Source: an uncultured Mycoplasmatota bacterium (GTDB lineage: Bacteria; Bacillota_I; Bacilli_A; RF39; UBA660). Taken from it: a stretch of DNA of 64,000 nucleotides. The notes under the pieces were generated by a model. It saw only the letters and a list, made by a program, of their open reading frames with translations, had not been told where the DNA came from and did no database searches. Numbering within the stretch: the first letter of the stretch is position 1; the number at the start of each line of letters is the position of its first letter. The DNA is taken from assembly GCA_948466315.1 (NCBI GenBank), contig CAOJZZ010000001.1:16931-80930 (forward strand), written 5' to 3'. The translations under genes were made by a program, and so were the position numbers. This document shows positions 1 to 64,000 of the stretch, piece by piece.

Positions 1-1056
1 AACCTACAAATTGCATTACTATTATCTGAAGTATCATAAATTCTTTCTATAATATGACCATCAGGTAAAGAAACATAATTATCAAATTCTATCTCATAAC
101 TAGTAATCTCATCTGTTTCACGTTTTAATTCTAACATATTATAACTCTTCTTAGCAATAACCTCATTAGGTAAATTAACAAAGCTATTAGCCCTATTACT
201 ATATAATAGATTTAAAATTAATTCAATATGTTTATCATTAACCAAAATAAGATCATCTTGATAAAAACTACTAAGTAAATAATATATAATTTCTTTTTGC
301 ATATAAGAATCTTCACATTTAAACTTATTAATAAGAACATTATTATCTCTGATTACTCGTTTTAGTGCTTTATCTCTTTCCTTATCTATAAAAACACTTG
401 CTTCATTAAGCATCTCACTAAATTTCAAAAACTTTCTATGTACATTACTTTCCTCCATCTTCAAAAAAGGAAGTACATTCTTTCTATATCTATTTCTCGT
501 ATATTTATCCTTATCATTTGAACTATCTATAAAATATTTAATATTATTTTCTCTATCATATTCCTCTAATTCACTCTTTGTATAATTTATAAGAGGTCTA
601 ACTATTTTATAATCACCCATATCAACAATCATTTTAAAACCACTATACCCACTCAAACTAGACCCACGTACAATTCTCATTAATACAGTCTCTACTAAAT
701 CATCACCATGATGTGCTGTCATCAAATAATTAGCCTGATATTTATGAACTAAAGAATCAAAGAAATTATATCTAATATTTCTAGCCTCATTATGAAAATT
801 ATCATCACCATAATTTTCAATAACCATACTTTCAAAACACAAATTATTAATAAGACAATACTGCTGTATATAAGAAGCCTCATCATTACTTTCTACTCTA
901 ACATTATGATTAACATGAGCAATTATTAAAAACAAATGATATCTTTCCCTTATATTTAATAACATATCAACTAAAGCCATAGAATCTGGACCAGCAGAAC
1001 AGCCTATTACTATTACATCATTCTTATGAAATGAAAAAACATCATCTATCCTAATC
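1..1056 (-). CDS. tilS: tRNA(Ile)-lysidine synthetase TilS, partial (C-terminus runs off the window start)
   Basis: My own minus-strand translation from the ATG at 1054-1056 (preceded by GGAGG) gives MIRIDDVFSFHKNDVIVIGCSAGPDSMALVDML..., which contains the PP-loop SGGxDS-type motif. It is absent from the ORF track because it is open at the window edge. Confidence 0.8.
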
Positions 1057-1159
1057 ATAAATCATCCTCCAAAACACTAAAACATAATAAGAAAAAATTA
1101 TTAAATAACATAAAACTACTTGCTATTATAACATATTTACAAACAAAAAAAGAGATTTA

Positions 1160-1471
1160 TTATTTTTTTTCAGGTATTTTAATAATAAATTCCCCATCCT
1201 TAGAATAAAGATATTTTTCTCGAGCATACCTTGCAATATAATCTGGATCCTGTAACTTTGAAGCATCAAGTTTTAGCTCCTTTTCTCTTTCTTTTAAAGT
1301 AACTAATTTCTTCTCTAAATTTTTCTTCTCTTGATATTTATCATAAATCTCAACCCAATATTGTCCAATAGTAAACGTCATAACAATAATAACTACAAAA
1401 GAAGAAAACCCTAAAAAGAGCATTCTACGTTTCTTTTTCACCTTATTATTCTTTTTAGCCATCACCTTCAC
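1160..1471 (-). CDS. divIC: septum formation initiator DivIC/FtsB family
   Basis: 103 aa with a basic N-terminus, one TM helix and a coiled coil (KKLVTLKEREKELKLDASKLQDPDYIARYAREKY). It follows yabP-yabQ as in Bacillus. Confidence 0.8.
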   Translation of the reverse strand: MKVMAKKNNKVKKKRRMLFLGFSSFVVIIVMTFTIGQYWVEIYDKYQEKKNLEKKLVTLKEREKELKLDASKLQDPDYIARYAREKYLYSKDGEFIIKIPEKK

Positions 1472-1534
1472 CTATCTTTTCATACTACATTATAACTCCT
1501 AAATTCAAATACTTTCAACTAAAAAAGAAAAAAC

Positions 1535-1813
1535 TCACGTTTTTTTTACACATTTTTGTAAAATCAAATACCCTATATAACAACCAAATAGAAAAAGAAA
1601 CAAAAAATAAATATGAAGTATCCCCTGATTAATCTTTCTTAATATTAAAAAATATATAAATGACATATCTAAAATAAAAAGAAAAGAACAAATAACTTTC
1701 ATAATTTTTTTCCCAGTAAAAAGAATTTTATGATTGATATTAACTAATAACATAAAAATTATACCAAAAATAAAAGAAAATCCTAAAGAAAGAAGTTGTA
1801 CTTTTAAACTCAT
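1535..1813 (-). CDS. yabQ: spore cortex biosynthesis membrane protein YabQ-like
   Basis: Small polytopic membrane protein whose start overlaps the yabP stop. The yabP-yabQ-divIC order is conserved. Confidence 0.6.
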   Translation of the reverse strand: MSLKVQLLSLGFSFIFGIIFMLLVNINHKILFTGKKIMKVICSFLFILDMSFIYFLILRKINQGILHIYFLFLFLFGCYIGYLILQKCVKKT

Positions 1814-2112
1814 TATTTAAATAACCTGTTAAAAATACTATCTTCTTTATCTTTTTTAGAATTTTCATCCGCATAAGTTATACTATCAACCATTCCTTTT
1901 ATAGATACGTTTCCCTGTAAAGTATCAAGTTTCACCAATTCTAATTCACTTCCCTTAACGACCATAAACCCCATAATAGTTTCTAAAACAAATTGACTAT
2001 CATCAAAATTATCAATTTTTTTAACACCTGTAATAACTAAACTTTTTCTCTCTAATAAACTAATTCCGTGATTATAACCACTAATATTATTTTCTTGTTT
2101 ATCCATATGCAT
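1813..2112 (-). CDS. yabP: sporulation protein YabP
   Basis: The motif ...SLVITGVKKIDNFDDSQFVLETIMGFMVVKGSELELVKLDTLQGNVSIKG... matches the YabP family. Confidence 0.85.
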   Translation of the reverse strand: MHMDKQENNISGYNHGISLLERKSLVITGVKKIDNFDDSQFVLETIMGFMVVKGSELELVKLDTLQGNVSIKGMVDSITYADENSKKDKEDSIFNRLFK

Positions 2113-2176
2113 CCTCCTAAAAAAGAATATGAATAAACTTCAAAAAATAGAACAAAAAAAAGATGCTCAACACATC

Positions 2177-2452
2177 TTATTCTTGCTCATCAGATTCAGG
2201 AGCATTCTTATAAGCTTCAAGAATAGCTTCTTCAAACATAGAACGAACTTCTGGATTAATTGGATGAGCTATATCACGATAACCACCTGTAGCAGTCTTT
2301 CGGCTAGGCATTGCTATAAATAGTCCGTTATCTCCTTCAATAATACGAATATCATGTACTGCAAAACTATCATCAAGTAATACTGATGCAATTCCCTTCA
2401 TACGAGAACCCTCTTTTTCAATTTTACGTACATTTACAGATGTAATTTTCAT
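2177..2452 (-). CDS. spoVG: septation/sporulation regulator SpoVG
   Basis: MKITSVNVRKIEKEGSRMKGIASVLLDDSFAVHDIRIIEGDNGLFIAMPSRK... is a canonical SpoVG sequence. Confidence 0.95.
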   Translation of the reverse strand: MKITSVNVRKIEKEGSRMKGIASVLLDDSFAVHDIRIIEGDNGLFIAMPSRKTATGGYRDIAHPINPEVRSMFEEAILEAYKNAPESDEQE

Positions 2453-2735
2453 GCAAATTTCCTCCCTCTTAACTAAAGTATAAATACTTTACATATTAAT
2501 GATATAATAATATTAAAGAAATTGCAACATTTTTATTAAAGGATAAATATCTATTTATAACAATTTAGATAAAAACACCAAAAAAACTATCAAATATCCT
2601 TATTTTATCAAGAAAACTTACTATTCACATTTTACAAAAAAACTGTCATCACAAGGGTACAAATCTATAAAATCACTTAACCTAACTACATATTTAAAAA
2701 TACTTAAAATGCATATAACTATTGTATCAACTATC

Positions 2736-2948
2736 CTAATCTAAAATTTCCAAATTTTGAATCAACAAATCACTATAACTAAAAGAACGAATTTGACAAT
2801 TATCTATCGTAATAATAAAAATAGCTGGATAAAAAGCAGTAATAACACCATTAAACTCTTCTATTTGATTCCTAGTTCCATGAAATCTAAACAAATGATT
2901 CACTCCAATATTCTCTTTAACAATATTTCTCATCTTATCTATTGTCAT
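2736..2948 (-). CDS. veg: Veg (DUF1021) biofilm/sporulation-associated small protein
   Basis: The 70-aa ...RFHGTRNQIEEFNGVITAFYPAIFIITIDNCQIRSFSYSDLLIQ... matches Veg. It sits immediately downstream of yabG as in Bacillus. Confidence 0.8.
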   Translation of the reverse strand: MTIDKMRNIVKENIGVNHLFRFHGTRNQIEEFNGVITAFYPAIFIITIDNCQIRSFSYSDLLIQNLEILD

Positions 2949-3478
2949 CTTGGATACCCCACATACATTGTTCCATTCGTAATAATCCCTCCCATTCCAT
3001 CTTTTCCATATTTTGTTTTCTCAATAAGTCGTATTAAATCAATACTTTGATTTCTGTCAGATAACGCTAACGATGAAGCAATAATAGCTGGATCAAGTGC
3101 ATGAATATTAATTCTCTTAGGACTAGAAGCAAAATTAGCACCAGCCTTTATCAATTCTTCATAATTAGATTGACAAGCCCCAGCAATAATTATTAATTTA
3201 TCCTGACTCTTTTCATACTTTCGAGCTACCTTAACTGCCTCTATAAAATTAGCTGTATTTTGATAATTACTATTATCATTTTCATCCTTCTTTTTATCGT
3301 AATAAGCATCATGTCCAGTAATAACCACTATATCTGGTCTAAAATCCTGTAATAATCCCAATATCCTATCAGGCATCTCCATCTCTGGCAAAGTAATACC
3401 ATTAGCCTTAATATTCATATTATGATAAAAGTTCATACACCGCTCTAAATAATCACGGTCACCATCTGCTAAACTTTT
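2945..3478 (-). CDS. yabG: yabG 3' segment, the C-terminal ~175 codons of sporulation-specific protease YabG. It has no start codon of its own and is open upstream only to an in-frame stop at 3476-3478.
   Basis: DIVVITGHDAY...LIIIAGACQSNYEELIKAGANFASSPKRINIHALDP matches the YabG C-terminal catalytic region. The conserved region begins ...ADGDRDYLERCMNFYHN directly after a stop codon, so the gene is split. Its partner segment is at 13008..13316. Confidence 0.8.
   Translation of the reverse strand, partial: KSLADGDRDYLERCMNFYHNMNIKANGITLPEMEMPDRILGLLQDFRPDIVVITGHDAYYDKKKDENDNSNYQNTANFIEAVKVARKYEKSQDKLIIIAGACQSNYEELIKAGANFASSPKRINIHALDPAIIASSLALSDRNQSIDLIRLIEKTKYGKDGMGGIITNGTMYVGYPR
3458..3461. 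other. Predicted recombination core (GTCA) at the left junction of the intervening element (attL/attR)
   Basis: GTCA and a cGTCAsC.tc pattern are shared with the right junction at 13047..13050. Joining across it restores the YabG frame. Confidence 0.5.
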
Positions 3479-3708
3479 TTAAGTAAGCAAACTTATCATT
3501 AAAAGAAACATAATATTCCTAACAAAATAAAAAGTAGTCTAATTTTTCTAAACATAAAAATATAAACTACTACTAAATCATTATAATAACCAATAATTAA
3601 ACATAATAAGATAAAATACTCTATAAACAAGAAACCTTTGATAACTACTACAAATTTATCTTCAGATAAAAGAAATTAACAATATATTATATAAATAAAA
3701 AATTATGT

Positions 3709-5220
3709 CTAATCAATAGAAAAATCAAAAGATATCTGTACTGTATTATCCTTATAAATTAAAATACTATTAATCAAATAACTTATATAATCTTTTGACA
3801 AAAAAGAATTATTAATAAAATCTCTATAATAATCCATTATCCTTTCTTTTTTATATATATTATCTCTTTTAAAAAGATAACTATTAAGTAATCTTATTTT
3901 TCTATCTTTTAACTTCACCTCATAGTCCTTACTCTCAACAAATTGAGAAACTATAATCTCTCCATTTACCTTTTTCATATATAAATCTTTTATATTTCTA
4001 TCACTAAGTTCAATATCCTTTTGTAACTCTAGTATTTTAGTATCTATTCTCATCTTACTAATTAACCTACTACAAAAACTATTAACAATCACACTACCAT
4101 CAACATAATTCAATAAAATATTCATTACCTGCTTACTAACAATATCCATAAGAACACTATCATAAATAACTCTATTGCAACCTTTTTTTCTACAACTAAA
4201 ATAATATTTAATTAAGCCATCTTTCTTTTCTACCTTACATACTACCATCTTTTTACCACACTCTCCACAAACAACTAAATTATTAAAACAACCATTATAT
4301 TCAATATTTTTATATTTCTTTAATCTTTTAACTTTAGAGTTAGCCTTAGAAAATAAAATATCATCAATAATTACAGGATGAACATTATAAAGTAATTTTC
4401 TCTCAAAAATAGATATTCCCTTTCTTTTTTTATCCCTATAACTCCTTTTAAAACTCTTTCTTTCAACCAAACATCCAGTATACGTTCTATCTCTTAAAAT
4501 TCTATATATAATCTTATCTGACCACTTACAATCACCACTACTACTGACATCTTTTCTTTTATACAACTTAGGAGGCAACACTTTATCATCATTCAAACTA
4601 TAAGCAACCTCACTTCTCGTCATACCAGAAGAAATACTTTCAAAAATTCTCTTTACAATATCAGCTGCATATTTATCAATTTCTAAAGTTCTTTTATTAT
4701 TAACTTTAACAATTTTATAACCATAAGGCGCATAAGGACCAATAAATTCTTTATTAGAAGTTTTCATTCTAGCAACCAACTCTCGCTTAACAGAGCTATC
4801 CTTAACATATCTATCATTAATAATAGATTTAATTTCTAAAACTATATCCCTACTTAAACTATCAGACCGAAAACTATCATAATAATCATTAATCGCTATA
4901 TACCTAATATTATTTCTAGGAAAATATTCACTAATATAATATACAGTATCAATTGCTTCTCTTCCAAGCCTTGATATATCTTTTGTAATAATACATTTAA
5001 CCCTACCATTTGAAATATCATCAAGTAGCTCCATAAAGGCTGGTCTCAAAAAATTAATTCCCGAATAACCATCATCTACATATTCCTTATCAATAACAAA
5101 ATTATTTGAAAGAGCATATTCCCTAATCAACACTAATTGGTTATCTATACTAACAGAATTATCCTGAACAGAACCTAAATCTTCAGAAGAGACCCTAACA
5201 TAAGCACATACATGTTCCAT
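3709..5220 (-). CDS. large serine recombinase (resolvase N-domain, recombinase domain, zinc ribbon, coiled coil)
   Basis: 503 aa. The N-terminal AYVRVSSEDL contains the catalytic Ser, followed by DDGYSG...SRLGRE. A zinc ribbon CGECGKKM...C..C is present. Confidence 0.9.
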   Translation of the reverse strand: MEHVCAYVRVSSEDLGSVQDNSVSIDNQLVLIREYALSNNFVIDKEYVDDGYSGINFLRPAFMELLDDISNGRVKCIITKDISRLGREAIDTVYYISEYFPRNNIRYIAINDYYDSFRSDSLSRDIVLEIKSIINDRYVKDSSVKRELVARMKTSNKEFIGPYAPYGYKIVKVNNKRTLEIDKYAADIVKRIFESISSGMTRSEVAYSLNDDKVLPPKLYKRKDVSSSGDCKWSDKIIYRILRDRTYTGCLVERKSFKRSYRDKKRKGISIFERKLLYNVHPVIIDDILFSKANSKVKRLKKYKNIEYNGCFNNLVVCGECGKKMVVCKVEKKDGLIKYYFSCRKKGCNRVIYDSVLMDIVSKQVMNILLNYVDGSVIVNSFCSRLISKMRIDTKILELQKDIELSDRNIKDLYMKKVNGEIIVSQFVESKDYEVKLKDRKIRLLNSYLFKRDNIYKKERIMDYYRDFINNSFLSKDYISYLINSILIYKDNTVQISFDFSID

Positions 5221-5221
5221 A

Positions 5222-6787
5222 TTAAACTAAACAATCCTCAACCTTTTTAAAATTATAATATATTCTAACACACTTATCCTTATCAATAGTAATTTTATTA
5301 ATTAACTCCCTGATTAAAAGTTTATTAAAACCTCTTCCCTCTAAAAAATCACTTATTATCTTTTTTCTAATATTAATATCTCTATTTTGCTCATTAAATA
5401 AATTTATCTCTTCTCTTAACTTAACAATAGAAGAAGATATCTTATCTCTATCGCTTACTAAAAATTCTTTAATTTTAATAAATTCACTATCTAAAATAAT
5501 TCCATTACTCTTATCCTTATATAAAGAAGCAATACTCTTATCTATTTCTCTAAGTTTAACAAGATCTTTTCTTAATAAATTCTCATTATACTCAATAAAA
5601 CTACATCGATTAAAAATTTTTTCATATTCTTCTAAAAGTCTATCAAAACAAACATACTTATTTAATAAATTCTTAATCTCACCTAAGACAAGTTCATTAA
5701 GCAAATCTTCCCTGTAATAATGCATAGTACAAACATTATTTCTATAAGTAGCATAACTTCTACAACAATATATAGCATAAACCTCATCTTTATAACGCTT
5801 ACATCTTCTTACTAGCATCACCTTACCACAATCTGCACAAACTACTAAGCCTTTCAATAAGTAATCATATTTTCTTTTTCTAATATCATAATAAGAATTT
5901 TTACAATTAACTCTTTCAAAAACTTCATAAGAAATAATAGACTCATGATTATTTTTATTTATAATCCACTTTTCCCTAGGTAGAAGTACCCTCTTCTTAG
6001 ATTTTAAACTAACACGTTCATACTTCCCTTGAACTAAAGTACCAGTATAAACCTCATTACTTAAAATACCTTTTATAGTAGAAGCTTTCCACAAATTAGT
6101 GGTAAAATTTTTACTAACATTTCTACCTTTATATAGATTAGGAGGTAAAATCCCCCTATCAGTAAGATTCCTAGCAATCATCATAGTAGAAAAACCCTTA
6201 TCTCTCATAGAAAATATTTCTTTAACTATTAAAGAAGCATATTCATCAATTACCAATAAACGACTATCTTCTAAAGACCTTTTATATCCATATGGAACAG
6301 AACTGCCAACATACAAACCTTTCTTCATTAAACTATGCCTAGCACTCTTTATTTTTCTAGAAGTATCTTTTAAATACATGTCATTAATTACAGTTTTAAA
6401 AGGAATAATATCTTCAACCCCATTAGAATTAAAAGAATCATAACCCTCAAGTATTGCTATAAAACGAACATTATGTTCTGGAAAATATTTAAATATATAA
6501 TTACCTGTTTCAATAAACTCTCTACCTAACCTTGAGGTATCCTTAACAACAACGCAATTAACAAATCCATTCTCAATATCTTGAATTAATCTTTTAAAAC
6601 CTGGTCTCAAAAAATTCCCACCAGAATAACCATCATCTACATAATAATCATATATTTCTATTCCTTTACTTTTAACATATTCACTTATATAACTTTTCTG
6701 GTTAACTATACTAGAACTTTCAAATTCCTTATCATCATCCCTAGACAATCTAATATATAAACCAGCCTTATACTTAAAATTATCCAT
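5222..6787 (-). CDS. large serine recombinase, second of a tandem pair in a ccrA/ccrB-like arrangement
   Basis: 521 aa. The N-terminal LYIRLSRDDD contains the catalytic Ser, followed by DDGYSGGNF...SRLGREF. A zinc ribbon CADCGKVM is present. There is a 1-nt gap to the downstream recombinase. Confidence 0.9.
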   Translation of the reverse strand: MDNFKYKAGLYIRLSRDDDKEFESSSIVNQKSYISEYVKSKGIEIYDYYVDDGYSGGNFLRPGFKRLIQDIENGFVNCVVVKDTSRLGREFIETGNYIFKYFPEHNVRFIAILEGYDSFNSNGVEDIIPFKTVINDMYLKDTSRKIKSARHSLMKKGLYVGSSVPYGYKRSLEDSRLLVIDEYASLIVKEIFSMRDKGFSTMMIARNLTDRGILPPNLYKGRNVSKNFTTNLWKASTIKGILSNEVYTGTLVQGKYERVSLKSKKRVLLPREKWIINKNNHESIISYEVFERVNCKNSYYDIRKRKYDYLLKGLVVCADCGKVMLVRRCKRYKDEVYAIYCCRSYATYRNNVCTMHYYREDLLNELVLGEIKNLLNKYVCFDRLLEEYEKIFNRCSFIEYNENLLRKDLVKLREIDKSIASLYKDKSNGIILDSEFIKIKEFLVSDRDKISSSIVKLREEINLFNEQNRDINIRKKIISDFLEGRGFNKLLIRELINKITIDKDKCVRIYYNFKKVEDCLV

Positions 6788-6795
6788 AAAAGCCC

Positions 6796-6915
6796 CTATT
6801 TTTCAGTTTGTCTTTCTAATACATATTTTTCAAACAATTCTAATATTTTTTTATTAATATCAACCCCTTCATCATCATATACTGCTAAAACTAAATTATC
6901 TCTTTTTTTCATCAT
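6796..6915 (-). CDS. small ORF (39 aa) immediately upstream of the recombinase pair. It is a candidate excision-directionality or regulatory protein.
   Basis: My own translation: GGGAGG then ATGATG gives MMKKRDNLVLAVYDDEGVDINKKILELFEKYVLERQTEK*. It ends 8 nt before the recombinase ATG. It is too short for the ORF track. Confidence 0.3.
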   Translation of the reverse strand: MMKKRDNLVLAVYDDEGVDINKKILELFEKYVLERQTEK

Positions 6916-7731
6916 TAGCCTCCCACCTAAACATATGAACCTAAGTTTATGTAAAGACCAAAATTCAATCACCAAAAAACAGCATAGATTTTTCTATACT
7001 TTTTTTGAATATATATTGATATAAAAAATTTAAAAATATAACAATTACTAAGAAAGCTATTGTACTAGTAAAATATCGACACCAATAACTCCCTTTGCCT
7101 TAAAAAATTATAATTAATTTTTATTTTTTAAATAAATTTGCACAATAAAACTTATAATTATTAAATTTAACTTAAAAACTAAATATTTATAACAAATTAC
7201 CTAAGTAATTTACAATTAATAGATAAAATACGATCATGCTAAACTATTATCCATTAACTTCTATCAATTCATTAAGTTTAGAACCATTATAATTAATTTT
7301 ATTTAAATATTTATCAAAAGTATATTTTAATACAGTAAGATATATAAGATTGGGCCCTAAACCTTACAAAATAACTATAAAAGTCTAATACTTCTAAAAA
7401 TACTTATATTATCAAAACTATAATACTTAATTAAACATTAATTTACTTTTAAACAATTAATACTATGCATCAATCCCTTAGAAAATAATTGGATAAATTC
7501 TAGATTCGACTATAACTATTTTGACTAACTTAACAAAAATTCACTTAAGAGCTAGAACAAAATAAAACTATTAAATATATGAAAATATCCAAAAAAGAAT
7601 CAATATATATAATTTAATAACTACTAAGTATAAGCAGCAATACCAATAGTTACAACCAAATTTCTACAAAACATTACATTTAAACTTAAATTTAACTATT
7701 TTCAAATACTAAAACTATAAAATATTTATTA

Positions 7732-10700
7732 TTATACACTATCAATAATATCTAAAAATTCAGTATCCGTATCAATGAGTCGATTAATTAAATTATTAAA
7801 AATATGACTCATATTATTTATATAATTAGGATAAAAACCCATAGAGATTGGCACATTGTAATAACTAATATCGTCAATATTCCTAATATATAAATCTTTA
7901 TCTAAATAATTATCTTTTATAAAGATACTACATAACTCTTCTAAACCAAAGTATTCTACCATACTTTTATTATATTTAGGACCTGCCCTAGATGGAAATA
8001 ACATTTTAGTAATACATTTTGATAAAATTGAAAGATTTTCTAATAAAATATTATTATCAACATTATATTTATCAATTAAACTATTTCCTAATAACAAATT
8101 AATCTTTTTTAATTTATCTCTTAATTTAATAATACCCTGATTTTTGATAAATCCTAAATTACTAATAATAACAATATCTAAAACATCTTTTAATTCATAA
8201 TTAGAATAACTATCTATCAAATTACTCATATTTTGAATATTATAACTATTATTAAATTGACTATTACTTACACTATAAATACCATTTGAATATTCTATAT
8301 TTATAAATTTATTAACATTTGCTAAAGATCCATCACTAAATAATATTTTAGTGACAATTAATTGATAAGTATTATTATTCTCTATTGGTATAACTACCTT
8401 ATATAAAAACTCATCATCAAAAAACACCTCATAAAATATATCATTAATACAAATCTTACTAATAGATACATTTTTATTATGAATAATATTGAAGTTAAGA
8501 GCAATATAATCATTTAACTCGTGATTTAACGAATCACCAAATACATTTAAAATATCAACATGTGTCTTTGCTTCCACTTCTTTTTCAAATAACACAGTCT
8601 CGTTATTATTCACCTGACTAGAAAAACCAATAATTTTTACTATATACTTAGAAGAAATATTAGTATCAAAATTCTCCTCTATTTTATTATTATTAAAATC
8701 CTTAGTATTAATATCCTTAGAATCAATTACCATTCCTTTATCATCTAATAATACCAATTTAACTTTATAAATACTATTATCTTTATCATTTAATTCTGCT
8801 TTTACTAATAATCTATATAACTCTATATTCTCTTCTACTGAAAAATTCAAAATACTAGCCTTACGTTTAACTACATCAATATCTAATTTCTTTTCCTCAT
8901 CAAATATTATTCTTTTTCCGTTATCTAAGACAACCCCTTCAATATATATATCCTGTTTACCCAATTTATTAAACTGTAAAATAACCGCACTATAAATATC
9001 TCCATCTTTTATAACATCATAATATTTCCCATTAACTATTACTTTTTCTACAAAACATAAACTATTATTAACACTAGAAAAAACAATTTTTGGACTTTGT
9101 CCTTTTTCAAAGATATTAGTAGTATCAACACCATTAGTAATTACAATATTATCTATCTTAAATTGATAATCTTCCACTAATTGTAATTTTTTAGTAGTCT
9201 CTACTACATTTTTATGACTAATTTCACTAGTACCTGATTTATCCATATCTAAATCATATTTCAAAATAAATTTAACATTATATAATTTTCCAGCCTCAAC
9301 TGGAATAAAAATACTATTTTTCCCCTTTTTAATTGACTTACTATCAATAATATTGCCTACATCATCATCTACTCTAATAATAGAAGAAGAAATACTATTA
9401 TCATCATCTATTAAATTAAATGATAAATTTATCTTTTTTTCATCAACATATTCTTGCGTTATATAATTATCTATTCTAGGAACATCTTTTAAAACCTTTA
9501 TTTTTCTTGTATAATCAACATCTACTCTGTTACCATTATCAAATAATACCTCTGTAAAATGATATTTCTTAATCCCAGATGAATCACCAGTATTTACTCT
9601 TACTGAATATTGACTGTTACTATCAAAAACTTTATCTACCTTATACTTAACTCCATCTATTACAACTTCCACTATATTAAAATCATTTCTAACTCCTGCA
9701 ATAAATGATAAATCTATATCTTCATCTTTATTAAATGTTTCCTCCTCAACCTGCTTTATAGTAGATAAATTAACCTCATTTACTAAATCACCATCAATTT
9801 TCTTATTCAATCTTGATAAATCAGTAATTGTAATACTTTTATCATTATTTATATCGGCATTTTCTAAAGCTTTATCATCTAAAGATTTTATCTGAGTTAA
9901 ATGATACTCTAATGAGTCAACATCCAGATAATCTATTACACCATCATCATTTAATTCTCCCTTTTGCATAAATTTATAATATAATGAACTACATACTATA
10001 AGTCCTTGCAAAAACACTAATAAAGCTACTATAAATGCAAAAATTTTCTTATTACTATAATCATCGTCATAATAATAATCACTACTAAATCTTCTAATAA
10101 TTGCATATATTATAATTACTAATAAAAATACAACCACCAAGATTATTTCATTAAACTTACTTTTCTCTTGGAAATTACTAACTACTTTAAAATTTTCATT
10201 AATATAAGAAGATTTAATTGTATCTTTAGTAGTAAAATTACTATTTAAATGCTCTACTTTAGAATCATCTAATTTCCCACTATCATTAATAACATCTACT
10301 TTAACAATCTTATCATCAATAAATAAATCTTTTCTACCATCGGAGGCAACAATATCTTTTAACTTTATTTCTGTTGTACCAATATCAACATCATTTCTTA
10401 CCTTAAAACTAATTACTAACAAATCTTCTATCTTTTCATTACCATCTTTTCTAATAGAAACAAACTCACCTGTAATTTTATTATATTGTAAATTCCCCCA
10501 ATAGTTTTGACATAAAAAATCTTTCTCCGATAATTCCTCAAAAATATTTTTATTATAATCAAGTCTTGCTTTATAAGCATTAATACCGAGACCATCTTCC
10601 ACATATTGCTCTAACTTTAAAGTAACAACTAAAGTCTGACCACTTTTTATTTTCTCTTGATTAATACTTGCAGCAAAATCTAATTTAGACTTAGCCAATA

Positions 10701-10767
10701 CTGGTATAACAGAAAAAAGCAGCAAAAAAACAATAAACATTATGGTTATGTTAATAATTTTTTTCAT
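7732..10767 (-). CDS. large membrane-anchored surface protein with signal peptide, a cohesin-like N-domain, two TM helices and a dockerin-like Ca-binding repeat pair
   Basis: Signal peptide MKKIINITIMFIVFLLLFSVIPVLA. TM helices at ~aa 205-225 and 240-262. Dockerin-type loops: NDDGVIDYLDVDSL and DINNDKSITITDLSRL. The C-terminal ~700 aa is repetitive and beta-rich. Confidence 0.55.
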   Translation of the reverse strand: MKKIINITIMFIVFLLLFSVIPVLAKSKLDFAASINQEKIKSGQTLVVTLKLEQYVEDGLGINAYKARLDYNKNIFEELSEKDFLCQNYWGNLQYNKITGEFVSIRKDGNEKIEDLLVISFKVRNDVDIGTTEIKLKDIVASDGRKDLFIDDKIVKVDVINDSGKLDDSKVEHLNSNFTTKDTIKSSYINENFKVVSNFQEKSKFNEIILVVVFLLVIIIYAIIRRFSSDYYYDDDYSNKKIFAFIVALLVFLQGLIVCSSLYYKFMQKGELNDDGVIDYLDVDSLEYHLTQIKSLDDKALENADINNDKSITITDLSRLNKKIDGDLVNEVNLSTIKQVEEETFNKDEDIDLSFIAGVRNDFNIVEVVIDGVKYKVDKVFDSNSQYSVRVNTGDSSGIKKYHFTEVLFDNGNRVDVDYTRKIKVLKDVPRIDNYITQEYVDEKKINLSFNLIDDDNSISSSIIRVDDDVGNIIDSKSIKKGKNSIFIPVEAGKLYNVKFILKYDLDMDKSGTSEISHKNVVETTKKLQLVEDYQFKIDNIVITNGVDTTNIFEKGQSPKIVFSSVNNSLCFVEKVIVNGKYYDVIKDGDIYSAVILQFNKLGKQDIYIEGVVLDNGKRIIFDEEKKLDIDVVKRKASILNFSVEENIELYRLLVKAELNDKDNSIYKVKLVLLDDKGMVIDSKDINTKDFNNNKIEENFDTNISSKYIVKIIGFSSQVNNNETVLFEKEVEAKTHVDILNVFGDSLNHELNDYIALNFNIIHNKNVSISKICINDIFYEVFFDDEFLYKVVIPIENNNTYQLIVTKILFSDGSLANVNKFINIEYSNGIYSVSNSQFNNSYNIQNMSNLIDSYSNYELKDVLDIVIISNLGFIKNQGIIKLRDKLKKINLLLGNSLIDKYNVDNNILLENLSILSKCITKMLFPSRAGPKYNKSMVEYFGLEELCSIFIKDNYLDKDLYIRNIDDISYYNVPISMGFYPNYINNMSHIFNNLINRLIDTDTEFLDIIDSV

Positions 10768-10900
10768 ACCATTCTCCCCCCAAATTAGCTATTGCCTAAT
10801 ATACTAATATAAAATCAACTAACTTGCAAACATTTTTTCTCTAAATAAAGAAAATATCAATAAAAACTACTATAATTAAACAAGTTTCCTCTACTTTAAC

Positions 10901-12214
10901 TTATTTTTTACTTTCAGCACTATTAACATTTCTATCAGAAAAACGTCTTACAAAACTTTTTACCTCTTCATCAAAACCACTATAACAAATACTACTATCT
11001 AAAATATCAAAATTACTATCTAACATAATATTTTTATTAGGTAATACATCTAACTCTAAGATTTTCTCAATTTTCAATCTTTGTCTATAAAAACCATATA
11101 TTTGTTCAACTTTATCTAAAGTTGTAAATTCTTTTATTACATTAGTCATATCAGCTATTATATTACTTAAATTTTCTGAACCTATAACTTTATAATAATT
11201 TTTTAAATTATCATTTCGAGAATCACACAACTTTGTATATACTATATAGTACTCATCCTCTGCCAAATTACTCTTCAAAAAAGATAGCAAAGTTCGCAAT
11301 TTAGGCTCAATTACAACAAGCATTCTATCATCTACAACTTTATTTATAGGATTTACTACACCATTTCTTTGTATTACTTCAAAAATAGGTTTAAGTTTCT
11401 TTAACGCTTTTGACTCAAGTTGATTAATTCTAACCCGCGTTAACTCTAAATCCTTACCAACCTCTTCCTGTGTCTTAGCAGGACTTTTTATTATTCTATT
11501 ATAAATAATATAATAATCTCTTACACTCAAAACATTATATAAAGTCCTTAAAAGAATTAATTCATCATATTCTCTTTCAACGTCTAAATAAACATTTTCT
11601 CCATATGAAACAGTATCAATTAATTCCTCGTCTAGATTATCAGGTAATTTTTGATTTAATGATAATGTATCAAAAGAACTTTCCCTTTCTATATACTCTA
11701 AAAAACTATCACTAATTTTTAAGTGCTTAATTAATTGATTCCTTGTAGGATATACACCATTATCTCTAAAATATTCTTGAACATATCTCGAATATTTTCT
11801 CCTCTGACTATTAAAACGCACTGACAATTTCATATTTTTATCAATTTTATCAATATTTCTTTGTAATGATTTTTCCATTGCATAACCTAAATATGTAGAT
11901 AATTTAACTCCTTTATTTATATCAAACAATCTAACTGCATTCATTAAAATTAAATTATTCTCTTGAATTAAATCTAAAAAATCAAGATTACTACAATTAT
12001 TAATAAAGCTACCTGCTTTAAAAAAAGCTAAGCCTAAATTATGTATTACTAATCTTTGAAATGAAGTTAAATCACCATCTATTTTATACCTTTTTAATAG
12101 CTCTTCTGTCTCCTCACCTGTTAATAAAGGATAATTCTTCATATCATCAATATATATATCAATTATTTCTAAACTTCTACTCTTATACATATACTTTCCC
12201 CTCTTTTTCGTCAT
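10901..12214 (-). CDS. sigma-70 family RNA polymerase sigma factor with a ~150 aa C-terminal extension
   Basis: Region 2-like LTSFQRLVIHNLGLAFFKA and FDINKGVKLSTYLGYAMEKSL. Region 4 HTH TQEEVGKDLELTRVRINQLESKALKKLK. Confidence 0.65.
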   Translation of the reverse strand: MTKKRGKYMYKSRSLEIIDIYIDDMKNYPLLTGEETEELLKRYKIDGDLTSFQRLVIHNLGLAFFKAGSFINNCSNLDFLDLIQENNLILMNAVRLFDINKGVKLSTYLGYAMEKSLQRNIDKIDKNMKLSVRFNSQRRKYSRYVQEYFRDNGVYPTRNQLIKHLKISDSFLEYIERESSFDTLSLNQKLPDNLDEELIDTVSYGENVYLDVEREYDELILLRTLYNVLSVRDYYIIYNRIIKSPAKTQEEVGKDLELTRVRINQLESKALKKLKPIFEVIQRNGVVNPINKVVDDRMLVVIEPKLRTLLSFLKSNLAEDEYYIVYTKLCDSRNDNLKNYYKVIGSENLSNIIADMTNVIKEFTTLDKVEQIYGFYRQRLKIEKILELDVLPNKNIMLDSNFDILDSSICYSGFDEEVKSFVRRFSDRNVNSAESKK

Positions 12215-12346
12215 ATTATATCATATTAACTAAAAAGAAAAAAGAAAAAGCTTAAAAAGTTATTAAATATTTGACACTTACACAAAAATAGTAGAAAATT
12301 ATAGACAAAACAAAAAAAGAATCACTAAATGAATTCCTTCTTTTTA

Positions 12347-12808
12347 CTACCCACAAAGTAATTTACAATATTTGGAAAATAACTTATAAGTATCAGGATT
12401 TTTACTAATAAATTCAATATTAGAAAAATCATAGTTAACTGCATTTTTTGATATTTCTTCTAATATACTTTGATCTTTAGTATATATCTCAACAAAAACA
12501 TTATCAACTATAAATATGATAAGTTGGCAAGAACTTTTTAAAAATTGATTATAATTCTCAATATCATCTATATCCTTATTTTTGTAATGCATCTGTAAAT
12601 TTAAAAAGATTGGATAGTGTTCTTTTTGAATAATCTTTCGAAACTCATCGTTATTATAATTAGTTTTCTCAAAAAAAGCTTTTCCTTGTTCTCCCAAAAC
12701 TTCCTCATTCTCTATTTTCCACATATATTGTGAACAATCTATATCATGAAGTATTTTAGCCAAAATTTTACTATATTCATTTTTTATTATAAACTTTATC
12801 CCTATCAT
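12347..12808 (-). CDS. hypothetical protein (element cargo)
   Basis: 153-aa ORF with no recognisable motif. Confidence 0.4.
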   Translation of the reverse strand: MIGIKFIIKNEYSKILAKILHDIDCSQYMWKIENEEVLGEQGKAFFEKTNYNNDEFRKIIQKEHYPIFLNLQMHYKNKDIDDIENYNQFLKSSCQLIIFIVDNVFVEIYTKDQSILEEISKNAVNYDFSNIEFISKNPDTYKLFSKYCKLLCG

Positions 12809-13007
12809 AAAACCTCCTCAGATGTTAAAAATTAAATCATTAATTTCTACACAGTTCTTATGTTATGTAATGTTGATCAAAATTAATATTAAATTTAGTT
12901 ACTTAAGCATACGTCAGCCCCCTGTTTAGGAGAGCAATTTTTTTTAAAATTTTGGCGTTTTTTGTCATTTTAGAGATTTTTTTATAATTTTCTATTTTTC
13001 ATTTTCT

Positions 13008-13316
13008 TTATTTTATAAAGGTTTCAGAGTGGTTACTTAATCGAACGTCAGCGTCAATATGCAAAATCTTACCAGGTAAATAAAAATACTGACTTCTATC
13101 TATCTTTATATCTTTAACATTACGTTCAATTACCTTTTTATCATAATCAGTATCACCTCTACCAGCCTTAACTAAATCATCTACCTCACAATCAGCATAA
13201 AGTCTTAAATCTACACCTTTCAAAATAGCAACATTACCTTCAAAATCTATAATTTTAAATAAAATATCATGCTGATGAGATATTCGTGTAACAAAATCTC
13301 CAATTCTAAAATCCAC
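13008..13316 (-). CDS. yabG: yabG 5' segment. ~90 N-terminal YabG codons are fused to 12 element-encoded codons (VRLSNHSETFIK*).
   Basis: MDFRIGDFVTRISHQHDILFKII...LRLYADCEVDDLV...YLPGKILHIDAD matches the YabG N-terminus (QIGDMVARKSYQMDVLFRII...HMPGKVLHLDGD). It is directly downstream of ksgA as in Bacillus. Confidence 0.8.
   Translation of the reverse strand: MDFRIGDFVTRISHQHDILFKIIDFEGNVAILKGVDLRLYADCEVDDLVKAGRGDTDYDKKVIERNVKDIKIDRSQYFYLPGKILHIDADVRLSNHSETFIK
13047..13050. other. Predicted recombination core (GTCA) at the right junction of the intervening element
   Basis: acGTCAgCgtc here compared with cgGTCAcCatc at 3456..3466. Confidence 0.5.
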
Positions 13317-13535
13317 TCATATCATCTCCACTTAACTTTATGCCAAAAAATTAGAAATAACACATATTTATAGTAATAAAACAACTATAACCAACATATT
13401 AACAATTATTATTGAGACAACAATGTCAAAAATTATAAACTAAATTATTCTATTTTATTTACAAAAAGAAATCATTAACTCTTCATAAAATACAGACAAC
13501 AACTTATAATTATTTTTATCCAATACTCTACTTTA

Positions 13536-14363
13536 CTATTTTTCTAACAATGCATTAGCAAGAACTACAAAAATTTCTACATCTATTTCTTCTGCTCTAA
13601 CATTTAAATCAAATCCATAATCGTTTAATACCTTACTAACTATATCTAAATTATAATTTTTTAAATTATTACGTATTGTTTTTCTCTTATATTGAAAACT
13701 ATCTCTAACCAATTTTTCAAAAAAAGAAACATCCCTAGCAACAACCAAATTATTTCTAGGAACAAAAGAAAGAACAACACTATCAACATTTGGTACAGGA
13801 ATAAATTGACTTCTAGAAACAGACATTTCTTTTTTTATATTAAAAAAATATTGCAACAATACACTAATAGAACCATACTCCTTACAACCACACTTTGTAG
13901 CAAATCTCTCCCCCACTTCTTTTTGCACCATTACTACTATTTTCGTAAAAGAAAGACCACTATTTATAAGCTTCAAAATAATAGGCGTTGTAATATAATA
14001 AGGAACATTGCTTACAAAATACAAATAATCATATGAAAACAACGATATATCACTAATAATATCAGACTGTAAAAAATCTTGAAATAAAACTGAAACATTC
14101 TTACAATCTTCCAATCTCTTTTCTAATTCACTCTGTAACTCATTATCAATTTCATAAGCCAAAACATTATCAGAAACACTAGCTAATTCTCTAGTCATTA
14201 TTGCACCACCTGGTCCTACCTCAATTACTAATGATTTAGAATTAATATCAGCAATTCTTACAATCTTTTTTACTATATTTACATCTTTTAAAAAATTTTG
14301 ACCATATCTTTTCTTAAATTTAACATCATAACTTTCCATAATAATAATTAATACACTCCTCAT
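13536..14363 (-). CDS. rsmA: 16S rRNA (adenine1518/1519-N6)-dimethyltransferase RsmA/KsgA
   Basis: GQNFL motif and SAM-binding VIEVGPGGAIMTREL. Confidence 0.9.
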   Translation of the reverse strand: MRSVLIIIMESYDVKFKKRYGQNFLKDVNIVKKIVRIADINSKSLVIEVGPGGAIMTRELASVSDNVLAYEIDNELQSELEKRLEDCKNVSVLFQDFLQSDIISDISLFSYDYLYFVSNVPYYITTPIILKLINSGLSFTKIVVMVQKEVGERFATKCGCKEYGSISVLLQYFFNIKKEMSVSRSQFIPVPNVDSVVLSFVPRNNLVVARDVSFFEKLVRDSFQYKRKTIRNNLKNYNLDIVSKVLNDYGFDLNVRAEEIDVEIFVVLANALLEK

Positions 14364-14447
14364 CCTTATTTTATAAAAACTTAAAGCAAATTCATTTTAA
14401 TATCACTACATAAAATATACTATAAAAATTAAAAAAGAAAAAGGAAT

Positions 14448-15080
14448 TTAAATAATTTCTAACTCCTCTTTCTGACTTGATATCATGACTCTTCCAATAT
14501 TACAAACAACAGCTATTAAAATAGGAATTATTATTGAAAAAACAAATCCAAAAGGTGTAGACAAAAATTTTTGAATATATCCAAGTTTTGGAATTTTAAA
14601 AATAACTTTCCCATAAACATCATTCCCCTTTACCAAAGCTGAATCTTCTAAATAATTATTATCTCCTTTAGTCCTATAAACATAGTCCCCTGTTTGTGAA
14701 ATTTGCTTACCAACTATTCTATGAGTAACAGTTAATCCTGTATAATTAGGATCACTAGAAGAAAAAGTTATAATATCACCTATTTCCAAATTATTATCTT
14801 TTACCCTCTTTACAACAATAGCATCATTAATCTTTATTGTAGGTACCATACTTGGAGAAACAATTACATATGCCCCAAAAAGAGGAAGCTTATTATTACC
14901 TACCTTAGTATTATATAATAAATCACCAAAATAACACACGAAAAAAATTAAAAGTAGAAAAAAGAATACAAATACCGCAATCAAAAAGGCCTTAACAGCA
15001 AAATGACCAAGATACTTTATTTTTTCATATGACGTCATAAATTCAGGGTTATCTTTATTCTTAACTGCCTGTACAACCAT
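14448..15080 (-). CDS. sipW: SipW-type (ER/archaeal-type) signal peptidase I with a C-terminal membrane anchor
   Basis: VSPSMVPT (catalytic Ser), ITFSS, THRIVGK (His), YRTKGDNN and a C-terminal TM helix. It resembles B. subtilis SipW rather than P-type SipS. Confidence 0.75.
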   Translation of the reverse strand: MVVQAVKNKDNPEFMTSYEKIKYLGHFAVKAFLIAVFVFFFLLLIFFVCYFGDLLYNTKVGNNKLPLFGAYVIVSPSMVPTIKINDAIVVKRVKDNNLEIGDIITFSSSDPNYTGLTVTHRIVGKQISQTGDYVYRTKGDNNYLEDSALVKGNDVYGKVIFKIPKLGYIQKFLSTPFGFVFSIIIPILIAVVCNIGRVMISSQKEELEII

Positions 15081-15195
15081 ACTCTCACCTACCTCTATTC
15101 TTCCTTTATTATAATACGTTCACACAAAAAAAACTAGAATTTAACAAATAAAAAAATAACTTGACATGAAATTTAAAAAACAAAAAATGATAAAG

Positions 15196-15801
15196 CTACT
15201 TTGCCATACCATTAACAACAACATGAACTGAATAATTCTGAGTTACTCCTTCAGGAATAAGAGCAGTATCTGCAATCCACATTCTCAAACGATAATTTTC
15301 TATTTTACTCTTCTTATTCTCCACCTCAGCTATCAGCATAGAACCTTTTGGAGAACCGATTTTACTCTTTTTAGTTAATGACTTAAAACTAGTTGGTCCA
15401 AAACATTCTACATAAGTACCATTAACCTGTTTCTCTAAATAAACTTTTATATTATCGTCCATTGCTGTAGAATTTGCTCTATCTTTAATCAATGCTATTT
15501 CATATTTTGTCTTAGCCCCATGCAAAACATCAGTTTTAATAGTAAAATCAAAATACTTATCAGCACCATTTTGAGTCATACCTAAAGAATCTGTAGTAGG
15601 AACTGCATTAATAATTGACAATTCATTTGTATCATCAGTATAAGTCATAGAAACATCCCCACCATCAATTTCTCTCATTCTAATCTCTTTTGGACTACTA
15701 AAAAAGAATACAAATGAAATAATTAATATTAAAAAACAAAATGAACTAATTCCTATTATTCCAAATAAAACTTGCTTTGATATTATTTTTTTATTATCCA
15801 T
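15196..15801 (-). CDS. N-terminally anchored or secreted protein, a paralogue of the next gene and a putative SipW substrate (TasA/camelysin-like operon context)
   Basis: N-terminal TM/signal segment. The C-terminal motif YRLRMWIADTALIPEG is shared with its paralogue. It lies directly upstream of sipW. Confidence 0.4.
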   Translation of the reverse strand: MDNKKIISKQVLFGIIGISSFCFLILIISFVFFFSSPKEIRMREIDGGDVSMTYTDDTNELSIINAVPTTDSLGMTQNGADKYFDFTIKTDVLHGAKTKYEIALIKDRANSTAMDDNIKVYLEKQVNGTYVECFGPTSFKSLTKKSKIGSPKGSMLIAEVENKKSKIENYRLRMWIADTALIPEGVTQNYSVHVVVNGMAK

Positions 15802-15809
15802 ACAACCTC

Positions 15810-16385
15810 CTATTTAATTTTAGCCTTTAATACTATCCCAAACTTTTTAATCTCATCAGTAATAACATATGAATCAGCAACCCACATTCTCAATTTAAGA
15901 GTAATCTTTTCTCTACCCTTCAACGAACCAGTATAAAGTCTAGCTCCAGCAGGATCACTATCAGCAACTTTCAAACTAGCATATGTAGGTACCGCATTTT
16001 TATCATATCCCTCCATAGCAACATCAAAATCATCAGACAAATAAATTTTTATATAATTAGCATCAATCAATCCTTCGCCTAAATCTTTTAGTAAATAAAG
16101 TTCATAATCTAATTTCGCTGAAGAATTAGATTGTAGTGTACACTCCAAATAACCCTGAATATCTCTATGCTCATCATTTAACTCAATTCTTCTTCCAACA
16201 TTATCAGTTAATGGTAATTTATTCGTAATGGAAACTCTTCCCTGATCTGTACAATATAAACTAATACTATCATTATCAACTTTAGGACTTCCATTAAAAA
16301 AATGACTCTTAAAAAAAAACAAAGCTCCTAAAAAAACAATTCCCATAAATAATAAAATAAAAAATCTCTTTAAATAATTACTCAT
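15810..16385 (-). CDS. N-terminally anchored or secreted protein, paralogue of 15196..15801. The likely start is the internal ATG at 16383-16385 preceded by GGGGTGG.
   Basis: Shares LKLRMWVADSYVITDE and overall architecture with its neighbour. The ORF track extends it to 16493. Confidence 0.4.
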   Translation of the reverse strand: MSNYLKRFFILLFMGIVFLGALFFFKSHFFNGSPKVDNDSISLYCTDQGRVSITNKLPLTDNVGRRIELNDEHRDIQGYLECTLQSNSSAKLDYELYLLKDLGEGLIDANYIKIYLSDDFDVAMEGYDKNAVPTYASLKVADSDPAGARLYTGSLKGREKITLKLRMWVADSYVITDEIKKFGIVLKAKIK

Positions 16386-16496
16386 GCTTACCACCCCAAT
16401 AAAGACACCGACAAAGAAAATTTGATACCCCCACAAAGTATCATTATTACTACCAAAAAAAGATACCCTACTATCACATAAAGAGTACCACAAAAA

Positions 16497-17252
16497 CTAA
16501 TCTAAGTCAAACACTTTACTAGCATTATCATTTGTATATCTTTCCACATCATCAATTGCAACATCACAAATATCAGCAACCCTTTGAGCAATTATAGGAA
16601 TATATTTAGAACTATTTTTACAACCACGATATGGATCAGGTGTCAAATAAGGACTATCAGTCTCCAACACAATAGCTGATAATCCAACATCTTTAACAAC
16701 CTCAAATAAACGACTATTTTTAAATGTAACAACTCCACCTATTCCTAACAAAAAACCCATTTTAAGATATCTTCTAGCAACCTCAATACTACCACTAAAA
16801 CAATGAATAACTCCAGAAATATCATATTTTTCTAATATACTTATTGTATCTTCTGTTGCATCCCTACTATGAATAACAACAGGTAAATGTAATTTCTCAG
16901 CTAGCTTCAATTGTTTTTCAAAAAGTAATATTTGTAAATCTCTTGTTTCCCTACCATAATGATAATCCAAACCAATCTCCCCAATACCAACTACCTTAGA
17001 ATTATTACAAAGTTGTTTTTCCAACTGTTGCAATAAAAAATCAGTAACAACCATCACCTCAGATGGATGATAACCTAACGTTAAATAAACATCTTCATAC
17101 TTTTCAGAAAATTTAATAGATTCTATAATACTATCCTCTGTACATCCAGAAACAATAATCTTACCAATACCATTTTTTCTATTTTCTAAAATAACACTAT
17201 CAATATCTTCATAATCAGTATTAGACAAATGACAATGTGTATCTATATACAT
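16497..17252 (-). CDS. tatD: TatD-family metal-dependent DNase/hydrolase (YabD)
   Basis: MYIDTHCHL, and adjacent to metS as in Bacillus yabD. Confidence 0.85.
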   Translation of the reverse strand: MYIDTHCHLSNTDYEDIDSVILENRKNGIGKIIVSGCTEDSIIESIKFSEKYEDVYLTLGYHPSEVMVVTDFLLQQLEKQLCNNSKVVGIGEIGLDYHYGRETRDLQILLFEKQLKLAEKLHLPVVIHSRDATEDTISILEKYDISGVIHCFSGSIEVARRYLKMGFLLGIGGVVTFKNSRLFEVVKDVGLSAIVLETDSPYLTPDPYRGCKNSSKYIPIIAQRVADICDVAIDDVERYTNDNASKVFDLD

Positions 17253-17334
17253 AAAAAAACCTCCTAAATATTTTATTTTCTGTATTAACTATACCCAAAC
17301 AAATATCAAAAGAAAAGATAAAATTTCAAAATAC

Positions 17335-18855
17335 CTAAGAAATCTTATCTATTCTTTTAAATAATGGTTGAGGTTGACATAAATTATAAATATTATTATC
17401 AACATATTCTAAACTAACATCAGAAATATTTATTTGACTTAATATTTCCTTACTAGTATCAGGTAAAAAGGGTTCTAATAAAACACCACAAATACGAATT
17501 GACTCTAATAGATTATATAAAACTGTTTGTAATCGCTCTTTATTATCCTCACTTTTAGCCAAAACCCATGGCTCTGTATCATCAATATACTTATTAGACC
17601 TACGTAAAACATTAAATATCTCTGTTATAGCATCACTAACATGTAATTGATCCATTTTATTAGTAACAACATCTTCTAAATTATTAATAGAACCAATAAA
17701 TGCTAAATCTATATCCTCAGAAACTTTAGAATTTGTAATTTTACCAGCAAAATACTTATTTCCCATTGAAATAGTTCTCTGTACTAAATTCCCAAGTACA
17801 TTAGCAAGATCACTATTAATCCTTTCAATAATTAAATCATAAGTAATATTACCATCACTATTAAATGGTATCTCATGAAGTAAATAATATCTAATAGCAT
17901 CTACTCCAAATTGTTCAACCAATGATGAAGCATAAAGAACATTTCCCTTAGACTTACTCATTTTATCACTATTCATCAATAACCAAGGATGACCAAATAT
18001 TTTTTTAGGAAGCTCTAATCCCAAGGACCACAAAAAGCAAGGCCAATATATAGAATGAAAACGAATTATATCTTTTCCAACTAAATGTAAATCAGCTGGC
18101 CATCTTTTCTTAAATTCAAAACTCTCATTATCAACATCATAACCAATATTAGTAATATAATTAGTTAAAGCATCTAACCATACATAAACAACATGATTAG
18201 GATCAAAATCAACTGGTATACCCCACTTTACACTCGTCCTAGATACACATAAATCCTCTAATCCAGGTTTAATAAAATTATTAATCATTTCATTTTTACG
18301 GGATTCTGGATAAATAAAATCATCATGTGAAGCAATATATTTTTCTAATCTATCCTGATATTTACTTAATCTAAAAAAATAAGCTTCTTCAACCTGTTCA
18401 CTCACCTCTCTAGAACAATCAGGACATTTACCATCAACTAACTGAGACTTCGTCCAAAAAGACTCACAAGGAGTACAATAAAGACCTTTATATTCACCCT
18501 TATATATATCACCTTGGTCATACATTTTTTTAAAAATATGTTGAACAACTCCAACATGATTAGAATCAGTAGTACGAACAAATCTATCATAACTAACATT
18601 CATTAAATCCCAAGTATTTTTTATTTCTAAATAAATCTTATCAACATAATCTTTTGGACTAATTGAAGCCTCTTTTGCTTTTTCTTCTATTTTTATTCCA
18701 TGTTCATCAGTACCAGTCTGAAAATAAACATCATACCCTTTTAATCTTTTAAATCTAGCAATAGCATCTGCTAATACAGCCTCATAAGTATTTCCAATAT
18801 GTGGCTTTGAAGAAGTATATGCAATCGCTGTAGAAATATAATATTTTTCTGCCAT
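17335..18855 (-). CDS. metG: methionine--tRNA ligase (short form)
   Basis: PHIGNTYEAV (HIGH) and KMSKS motifs. The likely start is the ATG at 18853-18855 (MAEKYYIST). The track ORF begins 3 codons earlier at a GTG. Confidence 0.9.
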   Translation of the reverse strand: MAEKYYISTAIAYTSSKPHIGNTYEAVLADAIARFKRLKGYDVYFQTGTDEHGIKIEEKAKEASISPKDYVDKIYLEIKNTWDLMNVSYDRFVRTTDSNHVGVVQHIFKKMYDQGDIYKGEYKGLYCTPCESFWTKSQLVDGKCPDCSREVSEQVEEAYFFRLSKYQDRLEKYIASHDDFIYPESRKNEMINNFIKPGLEDLCVSRTSVKWGIPVDFDPNHVVYVWLDALTNYITNIGYDVDNESFEFKKRWPADLHLVGKDIIRFHSIYWPCFLWSLGLELPKKIFGHPWLLMNSDKMSKSKGNVLYASSLVEQFGVDAIRYYLLHEIPFNSDGNITYDLIIERINSDLANVLGNLVQRTISMGNKYFAGKITNSKVSEDIDLAFIGSINNLEDVVTNKMDQLHVSDAITEIFNVLRRSNKYIDDTEPWVLAKSEDNKERLQTVLYNLLESIRICGVLLEPFLPDTSKEILSQINISDVSLEYVDNNIYNLCQPQPLFKRIDKIS

Positions 18856-18904
18856 TTTACTCACTATCCTCTCATATAAATTATATAAAAATTAATACTA
18901 TAAT

Positions 18905-19110
18905 AATAAAAAAAGATTATTAAAATATAAGGACGACAAAATCGCGGTACCACCTTATTTTATAATAATCTAATATTATACACTTTAATAGATAACGCTT
19001 ATCAGCGACTATACCTACATATCGATATAGTAGTTCAAAAGCCATATCCTAAAAAAAGACTATCCTCTTTTTCAGCAACCGAGGTCTCTAATATAGTCAA
19101 AAATTTTAAG
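18905..19110 (-). promoter_or_regulatory. T-box riboswitch leader of metS
   Basis: The minus strand carries AAGGTGGTACCGCG (plus 18944..18957). This sits inside a terminator helix GATTATTATAAAATAAGG/CCTTATATTTTAATAATC followed by U7 (plus 18908..18970). It lies upstream of an aminoacyl-tRNA synthetase. Confidence 0.6.
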
Positions 19111-19162
19111 ACTCTTCATCACAACTTTTAAAAAATACAATCCAAGTATAACATATCAAATT

Positions 19163-19717
19163 TTATTCTTCAACATATTTTCCTAAAAATTGTGCTATAA
19201 CAGTAGCAAGTTTTTCCTCTATTTGTCCAAGACCAGTCTTATCTGATATCACTATAACAAGACCAATCGCATCACCATTCATAATAATTGGACTAATTAT
19301 ATAAGAACCATTTTCTTTTTCATTATCCAATAATTCTATTTCACTAATTGTCTTTTCTACAATATTTTTTCTGTCTCCCATCATTTTCTCTAAATACTTT
19401 GAAATATTCTTATCTAAATATTTCTTTTTCAAGGATCCAGCAACAGCAATAAATTTATCACGATCTGTAACAAAGACATTTTTATTAATAACATCATTAA
19501 TAATATCTACTAATTCTTTTGATACTTCTTCCATATTAGACATCTTTGAAAATTTCTTTAAGGCAATCATTTCTCTATCCACAAAGATTTCCAAAGACTC
19601 CCCATCACGAATTCTAAGAGTACGTCGAATTTCTTTTGGAATAACAATTCTTCCTAAATCATCCACTCTTCTTACTACACCAGTTGACTTCATACAATTA
19701 TTCCTCACTTTCTCCAT
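19163..19717 (-). CDS. spoVT: stage V sporulation protein T (AbrB-type N-domain plus GAF)
   Basis: TGVVRRVDDLGRIVIPKEIRRTLRIRDGESLEIFVD matches the SpoVT/AbrB swapped-hairpin domain. The 184-aa length fits SpoVT. Confidence 0.85.
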   Translation of the reverse strand: MEKVRNNCMKSTGVVRRVDDLGRIVIPKEIRRTLRIRDGESLEIFVDREMIALKKFSKMSNMEEVSKELVDIINDVINKNVFVTDRDKFIAVAGSLKKKYLDKNISKYLEKMMGDRKNIVEKTISEIELLDNEKENGSYIISPIIMNGDAIGLVIVISDKTGLGQIEEKLATVIAQFLGKYVEE

Positions 19718-19861
19718 ACTAATATTTTCTCTATATTATTGCAATTTATACCTAATATTTCCTCTAATAATATTATAAACAATATTCTAAAAAATTCTTT
19801 TGGTAATTATTTCCATATATATATTGCAACAAAAAAAAAGAAATACTCATTGAATATTTCC

Positions 19862-20539
19862 TTACTCCAAATTAGTATCTTGTCTGAAAATCCTAGAATT
19901 AGATAAAGTAAAAAGATATCTATCAGATTGCTCTCTAACACCATTAATTAACGTTGTATCTTTAACTAAAACCTTAATATCTATATTCTCTAATAATTGT
20001 CTCTGATAAGCTCCTGATATAAACTTAATTGCTTCTCTACTAATTTTTTTTTGTAAATCTATTGGTGTATTATCAGTAAACACTCTATTTACATTATTGA
20101 CAATTTTTTTTTCAATAGAACTCTTAACATGCTCTTTTATAAACTTTTTATTTTTTTTATTAACAGCAATAAAATCCTTTTTATTTAATTTAATAATCCC
20201 ATTAGTAATATCATCTGATATATCATTAACCTTTGAAGATAACTCCTCAATTCTACACTTTTTAATAGTATCACAACAATTTATCAATTCACCCCTATAA
20301 TCATCCAATATATTATCAAGTTCAGAGGTATTTAAAATAACTGCATTTTTTTTTGCTAAATCTAAAAATTTAGTTTTAATAACATCCATAGAATCCAAAG
20401 GTGGCTTTTTTAATAAAGATAAAATATCTTCTTCTACCAAAACATTAGTATTGTTTTTTATATTTTCTAAAATTGCATTTTTATAATTATCTATATGTTG
20501 TCTCTTAAACTCTTCCAAAGTATCATTCATTATATACAC
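19862..20539 (-). CDS. hypothetical protein
   Basis: 225-aa ORF between mfd and spoVT with no recognisable motifs. Confidence 0.4.
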   Translation of the reverse strand: MYIMNDTLEEFKRQHIDNYKNAILENIKNNTNVLVEEDILSLLKKPPLDSMDVIKTKFLDLAKKNAVILNTSELDNILDDYRGELINCCDTIKKCRIEELSSKVNDISDDITNGIIKLNKKDFIAVNKKNKKFIKEHVKSSIEKKIVNNVNRVFTDNTPIDLQKKISREAIKFISGAYQRQLLENIDIKVLVKDTTLINGVREQSDRYLFTLSNSRIFRQDTNLE

Positions 20540-20690
20540 ATATAATCTAATTATGAAATTTCTTCACATATATTAGATCCCTTTCTGCTTCTATTTTTTA
20601 TAACCAAATAAGTTATAATGTTTAAACAATATAGAACTACATCTATTTTATTACACTATCGTATAATAAATTTAACAAGTATTTTCTAAT

Positions 20691-23600
20691 TTAGTCAAGA
20701 TTATTTCCAAATTTATCAACAATTTTATCTAATAAACTTACTAAATAATAAACTGGGTGTTTTTCTAATTTTATAATATCTAAAACAATAACTAAATTAT
20801 CACCTTTACTTATAAACCTAAACATATTAGAAATATAAAAAGCATCCATAAATATCTCTTCTGTATCAAGATTCAAAACAACTTCTTTTGGAAAAAACAA
20901 TTCTATAGAATTTTTAGTTTGATTAACCTTAGAAATTTTTAATTTTCCAGCTAATTTCTCAAACCATTCTTCATACATATAAATTATTAGGTCGTCACTC
21001 AATCTACCAAATCTATCTTCTAATTCCATTTTAATAGCATCAAAAGTCTCTTGTGAACTTATTTCATTTATCTTTTGATGAATCTCTATTTTTAACTCAT
21101 CATCACTAACATAAGAATCATCAATATGAGTACTAACATTTAATAAAGGTTGCCCTTCTTGTGAATCAGCCTCTTCACAACTTTCAATATTTTTTCTTCG
21201 ATTAACCTCATCATTTAACATTTTTAAATATAAATCAATTCCAACTGAATCTATAAAGCCCGCCTGTTCACTACCAAGAATATCTCCAGCACCACGAATG
21301 GATAAATCTCTTGTCGCAATAGCAAATCCACTTCCTAGCTCTGTAAATTCCTTAATAACATTAAGTCTTTTGACAGCTGTTTCTGTTAAACTTTTAAATG
21401 GTTTATACATAAGATAAGCATATGCAAACTTATCACTTCTTCCTACACGCCCCCTAATCTGATAAAGCTGACTCAAACCAAAATGATCTGCATCCATAAC
21501 AATTAAAGTATTCACATTAGGAATATCAATACCTATTTCTATAATAGTTGTACAAATCAAAACATCATACTCGTAATTTATAAAATCAACAATACAATTT
21601 TCCAAATCACTCTTAGACATTTGTCCATGTGCAGTAGCAATTCTTGCATCAGGAACTAATTTATTGATACGACTACTAACCTCTTCGATTGATTGAACTC
21701 TATTATATAAAATAAAAACCTGTCCCTTTCTTGATAACTCTTTATAAATAGCATCCTTTAAAATTTGATTATTCTCTTCCAAAACATAAGTCTGAACAGG
21801 ATACCTATTCATTGGAGGAGTTTCAATTAAAGACAAACTGCGTATTCCAACTAAGGACATCTGTAATGTTCTAGGAATAGGAGTTGCAGTTAAAGTAAGA
21901 ACATCAACATTAGTTTTATATTGTTTAATTTTTTCTTTATGTGTAACCCCAAACCGTTGCTCCTCATCAATTACCAATAACCCTAAATCATGAAGCTTAA
22001 CATCATCACTAAGTAATCGATGAGTTCCAAATACTAAATCTATTGTTCCATCAAGTAAACCAGCTAAAATTCTCTTCACTTCCCTCGGTTGAGTAAATCG
22101 ATTCAACAAAGCAATAGACACAGGAAAATTCTTAAAACGAACAATAGCATTCTCATAATGCTGATTAGACAAAATAGTGGTAGGGCATAAAAATAAAACT
22201 TGCTTTGAATCTAATATTGCCTTAAAAGAAGCAATAAAAGCCACTTCAGTCTTTCCAAAACCTACATCACCACATAAAAGTCTATCCATTGGAACAACCG
22301 CTTCCATATCTGCCTTTATCTGTTGAATTGCCAAACTCTGACCATCTGTCAATTTATATGGAAAAGCTTTTTCAAAATCATCTAACATATCACAATCCTT
22401 AGAAAAAGCAAATCCCTTTCTAGACTCCCTTTCAGCATAAAGCGCTAATAATTTATCAGCCATATCAACTACCCTTTTACGAACCCTAGATTTAGTTCTT
22501 TCCCACTCCATAGAACCAAGTTTATTAATTTTGGGGACAACTCCCTCTTGTCCTGAATATTTACTAAGTAAATCAATTTTCTCAACAGGAATATATATCT
22601 TATCAGTTCCATGATATAAAATCTCTAAATAATCCTTAGTAATATCAGCCAAATTCAAAGTCTTAATACCATTATAAATTCCTATACCATGAACATTATG
22701 AACAACATAATCCCCAATAGACAACTTAGAAATATCCTTAATAGCAGTAGCATACTTAAATTTAGTATTATATTTCTTTTTCTTCTCACTCTTAATAAAT
22801 AATTCATTAGCAGTTAAAATAACAAATTTTTCATAAATAAATCCCTGATTTAACTCTTTTTCAACAAGATTAACCTCTCCTATATTAATATTATCAAAAG
22901 TAGCCTCAAATAATTTCATATTTAAATTTTTAACTATACTAACTAACTGATACTTTTGTAAACAAATAATTACTGTATAACCATCAGATATCCAATTACG
23001 TATAGACTTATTAATCACATCAACATTTTCAGAAAAAGAAGAAATTGTTTTTACAGAAAAATCAATAATTTTAGAATAATCCTTTTTTTTGACATAATTA
23101 TTTATCGATAAATAATGAATTGGATAAGAAACAGCAACATCCTCCATATCAAACATATACTTACCTTTGAAACCACTGTCTTTTGTTTCCCTATAAGTTA
23201 AAATATCTTCTTGTATTTGCTTATAACTTACTAAAAGTTGAGAATAATCTTTAAAAAAAGTAATACAATCAGGCAAATAATTAGCAATAGAAGAAACATT
23301 ACCATATTCTGGTAAATATTTTTGTTTACCAAATTGTTCTTCGATAACATCATTATGTGTTAAAAATTCAATATATGGTTTAATTAAAATACTATCTAAA
23401 GAATCTAATGATTTTTGTGTTTCTGCATCAAAAGTTCTAATAGACTCAATTACATCATCAAAAAATTCAATACGAACAGGTAATTCCTCATCAACAGGAA
23501 ATACATCTACTATAAATCCTCTAACTCCCACCTCACCAGTCTTATTAACAATTGTATCTCTAAAGTAACCACTAGAAATCAATTTATCTATCAACAACTT

Positions 23601-24011
23601 CGGCTCAATACAATCTCCAACCTTTAATTCTATAATAAAATCTTTATAAGTCTTTTTATTAGGTAAAAAACGTAAAAATCCCATTAAATTAGTAATAATA
23701 ATATTAGAATCATCACTATCAACTACAGAATTAATTGTTTCTAATCTAGTAATCTGCAAATCTGGGCTAATAGCTAAAGCCTCACTAGTTAAAAAATCAT
23801 CCATCGGAAATAAAAAACAATTAGAAGTATAATTAGAAAGAGAAGAATATAAAGAATTAGCTTCATATAAAGAACTAACAACAACTAAAATATCCCTTTT
23901 CTCTTTCTTTAAGACATTATTTATAAAAACACTAAAAAACTCATCAGTAAGTCCTAACAATCCCATATTTTTTTCAAGATTAATAGAAAGAAATGGACTT
24001 AAAAAATTCAT
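20691..24011 (-). CDS. mfd: transcription-repair coupling factor Mfd
   Basis: 1106 aa with superfamily-2 helicase motifs GDVGFGKTEVA, DEEQRFG, TATPIPRT and a TRCF domain. Confidence 0.95.
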   Translation of the reverse strand: MNFLSPFLSINLEKNMGLLGLTDEFFSVFINNVLKKEKRDILVVVSSLYEANSLYSSLSNYTSNCFLFPMDDFLTSEALAISPDLQITRLETINSVVDSDDSNIIITNLMGFLRFLPNKKTYKDFIIELKVGDCIEPKLLIDKLISSGYFRDTIVNKTGEVGVRGFIVDVFPVDEELPVRIEFFDDVIESIRTFDAETQKSLDSLDSILIKPYIEFLTHNDVIEEQFGKQKYLPEYGNVSSIANYLPDCITFFKDYSQLLVSYKQIQEDILTYRETKDSGFKGKYMFDMEDVAVSYPIHYLSINNYVKKKDYSKIIDFSVKTISSFSENVDVINKSIRNWISDGYTVIICLQKYQLVSIVKNLNMKLFEATFDNINIGEVNLVEKELNQGFIYEKFVILTANELFIKSEKKKKYNTKFKYATAIKDISKLSIGDYVVHNVHGIGIYNGIKTLNLADITKDYLEILYHGTDKIYIPVEKIDLLSKYSGQEGVVPKINKLGSMEWERTKSRVRKRVVDMADKLLALYAERESRKGFAFSKDCDMLDDFEKAFPYKLTDGQSLAIQQIKADMEAVVPMDRLLCGDVGFGKTEVAFIASFKAILDSKQVLFLCPTTILSNQHYENAIVRFKNFPVSIALLNRFTQPREVKRILAGLLDGTIDLVFGTHRLLSDDVKLHDLGLLVIDEEQRFGVTHKEKIKQYKTNVDVLTLTATPIPRTLQMSLVGIRSLSLIETPPMNRYPVQTYVLEENNQILKDAIYKELSRKGQVFILYNRVQSIEEVSSRINKLVPDARIATAHGQMSKSDLENCIVDFINYEYDVLICTTIIEIGIDIPNVNTLIVMDADHFGLSQLYQIRGRVGRSDKFAYAYLMYKPFKSLTETAVKRLNVIKEFTELGSGFAIATRDLSIRGAGDILGSEQAGFIDSVGIDLYLKMLNDEVNRRKNIESCEEADSQEGQPLLNVSTHIDDSYVSDDELKIEIHQKINEISSQETFDAIKMELEDRFGRLSDDLIIYMYEEWFEKLAGKLKISKVNQTKNSIELFFPKEVVLNLDTEEIFMDAFYISNMFRFISKGDNLVIVLDIIKLEKHPVYYLVSLLDKIVDKFGNNLD

Positions 24012-24015
24012 AATA

Positions 24016-24588
24016 TCACCTATTCTTACGATTATATTTATTCATTAAATCAATAAATGAATAAGAAAAAAAATCATCTAATATATTCTCTAAAACACCA
24101 TATAAAGAAGCAAATATATCAAGTTCAGGATTGGTAAATTTACCCAACACATAATCTCTAGTATCAATTTTTTTATTATTTGAAATACCAATCTTTAATC
24201 TCTTATAAAAAGAAGTATTTAAAAATTTCTCAATATCTTTAAGACCATTATGTCCACCACTCGAACCCCTATCTCGTAATCTAAAATTTCCTATCAGTAA
24301 ATCTAAATCATCCGAAATAACCAAAATATTATCAATATCAATTTTAAAAAAATCAACATACTTTCGAACTACAGAACCAGATAAATTCATAAATGACAAA
24401 GGTTTTAAAAAAATAACCTTTTCACCATACAATTCACTTTTAATAAATAAACCATTAAACTTTTCCTTCCACTCACCATTATCTATTCCCTTACGCAAAA
24501 TATAATTATCTAAAACATTAAAACCTACATTATGTCTTGTATTTTTATATTCTATACCAGGATTACCCAAACCAACAATTAATTTCAT
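24016..24588 (-). CDS. pth: peptidyl-tRNA hydrolase
   Basis: MKLIVGLGNPG...TRHNVGF. Confidence 0.9.
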   Translation of the reverse strand: MKLIVGLGNPGIEYKNTRHNVGFNVLDNYILRKGIDNGEWKEKFNGLFIKSELYGEKVIFLKPLSFMNLSGSVVRKYVDFFKIDIDNILVISDDLDLLIGNFRLRDRGSSGGHNGLKDIEKFLNTSFYKRLKIGISNNKKIDTRDYVLGKFTNPELDIFASLYGVLENILDDFFSYSFIDLMNKYNRKNR

Positions 24589-24629
24589 TTTTACCTCCTA
24601 AAATAATAAAAACTATAAACATAAAATTA

Positions 24630-25475
24630 TTACTCTCTCTTTTGTTGATGATATTCCTTATAAACAACTGATTTTGGAACATTTCGCTCACGAGCAACAA
24701 TTTTTATAGCTTCCATCTCACTTATATCATCATCTAAATATACTTTCACATGCTCATATATTGATAAATCACTATAATCAACAGCATCTTTATTCCCTTC
24801 AACTATTAAAACAAACTCTCCCTTAAGTGTAGAAACAATAGGAATTAAAGAACTAATTTTATCTCTATATATTTCTTCATAAATTTTAGAAATTTCACGA
24901 TTAATACTAATCATTCTATCTCCAAAAATAGAAAGCATGTAAATTAAAGTGTCCTTAATTCTATGAGGAGATTCGTAAAAAATTAATGTATACTTTAATT
25001 TCTTCAATGCTTCTAACTCCTTTTTTCTCCTAGAGTCCTTAGCATTTAAAAAGCCATAAAACAAAAAAGGAGCTGGAGATATTCCAGAACAAGTAAGAGC
25101 AGGTACAAAAGCAGTAGCTCCAGGTAAACTAACCACGTTAAAACCATACTTTATAACTTCACAAACTACTATATATCCAGGATCACTAATAATTGGTGTA
25201 CCCTGATCAGTAACCAAACCAATATTATCACCTATTTTCAATCGACCAATAATATATTCCTTAACTTTATCCTCATTAAACTGATGACAACTAACTAATT
25301 TCTTCTTAAGATTATATTTATTAAATAATTTCAAAGTTTCCCTAGTATCTTCACATAATACAAAATCTACCATCTCCAAAGTCTTCAAAGCACGAATTGT
25401 AATATCTTCTAAATTACCTATAGGAGTTGGTATTAAATACAAACTAGCACTACCATCATAACTATTTTGACTCAT
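24630..25475 (-). CDS. rsmI: 16S rRNA (cytidine1402-2'-O)-methyltransferase RsmI
   Basis: LYLIPTPIGNLEDITIRAL indicates the tetrapyrrole-methylase fold. Confidence 0.85.
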   Translation of the reverse strand: MSQNSYDGSASLYLIPTPIGNLEDITIRALKTLEMVDFVLCEDTRETLKLFNKYNLKKKLVSCHQFNEDKVKEYIIGRLKIGDNIGLVTDQGTPIISDPGYIVVCEVIKYGFNVVSLPGATAFVPALTCSGISPAPFLFYGFLNAKDSRRKKELEALKKLKYTLIFYESPHRIKDTLIYMLSIFGDRMISINREISKIYEEIYRDKISSLIPIVSTLKGEFVLIVEGNKDAVDYSDLSIYEHVKVYLDDDISEMEAIKIVARERNVPKSVVYKEYHQQKRE

Positions 25476-26230
25476 TTTCTCACCTCAACACATAAAGTTT
25501 CATATTCAGAAGTTTTCCCACCATCATTATTATACAATATAAATGGATTTTCAACCTTTAATCCAACATGACCATTCTTCTGTCCCTCAATTAATACTAA
25601 AATGGCCTCTTTATCAACTCTTTCATAAACAAACTGAATACGTTTTGGTTCAATATTACTTTTTCTAAATTCAAATAGAATTTCCATCAAACGTTCTGGT
25701 CGATGAACTATTGCGAAATTACCATTATTTTTTAAAATTCTCTTAGCAACCGCAAAAACATCACTCAAATTAATACTAACTTCATGACGAGCAATAACCT
25801 TTTCTATATTCAAATTAAAATAACTATTCTCACAAACTTTAAAATATGGTGGATTACAAGTAACCAAATCAAACAATGAATCAGTCTCAGAACTAACAAA
25901 ATCTTTCATATCCATAGTAATAATTTCTATTTGATCATCTAATTTATTATAAGAAACTGATTTTTTCGCCATTTCACTAAGTCTAGATTGTAATTCAACA
26001 CCTAAAATATGCTTTTGACTCCTAAGTGATAAAATAAGAGGAATTACTCCATTTCCACAACCTAAATCAACTATTTCTTTATCTCTTTTTCGAATAGTTG
26101 CAAAATTAGCAAGCATTATACTATCTAATGAAAAAGAAAAACAATCAGTATCTTGATAAATTTTTCTATTCTTATAACCTAATATATCATTTAATACTTC
26201 CATTTTCTTTATCAACTGGAAATTTAACAA
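25472..26230 (-). CDS. N6-adenine-specific methyltransferase (YabB / TrmN6-like)
   Basis: NPPY motif (CNPPYFKV) and SAM-binding DLGCGNG. It occupies the yabB position before rsmI. Confidence 0.6.
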   Translation of the reverse strand: MLNFQLIKKMEVLNDILGYKNRKIYQDTDCFSFSLDSIMLANFATIRKRDKEIVDLGCGNGVIPLILSLRSQKHILGVELQSRLSEMAKKSVSYNKLDDQIEIITMDMKDFVSSETDSLFDLVTCNPPYFKVCENSYFNLNIEKVIARHEVSINLSDVFAVAKRILKNNGNFAIVHRPERLMEILFEFRKSNIEPKRIQFVYERVDKEAILVLIEGQKNGHVGLKVENPFILYNNDGGKTSEYETLCVEVRK

Positions 26231-27005
26231 TTCCCTTCTCCTTAAAATCTACATCATAAGTCTTACCAAACACATCTAAAGATACAACCTTCCCTACTCC
26301 TAAAGGTGTTTCAACAAAAGCACCCATTTTAGGTAATTTCTTCTTCAATTGCGAATAAGTATCATTTTCGTATTCAAGACAACATAACAATCTTCCACAA
26401 ACACCATTAATTTTTGAAGGATTCAAAGCCAAAAATTGATTTTTAGCCATATTAATAGAAACACTATTAAAGTCGGTTAAAAAAGAATTACAACATAAAA
26501 ACAAACCACAAGGACCTAAACCACCTATTTTTTTAGCCTTATCACGTACCCCAATTTGACGTAATTCAATTCTAGTTTTATATTTTTGAGCTAATTTTTT
26601 AGCTAATTCTCTAAAATCAACTCGGTTATCCGATAAAAAAGAAAAAATCAATTGAGATTTATCAAGATTATAATAACATTCCACAAAATTCATACTAAGA
26701 TTCAAACTTTTACTTATTCTTTTAGCATCACCCAAGGCCTTTGATGAAACATCAATATTATTCTCATTTTCTAAAAGATCATTAGAAGTAGCCATTCTAA
26801 CAACGTTCTTTAAAGGAAGTACCAAATTTTCCTTTTTTTCTTTATAATTAGATCTACATACTTCACCCAACTGCAACCCATTATCAGTCTCAATAACAAC
26901 GATATCTCCAACACTTAATGATAAATTATTGGGCTCTAAAAAAAACATTCCCTTAGTTGACTTTAATCTAACTGCTACCAAACTAACCATAACGACAACC
27001 TCCAA
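26187..27005 (-). CDS. ricT: PSP1-domain protein YaaT/RicT (stage 0 sporulation protein)
   Basis: PSP1 C-terminal domain with a Cys-rich segment. It follows holB as in Bacillus. Confidence 0.75.
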   Translation of the reverse strand: MEVVVMVSLVAVRLKSTKGMFFLEPNNLSLSVGDIVVIETDNGLQLGEVCRSNYKEKKENLVLPLKNVVRMATSNDLLENENNIDVSSKALGDAKRISKSLNLSMNFVECYYNLDKSQLIFSFLSDNRVDFRELAKKLAQKYKTRIELRQIGVRDKAKKIGGLGPCGLFLCCNSFLTDFNSVSINMAKNQFLALNPSKINGVCGRLLCCLEYENDTYSQLKKKLPKMGAFVETPLGVGKVVSLDVFGKTYDVDFKEKGIVKFPVDKENGSIK

Positions 27006-27852
27006 TCAATCGTGCAAATAAAGAATCCATCCACAACTTATAATTAACATTATACTCTAATTTATTAATTTCTTCTTCAATAATTGATATATACCCCACA
27101 ATATCTGTAAAATCTACATTTTTAAGAACAAAACAAATCTCTTCTCCACAAGAAAAATCAACTGAATCAACAGAATAACACAAAAAATTAATCAAAATAA
27201 TTTCCAAGTCACTAAAAAACTGTTTTGCTAAAATTTTATCAGACAAAAAACTGTTAACCATTTCAGTATACTTTACAAATAAATCATCTTTTTTTATAAG
27301 CGCCTTTAAAAAAAAGATTATTGTCTCTAAATCAGATACCACATTTATACTATTTTTCAAAGACAAAACTTGACACCTAGATAAAATCGTTTCTAATAAA
27401 CGATATCTATTATTAGTAACTAATATAGCAATAATATTATCCTCAGGCTCTTCCAAAAATTTTAAAATAGTATTTGCTGATGCAGTATTTAATTTTTCTG
27501 CTTCTTTAATAATATAAATTCGTTTATTATCTAATAAAGACTTATTACTATAATCAACCTGCAAATCTAACAATTGTTTTTTCTTTATAAAACTACCATC
27601 AGGTTCTATAATTTTTAAATCTAAATAATTGTTACTATCAATAAGACTACATAAATGACAATCACCACAGTTATGTATATCAATTGTTTTATTTTCCTTC
27701 TGACACAAAATAATTTTTACAAAATCTAAAATATATTGAAAATCTCTATCATAATCATCAATCTCAATCACATAGGCATGGGAAATTCTATTAAATTCCA
27801 CCAATTTTTGTACAATATGAAAAAAATTATAAATATTATCAGAAGTTTTCAA
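26983..27852 (-). CDS. holB: DNA polymerase III subunit delta'
   Basis: HAYVIE, CGDCHLCS zinc module, LKFLEEP and SRCQ motifs. Confidence 0.8.
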   Translation of the reverse strand: MKTSDNIYNFFHIVQKLVEFNRISHAYVIEIDDYDRDFQYILDFVKIILCQKENKTIDIHNCGDCHLCSLIDSNNYLDLKIIEPDGSFIKKKQLLDLQVDYSNKSLLDNKRIYIIKEAEKLNTASANTILKFLEEPEDNIIAILVTNNRYRLLETILSRCQVLSLKNSINVVSDLETIIFFLKALIKKDDLFVKYTEMVNSFLSDKILAKQFFSDLEIILINFLCYSVDSVDFSCGEEICFVLKNVDFTDIVGYISIIEEEINKLEYNVNYKLWMDSLFARLIGGCRYG

Positions 27853-27868
27853 AATAACACCTCACAAC

Positions 27869-28054
27869 TCACAATACAAAGATTTTAAATAAAATAAATG
27901 CAACAAGGGCTGGTGCACCCAAAAAAGTAAGTCCAAAAAGAGTAAAAATATTGATTGGAATCATCATATTAAAATTAACAGCAATCAAATTATATCCATA
28001 TAAAATAAATGCACCTAAAACAAAATTCTTAAATATTGTTGGCAACTTTTTCAT
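27869..28054 (-). CDS. bofA: BofA-like small membrane protein (pro-sigmaK processing inhibitor family)
   Basis: 61 aa with two TM helices. IPINIFTLFGLTFLGAPALVAFILFKIF matches BofA VPINLVTTAISGILGIPGIAALVVIKQFI. It is near recR as in Bacillus. Confidence 0.6.
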   Translation of the reverse strand: MKKLPTIFKNFVLGAFILYGYNLIAVNFNMMIPINIFTLFGLTFLGAPALVAFILFKIFVL

Positions 28055-28095
28055 AACATCATCTCCTTATTAGAAGATATGAAATGGAAAAATTA

Positions 28096-28692
28096 TTATT
28101 CTATTTCCTTTCGGTCCATTAATGCTCTTTCTAACGTCAAACTATCAACATACTCCATATCAGCCCCCATGGGAACACCACTAGCCAGACGAGTGATTAC
28201 AATATTCATACCATCCAGTACTTTTTTTATATATAAAGAAGTTGTTTCTCCCTCTATACTAGGCTTAAAAGCAAATATAATTTCACTAAAACCATCATTC
28301 CTAATTCGATCAATCAATTTATTAATACCAATATCTTCTGGATTAATACCATCCAAAGGCGATATTAATCCATCCAACACATGATATTTACCATGAAATG
28401 TTCCTAACTTTTCAAATAAAAAAACACTTTTAGTATCTTCAACCACACACAAAACCTTATTATCTCTATTCTCATCATTACATACAAAACATAAATCATC
28501 TTCAGTCAAAGTATTACAATTTTTACACTTTTTAACCTTATCAGTAACCTCCATAATGCTTTGGGAAAAAAATTCTGCCTGCTCTTCTTCAAATTCTAAA
28601 ACAGAAAAAGCCAGTCTCTCGGCTGTTTTCTCACCTATTCCTGGTAATATCTTAAAAGATTCAATCAAATTTTTTATACTATTAGGATACAT
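28096..28692 (-). CDS. recR: recombination protein RecR
   Basis: HhH LPGIGEKTAERLAF, C4 zinc finger and Toprim domain. Confidence 0.95.
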   Translation of the reverse strand: MYPNSIKNLIESFKILPGIGEKTAERLAFSVLEFEEEQAEFFSQSIMEVTDKVKKCKNCNTLTEDDLCFVCNDENRDNKVLCVVEDTKSVFLFEKLGTFHGKYHVLDGLISPLDGINPEDIGINKLIDRIRNDGFSEIIFAFKPSIEGETTSLYIKKVLDGMNIVITRLASGVPMGADMEYVDSLTLERALMDRKEIE

Positions 28693-28701
28693 AAAACCTA
28701 T

Positions 28702-28998
28702 CTAAAAAAGACCTGGGATATTTCCAAATTTTCCCATTTTCTGTTCCATAACTTGATCTACCTTTTTATTTGCATCATTAACTGCAATCATTATCATATC
28801 CTGTAATAATTCCATATCGTCAGCACCTAAATCAGCAGAAGAATCAATTTCAACTTTCACTACCTCTTTAGTTCCTTTTACAGTTACTTTTACAAGGGAA
28901 CTCTCACCTATAAATTCAGATTTATCCACTTCATCTTTAACCTTCATCATATCTTTTTGTAAAGCTTGCGCTTGCTTCATCATTGCTTGTATATTCAT
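28702..28998 (-). CDS. ybaB: nucleoid-associated protein YbaB/EbfC
   Basis: A 98-aa family member located between dnaX and recR. Confidence 0.9.
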   Translation of the reverse strand: MNIQAMMKQAQALQKDMMKVKDEVDKSEFIGESSLVKVTVKGTKEVVKVEIDSSADLGADDMELLQDMIMIAVNDANKKVDQVMEQKMGKFGNIPGLF

Positions 28999-29013
28999 AA
29001 AAATCTCCTTTTA

Positions 29014-30783
29014 TTATTCTATTTCAACAATATCACCAAAAAGTTCTATTGCTTTACTAGTTATTATATCATCTTTTGTTTCTTCTTCAAATATTTCTTC
29101 TGGTTCATCAATGACTTTATATACAAGACCCTCCCTAATACTCCTTATATATTTAGTCTTTTCTCGATTCCATAACTCATCACTAATAATAGCAATATTT
29201 TTATTAGAATTAGTTATTTTATTATAAACTTCTATCATTTTATCTAAAAACAACAGATTCTGTTTAACAACTGAATCATACTCATAACTAAGAATCATAG
29301 ACTCCTCACTAGCAGCTCTAATATGAGCATCTAATAATGCACAAACAACATAGCCAATTTCTTGATCAAAAGTATAATCATTTAATAACTTCATTTTAGC
29401 AACTTCATCATTCAAAATTTGTTTATTAGCTAATGCTAAAGTATTATTAACTCTCACACTCATTATTTCATCAATATTTTTAATTTTAGATATCTGTGAT
29501 TTTTTAATCACTAAATCATTTTCCACATTAAAAACATTATGAGTTTCATCAATGTTCCCATTTTTATTTTTCATATCACCTACATCAGCAGCAATATTTA
29601 CATCAATTGACATATTATTTTGGGAAATAACCTCCTCATTTTTTATTTCCTGGGAAATATTTTTATCCACAGTTTTATTTCCCGATATTTCACAAGAGCT
29701 TGTCATTATTTCCCGGGAAATATTTTCATTACCTTTACAGTCATTAATAAACTTAATCAACAAAGTTTCAATATAAACTGTTGGATTACCACTCCTTTTA
29801 ATATCAAACATCTTCTCATTTATAAGCATAATTAATTTTTGTATTTCATCAACAGAGTAATTAGTTTCTTCATTATTAACATAATAGTTAAAAGAACAAT
29901 TCCTTAGAAAATACATTAACTGAGATATTATTTGAATAATATTCTTACCTTCCTGATTAAATGACTGAATTTCCAACAAAACTTTTGCCATATCACCATC
30001 AAATATAAAATCACAAAACTCACAAAGTCTATCTTTTGTAAGAACACCATTTAGCTCTGAAAAATCATCAAAAGTAATTTTTTCCTTTTTATAAGAACTA
30101 AGTTGATCCAACATACCTAAAGAATCTCTCATTCCACCATCTGAGGTTACAGCAATTTCTTCTAATACTTCACCATCAATATCTATGGACTCTTTTTTAC
30201 ATATCTCAGACAATCGATTTACAATTTTAGACACTGGAATTCTTTTAAAAGAAAAACACTGACATCTAGAAATAATAGTTTCAGGAACCTTCTGAGGATC
30301 AGTAGTAGCCAAAACAAAGATTGCATGCTCAGGAGGTTCCTCTAAAGTCTTTAATAAAGCATTAAAAGCACCAATAGATAACATATGAACTTCATCTATT
30401 ATGTAAACCTTATACTTCAATTGAGATGGAACCAAAGAAATTTTATTCTTCAATTCCCTAATCTCATCCACTCCATTATTAGAAGCAGCATCAATCTCAA
30501 TTATATCCACACATTCCTTTTCGTAAGAAAACTTACAATTTTCACAAATACCACAAGAAGCACCATCAACTGGTGACAAACAATTTACAGAACGAGCAAA
30601 AATCTTAGAAACCGTAGTCTTACCTGTTCCTCTAGGACCAAAAAACATATAAGCATGACAAAAAGAATCATTTTTAACAGAATTACGAAGAGTTCTAATA
30701 ATCGTATCCTGACCCACAACTGTATCAAAATCTTGTGGTCTATACTTCCTATATAAAGCATGATACATAATATCACTTCCCAC
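29014..30783 (-). CDS. dnaX: DNA polymerase III subunit tau/gamma
   Basis: YRPQDFDTVVGQ, GPRGTGKTT, DEVHML and SRCQ motifs. The likely true start is a few codons inside the ORF (MYHALYRKYRPQ). Confidence 0.95.
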   Translation of the reverse strand: MGSDIMYHALYRKYRPQDFDTVVGQDTIIRTLRNSVKNDSFCHAYMFFGPRGTGKTTVSKIFARSVNCLSPVDGASCGICENCKFSYEKECVDIIEIDAASNNGVDEIRELKNKISLVPSQLKYKVYIIDEVHMLSIGAFNALLKTLEEPPEHAIFVLATTDPQKVPETIISRCQCFSFKRIPVSKIVNRLSEICKKESIDIDGEVLEEIAVTSDGGMRDSLGMLDQLSSYKKEKITFDDFSELNGVLTKDRLCEFCDFIFDGDMAKVLLEIQSFNQEGKNIIQIISQLMYFLRNCSFNYYVNNEETNYSVDEIQKLIMLINEKMFDIKRSGNPTVYIETLLIKFINDCKGNENISREIMTSSCEISGNKTVDKNISQEIKNEEVISQNNMSIDVNIAADVGDMKNKNGNIDETHNVFNVENDLVIKKSQISKIKNIDEIMSVRVNNTLALANKQILNDEVAKMKLLNDYTFDQEIGYVVCALLDAHIRAASEESMILSYEYDSVVKQNLLFLDKMIEVYNKITNSNKNIAIISDELWNREKTKYIRSIREGLVYKVIDEPEEIFEEETKDDIITSKAIELFGDIVEIE

Positions 30784-30813
30784 TTGCTATTATATCATAG
30801 AAAAAAAAAGAAG

Positions 30814-31263
30814 TTATCTTTTTCTACGTTCCTCAAAAAAAGACTTAAGAATATTTCTAGAACGAATAACATCTAAATTAGAAACTAAACAAACAGACGA
30901 ATTCACCTTATCTGTAAGAAATATATTCGAAATTATTTCATGATTATGAATATCAGAATTAGACAAAGCAGAATAGACATTACTAATGCGAGCTTGCTTT
31001 ATAGCACTAGCACACATAGGACAAGGATCTAAAGTAACATATATATCACAGCCATCTAAACGCCAATTTCCAATATAATTACTAGCCCTCTCTATAGCCA
31101 AAAGCTCCGCATGAAACAAAGCACAATTCATACACTCCTTTTTATTGTATGCCGACGCAATAACCTTATCATCCTTAACAATAACAGCACCAATAGGAAT
31201 TTCACCATTATTATAAGCTACCATAGCCATATCAAAAGCCATATCCATATATTTTTTATCCAC
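30814..31263 (-). CDS. tadA: tRNA-specific adenosine deaminase TadA
   Basis: HAE and PCPMC zinc ligands. The start codon is GTG, which overlaps a perfect DnaA box. Confidence 0.85.
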   Translation of the reverse strand: MDKKYMDMAFDMAMVAYNNGEIPIGAVIVKDDKVIASAYNKKECMNCALFHAELLAIERASNYIGNWRLDGCDIYVTLDPCPMCASAIKQARISNVYSALSNSDIHNHEIISNIFLTDKVNSSVCLVSNLDVIRSRNILKSFFEERRKR

Positions 31264-31283
31264 AATATCACTCCAAAATAAAA

Positions 31284-31364
31284 GTGCACATAAAAGGAGG
31301 TCCTTAAGGCTGCTATCTTCCGATCCTGACCTATTTCAAACACTTTTATTGCACAAGTTAATTC
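31284..31364 (-). ncRNA. ffs: signal recognition particle RNA, short (4.5S-like) form lacking an Alu domain
   Basis: The minus strand reads GUGCAAUAAAAGUGUUUGAAAUAGGUCAGGAUCGGAAGAUAGCAGCCUUAAGGACCUCCUUUUAUGUGCAC. It is a closed hairpin carrying the domain IV consensus AGGUCAGG-UCCGGAAGGAAGCAGCC-AAGG and is followed by a U-run. Confidence 0.75.
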
Positions 31365-31396
31365 TAATATAAATAATTCTTTTTGTAAACTATATT

Positions 31397-31418
31397 CAAT
31401 GTTTCACGTGAAACATTG
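31397..31418. repeat. 22-bp perfect palindrome CAATGTTTCACGTGAAACATTG (copy 1 of 3)
   Basis: Its reverse complement is identical to itself. Confidence 0.9.
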
Positions 31419-32068
31419 TTCATTTTTGTAAATATACACTCGCTTAAGTAAAAATCAAATAATGAAAAATGTATATTAATACATATTTTTACAATCCACT
31501 TAGTTAATTAACTATAAGAAAAATATTACAAGTCATTTCAAAAAGCATAATAAATAATTCAATATAAAATCTATTTACTATAGAATTATCTATAAAATTC
31601 AAATTAAGCAATTTAATAAATAGTTAAATATAAAAATTGGAGTTATATAAAACATTATTATATTTTTAATTCATAATACAAACAAATTTAAAAAGAATCA
31701 ATATATTACCAAGTTAAATTTTATATAATAACCAATATAAAGGAAAAATTCAAGTAATACTATTAATTGATTTCATAATATTTTCCACAATAATAAAGTT
31801 TATTCTAATTAATTTTATTCAGTTTAATATTTGTTTTGATGTATAGTGTTAGAATTTTTAATATGAATCATATTTTAATTGATATTTATTGTTAAATAAA
31901 TTAATTTCACTTTTTTAATTTTGAAGATATTTTTATTAAAAATTTAACAATTTAATATATTTTAATTAATGATAATATTAAAACATTAAATTTTATATAC
32001 TTTTTATAAATTAATTTATAGACATATTATGTATAAACTTCATATACAATAATAGAATGCACCATAAT

Positions 32069-32103
32069 TTATCCACAATGTTTCACGTGAAACATTGTGG
32101 ATA
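32069..32103. repeat. 35-bp palindrome TTATCCACAATGTTTCACGTGAAACATTGTGGATA (copy 2), flanked by inverted perfect DnaA boxes
   Basis: Near-perfect inverted repeat. Its ends are the DnaA-box 9-mers TTATCCACA / TGTGGATA. Confidence 0.9.
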
Positions 32104-32607
32104 TTTTTCACATGTTGAATATTAATTTAGAAAATAAAATTTTATAATACTATAGAGAGTTGATAAATACAAGTAATAACAGTATTTTTACAGAATAATT
32201 GAACTTTAAGAAGCAAATATTTAATATTTCTTGTAAATAAAGTGTTACAATCTTGAAAAAAATATACATAGTCAGCAAATTACTTTTAAACTAATTGAAT
32301 TTTTTAAACTTTCACAATTTAAAAAATATGATCACTATATATTATAGATTATAAATTACCTACTCACATAAATATATCAATTTACTTAATACTAATTGAA
32401 TAAGAAAAATAATCAAGTAATTTAAAATCAATTATAAGTATTTTGTTCCATTTTTCATACATTACCTATAATGCCTAACAAAACATATCTGTTATATAAA
32501 CTAAAAAAATTAATTTAAAAGATTATACTAAGAAACTTAATCTATTTTATTAATATTAAAAAAATAGCCCTATTCGCTATTATAATATTTCAATATAATA
32601 AAACTTC

Positions 32608-32625
32608 ATGTTCCACGTGGAACAT
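32608..32625. repeat. 18-bp perfect palindrome ATGTTCCACGTGGAACAT (copy 3)
   Basis: Its reverse complement is identical to itself. It has the same CACGTG-centred family consensus ATGTTYCACGTGRAACAT. Confidence 0.9.
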
Positions 32626-33093
32626 CTCAATCCAAATGAACTATCTCCTATTGTAAAGGACTACTTTTTCAAGCAAGTATCACCCCGTAATACTTGAGCT
32701 TGTCTTCGATGCAAGCTCCAAAAAATTAACACTAAAAGATTAAATACTAACAAATTATAAATTGATTATCACACTAAACTAATTAATGTATTCATAAATT
32801 AATATCAACAAAATAAAATATACAAACACTCATTAAACAATTCCTTACTATAAAAACAATTGCTATTTTAGAAAATTAAAATTTCAAATCACCGATAATC
32901 TAATAAAGCTATTAAAAATAAAATACAATATTTAAGAAAAATATTTTCTATATAACATTAGACTAACATAATAACAAAATAGAAATTAAACCCATTATTA
33001 CCTAAAAAAATAGAAAAAATCCTCATATTCCAAACAAAATATTTTATCCACAAGAAAAATTGACTATATTTTACATAATATAATACAAAAATT

Positions 33094-33122
33094 GACAAAA
33101 AAATAATAGGAACTATCCTATT
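33094..33122 (-). terminator. rho-independent terminator of gyrA
   Basis: The minus strand reads AATAGGATAGTTCCTATT (hairpin overlapping the stop codon) followed by AUUUUUUUG. Confidence 0.6.
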
Positions 33123-35577
33123 ATTTACTTACTACATTATTATCATTAATTTCTCCTTCTGATTCTTCTTTAGCAACCACTGTAACAGTAGAAACCAATT
33201 GATCTCCTTTTAGATTAATCAGTCTAACTCCCTGAGTAGCACGACGCAATATAGAAACCTGATCTAAAGGCATCTTCATAATGACACCACTATTAGTAAC
33301 AATTATAATATCTTGCAAATCAGAGTTATCTACACACTTTAATGAAACCATTTCACCATTTTTCTCAGTAATATTTAAGGCTTTAACTCCCTTACTACCA
33401 CGATGTGTTAATCTATATTCATCAATAACAGTCTTCTTACCATAACCATTCACAGTAACTATTAAAATCAACTGTCCAGGAGAAACAACCTCAGCACCTA
33501 CAACAATACTACCCCCAAGTTCTATCCCCTTTACACCTGAACTTCCTCTACTCATAGAGCGAACTTCATTTTCGTCAAAACGAACCATACGACCATTACT
33601 TGCACCTATAACAATTTGATTTTTTCCACAGGTCTTTCTTACACTAATTAACTCATCATTTTCTCTTAAAACTATAGCAATTTTTCCACCTTTTCTAATA
33701 TTATCAAACTCAGAAATATCTGTTCGTTTAATAACACCATTTCTAGTAGCAAACATTAAATATTTAGTTTCAATATCGTCAGTATTAAACTCAATTATCG
33801 AACTAATGTTTTCATCCTTTTCTAAAGGCAACAAATTAACAATTGGCAATCCCTTAGACTGTCTAGAAAACTCTGGAATCTCATATCCCTTCATTCTATA
33901 CACACGACCTCTATTAGAGAAAAATAATATATAATCATGTGTTCTCATAGAAATCAAATGTTCAACAAAATCCTGTTCATTAGTAGACATTCCTTTTACA
34001 CCAACACCACCACGATTTTGAGTACGATATGTATCTGTACGCAAACGCTTAATATAACCATTATTAGTAAGAGTTATAATAATATCCTCAACAGGTATTA
34101 ACGACTCATCTTCAATATATTCAATAGCAGTCATATCAATATTAGTACGACGCTCATCCCCAAATTTATTTTTTATTTCTAATAACTCTTTCTTTATAAC
34201 TTCTAATATTCTCTGTTCACTAGCTAAAATAGCTTTAAGCTCGGCAATTGTCTCCAGTAAGTCACTTAACTCATTTTCAATCTTATCACGCTCTAAGCCC
34301 GTTAAACGACGTAATCTCATTTCTAAAATTGCATTAGCCTGTATCTCAGATAATTTAAAATTATCCATTAAGCCTACCCTAGCATCATCATCAGACCGAG
34401 AACCACGAATTAATTTAATAACAGCATCAATATGATCAAGAGCAATTTTTAATCCCTCTAAAATATGGACCCTCTTTTCAGCAACATCCAAATCAAACTT
34501 AGTTCTACGAATAATAATTTCCTTCTGAAAATCAATATATTTAGAAATAATATCTTTCAAACCTAACGTCTTTGGAACACCTTGATCAAGCATTAAAAAT
34601 ATAATTCCATAACTAGTCTGAAAAGAAGTATGTTTATACAATTTATTTAAAACAACCTGAGCATTAGCATCTCTTTTTAAAGTAATTGTGATTTTTATTC
34701 CATTTTTCAAATCTGAATGATAGTCAGCAATACCTTCAATAGTTTTATTATGTACCAACTCTGCAACTTTATTCTTCAACTCTAAGGTATTAACACCATA
34801 AGGAACTTCATCAATTATAATGTATTGTCTACCATTTTTTTCCTCTATAGTAGCCTTACTTCTCACAGTAATAGATCCTCTACCTGTCTCATAAGCTTTA
34901 CGAATACCACTATTACCTAATATACTAGCGCCTGTAGGAAAATCAGGACCCTTAATATAATTCATTAAACCATCTAAATCAATATCTGGATTATCTATAT
35001 ATGCAACACAACCATCTATAACCTCACCCAAATTATGAGGTGGTATATTAGTTGCCATTCCAACAGCAATACCAGTAGTACCATTAACTAAAATATTAGG
35101 AAAACGTGATGGTAAAACTTCAGGTTCTTTCTCACTCTCATCAAAATTAGGCATAAAGTTAACTGTATTTTTATTAATATTACGAAGTAACTCTAAAGAA
35201 ATCTTTGACAATCTTGATTCAGTATAACGCATAGCTGCTGCACCATATCCCTCAATATTACCAAAATTACCATGACCATCAATTAACATATAACGATATG
35301 AAAAATCTTGTGCCATTCTTACCATTGCCTCATAAATAGAAGAATCACCATGAGGATGATAATTACCCATAACCTCACCAACAGTCTTAGCACTCTTTCT
35401 ATGAGGTTTATCAGGTGTATAACCAGACTCAAACATCGAATATAAAATTCTACGATGAACAGGTTTTAAACCATCACGTAAATCTGGAATAGCCCTAGCC
35501 GTAATAACACTCATAGAATAATCTAAAAAAGAATCTTCAACCTCTTTTACTATATTATTTTTTTCTAATCTGTCCAC
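33121..35577 (-). CDS. gyrA: DNA gyrase subunit A
   Basis: 818 aa with AAMRYTE (active-site Tyr) and GyrA-box beta-pinwheel repeats. It is adjacent to gyrB. Confidence 0.97.
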
Positions 35578-35587
35578 AATAACCCTC

Positions 35588-37513
35588 CTAAATATCTAAA
35601 TTAGCATATGTTGCATTAGTTTCAATAAATTCTCTACGAGGAGCTACCTCTTCTCCCATAAGTTTTGAAAAAACCTCATCTGCTGCAATAGCATCATCTA
35701 CAGTAATTTTTCTCAAAACTCTCTGATTAATATCCATAGTAGTTTCATTTAACTCATCCGCATCCATCTCACCTAATCCCTTCATACGAGCTATCTCATA
35801 CTTAACATTAGGTGCAAGAGTAGCTAAATACTCATCACGTTCAGCATCATCTAAAACATACTTTCTTACCTTACCATGCGTTATTCTATATAAAGGAGGT
35901 TGTGCTGCATACACATGACCTGCCTCAACAATGGGCTTAAAAAAACGATAAAACAAAGTTAATAATAAAACCCTGATATGGCTACCATCAACATCAGCAT
36001 CTGTCATAATAATAATCTTATGATAACGAAGTTTTGTTAAATCAAATTCATCACCTATACCAGTACCAAAAGCAGTTATAATAGTACGAATTTCCTCATT
36101 AGATAAAGCCCTATCAAGTCTAGCTTTTTCTACATTCAAAATCTTACCACGAAGTGGCAATATAGCCTGAGTGATACTATCTCTTCCTTTAATAGCTGAA
36201 CCACCAGCAGAATCTCCCTCGACTAAAAATATTTCACTAACTGACGCATCTTTACTCTTACAATCAGAAAGTTTACCATAAAAATTGGTAATATCTAAAT
36301 CTCCCTTTCTCCTAGTCAATTCTCTAGCTTTCTTAGCAGCAACTCTCGCTCTACTAGCTGTCATAGATTTATCAACAATAACTTTAGCCTCATTAGGATT
36401 CTCCATTAAAAATCTTTCAAACGTTTCAGAAAAAACTTTATCAGCAATACTTCGAACCTCACTATTTCCAAGTTTAGTCTTAGTTTGTCCTTCAAATTGA
36501 GGATTAGGATGTTTAATAGAAATAATCATAGTAAGACCCTCTCTAACATCATCACCTGTTAAAGGATCATCTTTATCCTTCAAAAGACCAGTAGTATTTG
36601 CATATTTATTAAGTATTCTAGTCAATGCCCTACGTACACCATCTTCATGAGTACCACCTTCAGGAGTAGTAATGTTATTAACAAAAGAATAAATACTAGC
36701 ATTATAAGACTCATTATATTGTAAAGCAACCTCTACTTTAATATCCTTATCTTCTCCTTCTACATCTATAATAGTATCATGAATAGGGGTCTTATTCTTA
36801 TTAAGCATTGCCACATACTCTACCAATCCACCTTCATAATGAAAAGAATCTTTTCTATCTGGTTCTCGCTCATCATACAAAGATATACGTAATCCCTTAT
36901 TTAAAAATGCTAATTCTTTTAACCTAGCCTTCAGAATTTCATAATCATAAACTGTAGTTTCAGTAAAAATCTCATCATCTGGCTTAAAACGAACTGTTGT
37001 TCCAGTCCTATTATCATCACAACGATCAACGACCTTTAACTCATCATCTGGATGACCACCTCTACTATAACGTTGATAATAAACATTACCATCCTTATAA
37101 ACAGTAACTTCTAACCAATCACTTAAAGCATTAACTACACTAGCACCTACTCCATGAAGACCTCCAGAAACTTTATAGCCACCACCACCAAATTTTCCTC
37201 CTGCATGTAATACAGTATAAACAGTTTCTACTGTACTTTTTCCAGTTTTTGGATGAACATCAACAGGAATTCCTCTACCATCATCTTTTACAGTAATACT
37301 ATTATCAATACCAACTGTAACCTCTATATGTGAACAATATCCAGCTAAAGCTTCATCAATAGCATTGTCAACAATTTCCCAAACCAAATGATGTAATCCT
37401 CTAGAACTAGTACTACCAATATACATACCTGGTCTTTTTCTTACTGCTTCTAAACCCTCAAGCACCTGTATAGCTGAAGAATCATAAATACTCTCTACTT
37501 TATCTTCATTCAT
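35588..37513 (-). CDS. gyrB: DNA gyrase subunit B
   Basis: 641 aa with an ATPase GHKL N-domain, Toprim EGDSAGG and [12 protein letters not shown]. Confidence 0.97.
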
Positions 37514-37522
37514 AAATATTAC

Positions 37523-38635
37523 CTACTTTCTTTCTATATTTCCACTATTAACCTCATAAATATAAGCATCACTTAAATACTTTTTATTAATATTTTTAAG
37601 ATCTGTAGTAGTAAGAATTGTTTGAATATTATTACTTTTAACAAATTTAAGTAACCTATTTCGCTTTTTGATATCCAATTCACTAAAAATATCATCTAAC
37701 AATAATAATGGAGAAGTACCACAATAATTAATAAAAAGAGAAATCTCAGCCATTTTAAAAGATAAAACTGCCAATTTTTGCTGACCCTGTGAACCAAAAA
37801 ATTTTAAATTATTTCCCAAAAATTCAAAAAAGAAATCATCTCTATGAGGACCAAACATAGTCATACCATTATTTAATTCTTTCCTATAGTTTTTTTGAAA
37901 TTTTTCTTTCAATGAATTAGTAATAACTAAAGTATCATAACTATCAAAGTTAACGTTAGGCATATAAACAACATGTAATCCGCAAGTTCCTACTATTTCT
38001 TGGTAATAAAAATCAATATTTTGATTAATCAAATCAATATACTCTCTTCTTTTTTGATAAATAATAACTGCTTTTTCAATTAATTTATCTGTCAATATAT
38101 CAAAATACTTTTTATCAGCAATACTATTACTAAACAAAACCTTCAGATACTCATTTCTAGTCTTTAAAATTTTATTGTATTCATTATAAGTATGTAAATA
38201 AACTCTTGACACTTGAGACAACTGTATATTTAATAAATTTCTTCGAATATTTGGTGATCCTTTCACTATTTCTAAATCATCTGGGGTAAAAACAATAACG
38301 TTCAAATATGAAATATAATCAGCAACCTTTTTTATATCAGTTTGATTAATACGTAACCTTTTCGAATCATCAGCAACTTCTACCTCTAATTTAGAAATAA
38401 TTTTCTCTTTTTTTACTACTCCCTTAATTTGACATTTTTTCTTATTAAACATAATAATATTAGGATTAACACCTATCCTATGAGACTTTGTCAAAGCTAA
38501 TATTGTTATTGCCTCTAAAATATTGGTCTTTCCTTGAGCATTATCTCCTATAAAAATATTCATATTATCCCCTAATTTAATTTTAACATTAGAGAAATTA
38601 CGAAAATTTATGAGCTGAATCCTAGTAAGAATCAC
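37523..38635 (-). CDS. recF: DNA replication and repair protein RecF
   Basis: Walker A GDNAQGKTN, the ABC signature and Walker B LLLDD. Confidence 0.95.
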   Translation of the reverse strand: MILTRIQLINFRNFSNVKIKLGDNMNIFIGDNAQGKTNILEAITILALTKSHRIGVNPNIIMFNKKKCQIKGVVKKEKIISKLEVEVADDSKRLRINQTDIKKVADYISYLNVIVFTPDDLEIVKGSPNIRRNLLNIQLSQVSRVYLHTYNEYNKILKTRNEYLKVLFSNSIADKKYFDILTDKLIEKAVIIYQKRREYIDLINQNIDFYYQEIVGTCGLHVVYMPNVNFDSYDTLVITNSLKEKFQKNYRKELNNGMTMFGPHRDDFFFEFLGNNLKFFGSQGQQKLAVLSFKMAEISLFINYCGTSPLLLLDDIFSELDIKKRNRLLKFVKSNNIQTILTTTDLKNINKKYLSDAYIYEVNSGNIERK

Positions 38636-38793
38636 TGAAAACCAATTAAAAGACTCATATAATCACCTATCCCCTACTTCAATATTCCTATATATACGTC
38701 ATTATTATACCATACAAAGTCAAATAAAGCACGAAAAAATAGTTCTAATCAACTATTTTTATAAAGATAATTATATTAAATAATTTCCTAATA

Positions 38794-39240
38794 TCACTTA
38801 CACTTTCTCTTACGCATAACAAAATCTAATCTAGATGCTCTAGATACCTGATTCTCAATAGTTCGATATGAACAAGGAACAATAATCTCCTTAGCATTAT
38901 CAAAAATAATTTTAGTATTGTAAGGATCAATCTTTATAAATTCTTGAATTCTATTCAATGAAACCCAAACACAATCATCTGCAGATGGCGAAGTAGTCGG
39001 GAAAACAATTAAATGTTCACTATCTTCAACAACAATAGGTACTTTATATTCCGCACCCAAAACCGCTCTAGCACTCTCTTTTCTTCCATTATAAGAACTG
39101 CCAAAGTAAATACAACTATCTTCCATAATCTTAAAAGGTGATTCAGAAATAATATATCTCTCATCATCCTCATAAACTACACTTGTATTCTTTTCATTAG
39201 GCACAATAGCCAATGTTCCCTTACTAATTTCATATTTCAT
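38794..39240 (-). CDS. ComK-family protein (competence transcription factor homologue)
   Basis: YEISKGTLAIVP...MEDSCIYFGSSYNGRKESARAVLG...PIVVEDSEHLIVFPTTSPSADDCVWVSL...VPCSYRTIENQVSRASRL aligns along its length with B. subtilis ComK (YEVNGATIAVLP...SCRFFGSSYAGRKAGT...PIMVDPSNQIFLFPTLS...CGWISH...LPISYNSFENQVYRTAWL). The likely start is the internal ATG at 39238-39240. Confidence 0.75.
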   Translation of the reverse strand: MKYEISKGTLAIVPNEKNTSVVYEDDERYIISESPFKIMEDSCIYFGSSYNGRKESARAVLGAEYKVPIVVEDSEHLIVFPTTSPSADDCVWVSLNRIQEFIKIDPYNTKIIFDNAKEIIVPCSYRTIENQVSRASRLDFVMRKRKCK

Positions 39241-39543
39241 ATTAAATTCCCCCTCAAAAATGAAATTACTAATAAAATAGCACAAGACATTATCGAAAAA
39301 AATCGATTTCTGTCAATTTTTACTACTTCTATTATATTATTAGTAAAAAAAATAAAAATTCTAACAAATAAAATTACTTTTTTGATTAGTTATATAAAAT
39401 ATATTAATTGATTAAAAAAATTAACATAATATATCATTAATAATTTTAACAAAACAAAAAAATAGATTATATAAAAAATATCATACATTTTATATAATCT
39501 TATAAAAATAAAATACCTAATTTTCTTTCCACAATTTTTCAAA

Positions 39544-40671
39544 TTAGTAAGTGCGAATTGGCAAAACCAATTGAGTCAAAGAATCATCCTCACTTGATTT
39601 TATTAAAATTGGCTTTATTTCTCCTACAAAATGAATATCAACAACTTCTGTGGAAAAACTCTTCAAAGCTTCCATCATATATTTTGCACTAAATGAAATC
39701 TTAATATCATTACTATTATTCTTAGAAATAGGCATTTTCTCCTCTACTCTACCTATTTCAGCAGAACTACTTCTTAATATTAAAGTATCCCCATTTGTTT
39801 CTAAAGTAACTATATTCTTTTCTTTATCACTAGTTAAAATACTAACACGATCAATAACATCATAAAAATCATTTAATTTAGTACTTACTATTAAAAAGGA
39901 ATCATCTGGCAATAAATTAGAAGTATTAGGGTATGTTCCATTAATTAAACGAGATTCAAATTTTAAATTACCTGTTTTAAATAAAATTTTATTATTAAAT
40001 ATATGTAATTCTATTTCAGATTCATCATCATTTAAAATTCTTGAAAATTCTAATAAATTATGACTAGGAATAACTATATTATAATTTTCTTCACTTTCTT
40101 TACTTAATTTAACTATTTTTCTTGCTAATCTATAAGAATCAGTAGAGTTACATTCTAATATATTACCTACAATATTAAAATTTATCCCAGTAAGAACAGG
40201 CTTACTTTCTTCATTAGAAGAGGCAAAAGCTGTTTGATTAACAATATTCTTTAAGGTACCAACACTTATATTGATTTTCTTTTTGCTTTCTTCTAATCCT
40301 ATGTTAGGATATTCACTTTCACTAATACCATTTAAATTAAATTCACTATTTTCTGTATATATTAATATCTTTAATTCGTCTACTACTTCAATATTAATAT
40401 ATTTATCTGGTAGTTTTCTAACAATATCTAATATATACTTCCCTTGTATAATTATACTACCTTCACTTTCTATAGTAAAATCCTCTTCACTATTAGATTC
40501 TATACTTGTTTGAATAGTAATATCATTATCACTAGCAGTTAAAGTCAATTTTTTCTTTTTCAGCTCAAATTTTATACCAGCTAAAACAGGAATTAAATTT
40601 TTAGTTGATATTGCCTTTGATACTTTATTTAATGCATCTAATAATAAGTCTTTCTTTATAGTTAATTTCAT
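39544..40671 (-). CDS. dnaN: DNA polymerase III beta sliding clamp
   Basis: 375 aa with a three-domain clamp, downstream of dnaA. Confidence 0.95.
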   Translation of the reverse strand: MKLTIKKDLLLDALNKVSKAISTKNLIPVLAGIKFELKKKKLTLTASDNDITIQTSIESNSEEDFTIESEGSIIIQGKYILDIVRKLPDKYINIEVVDELKILIYTENSEFNLNGISESEYPNIGLEESKKKINISVGTLKNIVNQTAFASSNEESKPVLTGINFNIVGNILECNSTDSYRLARKIVKLSKESEENYNIVIPSHNLLEFSRILNDDESEIELHIFNNKILFKTGNLKFESRLINGTYPNTSNLLPDDSFLIVSTKLNDFYDVIDRVSILTSDKEKNIVTLETNGDTLILRSSSAEIGRVEEKMPISKNNSNDIKISFSAKYMMEALKSFSTEVVDIHFVGEIKPILIKSSEDDSLTQLVLPIRTY

Positions 40672-40803
40672 ATATTAATCCTTCTTTCTTTTATATTTTT
40701 ATATTATTACTGTGGAAAAAGACGAAAACCATCTTTTTTATTTATTGTATAAAGATTTTAACAAAATTTCAAGCTGTGGAAATCTTTCATCTTTTAAAAA
40801 GTT
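40672..40803. promoter_or_regulatory. oriC segment in the dnaA-dnaN spacer with DnaA boxes
   Basis: TGTGGAAAA at 40711..40719 and TGTGGAAAT at 40775..40783, within AT-rich surroundings. Confidence 0.7.
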
Positions 40804-42162
40804 TTACACAATACCAATATCTTTTTTTAATTTCTCTATTATATTTGCTAAATCTTTATTAACCTTAATTTCATTTTCAATCTTTTCAACAGAGTGCATT
40901 ACTGTCGAATGATCTTTTCCACCAAATTCTGTTCCTATCTTAGGAAAAGATTCACTAGTCATTGTTCTACAAAGATACATTGCAATCTGTCTAGGAAAAG
41001 AAATATTAGAGCTCCTTTTTTTACTTCTAATATCCTCAACAGATATTTGAAAATATTCAGAAACTATTTTTTGTATTCTATGAATATCATTTTTTTCCCC
41101 CATTCCTTTACTAATAAAGTCTTTTAATGCTTCTAATGCTAAATCTAATGTAATATTAGCCCCACCCATAATAGTAGAATAAGCTATCAATCTAGTAACA
41201 GAACCTTCAAGTTGCCGGACATCAGTTCCAATATTAGAAGCAATATATTCAATTACATCATCAGGTATTTCTTGCTCAAAATTACCTGAAATTATCTTTT
41301 TTCTTAATATTTCTTTTCGTAAAGTAAAATCTGGAGGAAATATATTTACTGTTAATCCCCAACAAAATCTAGTTCTTAAACGGTCCTCCAATAACTTCAA
41401 ATCATCAGGAGATCTATCAGAAGAAATAATTATTTGTTTACTATCATTATAAAGGGTATTAAATGTATGGAAAAACTCCTGTTGTGTTTGAGTAGCTCCG
41501 CCTAAAAATTGAATATCATCAATAATAAGAACATCTATATTTCTATACTTATCCTTGAAAAAATCAACATAATTAAAATTTGTACCATTATCATCTTTTT
41601 TATTAATTCCAACAAAATCTTGTATAAATTGATCACTTGTAACGTAGAGCACTTTTTTATTTGTATTGGCAACTATATAATTACCAATAGCATGCATAAG
41701 ATGAGTTTTACCAAGACCACTATTTCCATAAATAAAAAGAGGATTATACATATTACCAGGGTTTTCCGCTACTGATAAAGAAGCAGCTTGAGCAAATTTA
41801 TTACTATTACCAACAATAAAGTTTTCGAACGTATATTTATCTTTTAAATTTGAATTTTCTAAATACTTTGATGTGGTTTTAACACTTTCTTCTTTTAATT
41901 CCTCCTTTTCTTGAATTTCCTCTTTTAATAATAATACCAACTCATAATTAGAACCAGTAATGGCTAATAATTTATCAGAAATTAAACTTGCATAATTATC
42001 AATTAAATGTTTTTTATGAATAGGCATTGGTACAATTATATAGGCCTTACCATTATGTAATCTATATAATTTAGTATCCGAAAACCAAGTTTCAAACGAA
42101 AGTGAAGTAAGTTCATCTTTTATTTGTCCTAAAAAATTGGACCATAAAATATCAACATTCAT
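40804..42162 (-). CDS. dnaA: chromosomal replication initiator DnaA
   Basis: AAA+ motifs GNSGLGKTHL and LIIDDIQFL, plus C-terminal DNA-binding domain IV. The likely start is the internal ATG (MNVDILWS); the track extends it to 42177. Confidence 0.97.
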   Translation of the reverse strand: MNVDILWSNFLGQIKDELTSLSFETWFSDTKLYRLHNGKAYIIVPMPIHKKHLIDNYASLISDKLLAITGSNYELVLLLKEEIQEKEELKEESVKTTSKYLENSNLKDKYTFENFIVGNSNKFAQAASLSVAENPGNMYNPLFIYGNSGLGKTHLMHAIGNYIVANTNKKVLYVTSDQFIQDFVGINKKDDNGTNFNYVDFFKDKYRNIDVLIIDDIQFLGGATQTQQEFFHTFNTLYNDSKQIIISSDRSPDDLKLLEDRLRTRFCWGLTVNIFPPDFTLRKEILRKKIISGNFEQEIPDDVIEYIASNIGTDVRQLEGSVTRLIAYSTIMGGANITLDLALEALKDFISKGMGEKNDIHRIQKIVSEYFQISVEDIRSKKRSSNISFPRQIAMYLCRTMTSESFPKIGTEFGGKDHSTVMHSVEKIENEIKVNKDLANIIEKLKKDIGIV

Positions 42163-42209
42163 AATACCACCCCGCAAGAAAACTAAACTACGATTAGTAT
42201 AAATTAAAT

Positions 42210-42386
42210 TGTGGAAAAAAGAAACAATTTTATGATAAAAAAATTATCAACAATTAATCAACAAACTTTTCCACTAAAAAACATATTGATATACTTCAAA
42301 AAAATAAAGTTTTCCACATTTTCCACAGTTTTTTATAAACACAATAGTAAAACTTATTCCACAACAATGTGGAAATTGTGGATTGC
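42210..42386. promoter_or_regulatory. oriC DnaA-box cluster upstream of dnaA
   Basis: DnaA-box 9-mers with one or two mismatches at 42210, 42310, 42319, 42355, 42368 and 42378 (TGTGGAAAA, TTTTCCACA x2, TTATTCCACA, TGTGGAAAT, TGTGGATTG). An AT-rich DUE-like tract follows. Confidence 0.75.
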
Positions 42387-42848
42387 AAATTAAAAAATAA
42401 TAAAAAAAATAAACTTTTAAATCACTCACAAAAAATTTATAATTAAAGATAACTATATACTTATTCTAGATAATTAAAATTTTCAATTTGATTAATAAAA
42501 GACTTAAGAAACTGGTATGAAGATATTAAATTTTTATTATTACCACCCTACTCTATAATACTAGCCAGAAAAATTCTAAATACTAAATAATAATTAGCTA
42601 CTAAATACCAATAAATTTCTTAGACTTGTTAAATAATAAAAAACTTCTATGTATAAAAATAACACTATATACTAATTCATCAATAATAATTTGATAAAAT
42701 ACAAAATTTTCCCTTCCTAAAAGATAAACATTTCTATACCAATATTTATGAATTACTTTTAGTATTACAACTAAATTAACACTTAATATAAATAAGCTCT
42801 CTTAAAAATAATGAAAAACTATCCTAAATAAATATTTTAAAAATATAA

Positions 42849-42878
42849 TTGACAAATCTAAACAATTCTTATTATAAT
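42849..42878 (+). promoter_or_regulatory. sigmaA-type promoter of rpmH-rnpA
   Basis: TTGACA (42849-42854), an 18-bp spacer, then TATAAT (42873-42878). Confidence 0.5.
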
Positions 42879-42907
42879 AATGGGGATTTATGTCTGGAGG
42901 TGGAAGA

Positions 42908-43030
42908 ATGAAAAGAACATATCAACCAAATAATCGTAAAAAAGCAAAAAAATTAGGATTTTTTGCACGTAAAAAAACAAATATTTTAAATCGTCGTCGT
43001 CGCAAGGGACGTAAACGTCTTTGCAAATAA
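42908..43030 (+). CDS. rpmH: 50S ribosomal protein L34
   Basis: My own translation gives [52 protein letters not shown] precedes it. It is below the ORF-track length cutoff. Confidence 0.95.
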
Positions 43031-43078
43031 AATACCGCTGATAAAAACAGTGGTTTTTTACTCTTATTATAAAGATAG

Positions 43079-43441
43079 GTGATACTAGTGAGAAAATTAT
43101 ATATAGTAAAACATCAAAGAGACTTTGATAATCTCATAAAAAATGGTAAAAAACAAAAGAATAAAAGTTTTATTATATATTATGAATCTAATAATTTACC
43201 ATATGATCGATTTGGAATTTCAGTAGGCAAAAAACTAGGTAATGCAGTATATCGTAATAAATACAAAAGAAAAATAAGGTCAATACTAGATAGTTATAAA
43301 AAACTATATATAAATAATAAAGATTATATTATAATATTAAGAGGAAGTGCCAAAGACAAAAATTATCAAGAATTAAAAGAAGAACTTCTAACACTAATGA
43401 ATGTTATAAGGAAGGAAATAAAAGATGAAAAGAAAAAATAA
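43079..43441 (+). CDS. rnpA: ribonuclease P protein component
   Basis: A basic 120-aa protein directly after rpmH, containing KKLGNAVYRNKYKRKIR. Confidence 0.9.
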   Translation: MILVRKLYIVKHQRDFDNLIKNGKKQKNKSFIIYYESNNLPYDRFGISVGKKLGNAVYRNKYKRKIRSILDSYKKLYINNKDYIIILRGSAKDKNYQELKEELLTLMNVIRKEIKDEKKK

Positions 43442-44360
43442 TAAATTTAGAATAATAATAGTATTGATATTATTATTAATAGCAACAGGTTGTACAACAA
43501 CACTAACAGATAAAAATAAACAACCAGTAAAAAATAAAGAAACAGGTCAAAATTTAACCAAAAATATTATCTGTCAGCCAACTAATAAAATAACTATCAA
43601 AGCCTATGAAAAGAATGGGGTAGACATAGAAAAATTACCACCTTGTGACAAATTTAAAATAACCTCAGGAAAATATGAAGGACTATGGACCAGTATTTTT
43701 GTAAAACCTTTAGCTTTTGTATTAATATTATTAGGAAAACAAATAGGAAATTATGCAATATCATTAATAATTATTAGTCTAATTATTCGATTGATAGCTT
43801 TCCCAATTACTAAAAAAACAGCCCTACAATCAGAATTAATCAAAAAGGCCCAACCAGAGCTAGATAGAATTCAAAAAAAGTATAAAGACAAACAAGACCA
43901 AGAAGCAATGATTAAACAAAATCAAGAAATGCTAATGATTTATAAAAAATATAATATAAATCCAATGTCAGGGTGCCTATTCTCAATGCTACAATTACCT
44001 TTATTTATTGCTTTTTTCGAAGCAGTACAAAGAACACCAGCAATATTCGAAGATAAATTTTTAGGATTACAACTCGGAACCACTCCAGCAGTAGGAATAT
44101 CTCAAGCAACATTTTATGCTTATCTAATATTAATCATTTTAATAGCCCTAACAACATACTTCTCTTTTAAAATGAATGTAACTGGAAATATGTCTGATCC
44201 AAGTATGAAAATGATGCCACTGATGATGTCAGTTATGATTGTAATTACAGCAATTTTTATGCCATCTGGTCTAGGAATATATTGGATTACTTCTAATATT
44301 TGTACAATAGTACAAAATATCTTGGTGAAAAGGAGTAAAGAAGCTAATGGAAAAGCATAA
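43425..44360 (+). CDS. yidC: membrane protein insertase YidC/SpoIIIJ (lipoprotein form)
   Basis: Lipobox LLIATGC, followed by the conserved 5-TM 60-kDa insertase core. Confidence 0.9.
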   Translation: MKRKNNKFRIIIVLILLLIATGCTTTLTDKNKQPVKNKETGQNLTKNIICQPTNKITIKAYEKNGVDIEKLPPCDKFKITSGKYEGLWTSIFVKPLAFVLILLGKQIGNYAISLIIISLIIRLIAFPITKKTALQSELIKKAQPELDRIQKKYKDKQDQEAMIKQNQEMLMIYKKYNINPMSGCLFSMLQLPLFIAFFEAVQRTPAIFEDKFLGLQLGTTPAVGISQATFYAYLILIILIALTTYFSFKMNVTGNMSDPSMKMMPLMMSVMIVITAIFMPSGLGIYWITSNICTIVQNILVKRSKEANGKA

Positions 44361-44961
44361 ATATCAAGGCAGAACAAAAGAAGATGCCATCCTGCAAGCA
44401 ACAATAAACTTACAAGAAACTGAAAATAACTTATTAATAAAAGAGTTAGAAGCTAGTAAAAATGGTTTATTAAAAAGTAAAAAAGTAGAAATAGAAGTAT
44501 TAGAAAAAAGAGATGTTATTAAATATATCAAAGACTATATAATAAAATTATTAAAAGATATGGGTTTTACAATAGATATTGAAATAAAAAATAAAAGTGA
44601 AATTCCAACATATATAATTTATTCAGATAATGATGCCTTACTTATTGGCAAAAACGGTAAAAATCTTAAAGCTTTATCAATTATTGTTAGTCAGCATATA
44701 AATAAAGAAATAGGTAATAACTTCAAATTTATAATTGATATAAACGACTATAAAGAAAAAAGAAATAAATCGTTAGAAATACTTGCAAAAAAAATTGCTA
44801 AAGAAGTAGCAGAAAGTAAAATAGAAGCTAAATTAGATTCAATGAATTCATATGAGCGAAGAATTATTCATAATACTTTAATTAATAACCCAAACGTATC
44901 TACTAAAAGTGAAGGTGAAGAACCTAATCGTTATGTTGTAGTTTATCCAAAACAAAGTTAA
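44347..44961 (+). CDS. jag: Jag/KhpB RNA-binding protein (KH and R3H domains)
   Basis: The R3H motif SMNSYERRIIHNTL is near the C-terminus, and the gene is co-ordered with yidC. Confidence 0.85.
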   Translation: MEKHKYQGRTKEDAILQATINLQETENNLLIKELEASKNGLLKSKKVEIEVLEKRDVIKYIKDYIIKLLKDMGFTIDIEIKNKSEIPTYIIYSDNDALLIGKNGKNLKALSIIVSQHINKEIGNNFKFIIDINDYKEKRNKSLEILAKKIAKEVAESKIEAKLDSMNSYERRIIHNTLINNPNVSTKSEGEEPNRYVVVYPKQS

Positions 44962-45106
44962 AATGCCCAACCAAGGCTATTATACTTTTATGAATTAATT
45001 GTTGACATAATAGTAGTAATAAAAAGCACACTGCTTAACAAAATGAGCAGTTTTTTAATTATCAACAAAACATTATGTTATAATAACAAAAGAAAGAGGG
45101 AGACAA

Positions 45107-46459
45107 ATGGATGACACAATAGTAGCAATTTCAACGACCATGGGAGTAGGTGCTATATCAATAATTAGATTAAGTGGAAAAGAAGCTTTAGCTATAGTCA
45201 ATAATTGCTTTCAAGGAAAAGACTTAACCACAGTAAAATCTCATACTATACATTATGGTTATATTAAAGATAATGAAGAATTAATTGATGAAGTATTAGT
45301 ATCAGTTATGAAAAGTCCAAAAACTTTTACAAGAGAAGACGTAATTGAAATCAACTGTCATGGAGGCATAATTGCTACTAACAGAATATTACAAACAATG
45401 TTAAATCATGGAGCAAGATTAGCAGAAGCGGGAGAATTTACTAAAAGAGCCTTTCTAAATGGAAGAATAGACCTAGTTGAAAGTGAAGCAGTAATGGATT
45501 TAATTCAAAGTAAAAGTGAAGAATCAAGGAAATTAGCTTTATCACAATTAACTGGAAAAACATCAAATCTAATTACTAATTTTCGTGACAAATTAAAAGA
45601 TTTACTATCAGCAATAGAAGTAAATATTGATTATCCAGAATATTATGATATAGAAATTATCACCAAAGAAAAAATCAAAGACCAAATAAATGTACTCAAA
45701 AAAGATTTACAAAGATTAATAAAAGAATCTCAAAACTCAACAACTATCAAAAATGGTATCAAAACAGTAATAATAGGCAAACCAAATGTAGGAAAAAGTA
45801 GTATTTTAAACAAATTAATAGAACAAGAAAAAGCTATTGTGACAGATATAGCAGGTACAACTCGTGATATTGTAGAAGGAGAAATATATTTAGATGGAAT
45901 ACTATTAAATATTATTGACACAGCAGGAATAAGAGATACTGATAATATAGTAGAAAAAATAGGTGTAGAAAAAAGCCTTTCTATGATAAACGAAGCTGAT
46001 TTAGTAATTACCGTTTTTAATAGTAATGAAGAATTAGCCCAAGAAGATAAAAAAATATTAACACAAACAGAACAAAAACAAAGAATAATTGTCTTAAATA
46101 AAAATGATTTACCTAAAAATTTAAAACTACCTATAGATTTAAAAAATGTTGTAGAAACAAATACCAACACTATCGAAGGCATTAATCCTATCAAAGAAAA
46201 AATAAAAGAATTATTCAATTTAGAACAATTACAGACAAAGGATTATACCTATCTTGCCAATAGTAGACAAATATCTCTAGCCAAAAAATCATATCAAAAT
46301 TTACTAGATGCTGAAAATAGTATTCAAGAAGATTTACCAGTAGATATGGTAGAAATAGATTTAAAGGAATGCTTTGATAATTTAGGACAAATAATAGGAG
46401 CAACCTACAACGAAGAAATAATTGATAATCTCTTTGAAAACTTTTGTGTAGGAAAATAG
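45107..46459 (+). CDS. mnmE: tRNA modification GTPase MnmE
   Basis: G-domain GKPNVGKSS, DIAGTTRD and DTAGIR, with a C-terminal CxGK. Confidence 0.95.
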   Translation: MDDTIVAISTTMGVGAISIIRLSGKEALAIVNNCFQGKDLTTVKSHTIHYGYIKDNEELIDEVLVSVMKSPKTFTREDVIEINCHGGIIATNRILQTMLNHGARLAEAGEFTKRAFLNGRIDLVESEAVMDLIQSKSEESRKLALSQLTGKTSNLITNFRDKLKDLLSAIEVNIDYPEYYDIEIITKEKIKDQINVLKKDLQRLIKESQNSTTIKNGIKTVIIGKPNVGKSSILNKLIEQEKAIVTDIAGTTRDIVEGEIYLDGILLNIIDTAGIRDTDNIVEKIGVEKSLSMINEADLVITVFNSNEELAQEDKKILTQTEQKQRIIVLNKNDLPKNLKLPIDLKNVVETNTNTIEGINPIKEKIKELFNLEQLQTKDYTYLANSRQISLAKKSYQNLLDAENSIQEDLPVDMVEIDLKECFDNLGQIIGATYNEEIIDNLFENFCVGK

Positions 46460-46462
46460 GAA

Positions 46463-48334
46463 GTGAAACATATGGAATATGAAATAATAGTAGTAGGAGG
46501 AGGCCATGCAGGTTGTGAAGCCTCACTAGCAGCAGCAAGAAAAAAACATAAAACATTACTAGTAACAGGAAATATTAATAATATTGCCGATATGCCTTGC
46601 AATCCATCAATAGGAGGACCAGCTAAAGGAGTAGTAGTAAGAGAAATAGATGCTCTAGGTGGAGAAATGGCTAGAAATGCTGATAAGGGAGCCTTACAAG
46701 TAAAAATGTTAAATACTAAAAAAGGTCCAGCAGTACAAGCCCTAAGAGCACAAGCTGATAAAATTACTTATCCAAAAGAAATGTTAAAAACATTAAAATC
46801 CGAAAAATACTTAGATATAAAAGAAGGGATGGTAGAAGATTTAATTATTGAAAATGACACTATAAAAGGAGTAAAACTCAGTGATAAAACAGCAGTTTAT
46901 GCTAAATCAGTTATTTTAACAACAGGAACCTACCTAAAAGCTATGATTCTAACAGGAGCTAATAAAGAACCTGGTGGTCCTCATGGAGAAAAAGAATCAA
47001 AATTCCTAAGTACAAAATTAAAAGAACTAGGATTTAAAATTCTTCGACTAAAAACAGGAACTCCTCCAAGAATCGAAAAGTCATCAATAAATTATTCAAA
47101 AGCATCAATAGAACTAGGCGATGATTTACCTAGAACCTTTTCCTTTGATAATAAAATTTACTATGATATAAATAATCAAGTACCATGTCATTTAATATAT
47201 ACCAATGAAACTACTCATACTATAATAAAAGAGCATTTAAAAGAATCAAGTATGTATGGAGGATATGTCGAAGGAATTGGACCAAGATATTGTCCTTCTA
47301 TTGAAGATAAAGTAGTACGCTTTAGTGATAAAGAACGTCATCAATTATTTTTAGAACCAGAAAGTATCTATTATGATGATATTTATCTACAAGGTTTTTC
47401 TACTAGTATGCCTCATGAAGTTCAAGAAGAAATGGTTCATAGCTTAACAGGACTAGAAAATGCTAAAATACTAAAATATGCTTATGCGATAGAATATGAT
47501 GCTATTGATCCTAGACAATTAAAAAGAAGCTTAGAGACCAAAATTATTAAAGGGCTTTTTACAGCAGGACAAATAAATGGAACAAGTGGTTATGAAGAAG
47601 CGGCAGGTCAGGGGTTAATTGCCGGAATAAACGCTTCGTTACTGTTAGAAGAAAAAGATCCACTTATATTAAAAAGAAATGAGTCATATATTGGAGTCTT
47701 AATAGATGATTTAGTAACTAAAGGAATAAAAGATCCTTATAGATTACTAACATCACGATCTGAATATCGATTATTATTAAGACATGATAATGCCGATTTA
47801 AGATTACGTGATTATGGCTACCAAGTTGGTCTAATAAATGAAGATATTTATCAAAAATTTAATCAGAAAAAAGAAGATATCAACAAATTATATAATCTTT
47901 TAAAAACAACTAGAATCACTCCCAAAAAAGAGACGAATTCTTATTTGCAAGAAATAAAAACAACTCCTATAAAAGATGGAATGTCTCTTTATGAATTATT
48001 AAAAAGACCAGAAATAACTATTAAAAATTTAGAGCATTTCATAGAAATACCTTACAGTAATGAAGTAAAAGAACAAATAGAAATTAATACAAAGTATGAA
48101 GGGTATATCAAAAAATCAATAAAAGAAGCTGAAAAAATGTTAGCTTTAGAATCACGTAATATTCCCTCAGACATCGATTATGATAAAATACCAAACTTAG
48201 CAAGTGAAGCACGACAGAAATTATCAGAGATTAACCCTACAACAATTGGACAAGCCTCTAGAATAAGTGGTGTTAATCCAGCAGATATTTCAATATTAAT
48301 GATTTATTTAAAAAGGAATAATAAAAATGACTAA
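46463..48334 (+). CDS. mnmG: tRNA uridine 5-carboxymethylaminomethyl modification enzyme MnmG
   Basis: FAD-binding YEIIVVGGGHAGCEA across 623 aa. Confidence 0.95.
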   Translation: MKHMEYEIIVVGGGHAGCEASLAAARKKHKTLLVTGNINNIADMPCNPSIGGPAKGVVVREIDALGGEMARNADKGALQVKMLNTKKGPAVQALRAQADKITYPKEMLKTLKSEKYLDIKEGMVEDLIIENDTIKGVKLSDKTAVYAKSVILTTGTYLKAMILTGANKEPGGPHGEKESKFLSTKLKELGFKILRLKTGTPPRIEKSSINYSKASIELGDDLPRTFSFDNKIYYDINNQVPCHLIYTNETTHTIIKEHLKESSMYGGYVEGIGPRYCPSIEDKVVRFSDKERHQLFLEPESIYYDDIYLQGFSTSMPHEVQEEMVHSLTGLENAKILKYAYAIEYDAIDPRQLKRSLETKIIKGLFTAGQINGTSGYEEAAGQGLIAGINASLLLEEKDPLILKRNESYIGVLIDDLVTKGIKDPYRLLTSRSEYRLLLRHDNADLRLRDYGYQVGLINEDIYQKFNQKKEDINKLYNLLKTTRITPKKETNSYLQEIKTTPIKDGMSLYELLKRPEITIKNLEHFIEIPYSNEVKEQIEINTKYEGYIKKSIKEAEKMLALESRNIPSDIDYDKIPNLASEARQKLSEINPTTIGQASRISGVNPADISILMIYLKRNNKND

Positions 48335-48968
48335 AGAAGAATTTGAAATAGAATTAAAAAAGCTTGGTATAAATATAACTTTAGAGCAACAAAACCAATT
48401 AAATAAGTTTTATACTTTATTAATAGATTGGAACAAGTCAATAAACCTAACTAGAATTACTGAAATAAAAGATGTTTACTTAAAACATTTCTATGATAGC
48501 CTAACCTTAGTAAAAGTAGTAAATTTAGATAATATAGTAACACTATGTGATGTAGGAACAGGAGCAGGATTTCCAGGAATTGTACTAAAAATATTATATC
48601 CTCATTTAAAAATAACTTTATTAGATTCATTACAAAAAAGAGTAAATTATCTAAACATTATTATAAAGAAACTAGATTTAAAAGATATTAAAGCTATTCA
48701 TATAAGAGGAGAAGATTACAAAGAAACATTTGACCTTGTAGTAGCAAGAGCTGTAGCTAATATAGAAAAGTTAGTTAAATACACTATGCACTTAGTAAAA
48801 AGTGATGGGTCCTTTGTAGCAATGAAAGGAAATATAGAAGAAGAACTAACAGAAGACATAAAAAATAAATTGTCAAAAAAATATAAAATAATTAAAATAG
48901 AAGAATTCAATCTTCCTATAGAAAATAGCAAAAGAAGTTTAGTAGTTCTAAAAAACAAATACAAATAA
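48327..48968 (+). CDS. rsmG: 16S rRNA (guanine527-N7)-methyltransferase RsmG
   Basis: SAM motif DVGTGAGFPGI. Its start overlaps the mnmG stop. Confidence 0.9.
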   Translation: MTKEEFEIELKKLGINITLEQQNQLNKFYTLLIDWNKSINLTRITEIKDVYLKHFYDSLTLVKVVNLDNIVTLCDVGTGAGFPGIVLKILYPHLKITLLDSLQKRVNYLNIIIKKLDLKDIKAIHIRGEDYKETFDLVVARAVANIEKLVKYTMHLVKSDGSFVAMKGNIEEELTEDIKNKLSKKYKIIKIEEFNLPIENSKRSLVVLKNKYK

Positions 48969-49299
48969 CTACATATTTTTAAAGGTTACTATCTTTTGAT
49001 ATCATACTTTAAATAATTTTCTAAATATCAAAATTAAATTAATTAGTACAATGTGCTACTAAGTAAGGAAATTTAAAAATAATAAAATTATCTAGTATAA
49101 TATCTAAATTATTAATAGCATTATAAGTTTTTATATAAACTTGTAATCAACTTTAAAAATTATTTCAATTTGTTAATATAATATATATATTGACATTTTT
49201 TTTGTAATCAAATCAAAAATAATTTTTCTATTGAAAGAAACAACTAAATAGTCTATAATGATAATATAGGGTTAATAAAGAATAAAGGAGGGGACGCTA

Positions 49300-50694
49300 A
49301 TGAATACAGAAAATACTGATGAAGTTGTGTATTTACATTTAGATGACATCATTCCAAATAGATTCCAACCACGGGAAATTTTCGATGAAAGGGCGTTAAA
49401 GGAATTAGCCGTTTCAATAAAAGAACATGGTGTAATTCAGCCTATCATTGTAAGAAGCGTTAAAGGAAAATATGAAATTATAGCTGGAGAGCGTCGATAC
49501 AAAGCCTCTGCATTAGCTGGTCTTACTAAAATACCAGCAATTATAAGAGATTTAGATGACAAAGAAAGTTCAAAAGTAGCACTATTAGAAAACCTTCAAC
49601 GAAAAAATCTAACTCCAATTGAAGAAGCTAGAACATATCAAAAGATCCTAGAAATAGATGAGATGACTCAAGAAGAACTAGCAAAAACAATGGGAAGAAG
49701 CCAATCATCTGTTGCGAACAAACTACGTTTATTATCTTTACCAGATGAAATTCAAGATGCTCTATTAAAAGAAAATATCTCTGAACGTCATGCCAGAGCG
49801 TTGTTAAACATACCTGAACCAAAAAAACAAAAAGAAATGTTAAAGAAAATAATAAATAATAAAATGAGTGTTAGATCAGTAGAAGAAGAAATAAAAAAAT
49901 TATATCCAAAAGAAGATAGTAAAGATGAGGTTAATGCAAATATGGATAGTGAAATAATAGGTGTACCATCATCAGCTGTTATAGCATCAACATCAGACTT
50001 TGTTAATACTAATCCATTACTACCAACTACAGATATTCCAGAAGAAGATGAGGATAATTATGGAAAAGTAAGAATAGTTCCACCAAAAGAAGAACAATCT
50101 GAAGAAAATACTAAATTTATAAATTATGGAGAAATCAATGATGAAGAAGAGGAGGAGGAGGAAGACTCTGATATGTCGCTAGACTTTACTGGAGTACCTA
50201 ATCAAATTGATGTAAATAAAATCAAAGAAAATGCTGTTGATATTAGTAGTCAAAAAATATCTAGTAATGCTCCAACAGCCGACTTAGATAGCCTTTTGAA
50301 TTTAAAAGCACCAACAAATCAATCATCTTCAAATGATAGTGGTTATAAATTTATAACCCCAGCAGAAGAAATAGTCAAAACAGATGCTAATAAAGCAAAA
50401 AATGAAAAAATAGGTGATTATTTTAAAACACCAGATTTAGTCTCTGTAGAATTGCCATCAGAAGTTCAAACTTCATCGACTGCTAATGTCTCACTAGATT
50501 CGATTCTAAATCAAGCAGAAGCTAAAAAGAAAGAACAAAATAAATATACTGTTGAGCAAGCTATTGAAAAAATAAATCAATTAGTAGAAGATTTGAAAGA
50601 ACATGATATTAAAGCGGAAGTAGATGAAATGGATTTTGATAAATCTTATCAAATTATAATTAAATTTAATAAAAATCAAGAAGAGAAAAAGTAG
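49300..50694 (+). CDS. noc: ParB/Noc-family protein with a ~260-aa acidic low-complexity C-terminal tail
   Basis: The N-terminal ParB domain contains IVRSVKGKYEIIAGERRYKA and an HTH. It is followed by a Glu/Asp/Ser-rich tail including EEEEEEEEDSD. It occupies the noc position after rsmG. Confidence 0.75.
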   Translation: MNTENTDEVVYLHLDDIIPNRFQPREIFDERALKELAVSIKEHGVIQPIIVRSVKGKYEIIAGERRYKASALAGLTKIPAIIRDLDDKESSKVALLENLQRKNLTPIEEARTYQKILEIDEMTQEELAKTMGRSQSSVANKLRLLSLPDEIQDALLKENISERHARALLNIPEPKKQKEMLKKIINNKMSVRSVEEEIKKLYPKEDSKDEVNANMDSEIIGVPSSAVIASTSDFVNTNPLLPTTDIPEEDEDNYGKVRIVPPKEEQSEENTKFINYGEINDEEEEEEEDSDMSLDFTGVPNQIDVNKIKENAVDISSQKISSNAPTADLDSLLNLKAPTNQSSSNDSGYKFITPAEEIVKTDANKAKNEKIGDYFKTPDLVSVELPSEVQTSSTANVSLDSILNQAEAKKKEQNKYTVEQAIEKINQLVEDLKEHDIKAEVDEMDFDKSYQIIIKFNKNQEEKK

Positions 50695-50780
50695 CGAAAA
50701 ATCTACTTTTTTTGCTAAAAGCATTTAAAAAAAATATATTATTTGATACAATAATAAAGAAAATGGAAATAGGTGATAAG

Positions 50781-51569
50781 ATGGGAAAGGTTATATCATT
50801 AGTAAATCAAAAAGGTGGCGTAGGAAAGACAACAACAAGTATCAATCTTTCTGCATCATTAGCAGTATTAGGGAAAAAAGTATTATTAATAGATTTGGAT
50901 CCACAAGGAAATACAACTACTGGTGTAGGAATAAATAAAGGAGATATCGAAAGAAGTGTTTATGATGTATTAATAGGTGAATGTAAAATTACAGAAGCTA
51001 TGATAAAAACAAAATATAAAAATCTTTATGTTTTACCAGCTACCATAAATCTTGCAGGATTAGATATTGAATTAGTTGAAAAGAGTAAACAAGAAAATGG
51101 TTTTCAAAAAGGAGAACAATTGAAGATTAATATAGCAGATATTAAAGAAAGTTTTGACTACATAATAGTAGATTGTCCACCATCATTAGGCGTAATTACT
51201 ACAAACGCCTTAACAGCCTCAAACTCAGTAATAATTCCGGTTCAATGTGAATTTTTTGCTTTAGAAGGAATTACTCAATTATTGAAAACAGTTATGTTAG
51301 CTCAAAAAAATTTAAATCCAACTCTAGATATAGAAGGAGTACTATTAACTATGCTAGATTCTAGAACCAACCTAGGTTTTGAAGTTGTTGATGATATTAG
51401 AAAATTCTTTAAAGAAAAAGTTTATAATACAATAATACCAAGATTAGTAAGATTAACAGAAGCTCCATCACATGGAGAACCAATAATAGCATATGACCCT
51501 AAAAGTAGAGGATCAGAGGCATATATGAACCTAGCAAAGGAAGTGATAGAAAGAAATGGAAGCAAATAA
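50781..51569 (+). CDS. soj: chromosome partitioning ATPase ParA/Soj
   Basis: The deviant Walker A motif KGGVGKTT. The likely start is the ATG at 50781 with RBS AGGTGA; the track begins at 50712. Confidence 0.95.
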   Translation: MGKVISLVNQKGGVGKTTTSINLSASLAVLGKKVLLIDLDPQGNTTTGVGINKGDIERSVYDVLIGECKITEAMIKTKYKNLYVLPATINLAGLDIELVEKSKQENGFQKGEQLKINIADIKESFDYIIVDCPPSLGVITTNALTASNSVIIPVQCEFFALEGITQLLKTVMLAQKNLNPTLDIEGVLLTMLDSRTNLGFEVVDDIRKFFKEKVYNTIIPRLVRLTEAPSHGEPIIAYDPKSRGSEAYMNLAKEVIERNGSK

Positions 51570-52458
51570 TCAGAATAGTAAAAGAAGAGCCTTAGGTCGA
51601 GGATTAGAAGAATTATTCTATAATGAACCAATTGATTATAATAAGGTAGAAGAAAAGATTATTGATACCACTCCAAAAGAAGAAATCACGATGATAAAAT
51701 TAGATGAATTAAGATCTAATCCATATCAACCAAGAAAAATATTTGATCAGGAAGCTCTAGAAGAGCTAGCTGTTTCAATCAAAGCGCATGGTGTATTTCA
51801 ACCTATTATCGTAAAGCAAAGTATTAAAGGGTATGAAATAATAGCTGGTGAGAGAAGAGTAAAAGCATCTAAAATATCTGGATTAACAGAAATACCAGCC
51901 ATTATTAGAGACTTTAATGATACTCAGATGATGGAAATAGCTTTACTAGAAAATCTTCAAAGAGAAAATTTAAGTGCCATAGAAGAATCATCAGCATATA
52001 AAAAATTAATAGAGACTTTAGCAATTACTCAAGAAGAATTAGCCAATCGCTTAGGCAAAAGCAGAAGTCACATTACTAATATGTTAGGATTATTAACACT
52101 TCCTGAAGAAATTCAAATAGCAATCGGCAATAAAAAAATATCTATGGGCCATGCTAGAGTATTAAGTAAATTAAAAGATAAAAATCAACAACAAGAACTA
52201 GCTGAAAAAATAATAAAAGAAGGTCTAAGTGTACGTCAACTAGAGGACTTAACTAATTCAAAAGAAGAATTTGTAAGAACTCATAAAATTAAAAAGAATA
52301 AAAATGACTCTAATGAATATCAATACATTCAAGAAGAAATGTGTGAGAAACTAGGAACAAAAGTAAAGGTAAAACATAATAAGATAGAAATTAGTTTTGT
52401 CAATGGAAATGATCTAAATAGATTGCTTGAAATAATGAATATACAACTAGGAGGTTAA
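51556..52458 (+). CDS. spo0J: chromosome partitioning protein ParB/Spo0J
   Basis: ParB motif IIVKQSIKGYEIIAGERRVKA plus an HTH. Confidence 0.95.
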   Translation: MEANNQNSKRRALGRGLEELFYNEPIDYNKVEEKIIDTTPKEEITMIKLDELRSNPYQPRKIFDQEALEELAVSIKAHGVFQPIIVKQSIKGYEIIAGERRVKASKISGLTEIPAIIRDFNDTQMMEIALLENLQRENLSAIEESSAYKKLIETLAITQEELANRLGKSRSHITNMLGLLTLPEEIQIAIGNKKISMGHARVLSKLKDKNQQQELAEKIIKEGLSVRQLEDLTNSKEEFVRTHKIKKNKNDSNEYQYIQEEMCEKLGTKVKVKHNKIEISFVNGNDLNRLLEIMNIQLGG

Positions 52459-52459
52459 A

Positions 52460-53278
52460 ATGATAGATTTATTTGGCATAATTAAAATAGAATTAAAACA
52501 AATTCTTTTACCCATTATATATATTATATTAGGTTTTATAATATATAAAATTATTAAAAGAATTATAGATAATATGACTAAAAGCAGTAAAAAGAATTTG
52601 AAAAATCACCAATATCAACGTGTTAACACTATAAAAATGTTATTATTAAACATTATTAAATATGTAATTTATATTTTAGTAATTTTAGCAGTTTTAGCAG
52701 TTTATGGTGTAAATGTTAGTTCACTAATAGCAGGATTAGGTATAACAACAGCAATATTAGGTTTAGCCCTTCAAGACTTAGCTAAAGACTTTATTGCTGG
52801 AATTTCTATCATTACTGAAGCTCAATATGAAGTAGGAGATACTATTGAAGTAGATGGTTTTATGGGTGAAGTTATATTTATCGGATTAAAAACAACAAGA
52901 ATAAGAAATTATAAAGGAGCAACTAAAATTATAGCCAACCATAATATGGATAAAATTATTAATTATAGCCTTCATAATTCATTAGCTGTTGTTGATGTAA
53001 GTGTTGGTTATGAACATACTCCAGAAGAAGTAGAAGAAGTACTAAATAATTTATCTAATAATTTAAAAGGACAGATAAAAGAAGCAAAAGGAAACATTCA
53101 AATATTAGGTATTACAGATTTAGATGATTCAGGAGTAATATATCGAGTTACTGTCGAAGTAGATTCAATGAAACAATATATTGTTGAAAGATACTTGAGG
53201 AAAGAAATTCAAAAAGCCTTCGACAAAGCAAAAATAAAAATTCCATTCCCTCAAGTTGAGGTGCATAATGGAAAATAA
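52460..53278 (+). CDS. MscS-family mechanosensitive channel
   Basis: Three TM helices followed by the MscS beta-domain (GDTIEVDGFMGEVIFIGLKTTRIRN). Confidence 0.8.
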   Translation: MIDLFGIIKIELKQILLPIIYIILGFIIYKIIKRIIDNMTKSSKKNLKNHQYQRVNTIKMLLLNIIKYVIYILVILAVLAVYGVNVSSLIAGLGITTAILGLALQDLAKDFIAGISIITEAQYEVGDTIEVDGFMGEVIFIGLKTTRIRNYKGATKIIANHNMDKIINYSLHNSLAVVDVSVGYEHTPEEVEEVLNNLSNNLKGQIKEAKGNIQILGITDLDDSGVIYRVTVEVDSMKQYIVERYLRKEIQKAFDKAKIKIPFPQVEVHNGK

Positions 53279-53468
53279 TAAATTAGATTATACACTAGGT
53301 ACTAAAGTAATAATGAAAAAACAGCATCCATGTGGTACAAACGAATGGGAAATTACAAGAATTGGTGCTGATATAAAAATAAAATGCCTAAATTGTGGCA
53401 GAACTGTATTAATACCTAGGATTGAGTTTAATAAAAAAGTAAAAAAAATTATTTCTGAGGAAGGATAA
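53256..53468 (+). CDS. DUF951-family small protein
   Basis: 70 aa with a CxxC...CxxC arrangement (HPCGTNEWEI...CLNCGR). This is a typical origin-proximal gene in Firmicutes. Confidence 0.6.
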   Translation: MRCIMENNKLDYTLGTKVIMKKQHPCGTNEWEITRIGADIKIKCLNCGRTVLIPRIEFNKKVKKIISEEG

Positions 53469-53471
53469 TAT

Positions 53472-55067
53472 ATGAATGATAAAAGAAGACTTAAACTAAA
53501 AAAATTTTACCTTCATCCAATAACTGTTTTCATCTTTTTCATCTTTGTAGTAGTTCTTTTAAGTGGTATTTTATCGGCAATAGAAATGCAAGCTACTTAT
53601 AATACAATTAATGTAAATACTCATGAACTAGAACCAACTCTAGTAGCCGTAGAAAGCCTGTGTAATTTTGATGGTATAAAATATATTATTAGTAATGCTA
53701 CTAAAAACTTTTTAAGTTTTGCCCCACTAGGAATGTTAATAGTCTCTTTAATTGGGCTAACAATTGCTGAAGGAACGGGTTTTATTCAAACACTATCAAA
53801 AAGACATATAAAAAAGATACCTAAATCAACTCTAACATTTTTAATTCTTTTTATAGCAACAATATCATCATTAATAAACGAGGTAGGTTATGCAATTTTA
53901 ATTCCTATGGTAGCACTGATTTATTTCATTATTGGAAGAAACCCAATATTAGGAATTATAACAACTTTCTGTGGAGTATCCTTTGGTTATGGAGTATCAC
54001 TCTTTGTTGGTTCAACTGAGATTTCATTAATTAACTATACTGAAATAGCTGCAAAACTAATAGATGAAAATGCTCATATTGCCTTATTATCTAACTTAAC
54101 CTTTATTATAGCGGCATCAATCATACTCTCAATAGTTGGAACTATTATTATAGAAAAAATAATAGCTCCAAAAATAGGGAAATACAAAAAAGAAGAAGAA
54201 TTTGCTGAAACAGAGAAGTATCATATAATAAATATTGAAGACGAAGAACAAAAGCAAATAGAAAAAGAAAAATATGAAAAAAGAGGACTTCGTTTCGCTT
54301 TAATTATTGGAATACTTTTCATTCTCTTCTTTGTATATGCTCTAATACCAGATCTACCTTATTCTGGCTTATTATTAGATATGAGTGAAAAAACTTATTT
54401 AAATCAATTATTTGGTGACAATGCTTATCTACAAGATGGCTTTACATATTTGGTTGCTCTATTCTTTGCAACAGCAGGAGTAGCTTATGGCTTTGGAGCA
54501 AAAACAATAAAAAATGATAAAAACTTAATCGAAAATGCCAGTAAAAATTTCTCTAACATCGGAAGTCTCTATATTTTAATGTTTGTAGTTTCTCAGTTTA
54601 TTGCCATATTTAGAAAGACTAATGTAGGGATTATTATTACTGCCTGGTTAGCTTCTCTTTTAGAGCATTTAGAAATAAGTGGTATACCTTTAATTATAGT
54701 GGCTCTTCTACTAATAGCAATTTCTAATATTTTCTTAACTGGAACAGCAAATAAATGGTTGATATTTTCACCAGTAGTAGTCCCAATGTTTTTACAATCA
54801 AATATTTCAGCTCAATTTGCCCAAGTTGTAATGAGAGCAGGAGATTCAATGACAAATGGATTTACCCCTTTACTAGCCCCTTTTGTAATTTATATAGGCT
54901 ACTTAAATATCTATAATCTAAATAAGGAAAGACCATATACAATCAAAAAATCATTAAAAATGATTAGTCCATATTTTCTGTTAATATCCGCTACATGGAT
55001 TTTACTAATAATAGGATGGTATATTTTAGGTATACCAATAGGACCAAACGTTTACCCAACAATTTAA
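53472..55067 (+). CDS. polytopic membrane transporter, possibly AbgT family
   Basis: 531 aa with 12 or more TM segments. The segment FLSFAPLGMLIVSLIGLTIAEGTGFIQ resembles the AbgT/MtrF signature region. Confidence 0.4.
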   Translation: MNDKRRLKLKKFYLHPITVFIFFIFVVVLLSGILSAIEMQATYNTINVNTHELEPTLVAVESLCNFDGIKYIISNATKNFLSFAPLGMLIVSLIGLTIAEGTGFIQTLSKRHIKKIPKSTLTFLILFIATISSLINEVGYAILIPMVALIYFIIGRNPILGIITTFCGVSFGYGVSLFVGSTEISLINYTEIAAKLIDENAHIALLSNLTFIIAASIILSIVGTIIIEKIIAPKIGKYKKEEEFAETEKYHIINIEDEEQKQIEKEKYEKRGLRFALIIGILFILFFVYALIPDLPYSGLLLDMSEKTYLNQLFGDNAYLQDGFTYLVALFFATAGVAYGFGAKTIKNDKNLIENASKNFSNIGSLYILMFVVSQFIAIFRKTNVGIIITAWLASLLEHLEISGIPLIIVALLLIAISNIFLTGTANKWLIFSPVVVPMFLQSNISAQFAQVVMRAGDSMTNGFTPLLAPFVIYIGYLNIYNLNKERPYTIKKSLKMISPYFLLISATWILLIIGWYILGIPIGPNVYPTI

Positions 55068-55148
55068 CACCATTAGGTGTTTTTCTTTAACTTGTAAAAT
55101 AAAAGGGAAATATTAATATAATATCTTTAAGGAAGGGAAATAATTAAT

Positions 55149-55613
55149 ATGAAAAGATTAACAAAAAGATACCTAGTAGAAAAACTACCAAAAGAAAATA
55201 TAAGTGAACCATGGATTTATGAAAGATACTACCTAAATGATAATTTAAGAATTCAATCGAAAAATAATATTTATGAAAAAGAAATAATTTTATCAGATCA
55301 AAAAAGTATTATAGAAAGAATAACCAAAGAAGAATTTATAATTCTACAAAACAAATCATCTAAAAAAATTATCCGCAAAAGTTATTTATACTTAAAGGAC
55401 AAAAGAATATCAATAAAAGAATATGAACAAGACTATGCTCCCTTTATTAGAGCCGAAGTATCATTTTCTAAAAAAGAAGAGATGAATACTTATAGAAAAG
55501 AAGTATGGATGACCAAAGAAATAACCAATACACCTCTTGCCTTTGATAGTACTTTATATAAATTATCAAAAAAAGAATTTACTAATATTCTACATAAACT
55601 ACAAGAAGATTAA
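55149..55613 (+). CDS. CYTH-domain (triphosphate tunnel) protein
   Basis: The N-terminal KRYLVEKLPK...ERYYLNDNLRIQ follows the EIExKFLV..LP......I.Q.YL CYTH pattern. Confidence 0.5.
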   Translation: MKRLTKRYLVEKLPKENISEPWIYERYYLNDNLRIQSKNNIYEKEIILSDQKSIIERITKEEFIILQNKSSKKIIRKSYLYLKDKRISIKEYEQDYAPFIRAEVSFSKKEEMNTYRKEVWMTKEITNTPLAFDSTLYKLSKKEFTNILHKLQED

Positions 55614-55837
55614 TAATATAAAAAGAATACAAATTATAATAGATATTGTACTATAATGACTAAAAAGATTATTTTAAATATCTAATTTAATTTACTATTA
55701 TAATTACTGAACTAAATTGTTTTATCTACAAATTTTTCTATTAAAATATAAAACTTTAAATTATCCCTTTATTTTATATAGATATAATATAGCAATTCAT
55801 CACTTTTAAATATTCTTAATTGATTTCTTTTGAATTG

Positions 55838-55866
55838 TTGCGCATAAAGTAGCCATATGGTATAAT
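55838..55866 (+). promoter_or_regulatory. sigmaA-type promoter of ychF
   Basis: TTGCGC, a 17-bp spacer, then TGG-TATAAT (extended -10). Confidence 0.5.
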
Positions 55867-55899
55867 CTCAAGTGAAAAATAATAGAAAAGAGGATTACT

Positions 55900-57000
55900 A
55901 TGAGTTTAACAGCAGGAATTGTAGGATTACCTAATGTAGGAAAATCAACGTTATTTAATGCCATAACAAATCAAAAAATTTTAGCAGAGAATTATCCCTT
56001 TGCCACCATTGAGCCTAATGTAGGAGTTGTAACAGTAAAAGACCAAAGAATGGAAAAATTAAAAGAAATGTATAAACCTAATCGCTATATACCAACAGCC
56101 TATGAGTTTACAGATATAGCAGGACTAGTACAAGGAGCTTCAAAAGGAGAAGGATTAGGAAATAAATTTCTATCCCATATCAGAGAAGTAGATGCTATTG
56201 TCGAAGTGGTAAGATGTTTTGATGATGGAAAAATAATTCATGTTGATGGAAATATAGATCCAATTAGAGATATAGAAACAATTAATTTAGAATTAATTAT
56301 GTCAGATTTGGAAATTATTAACTCTAGATTAGAGAAAGTAGAAAAAAAGGCCAGAACCTCAAAAAATAAAGATGACGTATTAGAAGTAGAGATTTTAAAA
56401 AAATGTCAAAAGTCTCTTGAAGAAAACAAACCACTTCGTCTACTAGGATTAACTGATGAAGAAAGGCAACTTCTAAAATCATATAGTTTTTTAACTCTAA
56501 AACCAATAATTTATTTAGCCAATATTAAGGAAAGTGAATTAGGTCAAGGTGATAACGAATATCTCACAAAAGTAAAAAAGTATGCAGAATCAGAAAATAC
56601 TAAAGTTATCAGTCTTTGTGCTAAAGTAGAAGAGGAGTTAAGTGAACTAACAATTGAAGAAAAAGAAGAGATGCTAGAAGGATTAGGCCTAGATAGTTCA
56701 GGACTAGATAAACTAATAACAGCAACCTATGACATATTAGGTCTAGCCACATACTTTACAGTAGGAAAAGACGAAGTTAGAGCTTGGACTTTTAGAAAAG
56801 GTATGAATGCTAAACAATGTGCTGGAATTATTCATTCAGATTTTGAAAGAGGGTTTATTAGAGCCGAAGTAATATCTTATGATGATTTAATTGAATATGA
56901 AACAGAACAGAAGGTAAAAGAAGCTGGTAAAGCAAGACTAGAAGGAAAAGACTATCTCATGCAGGATGGGGACATTTGCCATTTCCGCTTTAATGTATAA
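55900..57000 (+). CDS. ychF: ribosome-binding ATPase YchF
   Basis: GLPNVGKST and the NxxE-type G4 motif, with a C-terminal TGS domain. Confidence 0.95.
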
Positions 57001-57355
57001 TATACTATATAAAATGAATTATATGATAATTCTAAATATCTAATTTTATGGATTTAAACTATTATAATAAATTAAACACTTAAAGAAAGAAAAATAACTT
57101 TTAAATTTAAAGATAATCATATATATTTTCTAAATTAAATGAAATCTTCTATAAAAAGGAATCATATTTAGAGAAAACTTCATGACTATATAAATTCCAA
57201 TACATATTAAGAATTTTCTGAGTTTAGGTAAAATTAATGAATCTATTGAAATATTAGTCTAAAATCAGTATATATAATAAACAATATACTTTTAATGATT
57301 TTATTATTTAGAATTAATTTTAGTAAAAAATAACTAAATTCAAAAAAATTTCTCC

Positions 57356-57384
57356 TAGACAAAGTATTTTTCTTTTGATATAAT
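57356..57384 (+). promoter_or_regulatory. sigmaA-type promoter of rpsF-ssb-rpsR
   Basis: TAGACA, a 17-bp spacer, then TATAAT. Confidence 0.45.
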
Positions 57385-57451
57385 ACCCTCGAGTATGAAA
57401 AATACTCCTTGCTACAATTGTAGCCGAATAGTCCAAAAGGAGGTGTATAAA

Positions 57452-57739
57452 ATGAATAAATATGAAATAATGTTTATTGTTAGACCAGACATGGAAGAAG
57501 TAGAAATCAAAAAGACTGCTGAGGAAATGAAAAAGGTTTTAACAGATAAAAATTCAAATATTATTGAAGAAAAACCAATGGGTCAAAGAGAATTAGCATA
57601 TGAAATAAATAAGTTCAAAACAGGTTACTATTATTTATACATAGTAGAGGCTAACGTTGAAGCTATAAATGAATTTGATCGTATTACAAGAATTAACGAA
57701 AATCTACTTCGTCATTTAATAGTAAAAGTAGAAGATTAA
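57452..57739 (+). CDS. rpsF: 30S ribosomal protein S6
   Basis: MNKYEIMFIVRPD. The RBS AAAGGAGGTG lies 7 nt upstream of the ATG at 57452; the track ORF starts earlier at 57395. Confidence 0.95.
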   Translation: MNKYEIMFIVRPDMEEVEIKKTAEEMKKVLTDKNSNIIEEKPMGQRELAYEINKFKTGYYYLYIVEANVEAINEFDRITRINENLLRHLIVKVED

Positions 57740-57757
57740 TAGAAAAAGAGGTAAAGT

Positions 57758-58255
57758 ATGAATAAAGTTTTTTTAATAGGAAGACTAACAAGAGATCCAG
57801 AATTACGTTATACTGGTAACAATACTCCAGTAGCAACATTTTCTCTAGCTGTGAATAGGAATTTCACTAATCAATCTGGAGAAAGAGAAGCCGATTTTAT
57901 TAACATAGTTGTTTGGAGAAAACAAGCTGAAAATGTAAAAAATTACTTAAATCAAGGTAGTCAAGTAGCTATTGATGGTCGTATTCAAACTAGAAGCTAT
58001 GATGGTAACGATGGACAAAAAAGATATGTTACAGAGATAGTAGCAGATAATGTTGAGTTTTTAGGATCCAAGAATTCCTCAAACAATTCTACAAATACAA
58101 ATGCCCCTGCTTCTAATAACACTAATAATAATGCAGGTCCAACACCATATGATTTTGGTCCAGAGCCAGAACCTAAAGGAACTAATGTAGATTCTAATCC
58201 TTTTGCTGACTTTGGTTCAAGCATTGAAATTAGTGATGACGAATTACCATTTTAA
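57758..58255 (+). CDS. ssb: single-stranded DNA-binding protein
   Basis: OB fold [19 protein letters not shown], a Gly/Asn-rich linker, and the C-terminal tip DDELPF. Confidence 0.95.
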
Positions 58256-58270
58256 AAAGGAGGAATAAGA

Positions 58271-58492
58271 ATGGCTGAATTTAATAATCGTAGAAAGAAA
58301 AAAATATGTATGATGTGTGCTGGTAAAGCTAAAATAGATTATAAAGAGCCAGAAACTCTAAAAAGATATGTAAATGAAAAAGGAAAAATTGTTCCAAGAA
58401 GAGTAACTGGAAATTGTTCTTTTCATCAAAGATATACAGCAACTCAAGTAAAAAGAGCTCGTGCAATTGCACTTATGCCATATACTAAATAA
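58271..58492 (+). CDS. rpsR: 30S ribosomal protein S18
   Basis: A 73-aa protein of S18 length and basic composition, co-ordered with rpsF and ssb. Confidence 0.95.
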
Positions 58493-58509
58493 TTATATAT
58501 AAATAAATA

Positions 58510-58543
58510 AGACTATTGAGTATTATAATCAATAGTCTTTTTC
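58510..58543 (+). terminator. rho-independent terminator after rpsR
   Basis: Hairpin AGACTATTGA / TCAATAGTCT followed by T5. Confidence 0.7.
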
Positions 58544-58690
58544 TATAAACAAAAACTACGTTATATAATATAATTTTTAAACTTTATTTTCTATAATATA
58601 AAAAATTCTAATCCAATTTCTATTTTTTACAATATTAGACAAAATAATGAATTTATTATATAATAAATATGAATTAAGCAGGAGGCCGAA

Positions 58691-59674
58691 ATGGGAATAA
58701 TAAAACAAAGGAAAGAATTAAATAAGTCTATAAAAAAAGCTAAAAATATATTTATAATGGCTCATCAAGATTTAGATTTAGATGCACTAGGCAGTTCTAT
58801 AGGAATGTATATACTACTAAAAAACAAGAAGAAAAATTGTTATCTAATAATAGATGATTCTACCCATGAACTAGGTGTAGAAAAAGTACTTAGAGAATTA
58901 GAAGGATGCCTTCAAATAATAAAAAGTGAAAGTATTGATAGATATTTATATCCAAGAGATTCTAAAAACTTACTGCTTATTTTAGATACTAATAAAGTGG
59001 ATTTAGTCCAAAGTAAAAACGTCCTTAAAAGGATTTCCAAAAAAATAATAATTGACCATCATGAGTTAGGTAAAACAACAATAAAAGATGCCATTATTAT
59101 AGATGATACAGAATCATCAAGTACTTGCGAGATGATCACAGAATTAATTGAATATTATGATATAGAGATCGAATCTTACTATGCAACTGTATTATTGTCA
59201 GGAATAGTCCTAGATACTAATAACTTTACTTTAAAGACAACACCTAATACTTATTATGCAGCCTACTACTTATCAAGTCTAGGAGGAAGTGCCAAAAAGG
59301 TTCAATACTTATTAAAACAGGATATTTTAGAATATACTGAAAGACAAAAATTATTATCTCATATTGAAACAATTAATAATAAAATAGCCTTCACTAAAGC
59401 AACATCATCAACTATATATCGTCGAGAAGACTTAGCTAAAGTAGCCGATACATTATTATTTTTCAATAATATAGAAGCCTCTTTTGTAATAGGAAAAATA
59501 GGTAAAGATACCATTGGCTTAAGTGCTAGAAGTTTAGGTAATTATGATATAAGTAAAATTTTAGTAAAATTAGGTGGTGGTGGTGATAATTATAATGGTG
59601 CTGCTAGATTCGAAAAAACAACTATCAGTAAAGTAGAGCAACAATTAAAGAAATTATTAAAAGAAAAAGAATAA
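58691..59674 (+). CDS. DHH/DHHA1 phosphoesterase (NrnA-like oligoribonuclease / pAp phosphatase)
   Basis: DHH motif IIDHH, with a C-terminal DHHA1 domain containing GGG. Confidence 0.7.
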   Translation: MGIIKQRKELNKSIKKAKNIFIMAHQDLDLDALGSSIGMYILLKNKKKNCYLIIDDSTHELGVEKVLRELEGCLQIIKSESIDRYLYPRDSKNLLLILDTNKVDLVQSKNVLKRISKKIIIDHHELGKTTIKDAIIIDDTESSSTCEMITELIEYYDIEIESYYATVLLSGIVLDTNNFTLKTTPNTYYAAYYLSSLGGSAKKVQYLLKQDILEYTERQKLLSHIETINNKIAFTKATSSTIYRREDLAKVADTLLFFNNIEASFVIGKIGKDTIGLSARSLGNYDISKILVKLGGGGDNYNGAARFEKTTISKVEQQLKKLLKEKE

Positions 59675-59846
59675 TACAATAGCATCCACAACAAAAATAA
59701 TTCATTCTATCATATATAAATATTATTGAATATTATATAAAACTAGTAATAATTTTAATTCCATATTTTAAAGTGTTAATAAACTAACCAAATATTAGTA
59801 TATAAAAAACATAATTTCCAAAATAAACAGAAAGGAATGATACAAA

Positions 59847-60287
59847 ATGGAAGTAATTTTTATAAAAGATTTAAAAAATCAAGGAAAAAAAGGTCAAATA
59901 AAACAAGTAAAAGATGGCTATGCTGAAAATTTCTTAATAAAAAAAGGTTATGCTGTAATCAAAAATAAAGAAAACTTAGCTAAACTGCAACATGAACAAG
60001 ATATAAAAATACAACAGGATAAAGAAGCTAAAGATAAAGCCAAAATAATAAAAGAAAAGATAGAAAAAGAAACCTTAGAATTTAAAGTAAAGACAGGAGA
60101 ACAAGACAGAGTTTTTGGTAGTGTTAGTATAAAACAAATAAAGGATCAATTAGAAAAAAAAGGCTACAATATAGAAAAGAGTCAAATTGATATACCAAAT
60201 CCAATAGCAGCTTTAGGTTTCCATAACATAAATATAAAATTATATCCAGAAATAACAGCAAAAGTAAAAATTCATGTAATAAAATGA
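59847..60287 (+). CDS. rplI: 50S ribosomal protein L9
   Basis: MEVIFIKDLKNQGKKGQIKQVKDGYAENFL. Confidence 0.95.
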   Translation: MEVIFIKDLKNQGKKGQIKQVKDGYAENFLIKKGYAVIKNKENLAKLQHEQDIKIQQDKEAKDKAKIIKEKIEKETLEFKVKTGEQDRVFGSVSIKQIKDQLEKKGYNIEKSQIDIPNPIAALGFHNINIKLYPEITAKVKIHVIK

Positions 60288-60298
60288 GGTGATAAACT

Positions 60299-61651
60299 AT
60301 GGCTGCTAGAGCTATGCCCAATAATTTAGAAGCAGAAGAATCTGTTCTAGGAGCTTGTTTCCTATCGAAATATGCACTTCAAAAAGCCAGTGAAAACTTA
60401 ACACCAGATTCCTTCTATAATGAAAGAAATGGAAAAATCTTTCAGACGATGACTACACTAATGGAAGATAACACTCCCATAGATGTAACAACTGTAACTA
60501 GCTATTTAAAAAAGAAAAACGAATTAACAGAAGTAGGCGGAGTAGAGTATTTAACAGAAGTATTAAACTTTGTCCCAACAGCTAGCAATATAGATTACTA
60601 TATTCAAACAGTAGAAGAAGCAGCTATTCTAAGAAGACTAATTGATACCGCTAATCAAATAGCAGAAGAAGGCTTTAGAACAGATGAAACAGTCAATGAA
60701 ATATTAGATAATTCAGAAAAAAGAATTTTAAATATAGTAAAAAACAGAAAAGCTAGTGAATTTCGTACAATAAAAGAGGTTTTAACTAAAACTCAATCAG
60801 ATTTAGAAAAATTAGCAGAAAATAAGGGTGAAATTACAGGATTAGCAACAGGGTGGTATGACTTAGATAAAATAACAACAGGTCTTCACCCAAATGAATT
60901 TATAATTATAGCTGCTCGTCCAGCTATGGGAAAAACAGCTTTTGCCCTAAATCTAGCAACCCATGTAGCGATGGAGCAAGAAAAAGCTGTAGCTTTATTT
61001 AACTTAGAAATGAGTGCTGAACAATTAGCCCTACGTATTTTGTCATCTCTAGGACAATTAGAAGGTTTTAAACTACGTACTGGAAATTTAATGAATAACG
61101 ACTGGAAAAGAATTAATGAGGCAGTTTCTCAACTTGCTAATACTAATATGGTAATAGATGATACTCCAGGAATTACTATAGGAGAAATCAGAGCAAAATG
61201 CCGAAGGTTAGCTAGTAGCGAAAAAGGTTTAAGTCTAGTATTAATAGACTACTTACAACTAATATCAGGAGGAAAAAACTATGGTTCTAATAGACAACAA
61301 GAAGTATCTGATATTTCTAGGAGTTTAAAAACCCTAGCTATGGAATTAAATGTACCAGTAATAGCCTTGTCACAATTATCACGTAGTGTCGAGTCAAGAG
61401 AAGATAAAAGGCCCTTAATGAGTGACTTACGTGAATCAGGATCTATTGAACAAGATGCAGATATAGTAGCTTTCCTATATCGTGATGATTACTATAATAA
61501 AGAAGCCAGAACAGAAGATAATAATAGTATTAGTGAACTAATCATAGGAAAGCACCGTAATGGACCAACAACAACAATAGAATTGCTATTCAAGAAAAAC
61601 ACTTCAACATTTTTAAACTTAAGAAAAGATAAAGAGAATTTGGAGGGATAA
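60299..61651 (+). CDS. dnaB: replicative DNA helicase (DnaB family; dnaC in Bacillus nomenclature)
   Basis: Walker A ARPAMGKTAF, Walker B LVLIDYLQL, and an arginine finger. Confidence 0.95.
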   Translation: MAARAMPNNLEAEESVLGACFLSKYALQKASENLTPDSFYNERNGKIFQTMTTLMEDNTPIDVTTVTSYLKKKNELTEVGGVEYLTEVLNFVPTASNIDYYIQTVEEAAILRRLIDTANQIAEEGFRTDETVNEILDNSEKRILNIVKNRKASEFRTIKEVLTKTQSDLEKLAENKGEITGLATGWYDLDKITTGLHPNEFIIIAARPAMGKTAFALNLATHVAMEQEKAVALFNLEMSAEQLALRILSSLGQLEGFKLRTGNLMNNDWKRINEAVSQLANTNMVIDDTPGITIGEIRAKCRRLASSEKGLSLVLIDYLQLISGGKNYGSNRQQEVSDISRSLKTLAMELNVPVIALSQLSRSVESREDKRPLMSDLRESGSIEQDADIVAFLYRDDYYNKEARTEDNNSISELIIGKHRNGPTTTIELLFKKNTSTFLNLRKDKENLEG

Positions 61652-61652
61652 A

Positions 61653-63176
61653 GTGATATCAAAAAAAATAAAAAAATTATTAATATGTCTATTATTAGTC
61701 TCAACTGCTACAACAACAGGATTCATGACTAAAACAAAAACTCCCCATACTGTTTACCATATATATCTAAAAGGAAAATCACTAGGAATAATAAAATCAA
61801 AAAAAGAACTAGAAAACTACATTGATAAAAAGCAACAAGAAATAAAGAAAAAATATGATGTAGACAAAGTATATTTACCATCAGAGTTAGATATAGTAAA
61901 AGAAGTAACATATGATAACAATATAATACCAGTAAAAGAAATATATGAAAAAATAAAAGATATTTCACCATTTACAATAAGTGGTTATACTATAACTATC
62001 AAAGGAATAGACAGTAAAAACGCAGATGGTAAAAAAATAAAAGGTAAAAATCAAACTCTTTATATATTAGATAAAAATATATTTGATGAGGCAATAGATA
62101 GTACAGTAAAATCTTTTATTTCTAAAGATGATTATGAAGCATATGCAAAAAATAAACAAAAAGAAATAAAAGATACTGGTAAAATAATAGAAAATATTTA
62201 CATTCAAAATAAAATTACTATTAAAAAACAAAATATACCAGTAGATAAAACTATTTATCAAGAAAAAGAAGATTTAAGTAAATACTTATTATTTGGTACT
62301 ACTGAGCAACAAAGTAAATACACTGTTCAAGATGGTGATACTATTTCAGATGTAGCTTTTAATAATAAAATATCTACAGAAGAATTTTTAATTGCTAATC
62401 CAAGCATACCAGATGAGAATAGTCTATTATATTCTGGACAACAAGTAACTCTAGGAATATTAAAGCCTCAGTTCAATGTAGTTTCAGAAGAGCAAGTGGT
62501 CTTTAAAGAAGAAAAAAATTATCAAACAGAGACAAGATATGATAATAATAAAGAAGTAGGTCATACAGAAACTATTCAAGCAGGGGTAAAAGGAGAGAAT
62601 AAAGTTACCCAAAAAATTCAAAAAGTAAATGGTGAGACCAAAAATGTTGTTACCGTAACAACAGAGGTATTAAAAGAACCAGTAACAGAAATTATTGTTA
62701 AAGGAGGAAAACAATCAAGTTATGCTGGAAAAGGTGGCTATGGAACAGCTGTTGCAACCAAAGGAGAATGGGGCTGGCCAGCATCATGTGCCTCATTATC
62801 TAGTCCTTTTGGTTATCGTTGGGGAACACTACATGATGGTACAGATATAGCAGGGTGTGGTTATGGTTCAAACATTTTTGCTGCACAGTCTGGAACAGTA
62901 GTAGAATCTAGAAAAAAACCTGGATCATATGCAGGTGGTTATGGTGATAATGGAGAATACATAGTAATAGACCATCATAATGGATATTTTACTTTATATG
63001 CACATATGTGTCCTGGTTGTCGATACGTTAAAGTAGGAGATAATGTAGCTAAAGGTCAAGTTATAGGAGGTATGGGTAGAACAGGAGCAGCAACAGGAGT
63101 TCACTTACACTTTGGTATGTGGCGAGGTTATCCATATCGTGGAGGTAGAGCACAAAATGCTATGGGGTTCTATTAA
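61653..63176 (+). CDS. secreted M23 (LytM-type) peptidase with a LysM domain
   Basis: Signal peptide present. LysM domain YTVQDGDTISDVAFNNKIST. The C-terminal M23 domain contains HDGTDIAG...HLHFGM. Confidence 0.8.
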   Translation: MISKKIKKLLICLLLVSTATTTGFMTKTKTPHTVYHIYLKGKSLGIIKSKKELENYIDKKQQEIKKKYDVDKVYLPSELDIVKEVTYDNNIIPVKEIYEKIKDISPFTISGYTITIKGIDSKNADGKKIKGKNQTLYILDKNIFDEAIDSTVKSFISKDDYEAYAKNKQKEIKDTGKIIENIYIQNKITIKKQNIPVDKTIYQEKEDLSKYLLFGTTEQQSKYTVQDGDTISDVAFNNKISTEEFLIANPSIPDENSLLYSGQQVTLGILKPQFNVVSEEQVVFKEEKNYQTETRYDNNKEVGHTETIQAGVKGENKVTQKIQKVNGETKNVVTVTTEVLKEPVTEIIVKGGKQSSYAGKGGYGTAVATKGEWGWPASCASLSSPFGYRWGTLHDGTDIAGCGYGSNIFAAQSGTVVESRKKPGSYAGGYGDNGEYIVIDHHNGYFTLYAHMCPGCRYVKVGDNVAKGQVIGGMGRTGAATGVHLHFGMWRGYPYRGGRAQNAMGFY

Positions 63177-63932
63177 ATGAAAGTTCAAACAATAGCAAGT
63201 GGCTCAAAAGGAAATTGCACAGTAGTATTATGTGATAAAACAAATTTAATAATCGACATGGGAATTTCCTATCTAACACTAAAAAGAAAGTTAGAAGAAA
63301 ATTCCCTTTCTTTTGATAAATTTAATGCCATACTAATTACTCATTGTCATAAAGATCATACTAAAGGATTAACATCACTACTAAAAAGAACAAATCTAGA
63401 AGTATTTATTCCAGAAGAAATGTATGAGAGTCTCCAAGATTTTTTACCAAGATCTAAATGCAATTTTATTGATGATAATTTTAATATAAATGATGTCAGA
63501 ATAGAACTACTTCATACTTCACATGATGCCCCATACTCTGTAGGTTACATAATAGAATATCAAGATAAAAGCTTAGTATATGTTACCGACACAGGTTATA
63601 TAAATAGAAAAGTTTTAAACAAAATGACTCAAAAAAGTATCTATATAATAGAAACTAATCATGACGAAGTTATGCTAATGGATGGACCATATCCTAGATT
63701 CTTAAAAGAGCGAGTAATTAGTGATAAAGGTCACCTATCTAATAAAACAACAGCCAAATACTTGAAAAAAATAATTGGTAAAAATACTAAATATATTATT
63801 CTAGCCCATTTAAGTGAATCAAATAATACTGAAGAATTAGCCATGAATACAGTAAAAGAAGAATTAGAAGATAATAATATAGAAATATTAATAGCCAAAC
63901 AAGACAAAGCAAGTCCCTTAATCGAGGTGTAA
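63177..63932 (+). CDS. metallo-beta-lactamase-fold hydrolase, YycJ/WalJ-like
   Basis: ILITHCHKDHTKG, which is the HxHxDH motif. Confidence 0.8.
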   Translation: MKVQTIASGSKGNCTVVLCDKTNLIIDMGISYLTLKRKLEENSLSFDKFNAILITHCHKDHTKGLTSLLKRTNLEVFIPEEMYESLQDFLPRSKCNFIDDNFNINDVRIELLHTSHDAPYSVGYIIEYQDKSLVYVTDTGYINRKVLNKMTQKSIYIIETNHDEVMLMDGPYPRFLKERVISDKGHLSNKTTAKYLKKIIGKNTKYIILAHLSESNNTEELAMNTVKEELEDNNIEILIAKQDKASPLIEV

Positions 63933-63933
63933 T

Positions 63934-64000
63934 ATGATTAAAATAATAGCAGTAGGAAATATAAAAGAAAATTATCTAAAAGAAGCCATGGAAGAGTATA
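63934..64000 (+). CDS. rlmH: 23S rRNA (pseudouridine1915-N3)-methyltransferase RlmH, N-terminal fragment at the window edge
   Basis: MIKIIAVGNIKENYLKEAMEEY matches the RlmH N-terminus MKITIIAVGKLKEKYLK. Confidence 0.7.
   Translation, partial: MIKIIAVGNIKENYLKEAMEEY

Follow-up and report, generated by a model that had tools for sequence, protein, structure and literature searches.

The stretch of DNA analysed here (64,000 nucleotides; hereafter the window) carries the sporulation gene yabG in two pieces about 9.6 kb apart, which raises the question whether its host, an uncultured low-GC gut bacterium of a Bacilli lineage, has lost the gene to a mobile element or still rebuilds it by excision. 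The two pieces and their neighbours are as follows.

2177 to 2452, minus strand: spoVG, host flank (Pfam SpoVG)
2736 to 2948, minus strand: veg, host flank (Pfam VEG)
2945 to 3466, minus strand: yabG 3' half, codons 88-260 and stop, with the ITGHD and AGACQS motifs
13053 to 13316, minus strand: yabG 5' half, GTG start, codons 1-88, ending ...LPGKILHID
13536 to 14363, minus strand: rsmA/ksgA, host flank (TIGR00755, 238.7 bits, cut-off 171)

The preliminary description had read two co-oriented minus-strand open reading frames as the halves of YabG, and profile searches bear this out. The open reading frame at 13008 to 13316 matched positions 2-69 of Pfam PF05582 (YabG peptidase U57; E 1e-17) and the open frame at 2945 to 3478 matched positions 109-280 of 280 (E 2e-70), both on the minus strand, and NCBIfam TIGR02855 agreed with Pfam on both pieces. 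The neighbours named there, ksgA on one side and veg-spoVG on the other, were likewise recovered; rsmA/ksgA also adjoins yabG in an intact locus (L006), the veg-spoVG order is constant across all related loci, and the stop of the yabG 3' half overlaps the veg start. The alignment with intact orthologues proposed as a check was carried out, and both segments were colinear, the 3' half to 100%. Joined at the core described below, the halves read in frame as a protein of 260 aa, which was 89% identical to uninterrupted orthologues with 100% length coverage and scored 287.9 bits against the curated YabG equivalog TIGR02855 (cut-off 270.4). The joined protein retains all columns found invariant across ten intact orthologues. 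Among these are H139 of ITGHD and C185 of AGACQS, which we take to be the catalytic dyad.

Within the 64-kb window tblastn revealed no other piece of yabG, and the protein collection held no intact allele of the window species, the best match being 89% identical; in the same collection all members of the cluster of yabG N-halves (8/8) end after HID. Sporulation genes had been listed for the window in support of a sporulating host. Profile matches were obtained for spoVG, spoVT, yabP and yaaT (PSP1), while yabQ (25.5 bits, Pfam cut-off 27) and the S26 signal peptidase (22.2 bits, cut-off 22.9) fell just short. In B. subtilis yabG is SigK-dependent (PMC10747680), and judged by homology the coding sequence interrupted here is that of a mother-cell-expressed sporulation gene.

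The intervening element spans 3466-13055 of the window (9,589 bp) and lies inside yabG codon 88/89, at the conserved motif LPGKILHID/GD of YabG (slashes mark crossover positions). Intact orthologues all read HID-GD across this junction. The crossover was placed on the GA in the codon for Asp88, and the attachment sites were assigned accordingly.

13029 to 13080, minus strand: attL, with B arm TTTACCTGGTAAGATTTTGCATATT, crossover GA (13055-13054) and P' arm CGCTGACGTTCGATTAAGTAACCAC
3440 to 3491, minus strand: attR, with P arm TTTGCTTACTTAAAAAAGTTTAGCA, crossover GA (3466-3465) and B' arm TGGTGACCGTGATTATTTAGAGCGG

Three independent identity breaks coincide with this GA: the similarity of the window attL to the intact locus L006 ends there, the alternative left flank of L001 meets yabG at the same GA base, and the identity between L173 and L174 breaks directly after ...AGCAGA, the next two bases (TG) being shared host sequence. 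Furthermore, the tandem junctions of L001 and L008 also place the crossover at GA. Consequently, the junction has to be moved 4-5 bp upstream from the TGAC (3461/13051) given in the preliminary description, and the 5'-half frame runs to 13008 through 14 rather than 12 element-derived codons (ADVRLSNHSETFIK) before its stop. The P-arm motif TTACTTA-N8-9-(Y)AGCA/GA is kept in 6 elements, and the deduced attP, TTACTTAA...AGCA/GA/CGCT...TTAAGTAA, is pseudo-palindromic with symmetric half-sites around the non-palindromic GA crossover. Only the GA dinucleotide is unambiguously shared as a core; it lies within an imperfect GAYGSTGAC similarity. A precise deletion between these short shared cores would restore yabG in frame; the predicted attB junction after excision is TTTTGCATATTGA joined to TGGTGACCGTGATT, and the predicted junction of the circular attP is AAAAGTTTAGCAGA joined to CGCTGACGTTCG.

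Next to the yabG 3' half lies a compact recombination module.

3709 to 5220, minus strand: LSR-A, att-proximal large serine recombinase, 503 aa (Resolvase and Recombinase domains)
5222 to 6787, minus strand: LSR-B, att-distal large serine recombinase, 521 aa (Resolvase, Recombinase, Zn_ribbon_recom)
6796 to 6915, minus strand: small acidic ORF, 39 aa, pI 5.2, MMKKRDNLVLAVYDDEGVDINKKILELFEKYVLERQTEK, candidate recombination directionality factor

Two large serine recombinases (LSRs) together with cargo had been described for the region, and both recombinases were confirmed. The start of LSR-A overlaps the stop region of LSR-B, and the catalytic motifs read YVRVS in LSR-A, whose Zn ribbon scored just under the Pfam cut-off, and YIRLS in LSR-B. 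The two proteins are 35% identical to each other. Orthologues of LSR-A in other elements showed 42-78% identity, and those of LSR-B 47-86%, compared with 30-36% between LSR-B and A-type proteins. The two types make up position-specific orthologous groups, and the R-x-S catalytic motif is kept in all of them. The solved structures nearest LSR-B are TnpX and SprA/YokA, and LSR-A is also related to TnpX and SprA. For both recombinases the best NCBIfam match was CcrB (NF047343; 102.9 and 100.2 bits, cut-off 900). An assignment as an SCC-type ccrAB pair was rejected, the CcrB scores being far under the cut-off and the target being yabG, not rlmH.

Of seven elements compared, six have an intact homologue of the small ORF directly 5' of their recombinase pair; the copy in the seventh, L177, is shortened to 15 codons. 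Its relatives in the protein collection form 58 clusters of 36-61 aa, all unnamed, and searches of the small ORF against Pfam, NCBIfam and PHROG gave no match. We regard the small protein as a candidate recombination directionality factor (RDF). If it is an RDF co-transcribed with both LSRs, integration after transfer needs recombinase expression without the small ORF; a separate promoter for the recombinases was not identified.

In front of this operon and in front of yabG itself, similar short boxes were detected.

6929 to 6937, minus strand: CATATGTTT box, 22 nt 5' of the small ORF, immediately before the Shine-Dalgarno sequence
13334 to 13342, minus strand: CATAAAGTT box, 26 nt 5' of the yabG start, directly before the Shine-Dalgarno sequence

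The pattern TCATAnnnT(T)A is kept at the small-ORF position in 7/7 family members, its surrounding sequence not being conserved. The position of the box is also constant 5' of yabG in 5 genomes and 5' of yabP in 6, and among the 55 ORFs of the window only yabG and yabP carry it at 25-26 nt. As a putative -10 element of mother-cell type (sigma-E/sigma-K-like), CATAAAGTT would serve yabG, and CATATGTTT, likewise a putative mother-cell-type -10, would serve the operon small ORF - LSR-B - LSR-A. The geometry of the latter relative to the Shine-Dalgarno sequence matches that of yabG and yabP, which hints at mother-cell transcription. Given this proximity, transcription starting 6-8 nt downstream of a box would begin in or at the Shine-Dalgarno sequence, and no convincing -35 element is shared among the boxed genes. 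A generic scan for sigma-70 promoters and terminators was uninformative owing to the AT-rich DNA.

The remainder of the element is occupied by cargo.

7732 to 10767, minus strand: dockerin-containing protein, 1011 aa (Pfam Dockerin_1, E 4e-6)
10901 to 12214, minus strand: sigma-70-family protein, 437 aa (Pfam Sigma70_r2/r4; PHROG 351 sigma factor)
12347 to 12808, minus strand: DUF2691 protein, 153 aa (Pfam PF10903, E 3e-32)

The dockerin protein combines a hydrophobic N-terminus with a dockerin type I domain and had no match in PHROG. The sigma protein has regions 2 and 4 and is extended at its C-terminus; it scored far under the cut-offs of the RpoD/RpoS-type NCBIfam models, and an identity as sigma-E or sigma-K was discarded, as it matched neither model. 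The PHROG matches of the element were limited to integrase/invertase and sigma factor, and no phage structural or lysis genes were detected with this collection. A yin-type prophage was therefore rejected on gene content.

Comparison with related loci placed the element in a larger family. LSR-A relatives were sampled from seven clusters (100, 78, 50, 49, 46, 45 and 42% identity) and lie without exception at the same codon of yabG, and the family was seen on hundreds of contigs. The shared module comprises the acidic ORF of about 40 aa, recombinase B, recombinase A and the pseudo-palindromic attP, while the cargo varies and elsewhere includes RHS toxins and surface proteins. Family elements also stack in tandem at the yabG site. 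One member, at least 99.5% identical over its last 4 kb, occurred in three host backgrounds whose yabG genes are only 68-74% identical; such an element in three host species points to recent site-specific horizontal transfer.

Taken together, we consider it probable that this is a non-phage, LSR-inserted yabG element with a conserved module, which is excised in the mother cell and thereby rebuilds the gene. Site-specific recombination by a large serine recombinase would have inserted it into codon 88/89, and the split gene is probably still used, so that precise attL x attR excision would be needed to rebuild it. This excision most likely takes place in the terminally differentiated mother cell, as it does for skin, SPbeta, gin and yin; the germ line would then retain the element. 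LSR-A and LSR-B would catalyse the reaction, probably together, and the small protein would license it as directionality factor; the CATAnnnT box of its operon, at a ribosome-binding-site distance as in the mother-cell genes yabG and yabP, would fit such timing.

Other readings of the locus were weighed against this model. A chimeric contig joining an island to yabG fragments might be suspected in a window from a metagenome-assembled genome, and this artefact is refuted: the same element with the same junctions was present at 99.7-100% nucleotide identity in several independent metagenome assemblies (five contigs compared base by base; several samples, two assemblers), and many further assemblies, some with scaffolds of more than 1 Mb, have homologous elements in that codon. 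An ordinary mobile island that has permanently inactivated yabG, the loss of this spore-coat and germination protease being tolerated or beneficial, deserves more attention. The recent spread of one member across three species implies that some insertions are young, tandem stacking is what any hot attB would show, RHS toxins, surface proteins and a sigma factor are typical selfish or competitive cargo, and no excision product was seen (the attP junction was not found in one search of viral contigs). We compared dS and dN/dS of element and host genes with the closest relative (L009/L008, a split allele). The 5' half of yabG had a dN/dS of 0.05 and the 3' half one of 0.013 (against the split allele L008), below the values of rsmA, veg and the sipW-like gene; stops or frameshifts were absent from the halves examined in eight distinct split alleles, and the joined protein keeps every residue invariant in intact orthologues. 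For comparison, dN/dS amounted to 0.26 for LSR-A, 0.16 for LSR-B, 0.17 for the small ORF, 0.46 for the sigma protein and 0.51 for the dockerin protein (the last two against L009). Since both halves are under strong purifying selection, yabG must still be reconstituted, as predicted by a model in which the element is inherited unexcised and the gene is rejoined in the mother cell. Furthermore, dS was 0.36-0.50 for five element genes and in the same range for host rsmA, the sipW-like gene, a 201-aa gene, veg and yabP, the host values being uneven (spoVG 0.05, divIC 0.07). At its left end the window element differs from that of L009, with DUF2691 absent from L009 and unlike P' arms, and co-divergence of the element with its host flanks is the simplest reading of the dS values, not a proven one, with independent acquisition as the less simple alternative. 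With selection acting on yabG between split alleles whose elements diverged like the host flanks, permanent inactivation appears quite unlikely.

A reversible, stochastic switch in vegetative cells in the style of active lysogeny, which would yield yabG-positive and yabG-negative subpopulations and would also serve horizontal transfer, strikes us as unlikely too. In the case of yin, the circle and intact yabG were present at all time points and merely rose on entry into sporulation (PMC10747680); moreover, the family is transfer-competent, which requires excision in cells other than dead ends, and branching at attL was visible in the assembly graphs of some samples. These branches were traced to a tandem second element, not to an empty site, the protein collection lacks an intact allele of the window species, and the operon box resembles the mother-cell boxes of yabG and yabP, not a housekeeping pattern. 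Mother-cell excision hence remains the preferred reading, and the skin-like split proposed in the preliminary description is upheld by the in-frame join, the TnpX/SprA-related recombinases and the purifying selection on both halves.

In analogy to skin, SPbeta, vfbin, gin and yin, the element combines a split sporulation gene, large serine recombinases, in-frame restorability and inheritance under selection. With skin in sigK (B. subtilis SpoIVCA/Skr; C. difficile CD1231/CD1234; PMC5025042) it shares an inherited split mother-cell gene and, as predicted, excision by a large serine recombinase. In skin, a mother-cell sigma factor controls a small RDF that sets directionality and cell specificity; the small RDF CD1234, for example, is acidic and has a 14-nt leader behind a sigma-E promoter (PMC5025042). 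Skin is, however, a defective prophage with a single recombinase and another target, and sequence kinship exists only at the level of the LSR superfamily. SPbeta in spsM (SprA/SprB; PMC4191935, PMC5499854) follows the logic of developmental excision proposed here, and its SprA (YokA) structure is near LSR-A and LSR-B, but SPbeta, an active phage of 134 kb, has only one recombinase and targets another gene. The gin element in gerE of Bacillus cereus ATCC 10987 is a 31-gene island with three recombinases that are 22-26% mutually identical, of which rearrangement needs GirC only; its RDF GirX has 42 aa and no known motif, and recombinase and RDF are transcribed during sporulation (PMC5595907). 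Like the window element, gin is non-phage, interrupts a mother-cell sporulation gene and carries several serine recombinases, two of them in an operon. Here, by contrast, the target is yabG, and the small ORF and the LSR pair form a tight operon, the pair being kept in every member. Adjacent, co-oriented large serine recombinases whose phylogeny follows module position are also known from SCC ccrAB and from the serine-integrase triplets of streptococcal ICEs, the latter with position-wise phylogenetic clusters, intragenic site-specific insertion and 2-8 bp repeats (PMC4701971). Those systems have other targets and are not sporulation-linked, and unlike them the window element has no conjugation module.

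The target itself is shared with yin, which splits yabG in C. botulinum V73 and for which excision restoring the gene and forming a circle was shown by PCR (PMC10747680). The view of the preliminary description that yabG is not among the described targets is consequently out of date. In both cases yabG is interrupted, a large serine recombinase adjoins one half and a small candidate RDF has been proposed. Yin is predicted to be a functional prophage; it has only one recombinase, its att sites are 14-bp repeats, and it was found in one strain but in none of 26 related isolates. According to the authors of that study, public genomes contained no second element interrupting yabG as of November 2023 (PMC10747680). 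The window element, in contrast, is devoid of phage genes, carries two conserved recombinases and uses a GA core; it resides in a low-GC Bacilli lineage, not in a single Clostridium strain, and belongs to a family spread over hundreds of contigs. While yabG as a target was thus already published in 2023 with the yin prophage of C. botulinum, no description of a yabG-targeting family with two recombinases was found in the literature searched; this family with its two serine recombinases is widespread, and its member in the window is non-viral.

Both halves of yabG lie on the minus strand and enclose two large serine recombinases, as the preliminary description had proposed; they match the PF05582 (YabG peptidase) profile and, in agreement with it, the NCBIfam equivalog TIGR02855. 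The neighbourhood was also read correctly there: rsmA/ksgA lies upstream, veg and spoVG lie downstream, and the order rsmA-yabG-veg is the same around the uninterrupted yabG of a relative (L006). The features are as follows.

13536..14363: rsmA/ksgA, upstream neighbour of the split yabG
13008..13316, minus: yabG 5' half ORF, PF05582 positions 2-69, E 1e-17
between the yabG halves, co-oriented with yabG: DUF2691 gene
10901-12214, co-oriented with yabG: sigma-70-family gene, 437 aa, with a C-terminal extension of ~160 aa
between the yabG halves, co-oriented with yabG: dockerin-containing gene, 1011 aa
between the dockerin-containing gene and the 39-aa ORF: non-coding DNA, 0.8 kb
upstream of the recombinase pair, co-oriented with yabG: 39-aa ORF
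5222..6787, minus: LSR-B, large serine recombinase (B-type, att-distal)
3709..5220, minus: LSR-A, large serine recombinase (A-type, att-proximal)
2945..3478, minus: yabG 3' half open frame, PF05582 positions 109-280 of 280, E 2e-70
2736..2948: veg, downstream neighbour of the split yabG
2177..2452: spoVG, downstream neighbour of the split yabG

By tblastn no further yabG pieces besides the two halves were found within the window, whose G+C content is ~25% throughout, the element edges being without compositional break. The identical element with its junctions recurs at 99.7-100% identity on contigs that were assembled independently for several samples, and five of these contigs were compared with the window; this rules out an assembly artefact. 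The veg start codon overlaps the yabG stop codon (ATGA, window 2945-2948), and as long as the gene is split, veg follows the recombinase operon of the element and not the yabG promoter.

A first join of the two halves at the shared TGAC resulted in a 260-aa protein, which scores 287.9 bits against TIGR02855 (cut-off 270.4) and, as had been expected of the joined peptide, aligns with uninterrupted YabG proteins at 89-72% identity and 100% coverage. While the split site within yabG stands, its earlier placement at TGAC does not. A crossover at TGAC would read HIDAD-RDY and was rejected because HID-GD-x-(E/D)YL(E/D)R is common to all ten close intact YabG proteins in the alignment, and because three independent identity breaks fall at the GA upstream. 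The real crossover is 4-5 bp away at the GA of the Asp88 codon, that is at window 13055-13054 in attL (the junction beside the yabG 5' half) and 3466-3465 in attR (beside the 3' half), which gives an element length of 9,589 bp. Similarity between the window locus and the intact locus of L006 ends and resumes at this GA; two contigs with an identical element in different hosts diverge directly after ...AGCAGA, with only the host bases TG in common beyond; and the tandem-element junctions in two further contigs (L001 and L008) meet at the same base. The reconstructed attP (the circle junction), predicted as …CTTAAAAAAGTTTAGCAGA/CGCTGACGTTCGATTAAGTAAC…, is pseudo-palindromic, with half-sites GxTTACTTAA-N8-9-(Y)AGC(A/G) flanking the non-palindromic GA. 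The attB (the rejoined yabG), predicted as …GATTTTGCATATTGA/TGGTGACCGTGATTATTTAG…, is asymmetric, its B' arm being like the P-type inner motif and its B arm unlike it. A search for the attP junction in viral contigs gave no match.

No phage structural genes were found in the element, an Rfam search of its non-coding stretches gave no match, and the small ORF belongs to no family in Pfam, NCBIfam or PHROGs. The closest solved relatives of the recombinases are TnpX and SprA; with about 100 bits against a cut-off of 900, LSR-A and LSR-B are not Ccr recombinases. The sigma-70-family protein of the element is fast-evolving (dN/dS 0.46), and another family member (L176) carries a 158-aa sigma-70 region-4 protein. 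The called genes are all co-oriented with yabG in every family element, including window 3467-13053, and because of this orientation read-through of the cargo from the yabG promoter is possible. For the minus strand, a scan that performed no better than on shuffled sequence predicted no terminator from the yabG 5' half to the first cargo gene; the sigma-70 promoter/terminator scan of the element gave as many matches as shuffled sequence and is hence uninformative.

The window element does not stand alone but is a member of a family. The sampled relatives of LSR-A, with 100, 78, 50, 49, 46, 45 and 42% identity, each adjoin a yabG fragment beginning or ending at the same residue. A shared module is present in each element, in which an ORF of ~40 aa stands directly upstream of a B-type and then an A-type recombinase; the pair is followed by attR in all members but L177, whose pair adjoins attL. 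In L177 (regions 8000-8190 and 8410-11551) the small ORF is truncated to 15 codons, and a compact TTACTTA-N14-TTAAGTAA site ~150 nt inside attL possibly marks where a tandem element has decayed. The A-type recombinases are 42-78% identical among themselves and the B-type recombinases 47-86%, whereas A versus B amounts to only 30-36%, and the R-x-S catalytic motif is retained in all of them, which makes the pair ancient and maintained. Clustering by position in the same manner is described for the triplets of serine integrases in streptococcal ICEs (PMC4701971).

The cargo consists of a sigma factor and a dockerin protein in the window element and its closest relative (L009), of RHS/YD toxins of >2,000 aa in four loci (L173-L176), of an M26-peptidase/dockerin giant in L177 and of unrelated genes in L013. 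In the protein collection the small-ORF family forms 58 clusters, all without a name. For the small ORF of the RHS-carrying member, the index of the sequence collection lists 745 blocks; the contigs reach 1.27 Mb, some originate from human gut metagenome studies, and the yabG context was present in all 24 contigs examined. The RHS member (L173-L175, L180-L188) further has a 131-aa resolvase-domain fragment between the A-type recombinase and attR. Scanning the genome collection with the recombinase alignment unveiled one close locus (L013) and two unrelated yabG splits; in the metagenome collection there were, among the matches listed, generic recombinases of 28-37% identity only. Among 120 YabG matches, no intact yabG allele of another element-bearing host was found.

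In three host species the RHS-carrying element is at least 99.5% identical over its last 4 kb, while the yabG 3' halves of the same hosts are only 68-74% identical and identity collapses at the GA. The near-identical element in diverged hosts therefore indicates recent horizontal transfer with site-specific integration. Elements can also stand in tandem. In L008 (1-2746) the L009-type element is preceded on its upstream side by a second family element, X, which encodes a recombinase pair of its own together with a 165-aa resolvase fragment. The 30 nt at the right end of X recur without change as the odd left end of L001 (1-30), which carries a window-type element, and are thus the same in two hosts with different resident elements. 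Five genes of the window element differ from those of its closest relative (L009/L008) with a dS of 0.36-0.50, and the same range of 0.36-0.50 was obtained between the hosts for rsmA, the sipW-like gene, the 201-aa gene, veg and yabP. The two elements accordingly look co-inherited with their hosts, with the caveats that the dS of spoVG and divIC is much lower than that of the other host genes and that the left ends of the elements differ. The dN/dS values are 0.05 and 0.013 for the 5' and 3' halves of yabG; the small ORF has 0.17, the recombinases lie at 0.16-0.26 and the cargo at about 0.5. No stops or frameshifts were found among the split yabG alleles examined; the N-half YabG proteins of the window species all stop short of full length, with tails of four different kinds that derive from elements. 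On the sequence comparison the family is both mobile and inherited, and the evidence for co-divergence together with recent horizontal spread is a new result.

The conserved small ORF (39-43 aa, pI 4.8-5.2) is the obvious candidate for the recombination directionality factor (RDF). In seven of seven family members TCATAnnnT(T)A stands 2-5 nt before its Shine-Dalgarno sequence, within surroundings that are not conserved, and the same box is located at the same distance upstream of yabG in five genomes and of yabP in six. For the 55 window ORFs of ≥90 aa, CATANNNT occurs within 45 nt of the start in only five, and at 25-26 nt only for yabG and yabP. CATA begins the -10 consensus of both mother-cell sigma factors, and the small-ORF box, which lies very close to the ribosome-binding site, may hint at mother-cell transcription. 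No common -35 element was found at the small-ORF boxes. As no consistent match to the sigma-K (AC-N16-17-CATA) or sigma-E -35 spacing was observed by eye, the box is taken as -10-like only.

Since the split yabG is under selection, it must be rebuilt, and attL x attR recombination by the element's recombinases, the only means visible, would achieve this. By analogy with every studied case, the small RDF would confine excision to the mother cell. [quoted passage not shown] For yin, the yabG-splitting prophage of C. botulinum V73, PCR showed restoration of yabG and the circle (PMC10747680). The asymmetric attB and the strict pairing suggest that the two recombinases may form a heteromer or divide the labour. 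Taken together, the analysis supports the interpretation that yabG is split by an element, while excision and its mother-cell timing are what we infer.

Known elements of this kind are skin in sigK, SPbeta in spsM, vfbin in spoVFB and gin in gerE. The preliminary description did not count yabG among the described targets, which is contradicted by the report of yin in yabG in 2023 as a predicted functional prophage with one recombinase in C. botulinum V73, absent from 26 related isolates (PMC10747680). The authors found no other yabG-interrupting element in public genomes and described yin as unique (PMC10747680). In contrast to yin, the window element is non-phage, has a conserved recombinase pair, resides in another bacterial class and is one of a large family. 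The non-phage and multi-recombinase features are shared with gin and the yabG target with yin; each has precedent, and yabG as target is not new. Neither yabG nor U57 is mentioned in the main text and supplements of the regulated-gene-integrity survey of Mageeney et al. 2020, and yabG does not occur in the survey of Abe et al. 2014. New here, as far as the sequences tell, are the family, the fixed insertion codon and the paired recombinases with their conserved 40-aa partner.

Furthermore, yabG is a recurrent recombinase target, with at least three unrelated recombinase lineages at three different conserved motifs. In the Marinisporobacter sp. MAG McD2.5 (L039, JAOARV010000065.1) the gene is split at a different site, U57 1-229 lying at 3128-3847 and 227-280 at 7701-7865. 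The intervening element of ~3.85 kb (locus 3128-7865) contains one unrelated 472-aa serine recombinase, a 259-aa ORF and a thiolase-like ORF called by eye from the translation. At 7885-12280 of the same locus there are a SpoIID-domain ORF (7885-8685), an EamA-like gene (by eye), a large serine recombinase (9956-11521) and an Amidase_3 ORF with an N-terminus resembling the final part of a SpoIID domain; a second sporulation-type gene may be split here by a recombinase element of ~3 kb. The third split site was found in the uncultured Clostridia bacterium BRZ_MK bin25 (L028, 5171-8517), in the order large serine recombinase, ATPase-like ORF (read by eye), yabG 3' part from ...IVTGHD (U57 163-278) and veg, the yabG 5' half lying off the contig.

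The window was taken from an 86.6-kb MAG contig and spans the replication origin region, where dnaA, dnaN, gyrB and gyrA were identified by position and size only. The genomes of relatives bear the labels 'uncultured Bacilli bacterium' (a rabbit gut MAG) or 'Mycoplasmatota bacterium'. Of the host sporulation genes listed earlier, spoVG, spoVT, yabP and yaaT were recovered in the window, whereas the yabQ match is just below the Pfam cut-off. The strong purifying selection on yabG, yabP and spoVG argues for functional sporulation in the host. The 1.75 kb between the SRP RNA gene and gyrA (window 31366-33120) have no ORF >46 aa, no Rfam match and no tRNA, and a T-box leader (18926-19131) lies upstream of the methionyl-tRNA synthetase gene (17335-18864).

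YabG controls coat maturation and, in C. difficile, also germinant processing. Within the SigK regulon it is described as the one member that all spore formers retain (PMC10747680). A more far-reaching reading, which we advance tentatively and consider rather doubtful, is that of a distinct developmental excision module, in which an obligate, diverged LSR-A/LSR-B pair (~35% identical) would read asymmetric attB half-sites under the control of a 40-aa factor. An uncultured lineage of human and animal gut Bacilli, abundant and with small genomes (labelled Mycoplasmatota by some sources), would carry this module as a fixed component of its split yabG, and the cargo could be transcribed specifically in the mother cell, either by way of the yabG promoter or on the excised circle. 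If true, the element would serve to time the expression of toxins or surface proteins to the mother cell. One family at the same yabG codon in many uncultured gut Bacilli is broader than the one-strain report of yin, and its attB/attP pairs with their paired recombinases form a natural series from which studies of recombinase specificity and directionality could profit. The family also allows a direct comparison of vertical co-divergence with recent horizontal spread of intervening elements, and it would be evidence for a working sporulation programme kept in reduced-genome gut lineages.

Follow-up and report, generated by a model that had tools for sequence, protein, structure and literature searches.

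The yabG gene, which codes for a spore-coat protease and lies on the minus strand of the window (the whole stretch of 64,000 nucleotides that was analysed), is split by a 9,589-bp element (13055 minus 3466) carrying two tandem large serine recombinases. This raises the question of what the element does to the gene, and at which nucleotides it would be cut out. Gene-splitting elements that are cut out in sporulation are a classic programmed DNA rearrangement. We consider it very probable that the present one is a non-phage integrative cassette of 9,589 bp inserted in codon 88 of yabG, with exchange at TC and precise restoration of a 260-aa YabG. The element, its boundaries, the exchange point, a natural empty site and the family-wide conservation of both target and module are established here.

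The split gene was identified as yabG by both TIGR02855 and PF05582, with the recombinases encoded inside the element, and the insertion point is codon 88, the Asp of the conserved H-I-D-G-D motif. The gene halves and the dinucleotides at the two junctions are:

2945..3464, minus strand: C-terminal part of yabG, host DNA, from position 3 of codon 88 to the stop codon, reading ...(D)GDRDYLERCMNFYH...
3465..3466, no strand: left crossover dinucleotide, TC on the plus strand, GA of Asp88 on the coding strand
13054..13055, no strand: right crossover dinucleotide, TC on the plus strand, GA on the coding strand
13056..13316, minus strand: N-terminal part of yabG, host DNA, codons 1-87 and GA of codon 88

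The C part matched Peptidase_U57 at profile positions 119-280 (E=5.7e-64) and the N part at positions 2-69, the interrupted ORF of the latter extending into the element up to a stop at 13008. A contig 99.9% identical to the window (L085) has its first base exactly at window 3466, and four contigs on the yabG-N side (L094, L096, L097, L100) are 99.8-100% identical up to the right junction.

An empty site from the same species was found on contig L094 (Logan SRR22050017), which matches the window flank at 99.8% identity over 5 kb and reads ...TTGCATATTGATGGTGACCGTGATTATTTAGAGCGGTGT. Its codons CAT ATT GAT GGT GAC CGT (HIDGDR) correspond to the N-side flank through GA followed by the C-side flank starting from GA. 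The final 30 nt of L094 recur at the start of L085 and at the end of L111, all in one sample; this overlap is an assembly-graph branch with the occupied and the empty forms both present. A chimeric assembly path is impossible because attL and attR have at most 4 nt in common. Only this contig spans attB, reaching just 30 nt past the junction, and the strain with the empty site could be a rare one in which the element was never present or has been lost. The restored ORF of 260 aa has the same length as 80 intact relatives, and with Gly after Asp88 it scored 291.5 bits on TIGR02855 (spore_yabG; cutoff 270.4), the match being continuous over the join. A reading of the sequence alone had proposed that excision restores yabG precisely, without a frameshift and with the length and spacing seen in B. 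subtilis; the in-silico join and the L094 junction support such a restoration, the length being also that of the relatives.

Inside the element, the genes of a fixed module lie side by side:

3709..5220, minus strand: large serine recombinase B, 503 aa, adjoining the att site, with Resolvase, Recombinase and Zn_ribbon_recom domains
5222..6787, minus strand: large serine recombinase A, 521 aa, assigned by its Pfam domains
6796..6915, minus strand: conserved 38/39-aa ORF (MMKKRDNLVLAVYDDEGVDINKKILELFEKYVLERQTEK) with the RBS GGTGGGAGG, a candidate directionality or accessory factor

The two recombinases are 35% identical to each other, and their genes, 1 nt apart, are predicted to be co-transcribed. 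Both contain the PF00239 catalytic domain (E about 1e-18 to 1e-19) and PF07508. PF13408 gave 45.7 bits in the 521-aa protein and 24.3 bits in the 503-aa one, just below the cutoff of 25.3; the Zn-ribbon cysteines are invariant in the family alignment and kept in both proteins, including the shorter one. Alignment of 10 family sequences from both paralogues showed that Y7, R9 and S11 of the Y-x-R-x-S motif are invariant. Domains, catalytic motif and short att sites identify both proteins as large serine recombinases, predicted to catalyse attP x attB and attL x attR recombination. Recombinase A has about 4,000 homologues. For the recombinases, the best matches among solved structures were the TnpX N-terminal domain (E=1.6e-30) and SprA (E=2.2e-20), and phage relatives of the recombinase were at most 36% identical. 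Membership of CcrB (NF047343, 102.9 and 100.2 bits for a cutoff of 900), of CcrC (82.4 bits for a cutoff of 900) and of XisF was rejected on score. The small ORF, which lies upstream of the recombinase A gene in all family members examined, has five invariant residues and gave no match in Pfam or PHROGs. We infer that both recombinases act together and that the small ORF codes for a directionality factor. Scans for sigma-70 promoters and terminators stayed at shuffle background, with no sporulation-type promoter assignable; the sequence CATAwrTTTA upstream of the small ORF was discarded as a -10 box, being too near the RBS.

The remaining genes are cargo:

7732..10767, minus strand: secreted or membrane protein of 1011 aa with a dockerin domain (Dockerin_1, E=4.4e-6)
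10901..12214, minus strand: sigma-70-family protein, 429/437 aa, with Sigma70 regions 2 and 4 (phrog_351) and a C-terminal extension
12347..12808, minus strand: DUF2691 protein, 153 aa (PF10903, E=3.4e-32)

The sigma-70-family protein gave weak RpoD/RpoS-type matches, far under the curated cutoffs, and was rejected as an MZA-type (anti-phage) sigma factor (76 bits versus a cutoff of 800). PHROGs matches in the element were limited to this protein and the two integrases, with no structural or lysis genes.

The element is a member of a widespread, apparently undescribed family in which a fixed module (the ORF of about 40 aa and two recombinases) always lies at this yabG codon. The recombinase pair was kept in all relatives checked. 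Relatives of recombinase B with at least 36% identity were always found just upstream of the yabG C fragment, and all 13 metagenome loci defined by this identity on a contig reaching past the recombinase gene were in yabG at the same codon, with the same module. Among distant homologues of recombinase A (48-57% identity), the three checked were all paired, with the same module and codon. The element ends of relatives read (T/C)C(A/C)GCA|GA|TGGnGAy. Cargo is highly variable among relatives, two diverged cassette lineages occur within one species, and tandem arrays of two different cassettes were found in four contigs (L101, L106, L107, L108). In one relative (L131), recombinase B is fragmented and the junction duplicated.

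In the mechanism that we propose, strand exchange by the recombinases would take place at a 2-bp core that is not palindromic and reads 5'-TC-3' on the plus strand of the window and 5'-GA-3' on the yabG coding strand. Excision would yield attB, ...CAT ATT GAT GGT GAC CGT..., and with it an intact 260-aa YabG reading HIDGDRDYLE, together with a 9,589-bp circle whose attP would read ...CGAACGTCAGCG-TC-TGCTAAAC... We give about even chances to excision being timed to sporulation in the mother cell, because of the analogy with skin, SPbeta, gin and yin.

The same element with the same TC crossover might otherwise be a mere mobile cassette of the SCC type using yabG as a landing site, its excision being sporadic or linked to transfer and its carriers functionally yabG-null or delayed. 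The variable cargo, the two-cassette arrays and the two diverged lineages in one species point to active horizontal mobility, and the absence of a sporulation promoter in the scans fits this reading too. So does the predicted circle junction (AGCAGACGCTGACGTTCGATTAAGTAAC), with 0 matches in metagenome_contigs, viral_contigs and all collected loci. yabG is moreover dispensable for spore formation in model organisms. The same was reported for C. botulinum (PMC10747680). However, the occupied state predominates in the species (8 of 8 informative C-side contigs and 6 of 7 N-side contigs), with no assembled intact gene, and empty and occupied junctions were found together in single samples. Both yabG halves are also open, intact and restorable in frame, here and in diverged carriers, and the published precedents skin, SPbeta, gin and yin all excise during sporulation (PMC10747680, PMC5595907, PMC4191935). 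On balance we regard the mere mobile cassette as possible but unlikely.

A defunct insertion, with yabG reduced to a pseudogene in this organism, is highly improbable: the damaged relative L131 and the lack of an assembled intact yabG of this species would agree with it, but the recombinase genes, the small ORF and the yabG halves are full-length and 99.6-100% identical across many samples, the catalytic residues are invariant, an empty site exists and junction partners are shuffled among samples. As to intact copies, the collection of 15 billion proteins contained no same-species YabG above 90% identity, the best match being at 90%, and exact look-up in the protein collection returned neither the Gly nor the Ala version of the restored protein.

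An integrative cassette whose excision would restore yabG precisely leaves the question of the exact exchange point. The two junctions share four in-register dinucleotides, namely GT, TC and CA within a GTCA and the separate TC at 3465-3466 / 13054-13055; any of these gives identical length and frame, and therefore frame and length cannot discriminate between them. The crossover is the separate TC, 4-7 nt away from GTCA. At the exchange point, nothing but GA/TC is common to the natural attB, attL and attR, and in several samples contigs start or end exactly at GA. L097 stops at ...ATTGA (...CATATTGA); the first bases are GACGCTG... in L109 and L179 (GACGCTGACG) and GATGGTG... in L085, and L106, L108, L176 and L178 each begin precisely 30 nt (k-1) ahead of the base following GA. 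At the junctions, those of tandem arrays included, three left partners (yabG-N, the end of element 1 and the end of element 2) combine with yabG-C or three element-start variants as right partners, the swap being always at GA. The same boundary was found in about a dozen distant relatives.

The half-sites of the element are:

3467..3495, no strand: P' half-site forming the element's left arm, TGCTAAAC...; its distal motif TTAAGTAA occupies 3479-3486
12898..12918, no strand: second, internal occurrence of the right-arm half-site, lying some 135 nt within the element and reading GCTGACGTATGCTTAAGTAAC on the coding strand
13032..13053, no strand: P half-site forming the element's right arm, CGCTGACGTTCGATTAAGTAAC on the coding strand; its distal motif TTACTTAA occupies 13033-13040

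The distal motif of the left arm is the inverted-repeat partner of 13033-13040, and a proximal motif CAGCA/CCGCA directly adjoining GA is kept in about 12 related elements. The right arm is missing from the empty site and kept as YGCTGAY...TTAAGTAAC in four related loci (L091, L095, L114, L115); the internal copy is likewise present in L091, L114 and L115, where it varies together with the arm of the element concerned. The predicted attP, CAGCG-TC-TGCTA, comes close to a palindrome with TC at its centre: AGC/GCT lie next to TC, and TTACTTAA/TTAAGTAA lie at 13 and 12 nt from it. Its ungapped dyad score at TC is 11/24 (background 7.1 ± 2.3, P about 0.07), which, given the 1-nt offset of the distal repeats, is no more than suggestive; attB scored 4/24, without symmetry. 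No flanking repeats above background were found at the element ends. The first reading of the sequence, by which the att sites are of the serine-recombinase type, their core very short and long direct repeats absent, is thus supported, the core being 2 bp.

The sequence-only reading had placed strand exchange within GTCA, quoting for the junctions atcacgGTCAccatctgc (3452-3469) and cgaacGTCAgcgtcaat (13042-13058), both of which are present as given. The two copies are:

3458..3461, no strand: left GTCA, inside yabG (codons Gly89-Asp90, GGT GAC on the coding strand), unchanged in L094
13047-13050, no strand: right GTCA, inside the element right arm

Such an exchange would produce attB CATATTGACGCTGACCGT (HIDADRDYLE) and attP cgaacGTCAccatctgc, with AGCAGATGGTGACGTTCG at the circle junction and GACGCTGACCGT in restored yabG, and we give it next to no chance. 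No in-register identity between the two junctions is longer than GTCA; joining across it in silico gave a 260-aa ORF reading ...HIDADRDYLE..., in frame, as long as the 80 intact relatives and passing the YabG model at 287.9 bits, and HIDAD occurs naturally in 2 of 65 relatives. However, random pairs of 20-nt segments from this AT-rich sequence have 4 nt or more in a row in common, in register, in 11% of cases, so that GTCA is no more than chance would give; this speaks against it as a core. The same-species empty site has GATGGTGAC, not GACGCTGAC (it reads CATATTGATGGTGACCGT in place of CATATTGACGCTGACCGT), and the attB of the GTCA model is missing from all collected loci. Contig breakpoints and partner swaps in tandem arrays are at the separate TC, related elements with different arm sequences all switch at GA, and a GTCA crossover would leave a grossly asymmetric attP (inverted repeats at 7 and 18 nt). 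The restored protein should consequently read HIDGDRDYLE, with Gly in 62 of 65 relatives and likewise in the B. subtilis sequence (HLDGD) that had been quoted; the invariance of Gly89 is strong, not absolute, and was not used as sole argument. For attP, cgaacGTCAccatctgc is replaced by ...cgaacgtcagcgTCtgctaaac... under the TC crossover. GTCA is half-site recognition-sequence mimicry, with yabG DNA on the left and a look-alike element arm on the right. The cGTCAsC.tc pattern described earlier is real, but it reflects this similarity of yabG half-site and element arm on one side of the crossover. A junction lying elsewhere, or a frameshift, had been named as what would overturn the GTCA proposal: the junction does lie elsewhere, with frame and length as predicted.

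The data show a non-phage, two-recombinase family at one exact yabG codon in many uncultured gut bacteria, with att sites defined to the nucleotide. The case also cautions that the longest string common to two junctions need not be the crossover. The cooperation of two serine recombinases outside staphylococcal SCC elements, the role of the conserved partner of about 40 aa and the gating of spore-coat maturation by DNA excision in gut commensals all become testable, and the family is a source of orthogonal combinations of serine integrase, attB and attP for engineering. Tentatively, the element might belong to a large undescribed SCC-like family that has specialised on one GA, in the Asp codon of the yabG H-x-D-G-D motif, across gut spore-formers with YabG proteins just about 40% identical to one another. 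Its cassettes, stacking in tandem and nearly fixed here, would form a developmental switch on spore-coat maturation, with the small protein as directionality factor and the internal arm copy as accessory site.

The sole published yabG-interrupting element is the yin prophage, from a single strain of Clostridium botulinum, V73, for which growth-phase-dependent excision was shown experimentally (Douillard et al. 2023, PMC10747680). Like the present element, yin interrupts the yabG coding sequence and encodes a large serine recombinase; it leaves as a circle and restores yabG (PMC10747680). In contrast, yin is a prophage-like relative of Caudoviricetes that has a single recombinase and carries a 14-bp repeat at its ends, whereas the 9.6-kb element has no phage structural or lysis genes and combines two recombinases, an ORF of about 39 aa and a 2-bp core. 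yin was moreover reported as unique to one strain (PMC10747680), whereas the present family is widespread.

In skin (SpoIVCA/Skr), SPbeta (SprA/SprB) and gin (GirC/GirX), an element-encoded large serine recombinase precisely rejoins a split sporulation gene (PMC4191935, PMC5499854, PMC5595907, PMC5025042), and a small directionality factor is expected here too; gin is also small and non-phage. Their targets are sigK, spsM and gerE, not yabG, and each has a single recombinase, whereas the two paralogues found here (35% identical) are always co-inherited. Timing and directionality factors are experimentally established in those systems; here the timing is drawn from analogy and the factor is a candidate.

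Like the staphylococcal cassette chromosome SCCmec (CcrA/CcrB), the element has two tandem large serine recombinase genes and is inserted site-specifically into a single conserved chromosomal gene; in both, the cargo varies and lacks phage genes, and different cassettes form tandem arrays at one site. The recombinases are, however, not Ccr orthologues (100-103 bits on the CcrB model, cutoff 900), and the hosts are gut spore-formers instead of staphylococci. SCC inserts at the 3' end of rlmH (orfX) without inactivating it, whereas the present cassette lies in mid-gene and splits a developmental gene at yabG codon 88.

The 9,589-bp element splits the minus-strand yabG, and both junction strings quoted in the sequence-only reading, which placed the crossover in a shared GTCA (3458-3461 and 13047-13050), were found at their positions in the window. 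The neighbouring genes, ksgA/rsmA upstream and veg, spoVG, yabP and divIC downstream, fit the expected yabG locus, and all the element genes share the direction of yabG.

Features of the yabG locus and of the inserted element (window coordinates)
2945-3436, minus: yabG C-terminal ORF, Peptidase_U57 (YabG peptidase family) profile positions 119-280, E=5.7e-64
3709-5220, minus: recombinase B, last gene of the element, nearest the yabG C part
5222-6787, minus: recombinase A
6796-6915, minus: 39-aa ORF with a strong RBS
6976-7731: gap of 756 nt free of ORFs of at least 30 aa, separating the dockerin-protein gene from the recombination module
7732-10767, minus: 1011-aa dockerin-bearing protein
10901-12214, minus: sigma-70-family protein
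12347-12808, minus: DUF2691 protein, first gene from the yabG-N side
13008-13316, minus: yabG N-terminal ORF, Peptidase_U57 positions 2-69

Joining of the flanks across GTCA gave a 260-aa ORF reading ...PGKILHIDADRDYLERCMNF... A scan with one genome per species yielded 80 intact relatives (best 84% identity), from uncultured gut Bacilli and 'Tenericutes'-labelled MAGs. Since nearly all of them matched over residues 1-260, the closest being gap-free around the junction, the proposed in-frame join and unchanged length were upheld. The host, from uncultured lineages of the gut (labels 'Bacilli', 'Tenericutes', 'Mycoplasma sp. CAG:877' and 'Candidatus Faecimonas'), carries yabG, spoVG, yabP, a yabQ-like gene and divIC (window 1-16500; loci of the intact relatives, L001-L080), a gene content that implies a sporulation programme in a group often taken for mollicute-like.

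Frame and length do not distinguish between cores. The junctions are in a single register (13055 - 3466 = 9589) with four in-register shared dinucleotides, namely GT, TC and CA within GTCA and a separate TC at 3465-3466 / 13054-13055, and every one of them restores the identical length and frame; two 20-nt windows drawn at random from the same sequence share an in-register run of 4 nt or more in 11% of cases. The join motif of the relatives was H-I-D-G-D in 62 of 65, with Ala in two, and the left junction, read in frame on the element side, gives A-D-G-D, which together pointed to exchange at GA in the first Asp codon (TC on the forward strand). Among these 65 relatives with the motif found, two have HIDAD and one HVDSD, and the loci L130 and L131 have D-S-D, so the Gly is not strictly essential; such target-site variants might alter susceptibility to the cassette.

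We then compared same-species contigs, drawn from many samples by exact look-up of the adjacent Veg and KsgA proteins. The element was present in all eight contigs informative on the C side, and of the N-side contigs five had the window's element, L095 had another element variant and L094 (Logan SRR22050017) was uninterrupted. The latter contig, 99.8% identical to the window flank over 5,033 nt, ends in ...CCTGGTAAGATTTTGCATATTGATGGTGACCGTGATTATTTAGAGCGGTGT and consists of the N-side flank through ...CATATTGA followed by the C-side flank from GATGGTGAC..., the sole overlap of the two flanks being GA on the coding strand. L085 opens, and the element contig L111 closes, with the same 30 nt that end L094, all three contigs coming from one sample; this is what a k=31 assembly graph shows at a branch where attB and attL enter the same downstream sequence. 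Because the two junctions have at most 4 nt in common, a chimeric path is ruled out and reads with the empty junction must exist. We regard this assembled junction as the decisive evidence for exchange at TC/GA; the attB string expected under GTCA exchange, CATATTGACGCTGACCGT, was in none of the loci examined.

In other samples, contig termini also fall at GA: L097 terminates in ...CATATTGA, L109 and L179 start with GACGCTGACG..., L085 starts with GATGGTGAC..., and the starts of L106, L108, L176 and L178 lie exactly 30 nt ahead of the first base after GA. To the left of GA stands yabG-N (...CATATT), the end of the window's element (...GTTTAGCA) or that of another element (...AACCAGCA); to the right stands yabG-C (TGGTGACC...) or one of three element starts (CGCTGACGTT..., TGCTGACATT... 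and TACTGATTGC...). Seven pairings were observed, tandem arrays of two different cassettes among them, a modular swap at GA. Exchange at TC would give CATATTGATGGTGACCGT as attB and TTTAGCAGACGCTGACGTTCG as attP, compared with TTTAGCAGATGGTGACGTTCG as attP for GTCA. In the predicted attP, ...GGTTACTTAATCGAACGTCAGCG-TC-TGCTAAACTTTTTTAAGTAAGC..., the core is flanked by AGC/GCT, and the inverted repeats TTACTTAA/TTAAGTAA lie 13 and 12 nt from TC; with a crossover inside GTCA they would lie 7 and 18 nt away.

The GTCA core thus gives way to TC at 3465-3466 / 13054-13055, on the evidence of the empty site, the contig termini, the modular junctions, the attP symmetry and the boundary of the cassette family. 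The left GTCA is yabG DNA (codons Gly89-Asp90, GGT GAC) still present in the empty site, and the right one belongs to the element (arm CGCTGAC). The half-site on the yabG side, TGGTGACC.GTGATTA, resembles the element arm CGCTGACGTTCGATTA, as expected if one protein domain reads both, and this likeness accounts for the noted 'cGTCAsC.tc' pattern and for the HIDAD followed by a stop in the truncated N fragment; the right-hand TC sits within the second 'gtca' of the quoted string (13053-13056). The restored product is HIDGDRDYLE and not the HIDADRDYLE first proposed: on the curated equivalog model for YabG (cutoff 270.4) the Gly version scored 291.5 bits, with a match continuous over the join, and the Ala version 287.9 bits. 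The proposed attP is replaced by ...GTCAGCG-TC-TGCTAAAC... What survives of the sequence-only reading is that the att sites are of the serine-recombinase kind and that restoration is precise and in frame; its specific core does not.

The two recombinases are 35% identical, and both contain resolvase, recombinase and zinc-ribbon domains with the Y-x-R-x-S serine motif. The predicted catalytic serines are Ser11 in the 503-aa recombinase B and Ser15, within Y-I-R-L-S, in the 521-aa recombinase A. Orthology to Ccr or XisF was rejected on model scores, and their best relatives of solved structure were TnpX and SprA. PHROGs gave no phage-type genes in the element apart from the integrase and the sigma factor, and no phage recombinase more than 36% identical was found. 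The ~39-aa ORF, kept with five invariant residues in every family member examined, had no match in Pfam or PHROGs. A CATAwrTTTA motif (window 6916-6945, minus), conserved in the loci L114 and L115, lies 3-6 nt upstream of its RBS; it resembles the -10 box of a sporulation sigma factor, but the RBS is too close and this assignment was rejected. A second direct copy of the right-arm half-site, and of the half-site only, was seen at 12898-12918 (GCTGACGTATGCTTAAGTAAC vs CGCTGACGTTCGATTAAGTAAC at 13032-13053), ~135 nt inside the element. L091, L114 and L115 have such an inner copy ~135-150 nt inside their yabG-N-side ends, co-varying with their own arm; this copy may serve as an accessory binding site or be left over from an old tandem junction.

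About 4,000 homologues of recombinase A were found. The three on long contigs (57, 56 and 48% identity) are all paired and preceded by a 38-42-aa ORF, and these pairs lie directly upstream of a yabG C fragment, with the N fragment further upstream in two of three and different cargo in each. An alignment scan of metagenomes with recombinase B gave 57 loci; at 36% identity or more, all 13 whose contig runs past the recombinase gene continue into a yabG C fragment that begins at residues 83-88, and none of the more distant loci does. The stacked junctions read (T/C)C(A/C)GCA-GA-TGGnGAy on the C side and CAT xTx-GA-YGCTGAY on the N side, so that the attP core, CAGCA-GA-YGCTG, is conserved and nearly palindromic about GA. 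Two different cassettes stand in tandem inside yabG in L101, L107, L106 and L108. In L101 (1-6000, junction ~5745-5760) and L107 the second cassette lies upstream of the window-type element, joined at GA, and the same observation covers the starts of L106, L108, L176 and L178 and the end of L095; the second cassette encodes a sigma70_r4_2 protein, a PemK-family toxin, a 41-aa ORF, 530- and 520-aa recombinases and a 165-aa resolvase fragment. L131 has a 300-nt direct repeat (99% identical; 5896-6195 and 8856-9155, 2,960 nt apart) duplicating the element arm and the start of the yabG C part, with recombinase B split into two ORFs; decay of the element or an error of assembly may lie behind this. 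Judged from these loci, the two-recombinase cassettes form a widespread family dedicated to one yabG codon, which is of more interest than the core prediction.

The assembled sequences establish the element boundaries, the 2-bp exchange point and the attB sequence, as well as the conserved target and module, the presence of both empty and occupied junctions within individual samples and the tandem stacking. By established serine-integrase chemistry, recombinase dimers would bind and synapse attL and attR, cleave at TC with a 2-nt stagger, rotate and religate, giving a restored yabG and a circle of 9,589 bp, with the orientation fixed by the non-palindromic TC. CcrA and CcrB act as a hetero-complex, and by analogy the two recombinases may do so too; the ~39-aa protein is, likewise by analogy, a candidate directionality factor. 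The trigger may, again by analogy, come in the sporulating mother cell, where skin, SPbeta, gin and yin are excised (PMC4191935, PMC5499854, PMC5595907, PMC10747680). Programmed, or at least regular, excision is favoured by the nearly universal occupied form in the species, by both yabG halves being intact here and in diverged carriers, and by our finding no assembled intact yabG of the same species. No attP junction was found in metagenome_contigs, viral_contigs or the loci examined and no sporulation promoter could be assigned in our scans, both of which argue against programmed excision. The rival reading, an SCC-like cassette excised independently of development, seems less likely but keeps some weight.

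The yin element of C. botulinum V73, which is prophage-like with one serine recombinase and 14-bp end repeats, also interrupts yabG (PMC10747680); we found no other report of a yabG-interrupting element in the literature, and yabG is absent from a large survey of gene-interrupting islands (PMC7192596). The cassette family operates like skin, gin and yin, is like SCC in architecture and belongs to neither the yin nor the Ccr family.

Follow-up and report, generated by a model that had tools for sequence, protein, structure and literature searches.

A paired large serine recombinase module with a small open reading frame at a cassette that interrupts yabG in gut bacteria

In the window, the whole 64-kb stretch of DNA analysed here, the sporulation gene yabG is split by a cassette of 9,589 bp, and a trio of minus-strand genes located at the right end of this cassette, a small open reading frame (ORF) followed by two adjacent large serine recombinase genes (A and B), appears to be its recombination unit. 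The same three-gene unit is found, to judge from the sequences, at the same position of yabG in no fewer than 30 further genomes of gut bacteria, and the trio is the conserved unit of a cassette family that shares one exact yabG position and carries unrelated cargo. The first-pass annotation had taken the trio for the excision module of an element, and this view was borne out by the splitting of yabG and by the co-inheritance of the three genes in the relatives. As a whole, it is probable that the trio recombines the yabG cassette, with A and B acting as a two-subunit enzyme and the small ORF supplying a mother-cell directionality factor.

The split yabG gene and the ends of the cassette

The cassette occupies 3467..13055 on the minus strand (9,589 bp with the GA core included once). 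Its borders were read at both junctions, and the related locus L002 departs from the window sequence at about 13055. The interruption lies within YabG's invariant LHIDGD motif, at the codon for Asp (LHID|GD), and this codon is itself divided by the crossover core, which is the dinucleotide GA. The 5′ part of yabG (13056..13316, minus strand; the N part is also given as 13008..13316) encodes residues 1-87 and ends in ...LHI, and the 3′ part (2945..3464, minus strand; the C part is also given as 2945..3436) continues with GDRDYLERC... to the stop codon. Rejoined in silico, the two encode a YabG of 260 aa, whose alignment to intact orthologues of 73-90% identity needs no gaps, with LHIDGD invariant. 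What defines a sporulation intervening element, a frame that is broken and that precise excision restores, was found for yabG in silico only, and it is supported by the short common core and the inverted-repeat att arms at the cassette ends. Recombination of attL with attR at GA would free the cassette and restore an in-frame yabG.

As cargo, the window's cassette carries genes for a DUF2691 protein, for a sigma-70-like protein and for a cohesin/dockerin-type surface protein of 1011 aa. It has neither phage nor conjugation genes, and a PHROG search of it returned integrase and sigma factor matches only, with no structural proteins. A prophage identity was ruled out by the absence of phage structural, packaging and lysis genes and by the cargo of the relatives, which is unrelated and non-phage. 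The Rfam search gave no match in the cassette. A generic repeat search of the cassette yielded AT-rich noise only, and the att arms were therefore located by comparing the junctions across loci. When metagenome contigs from the JGI were scanned for exact patterns, there were 0 matches to the predicted attP junction and 0 to the empty attB of the same species. The 9,592-bp Logan contig L005 was considered as an assembled circle and rejected; it spans the window from 13030 to 3437, breaks near both att sites and is not permuted, and is therefore a linear piece.

On the element side, attR (3465..3488, minus strand) consists of the P arm GCTTACTTAAAAAAGTTTAGCA (3488..3467), for which the family consensus is GTTACTTAAC-N5-TCAGCA|GA, followed by the GA core (3466..3465). 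The adjoining B′ arm, TGGTGACCGTGATTATTTAGAG, lies in the 3′ part of yabG (3443..3464, minus strand), where it encodes GDRDYLE. At the other end, attL (13030..13055, minus strand) starts with the GA core (13055..13054) and continues with the P′ arm CGCTGACGTTCGATTAAGTAACCA, and the B arm in the 5′ part of yabG (13056..13077, minus strand), ...GGTAAGATTTTGCATATT, encodes GKILHI. The attP junction is predicted to read ...AAGTTTAGCA-GA-CGCTGACGTTCG... and the attB junction ...TTGCATATT-GA-TGGTGACCGTG..., and empty attB sites are present in the relatives L091-L093. Across the family, attP is a near-palindrome with nearly identical half-sites. The P, P′ and B′ half-sites are alike, each beginning with TG(C/G)TGAC and having the general form TG(C/G)TGAC-N6-TTAAGTAAC, and the B arm is dissimilar to all three, with the two arms of attB agreeing at 6/30 positions. 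This asymmetry is by itself no proof that two specificities are needed. A second P′-type half-site, GGGGGCTGACGTATGCTTAAGTAAC, is located at 12895..12920 (minus strand), 134 bp inside the left end, and the whole window has just one other perfect match to TGAC-N6-TTAARTAA. It is kept 130-155 nt inside the left end in 6/7 elements, has neither a left arm nor a consistent GA core, and is a possible accessory binding site. A palindrome, CCCTTATAAAATAAGGG, was also noted.

Two recombinases and their relatives

The distal gene of the trio, nearest the right end, is lsrB (large serine recombinase B, 503 aa; 3709..5220, minus strand), and lsrA (large serine recombinase A, 521 aa; 5222..6787, minus strand) lies 1 nt from it, as the first-pass annotation had placed them. 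Both proteins are large serine recombinases, and the earlier view that both are complete agrees with their motifs, domains and models. The catalytic motifs of the window's proteins are YVRVSSED / YIRLSRDD and DDGYSG...SRLGRE, with Ser15 of A and Ser11 of B as the catalytic serines, PF00239 (Resolvase) matches each protein at E = 1e-18, and PF07508 (Recombinase) matches both. For the zinc ribbon, PF13408 (Zn_ribbon_recom) passes with 45.7 bits for A and reaches 24.3 against a cut-off of 25.3 for B, whose four Cys, despite the sub-threshold score, are kept throughout the family alignment. The AlphaFold2 models of A and B each comprise a catalytic domain, a long helix E, a recombinase domain and a zinc ribbon, with a long antiparallel coiled coil and then a C-terminal beta hairpin on the C-terminal side, and the best matches in a structural comparison (Foldseek) were the SPbeta SprA, PhiC31, Bxb1 and A118 integrases. 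Among characterised proteins, TnpX and TndX are the closest relatives, and no relative above 37% identity was found in the plasmid and phage collections. A and B are 35% identical along their whole length (E = 2e-69), which corresponds to the distant relationship that was first noted, and the identity of their DNA-binding domains is 54-68% inside a family and only 25-34% between A and B. In the relatives L028 and L030, A is without a canonical start codon.

In 29/29 genome loci with a B-family recombinase, an A-family gene lies directly upstream of B, abutting or overlapping it, and the small ORF-A-B layout was also seen in three independent look-ups seeded with A. The spacer from A to B is at most 1 nt in all 32 loci (29 + 3), and the two are never apart. 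In 24/29 loci the 3′ part of yabG comes 23-911 nt after the downstream end of B, the trio adjoins it in at least 27 relatives, and where yabG is split its halves stay intact and in frame (at least 27 independent genomes). Cargo differs completely from cassette to cassette, and the smallest complete elements, of 5.4-5.6 kb, hold little besides the trio. L002 is a tandem array that grew by accretion at the yabG site; a neighbouring element, recognised by an identical 165-aa ORF, adjoins the window-type cassette there and sits inside a GNAT gene in L014. Such tandem arrays and the secondary insertion site show recent mobility. Accretion of this kind, and the att-like half-site duplicated inside the left end, could be taken to mean that A and B stem from separate elements, nested or fused, that each had att sites of their own. 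This origin is highly improbable and was rejected: the spacer is never above 1 nt, the 5.4-kb elements are too small for a second element, and there is a single pair of crossover sites, the internal site having neither a left arm nor a consistent GA core.

The term ccrAB-like that was first applied to the pair holds for the gene layout and fails for the sequence. The NCBIfam equivalog models for CcrA/CcrB (NF047343 and others), CcrB among them, gave 100-103 bits against a cut-off of 900, and membership of that family was rejected, as was a target of the CcrA/CcrB type (the 3′ end of rlmH/orfX), the target of the cassette being the LHID|GD codons of yabG. In the CcrA/CcrB system, the two adjacent recombinase genes are both needed for recombination; of these traits the yabG pair shows the adjacency, together with strict co-inheritance, and a joint need for A and B would be a further parallel. 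Like SCCmec/SCC (CcrA-CcrB in Staphylococcus, ccrAB-Ent in Enterococcus), the yabG cassettes have adjacent, co-oriented and diverged recombinase genes, are non-phage and non-conjugative with variable cargo and a single fixed chromosomal target gene, form tandem arrays at one site (here L002), and encode enzymes with C-terminal beta strands after the coiled coil. Unlike in SCC, the protein families are different ones, the insertion breaks yabG in its middle, where SCC targets the 3′ end of rlmH, an ORF of about 40 aa and a CATA-type promoter precede the pair, and the SCC helicase and DUF genes are absent.

The first-pass annotation had also held that sporulation intervening elements use a single large serine recombinase, and this rule does not stand, as gin, which interrupts gerE in Bacillus cereus ATCC 10987, carries three (girA, girB and girC), of which only GirC is needed, together with the 42-aa GirX (PMC5595907). 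Like the yabG cassette, gin is a small non-prophage cassette in a mother-cell sporulation gene, with several serine recombinase genes that include a tandem pair, and its tiny directionality factor, GirX, is a size precedent for the small ORF. Unlike gin, where the third enzyme, GirC, is the active one, the yabG cassette has no recombinases besides the tandem pair, and the target gene differs. The tandem girAB is dispensable and unexpressed (PMC5595907), which by analogy may be a counter-point to joint action and argues against presuming a need for both enzymes. A single recombinase, most simply B, which adjoins the att site, might integrate and excise at yabG, leaving the other as an enzyme for an accessory half-site, for secondary targets or for resolving tandem arrays, or as a regulator. 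We consider this unlikely. The gin precedent lends it some weight, although the cassette has no third recombinase where gin has GirC. The nearly identical attP half-sites imply that a homodimer could bind attP, and the conserved extra half-site inside the left end and the A genes without a canonical start codon also fit one active enzyme, whereas A and B are inseparable in 32 loci, and their abutting or overlapping genes suggest coupled expression. Furthermore, Y.R.S, NQ, DDG.SG, R.P and KD.SRLGR are invariant in 30/30 A and 30/30 B proteins, so all catalytic residues have been kept in both at 45-60% divergence, and the pairwise distances of A and B in this set are correlated (r = 0.94), all of which speaks against a single active enzyme.

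Serine integrase triplets have been described in streptococcal and clostridial ICEs (PMC4701971), where, as here, tandem paralogues group according to their place in the array and the integration sites lie within protein-coding genes; the ICEs differ in having three genes, in being conjugative and in lacking a conserved small ORF. Triplets of serine integrases were also seen in the more distant loci L043-L082.

The small ORF and its promoters

The small ORF (39 aa, MMKKRDNLV...; 6796..6915, minus strand) has the core LV.CVYD....I..KILE.FE.Y, and its stop codon is followed after 8 nt by the ATG of lsrA; this spacing and the GGGAGG ribosome-binding site (6924..6919) were confirmed as first described. 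It was found in 29/30 modules, the exception being L023, an A-B pair without it, and with a median dN/dS of 0.33 it is, by this measure, under purifying selection. Searches of Pfam, PHROG and NCBIfam with the small ORF gave no match. That it might be a fragment or mimic of a recombinase N-terminus was rejected, with an hhalign probability below 1% against both families and no Pfam match. It is a candidate recombination directionality factor, a role that would suit its size and position, its conservation and the fact that it has a separate promoter.

The region upstream, which the first-pass annotation had singled out for mother-cell promoter elements, does contain a CATA-type motif that is conserved in the family. 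The window's copy is the CATATGTT box (6937..6930), 22 nt upstream of the ATG of the small ORF, and together with the ribosome-binding site it spans 6919..6937 on the minus strand. CATA occurs 22-27 nt upstream of the small ORF start in 28/29 modules, as compared with 5.4% of the other ORFs in the same loci, and against the consensus of PMC3789822 it is a putative mother-cell (sigmaE/sigmaK-type) -10 of the operon. TCATTAA lies 14 nt upstream of the CATA box, the window's own -35 region has no match to sigmaE, and the inferred transcription start leaves a leader of only about 10-12 nt. A sigmaA-like promoter (at least 9/12 matches) was found at a conserved place between the small ORF and A in 19/30 loci; the 8-nt spacer of the window has no room for one, and all three genes would therefore be transcribed from the CATA promoter. 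A sigma-70 and terminator scan of 3400..7800 gave the same count as shuffled sequence and was therefore uninformative.

The combination of a large serine recombinase with a small acidic factor is known from skinCd (CD1231 with CD1234) and SPbeta (SprA with SprB), and SprA is the best structural match. In skinCd, the recombinase CD1231 is driven by sigmaA and the factor CD1234 by sigmaE, with a 14-nt leader (PMC5025042), and the window's relatives resemble it in having a sigmaA-type recombinase promoter, a sigmaE-type promoter for the small gene and a very short leader. Unlike the yabG cassettes, skinCd and SPbeta have a single recombinase, their targets are sigK and spsM, and they are prophages or prophage-like elements. 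TnpX of Tn4451 matches in the catalytic domain (E = 1.6e-30) and TndX of Tn5397 is 33% identical over the full length, and both of our proteins share with TnpX/TndX the same type of C-terminal extension; TnpX and TndX differ in being single enzymes that suffice for either direction, and in a target specificity that is low or of another kind. C-terminal beta strands have been suggested as a possible block of the factor-binding site (Shin et al. 2025), and both models here have such strands, which counts against a directionality factor for A and B.

It is possible, if rather doubtful, that the cassette is an ordinary mobile element with yabG as its landing site and with excision unlinked to sporulation, the small ORF being a transcriptional or translational regulator and CATA an operator or another type of promoter. 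TnpX, TndX and SCCmec-type enzymes work, to our knowledge, in both directions without a directionality factor, and yabG mutants of model species still form spores, both of which count in its favour. Variable cargo, tandem arrays and a secondary insertion site are also what such an element would have, yet the gene that is broken in at least 27 independent genomes is that of a sporulation-signature protease, with its halves intact and in frame. Likewise, the imperfect -35 match and very short implied leader are at odds with a mother-cell promoter, whereas the conserved position of CATA (28/29 modules) and the two-promoter layout, as in skinCd, argue for one. A further point against an ordinary element is provided by yin, a prophage that interrupts yabG in Clostridium botulinum V73; it excises, and more so at sporulation, and its authors describe it as unique, stating that they know of no other yabG insertion (PMC10747680). 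As with yin, yabG is the interrupted gene and is restored on excision (in silico here). Unlike the 9.6-kb non-phage cassette of the window, which is one of at least 30 and has two recombinases at the yabG 3′ side, yin is a full prophage whose single recombinase gene adjoins the 5′ part of yabG and for which a factor of 72 aa was predicted (PMC10747680).

Proposed mechanism and its meaning

In the mechanism that we favour, A and B would act jointly as a two-subunit recombinase, in which one enzyme would by its DNA-binding specificity read P, P′ and B′ and its partner would recognise B, the unrelated half-site located in the 5′ part of yabG. The protein of about 40 aa would be the directionality factor, transcribed in the mother cell from the sigmaE/sigmaK-type CATA promoter, with the consequence that excision would rebuild yabG during sporulation, and in most relatives the recombinases would additionally be under their own sigmaA-like promoter. 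More tentatively, the recombinase may be an obligate two-subunit enzyme whose paralogues A and B each read different half-sites of the strongly asymmetric attB, assisted by the conserved half-site that lies about 135 bp within the element and turned to excision by a 40-aa factor expressed in the mother cell, in an SCC-like family that rebuilds yabG.

Interruption of yabG had been reported once, for a single prophage that was called unique (PMC10747680), and what is new is that the gene is a recurrent and precise target of a family of small cassettes with a fixed trio in animal-gut spore-formers. The trio would represent a second natural paired large serine recombinase system, sequence-unrelated to CcrAB. 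Since its att sites are well defined (attP palindromic, attB asymmetric, with GA as the core) and come with a candidate 40-aa factor, the old question why certain elements require two or even three enzymes becomes directly testable, and for genome engineering, heteromeric enzymes for non-symmetric targets would be useful. For sporulation, a coat and germination protease is added to the genes whose reconstitution may take place in the mother cell. If the obligate two-subunit reading were true, the cassettes would constitute a widespread, previously undescribed SCC-like family, and yabG would be a gene that is developmentally rebuilt in many gut spore-formers.

A split yabG in the replication-origin region

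The window spans the replication-origin region of a genome of 25% G+C, with dnaA-dnaN-recF-gyrB-gyrA on the minus strand and a GC-skew switch at about 42-43 kb. The switch (about 42200..43000) falls between dnaA (40804..42177, minus) and the plus-strand rnpA/yidC, and marks the replication origin. A T-box leader (18926..19131, minus) and a small SRP RNA (31272..31365, minus) are found in the same window. The gene order includes ksgA, yabG, veg, spoVG, yabP, yabQ and divIC, and yabG (Peptidase_U57) is in two pieces, with profile positions 2-69 at 13008..13316 and positions 119-280 at 2945..3436. The pieces are separated by a cassette of 9,589 bp (3467..13055, minus), whose left end, attL, beside the yabG 5' part, reads ...GGTAAGATTTTGCATATT-GA-CGCTGACGTTCGATTAAGTAAC..., and whose right end, attR, beside the 3' part, reads ...GCTTACTTAAAAAAGTTTAGCA-GA-TGGTGACCGTGATTATTTAGAG... 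Joining the halves at GA in silico gives a 260-aa YabG that aligns gap-free to intact orthologues 73-90% identical to it, QYFYLPGKILHIDGD being invariant in the alignment, and a natural empty site (attB) is seen in relatives within ksgA-yabG-veg.

No phage genes were found in the cassette by Pfam, NCBIfam and PHROG searches. Besides the recombinase module, it carries a DUF2691 protein, a 437-aa sigma-70-like protein and a 1011-aa cohesin/dockerin-type protein. The sigma-70-family protein (10901..12214, minus) has regions 2 and 4 and a C-terminal extension of about 160 aa, and its best matches are RpoD/RpoS-type, well under cut-offs; a sigma factor travels here inside a sporulation-gene insertion. 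The 1011-aa secreted protein (7732..10767, minus) has a cohesin-like N-terminus and a dockerin domain, and a relative of more than 3190 aa lies in the same kind of cassette at locus L023 (11943..21515). The roughly 750 nt (6976..7731) that separate the small ORF from the surface-protein gene are AT-rich and ORF-free, with no Rfam match.

The recombinase pair and the small ORF

The module consists of LSR-B (503 aa, 3709..5220), LSR-A (521 aa, 5222..6787) and a 39-aa ORF preceded by GGGAGG (6796..6915), all on the minus strand, with spacers of 1 nt between the recombinases and 8 nt between the small ORF and LSR-A. Both recombinases match Pfam Resolvase, Recombinase and Zn_ribbon_recom; the Zn_ribbon_recom score of LSR-B is 1 bit below the cut-off, yet its four Cys are conserved in the family alignment. 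The two are 35% identical end to end. AlphaFold2 models built from the family alignments predict the full large-serine-recombinase architecture in each, with a long antiparallel coiled coil and a short C-terminal beta hairpin, and the top structural matches are SPbeta SprA complexes, PhiC31, Bxb1 and A118 integrase. Since ORFs, coordinates, spacers, domains, models and structural matches agree, the first-pass annotation was accurate in describing two adjacent, complete large serine recombinases with a small upstream ORF.

Of 30 modules, 29 have an ORF of 34-54 aa upstream of A; its core is LV(I/L)C(V/I)YD(D/E)....I..KILE.FE.Y and its median dN/dS is 0.33. Pfam, NCBIfam and PHROGs gave no match for it, and its profile shows no similarity to those of the recombinases. 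In 28 of 29 modules CATA precedes the start codon of this ORF by 22-27 nt, a placement seen for 5.4% of the other ORFs in these loci, and most relatives have TCATTAA another 14 nt upstream. The mother-cell sigma factors of C. difficile have a common CATA-type -10, with ATA (sigmaE) or AC (sigmaK) at -35 (PMC3789822). The CATA box upstream of the small ORF is a putative mother-cell-type -10 element; the -35 region of the window is a poor match to sigmaE. In about two thirds of relatives, a TTGnnA-17/18-TATAAT promoter occupies a fixed place in the 45-94-nt spacer between small ORF and A, followed by a conserved leader; no internal promoter was found in the 8-nt spacer of the window, where the trio has the look of a single transcription unit preceded by the CATA box. 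The leader of lsrA holds, some 40 nt ahead of the start codon, GTT(A/G)GTTA(A/G)G, which resembles the motif GTTACTTAAC of the cassette-side P arm and may be an autoregulatory binding site; it was seen in L012, L016, L018-L022, L025, L026, L029-L034 and L039, and is missing in the window, whose 8-nt spacer is too short for it.

Recurrence across genomes

Scanning a single genome for each species, with the B-family alignment as seed, returned 29 loci (L011-L039) with B-family proteins of 37-51% identity. In all 29, an A-family protein (45-60% identity) lies directly upstream of B on the same strand, abutting or overlapping it, and three additional look-ups seeded with the A family gave the same layout. 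The yabG 3' part starts 23-911 nt past B in 24 of the 29; of the other five, two contigs end too early to tell, the L014 cassette is inserted in a GNAT gene, the L023 pair adjoins the yabG 5' part, and the L015 locus contains neither part of yabG. These comparisons show the trio to be a conserved module devoted to yabG.

Complete cassettes span 5.4 kb (L033), about 5.6 kb (L094) and up to 11.3 kb, and their cargo is unrelated (ATPase, racemase, glycosyltransferases, ABC transporters, surface proteins). In Logan contig L002, a second cassette comes before a window-type cassette, and its right end meets that cassette exactly at the crossover; it brings an A-B pair of its own and a 165-aa resolvase-like ORF in which Ala stands in place of the catalytic Ser. 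This second cassette recurs in L014 inside the GNAT gene. The variable cargo, the L002 tandem and the L014 copy show that the cassettes are mobile, SCC-like and able to stack at one site.

The Y.R.S, NQ, DDG.SG, R.P and KD.SRLGR motifs are kept in 30/30 A and 30/30 B sequences, and pairwise distances in the two families correlate (r = 0.94). Recombinase-domain identity is 68% within A and 68% within B, against 34% between an A and the B that shares its element; the zinc ribbon gives 68%, 54% and 25%, respectively. Together, these values show that both proteins are constrained and co-inherited, and that each has its own, distinct and conserved DNA-binding domains. A canonical start codon for A is absent in L028 and L030.

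Other arrangements were seen. The second cassette (L002 1..2170; L014 8182..12110) has its own small ORF, and its 165-aa ORF is resolvase-domain-only (motif IYIRIAQ), with a similar 148-aa ORF in L011 (YIRVAH). In L016 (7482..11189), the yabG 3' part is split again, just past residue 53 or so of the C part, by a segment with the gene of a different serine recombinase (648 aa); insertions thus enter yabG at two or more separate points. The L023 pair (7741..11545) directly follows the yabG 5' part and attL, with no small ORF and with cargo downstream, so that the unit here occupies the other end of the element. Less closely related loci in Anaerococcus, Peptoniphilus, Roseburia and others (L043-L082; e.g., L056 9986..14815) carry tandem large-serine-recombinase triplets of about 557, 556 and 497 aa, an arrangement as described for streptococcal ICEs. 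The intact YabG orthologues (P0307) and cassette-bearing genomes (L011-L039) go under the labels 'Mycoplasmatota', 'Tenericutes' or 'uncultured Bacilli' MAGs; even so, these carry yabG, spoVG, yabP and yabQ (L096 also SipL and YunB), and are therefore low-GC gut lineages of spore-former-like type.

Attachment sites and known systems

Across the family, the cassette ends form a near-perfect palindrome, GTTACTTAAC-N5-TCAGCA-GA-TGCTGAC-N6-TTAAGTAAC, in which the non-palindromic GA is the sole candidate for the central dinucleotide. The yabG-side B' arm (TGGTGAC...) resembles the cassette-side arms P and P'; the B arm in the yabG 5' part is unlike them, and the attB arms agree at 6/30 positions. 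Three alike half-sites and one different, with two types of DNA-binding domain, would fit a reading of A and B as a two-subunit enzyme. When the left ends of the cassettes in the window and in loci including L001, L023, L033, L038 and L039 were compared, a second P'-type half-site (GGGGTGAC-N6-TTAAGTAAC) was found 130-155 nt inside the left end in 6/7 elements; that of the window (12895..12920) is one of its only two perfect TGAC-N6-TTAARTAA matches. A small palindrome lies just past the P' arm (CCCTTATAAAATAAGGG in relatives, CCTTTATAAAATAAAG at 12990..13025 in the window), and it and the internal half-site may be accessory sites. Neither a circular junction nor a same-species empty site was found in JGI contigs.

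The pair had been called ccrAB-like, which holds for the two-gene layout and the SCC-cassette-like behaviour, but the proteins are not Ccr family members by NCBIfam and the target differs. Their closest characterised relatives are TnpX- and TndX-type enzymes, which are not known to need a directionality factor. Shin et al. (2025) raise the possibility that the factor-binding site is filled by C-terminal beta strands, and the models of LSR-A and LSR-B carry predicted strands like those. Directionality factors, a candidate role for the small ORF, are known from skinCd, where CD1231, the recombinase, is sigmaA-driven and CD1234, the factor, is sigmaE/SpoIIID-driven with a 14-nt leader (PMC5025042), a two-promoter layout that most relatives of the window's module parallel. 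They are also known from the gin element, where GirX is a 42-aa factor; the tandem girAB pair of gin is dispensable (PMC5595907), which cautions against assuming that A and B are both needed. Functionally, the yabG cassette groups with skin, SPbeta, gin and yin. The authors of the yin prophage study state that no other yabG insertion exists (PMC10747680), and, because yin is the only insertion in yabG reported in the searchable literature, what is new here is a recurrent, non-phage, two-recombinase family of yabG cassettes with a conserved micro-ORF.

Follow-up and report, generated by a model that had tools for sequence, protein, structure and literature searches.

Among the closest described counterparts of the locus analysed here are intervening elements of spore-forming bacteria. 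One of them, yin of Clostridium botulinum, lies in yabG, and its description reports no other yabG insertion in public genomes (PMC10747680). The known intervening elements depend on a host sigma factor, sigma-E or sigma-K, together with a directionality factor (PMC5025042, PMC5595907), and regulators, sigma factors among them, are known cargo of intervening elements and prophages (PMC2716549; bioRxiv 10.1101/2021.11.12.468384). An earlier note on the present DNA had singled out a regulator as notable in an otherwise passive class of elements, a view that these precedents weaken. The window studied here, the whole stretch of 64,000 nucleotides from an uncultured Mycoplasmatota bacterium, has a sigma-70-family gene within an element at yabG, and the features of the window that are given below with coordinates lie on its minus strand (-). 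The reading that we prefer, at a probability of about 0.6, is that this gene specifies an alternative sigma factor that is functional and has an extra domain derived from region 4, and that the gene was captured from the host and now resides on the yabG element.

The yabG-splitting element

In the window, yabG is divided into a 5' part that ends in attL (13047..13316) and a 3' part (2945..3466) that is joined to attR (caGATGgTGAC, 3468..3458). The core of attL, ttGACGcTGAC at 13057..13047, has a C at 13053 where other copies have T. Joined, the two halves encode 260 aa, a length within the 258-263 aa of intact YabG proteins, with which the product aligns without gaps. In its natural empty form the site has the sequence HIDGDRDYLERC, and attB, recovered by way of contigs with an identical KsgA, is GATGGTGACC. 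Empty and occupied yabG sites occur together in one metagenome sample, and the site has at least four variants of occupant.

The element is 9.6 kb long and has no phage genes. Next to attR lie the genes for two large serine recombinases, one of 521 aa (5222..6787) and a second of 503 aa (3709..5220) that is 35% identical to the first, both with the domains Resolvase, Recombinase and Zn_ribbon_recom. The precise split of yabG with a restorable ORF, and the element's own recombinases beside an att site, are both what an intervening element of the skin/SPbeta/gin/yin class would have, and the yabG halves, att sites and recombinase domains bear out the earlier placement of the sigma gene within such an element. 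Directly upstream of the recombinases is an acidic ORF of 39 aa (6796..6915), which recurs in a second element (L004, 2553..2678), again in front of the recombinase, and is a candidate recombination directionality factor. A mother-cell-type promoter, CATATGTT, considered just upstream of this ORF, was rejected, as it sits too near the ribosome-binding site and its -35 region is not conserved. A search of the element against Rfam gave no match.

When the skin element is excised in the mother cell it leaves a circle that is still open to transcription. If the present element behaves as yin and gin do (PMC10747680, PMC5595907), it would be excised during development, and the sigma gene would then leave the mother-cell chromosome, as the earlier note had it; loss of the factor does not follow, since the excised circle would stay transcribable and removal from the chromosome is not equal to loss.

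The sigma gene and its start codon

The ORF at 10901..12214 is present, 437 codons long as found, and contains the peptides that had been quoted from it. Its description as a 437-aa sigma-70-family factor holds for the family and probably not for the length, because three observations point to the second ATG, at 12190, as the true start, which gives a CDS of 10901..12190 and a protein of 429 aa beginning at M9. A conserved TATAAT (12220..12215) directly adjoins the first ATG; a comparison of the window with the homologue at locus L001 shows conservation between the two ATGs at the DNA level, with a GGGGA ribosome-binding site in the conserved stretch, and not at the protein level; and database gene calls for the protein are 429 aa in every case. 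A chance ORF is excluded by homologues of 66-100% identity on independent contigs, and by dN/dS values which, in comparison with the L001 homologue (66% aa identity), are 0.38 over the sigma part and 0.33 over the C-terminal domain. The ORF is real and selectively maintained and, judged by these ratios, both the sigma part and the C-terminal domain are under purifying selection.

The promoter-like block upstream of the gene (12215..12250) consists of a T-run, a TG at 12223-12222 and the TATAAT already mentioned, and it recurs, conserved, in L001 and chromosomal paralogues. DNA of 75% A+T is rich in TATAAT-like sequences, and at this composition scans with promoter and terminator consensus sequences were uninformative (104 sites against 104 expected). 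The T-run and TG-extended -10 that the gene has in common with its chromosomal paralogues suggest that its expression is of the housekeeping type.

The sigma core

Regions 1.2, 2, 3 and 4 occupy 11375..12190 (aa 9-280 in the 437-aa numbering), with the core-binding motif DLIQE at aa 81-85 and the region 4.2 HTH at aa 247-275. The assignment of regions 2 and 4 that had been made from the letters alone is upheld by profile searches, by alignment with SigA and by the predicted fold. Pfam Sigma70_r4 matches aa 247-275 with 29.3 bits (cut-off 24.1), Sigma70_r2 matches aa 74-110 marginally, with 24.2 bits against a cut-off of 24.0, and r1_2 gives a weak match only. Over longer spans, the NCBIfam model RpoD_Cterm aligns with aa 53-275 at model positions 3-225 of 238 (E 1.6e-26), PHROG 351 (sigma factor) matches with E 2.6e-38, and a phmmer alignment with SigA of C. 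difficile and of B. subtilis spans aa 10-267 (429-aa numbering), from region 1.2 to region 4.2 (E 1.5e-21), TRVRINQLESKALKKLK of the protein falling on the recognition helix of SigA region 4.2. The AF2 model has a pLDDT of 80-92 in regions 2, 3 and 4, and Foldseek matches it to more than 160 sigma chains, SigA and sigma-S among them (best E 4.8e-10). Three hallmarks of the sigma-70 family are all present, namely region 2, which serves core binding and -10 recognition in such factors, the region 4 HTH, which serves -35 recognition and flap binding, and the overall sigma fold, and DLIQE, Y108 and the 'SL' of region 3.2 are invariant or nearly so in 14 members of the protein's own family.

The core resembles the primary and group-2 sigmas most closely. 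It does not qualify as a primary (group 1) sigma, having no region 1.1 (the protein starts at 1.2) and having Y, A, K, Q, V and N as reading residues; with RpoD models it reaches 87-93 bits where 354-572 are required, and with every NCBIfam sigma model it stays far below the equivalog cut-off. Nor is it a recognisable sporulation sigma, with 51.7 bits against 372 for SigG and 50.2 against 321 for SigF, while SigE and SigK are absent among the best 25 of 41 matching NCBIfam families. SigI is likewise absent among these 25, which speaks against a SigI/RsgI-type pair, whose second member is a membrane anti-sigma with a cytoplasmic N-terminal anti-sigma domain. ECF (group 4) sigmas consist of regions 2 and 4 only, in ~170-220 aa, without region 3, whereas region 3 is present here in both the alignment and the model.

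In the alignment with SigA (E. coli sigma-70 numbering) the protein has the substitutions W433Y, W434A, Q437K, T440Q, H455R, E585V and R588N, at positions that are known from the structure of sigma-70 to read bases or to melt DNA. Loss of the W433/W434 pair could mean weaker promoter melting.

The C-terminal extension

The extension beyond region 4, earlier put at ~150 aa, measures ~157 aa and is made up of a folded domain and a tail. The first part, a linker and a conserved all-helical domain (11030..11374, aa 281-395), has six to seven helices; AF2 predicts it to be confidently folded, and modelled in isolation the domain reaches a pLDDT of 90-96 at residues 21-110. The tail (10904..11029, aa 396-437) is variable and largely of low confidence, with a dN/dS of ~2, and its last ~40 residues are unconstrained.

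The domain has no significant match in Pfam, in PDB sequences, in PDB folds or among the viral structures of BFVD. Among 1.84 billion cluster representatives it was found in 23 protein clusters, almost always right behind sigma region 4. A relationship to region 4 itself is suggested by hhalign, which compares the domain with region 4 of the same family at a probability of 88.8% (E 2.5e-6), and by weak, reciprocal HMM cross-hits between the two; Foldseek found nothing significant between domain and region 4 (best TM 0.46-0.48, E ~8). The similarity is modest. The domain is near-neutral (pI ~5-9) as against a pI of 9-10 for region 4, and the comparisons suggest that it is a diverged duplicate of region 4 that is no longer basic. 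Loss of the basic charge favours a protein-binding or regulatory module over a second reader of DNA.

Distribution and origin of the family

The sigma family is very rare and confined to related uncultured low-GC Bacilli. A scan of GTDB genomes with family peptide patterns gave no match; four MAG loci were recovered with a degenerate DNA pattern, and two family alignments were too diverse to use. The earlier note had overlooked that the protein belongs to a small chromosomal family in related genomes, where the genes are found next to oriC, in the interval from jag to trmE and frequently as more than one copy. The relatives with such jag-trmE paralogues have a DnaA that is 79% identical. In the window trmE directly follows jag, so that the family's site is empty within the 64 kb of genome covered, and a further copy may exist elsewhere. 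Given this empty site, the sigma gene looks to be host-derived cargo, captured by the element from the host chromosome. The chromosomal paralogues have unrelated neighbours, and no conserved anti-sigma-like gene was found beside them.

Domain shuffling is extensive in the family, which includes forms of 1165-1204 aa with many extra HTH-like repeats and one double-sigma fusion, and at locus L017 a chromosomal paralogue is split into two ORFs. These features, together with replacement of the W433/W434 melting residues and of several base-contact residues, could be read to mean that the protein is no longer an initiation factor, having become a decoy or competitor on core polymerase, or on a partner bound through the C-terminal domain, or else a decaying hitch-hiker. 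The WW pair is missing from many genuine alternative sigmas, however, and the core-binding motif and region 4.2 HTH are well preserved here; decay is further opposed by the dN/dS of 0.33-0.38 over both domains and by intact ORFs on about ten independent contigs. We regard a loss of initiation function as very unlikely.

Neighbouring genes and possible targets

Downstream of the sigma gene, after a spacer (10768..10900), is the gene for a membrane or surface protein of 1011 aa (7732..10767) with a signal peptide, an N-terminal part that is cohesin-like by eye, two TM helices, a dockerin and repeats. Upstream is a gene for a DUF2691 protein (12347..12808), which is cargo of the window-type element only. 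That the DUF2691 and surface proteins form a toxin-immunity pair was discarded, since their genes stand in the wrong order for one, L001 has no DUF2691 and a toxin domain is lacking. The surface protein was also considered as an RsgI-like anti-sigma and rejected, having by eye only a cytoplasmic loop of ~15 aa between its two TM helices and no anti-sigma Pfam hit.

One proposal for the role of the sigma factor is that it is a dedicated activator of the adjacent surface-protein gene, the two forming a cassette that is on where the element is present and lost on excision. In each of the two diverged variants of the element, the window type and the L001 type (66-67% aa identity), the surface-protein gene comes immediately after the sigma gene, the final ~60 bp of the spacer, proximal to the surface-protein gene, are 93% identical between them against ~80% in flanking coding DNA, no terminator is predicted between the genes, and the spacer lacks the TG-extended -10 found at other inspected promoters of the lineage. 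Adjacency is equally explained by co-transcription from the sigma promoter, however, and several coding windows are as conserved as the spacer, which contains, within these ~60 bp, a housekeeping-like TTGCAA-17-TAGTAT as well as the ribosome-binding site GGGGGGAG. Where the surface protein has homologues elsewhere, these are encoded on the chromosome and have sigma-A-type promoters of canonical form (TTGACT/TTGAAA-17-TAAAAT/TATAAT) with no sigma gene beside them, just as the chromosomal sigma paralogues have other neighbours. A motif, GTTRATWTKATATWA, common to the sigma and surface-gene upstream regions was not above chance (31 of 100 shuffles were as good). Such a cassette is unlikely, and the suggestion that the sigma factor drives this gene or the recombinase operon finds no specific link here.

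Sigma-like Orf7 of Tn916-type elements is thought to regulate excision or transfer. By the same logic, the sigma factor might be the element's own regulator, switching on the small ORF and the recombinase operon. The second tandem element at the same site (L004/L006) also has a region-4-type HTH protein and an Xre-like protein, and the window and L001 share a conserved stretch of ~200 bp in front of the small ORF. Against this, the family is usually chromosomal beside oriC with no recombinase near, the recombinase operon is set apart from the sigma gene by a 3-kb gene and by ~815 bp of non-coding DNA that is poorly conserved, a motif common to them was looked for and not found, and known intervening elements use host sigma-E or sigma-K with a directionality factor (PMC5025042, PMC5595907). 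A role in controlling excision or transfer is very unlikely.

A model for the sigma factor

On the preferred reading, of a host-derived alternative sigma factor, residues ~10-280 form a complete sigma module of regions 1.2-2-3-4, in which the DLIQE grip on the beta' coiled-coil of RNA polymerase is kept. The scaffolds of regions 3.2 and 4.2 are retained while base-reading and melting residues are changed, and from this combination the protein would be expected to bind core polymerase and to read promoters other than the housekeeping ones. The extra domain (residues ~281-395) is probably a region 4 duplicate and would now serve as a protein-binding or regulatory module, and transcription of the sigma gene itself is probably the work of the housekeeping holoenzyme during growth.

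The model could be carried further. The protein would then be a mobile member of an undescribed sigma class, in which a second region 4, stripped of its basic charge, is an integral module for binding partners or for auto-regulation and the region-4 unit has been expanded to HTH-like repeat arrays in the 1,200-aa relatives; riding on the yabG element, the factor would be inherited through the forespore and could be uncoupled from the chromosome in the mother cell, permitting compartment- or strain-specific reprogramming of host transcription. We consider this larger scheme distinctly unlikely.

Significance

Sigma factors with full regions 2-3-4 and a conserved domain past region 4 are rare, and the domain, with no relative in Pfam, PDB or viral structure predictions, marks a family seen solely in poorly known, uncultured, spore-forming low-GC Bacilli. 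Should it regulate the sigma factor or bring in a partner, polymerase specificity would here be controlled in a new way. YabG acts in spore coat maturation and, in clostridia, also in germinant sensing, so occupancy of the yabG site may alter spore properties in gut bacteria. The locus makes yabG a recurrent landing site for serine-recombinase elements, which contradicts the published uniqueness of C. botulinum yin, and it shows that the cargo captured by such elements can include regulators and surface proteins of the host.

Comparison with known systems

The window sigma has regions 1.2, 2, 3 and 4 in the same order as SigA/RpoD and RpoS, aligns from one end to the other with RpoS and with SigA of C. 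difficile and of B. subtilis, and conserves DLIQE and the 4.2 HTH. It differs in being without region 1.1, in substitutions at the -10, extended -10 and -35 contacts and at the WW pair, and in having a ~115-aa extra domain and a tail past region 4. Sigmas of the ECF41/42/56 type and SigI (SigI_C) likewise have an extra domain after the promoter-recognition domains, one that likely modulates activity (for ECF: PMC7730460, PMC4598750); these are two-domain proteins with SnoaL-like, TPR or SigI_C domains, unlike the window sigma with its full region 3, and the window extension has no detectable similarity to those three domains. MzaA of the MZA anti-phage system is matched through the shared sigma region 2-4 module, a generic hit also in PADLOC. 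The score is 76 bits against a cut-off of 800, and the long N-terminal part of MzaA and its partner genes are absent here.

A sigma gene on a mobile element of a spore-former has precedents in the phage and prophage sigmas of Firmicutes, such as those of B. anthracis lysogens and the SigF/G-like ones (PMC2716549; bioRxiv 10.1101/2021.11.12.468384), and the window sigma matches PHROG 351. Its carrier differs in having no phage genes, and the sigma is not SigF/G-like; in a search of phage genomes no record had the C-terminal domain, and sigma matches of ~30% identity covered aa 18-275 only. The gin element of Bacillus cereus, in gerE, is small and non-viral, with serine recombinases girA, girB and girC and a tiny directionality factor, GirX (PMC5595907), an arrangement to which the two tandem recombinases behind a conserved 39-aa ORF correspond. 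The likeness is at the family level, the target gene is another one, and no sigma factor has been reported on gin. Closest in its target is yin of C. botulinum V73, which also splits yabG precisely, encodes a serine recombinase and has empty and occupied sites together (PMC10747680). Whereas yin, from a bacterium of another class, is a prophage that has a single recombinase, the element described here is a 9.6-kb unit free of phage genes that combines two tandem recombinases with genes for a sigma factor and a surface protein.

Identity and class of the sigma factor

The 437-codon ORF at 10901..12214 (minus strand) encodes a protein that matches both Sigma70_r2 (aa 74-110, 24.2 bits, cut-off 24.0) and Sigma70_r4 (aa 247-275, 29.3 bits, cut-off 24.1) of Pfam, with a weak match to region 1.2. 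The RpoD C-terminal model of NCBIfam is covered nearly end to end by aa 53-275 (E 1.6e-26); RpoS, Firmicute RpoD and RpoH are the next-best models, every score being far under the trusted value, and SigF and SigG are much weaker again. A PHROG search finds family 351 (sigma factor, E 2.6e-38), phmmer aligns aa 10-267 (429-aa numbering) with SigA of C. difficile and B. subtilis from region 1.2 through 4.2, and an AF2 model built from 14 family members (pLDDT 80-92 over regions 2, 3 and 4) leads Foldseek to SigA and sigma-S chains. The sigma-70 assignment of the earlier note, made from region 2 and 4 peptides that are present in the translation, is confirmed. Translation probably starts at the second ATG (12190), yielding the 429-aa protein of every database gene call. 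A conserved TG-N-TATAAT (TG 12223-12222; TATAAT 12220..12215) directly abuts the first ATG, and the stretch between the two ATGs is kept in the homologue on contig L001 as DNA, including a GGGGA ribosome-binding site, and not as protein.

In sigma-70 structures, W433 and W434 melt the promoter, Q437 and T440 read the -10 element, H455 the extended -10 and E585 and R588 the -35. Alignment with SigA shows all of these to be replaced (W433Y, W434A, Q437K, T440Q, H455R, E585V and R588N, sigma-70 numbering), and region 1.1 is absent. The beta' coiled-coil contact motif DLIQE (aa 81-85), Y108 (sigma-70 Y430) and the region 3.2 'SL' vary little or not at all across the family; that the protein is a non-initiating decoy seems improbable. 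With its substituted promoter residues and no region 1.1, it looks like an alternative sigma factor, having a primary-like scaffold and, to judge from the alignment, changed promoter specificity. Membership of group 1, the sporulation sigmas, the ECF group or SigI was considered and rejected in each case.

The C-terminal domain

The extension beyond region 4 remarked on earlier is a real domain, placed directly behind region 4 (start at about residue 265-310) in almost all of the 23 clusters that were the only ones its profile recovered from 1.84 billion representative proteins. A 19-sequence alignment gives the conserved pattern L-x-P-L-x-P ... L-K-x7-Y-x-I-x-Y-T-K ... I-x-E-L-D-I-x-P. Structure prediction, proposed in the earlier note, yields for the isolated domain a confident bundle of six to seven helices (pLDDT 90-96 across ~90 residues), for which Foldseek found nothing significant in PDB or BFVD; Pfam and PDB sequence searches were likewise without a match. 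When compared by hhalign with region 4 of the same proteins, the extension aligns over 57 columns (88.8% probability, E 2.5e-6), such that the L-x3-E-Y-Y-I-I-Y motifs of the two line up, and in many family members the two HMMs give weak reciprocal matches. Region 4 of the family is basic (pI 9-10) and the extra domain near-neutral (median ~7). We read the extension as a second copy of region 4, no longer of DNA-binding character and more likely serving in protein binding or sigma regulation.

Relative to the L001 homologue, which lies on a related element and shares 66% amino-acid identity, dN/dS is 0.38 over the sigma part and 0.33 over residues 281-395 but ~2 over the 40 C-terminal residues, and copies of the gene are intact and nearly identical on ~10 independent contigs. 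Purifying selection therefore acts on the sigma module and on the extension up to about its 115th residue; the tail, by its ratio, is under none.

Relatives and chromosomal home

Family members, recovered by a degenerate DNA pattern and contig look-ups, come from MAGs whose labels read uncultured Bacilli, Tenericutes or Mycoplasmatota; the closest-family patterns had no match among GTDB representative genomes. Four protein clusters (P0122, P0123, P0127 and P0129) are giants of 1165-1204 aa, in which the sigma module and the same C-terminal domain are followed by ~700 aa with many faint HTH or region-4-like matches, while P0126 (687 aa) fuses two complete sigma modules. All are encoded after jag beside oriC, and we found no description of proteins of this kind. 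On five contigs (L010, L011, L017, L022 and L026) family genes, often in two copies, lie between jag (R3H/KhpB) and trmE beside dnaA-rnpA-yidC, with varying hypothetical neighbours; one paralogue, split into ORFs of 193 and 183 aa (L017 5094..6196), is a pseudogene or else reflects a misassembly. The organisms concerned are closely related to the window host (DnaA 79% identical, YidC ~71%), in which nothing stands between jag (44347..44961) and the next gene, trmE (45107..46459), and the 64-kb window holds no second family copy. GC skew reverses near 43 kb (~42200..43400), between dnaA and rnpA-yidC-jag, and therefore the replication origin lies inside the window, which also carries a T-box leader before metS (18926..19131) and a small SRP RNA (31272..31365).

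The closest relative of the element sigma, at 42% identity, is the jag-linked 1165-aa protein of L011 (695..4192), whose Jag is likewise the closest to that of the window. Element and chromosomal copies share upstream a T-run, then TATG-N-TA(T/A)AAT and a GGGG ribosome-binding site, and trmE promoters look the same. The simplest reading is that a lineage-specific host gene was captured along with its housekeeping-type promoter.

The carrier element in yabG

The sigma gene lies in an element that splits yabG and carries serine recombinases: yabG halves flank a ~9.59-kb insertion (roughly 3463..13052) on both sides, and joined they encode 260 aa that align without gaps to intact YabG of 258-263 aa (identity up to 89%). 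All element genes run in the direction of yabG, in the order DUF2691, sigma, a 1011-aa surface protein, ~815 bp of non-coding DNA, a 39-aa ORF and two recombinases. The acidic 39-aa ORF (MMKKRDNLVLAVYDDEGVDINKKILELFEKYVLERQTEK; 6796..6915, minus strand) immediately precedes the 521-aa recombinase; as a clear homologue likewise precedes a recombinase of a second element (L004 2553..2678), it is a candidate directionality factor of GirX-like size. The tandem large serine recombinases (521 and 503 aa; 3709..6787, minus strand) are only 35% identical to each other, and the second element keeps the same pairing (55% and 48% identity). The non-coding stretch (6916..7731) has no ORF of at least 60 aa and no Rfam match; patches of it, for example GCATGATCNTATTTTATCTA, and the ~200 bp immediately before the small ORF are conserved with L001.

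A natural empty site, GCATATTGATGGTGACCGTGATTAT, was found through contigs with KsgA identical to that of the window, on L036, where the intact junction is also given as HIDGDRDYLERC (5006..5054). An occupied copy (L008 9540..9592) comes from the same sample, SRR22050017, and the two contigs have the same terminal k-mer; with empty and occupied sites in one sample and identical KsgA, either the element excises or its site is polymorphic. Excision may be developmental, by analogy with the yin and gin elements. Comparison of attB, attL (13047..13057), attR (3458..3468) and an attP-type junction on L004 maps the crossover to GATG, 1-5 nt upstream of TGAC. The window attL core, ttGACGctgac, has C at 13053 (minus strand), a position held by T in attR, attB and other copies (GATG), and this C recurs in L034 and L040. 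Should the central dinucleotide be AT or TG, attL would no longer match attR, which could prevent excision and keep yabG split for good in the window strain. A second copy of the element-side half-site, ~130 bp inside the element and present in L004 too (12898..12917 versus 13032..13051, minus strand; ctgacgtatgcttaagtaac versus ctgacgttcgattaagtaac, 17/20), may be an accessory recombinase-binding site.

The second, related element lies in tandem with the first, on the side of the yabG 5' half, which it adjoins (L004 1..6490; also L006). It encodes three recombinases, a PemK toxin, an Xre-like protein and an HTH protein of the region-4 type; the attP-type junction CAGATGCTGACATTCG (L004 ~6470-6490) joins the two elements. 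At least two further different sequences occupy exactly the same position (attL TTGATTCTGTAGG... and TTGATACTGATTGCCCC...; L001 2804..2850, L037 4934..4976 and L042 1357..1560). Insertion into yabG has thus recurred in this lineage, which contradicts the statement in the yin paper that public data hold no other yabG insertions (PMC10747680).

Possible targets of the sigma factor

The earlier note proposed that the sigma factor drives the adjacent surface-protein gene (7732..10767, minus strand), whose product has a dockerin (Pfam) and, by eye only, a cohesin-like N-terminal module, with two TM helices between them, and a relatively high dN/dS of 0.5. The last 60 bp of the spacer between the genes are 93% conserved, but several coding windows equal that, and the spacer holds a plausible housekeeping promoter, TTGCAA-17-TAGTAT. 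The suggested promoter-motif search gave nothing in common between the spacer and the sigma upstream region beyond chance, and no motif linked the sigma to any target. Homologues of the 1011-aa protein are chromosomal surface proteins in related MAGs, for instance between rplS and lon, with ordinary sigma-A-type promoters and no sigma neighbour, and the gene therefore looks like captured host cargo; as no terminator separates the two genes, co-transcription suffices to explain their adjacency. An activator of the surface gene is accordingly unlikely. The companion proposal, a regulator of the element itself acting on the recombinase operon, fares worse, as 4 kb, including poorly conserved non-coding DNA, separate the sigma gene from that operon, and we give it little credence. 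The argument that excision removes the sigma gene from the mother cell is also weak, because a sigma-A-type promoter would act before excision, and excised circles persist in the mother cell, as established for skin. We favor, at a probability of roughly 0.6, a functional, host-derived alternative sigma factor that would be expressed from a housekeeping-type promoter and whose extra domain would serve as a module for regulation or partner binding.

Comparison with known systems

Sigma factors on mobile elements of spore-formers were already known (PMC2716549; bioRxiv 10.1101/2021.11.12.468384), as were C-terminal extensions in ECF sigmas (PMC7730460). What this locus adds is a full-length sigma bearing a conserved domain that has no structural match and apparently derives from region 4, a very rare sigma family with giant multi-HTH relatives encoded beside oriC, and the capture of one of its members by a yabG-intervening element. 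By anatomy the element belongs to the skin/gin/yin class. Its tandem recombinases recall CcrA/CcrB and girA/girB, and yin shares its target gene, yabG (PMC10747680); closest in style is gin, a non-viral element with several recombinases and a tiny directionality factor (PMC5595907).
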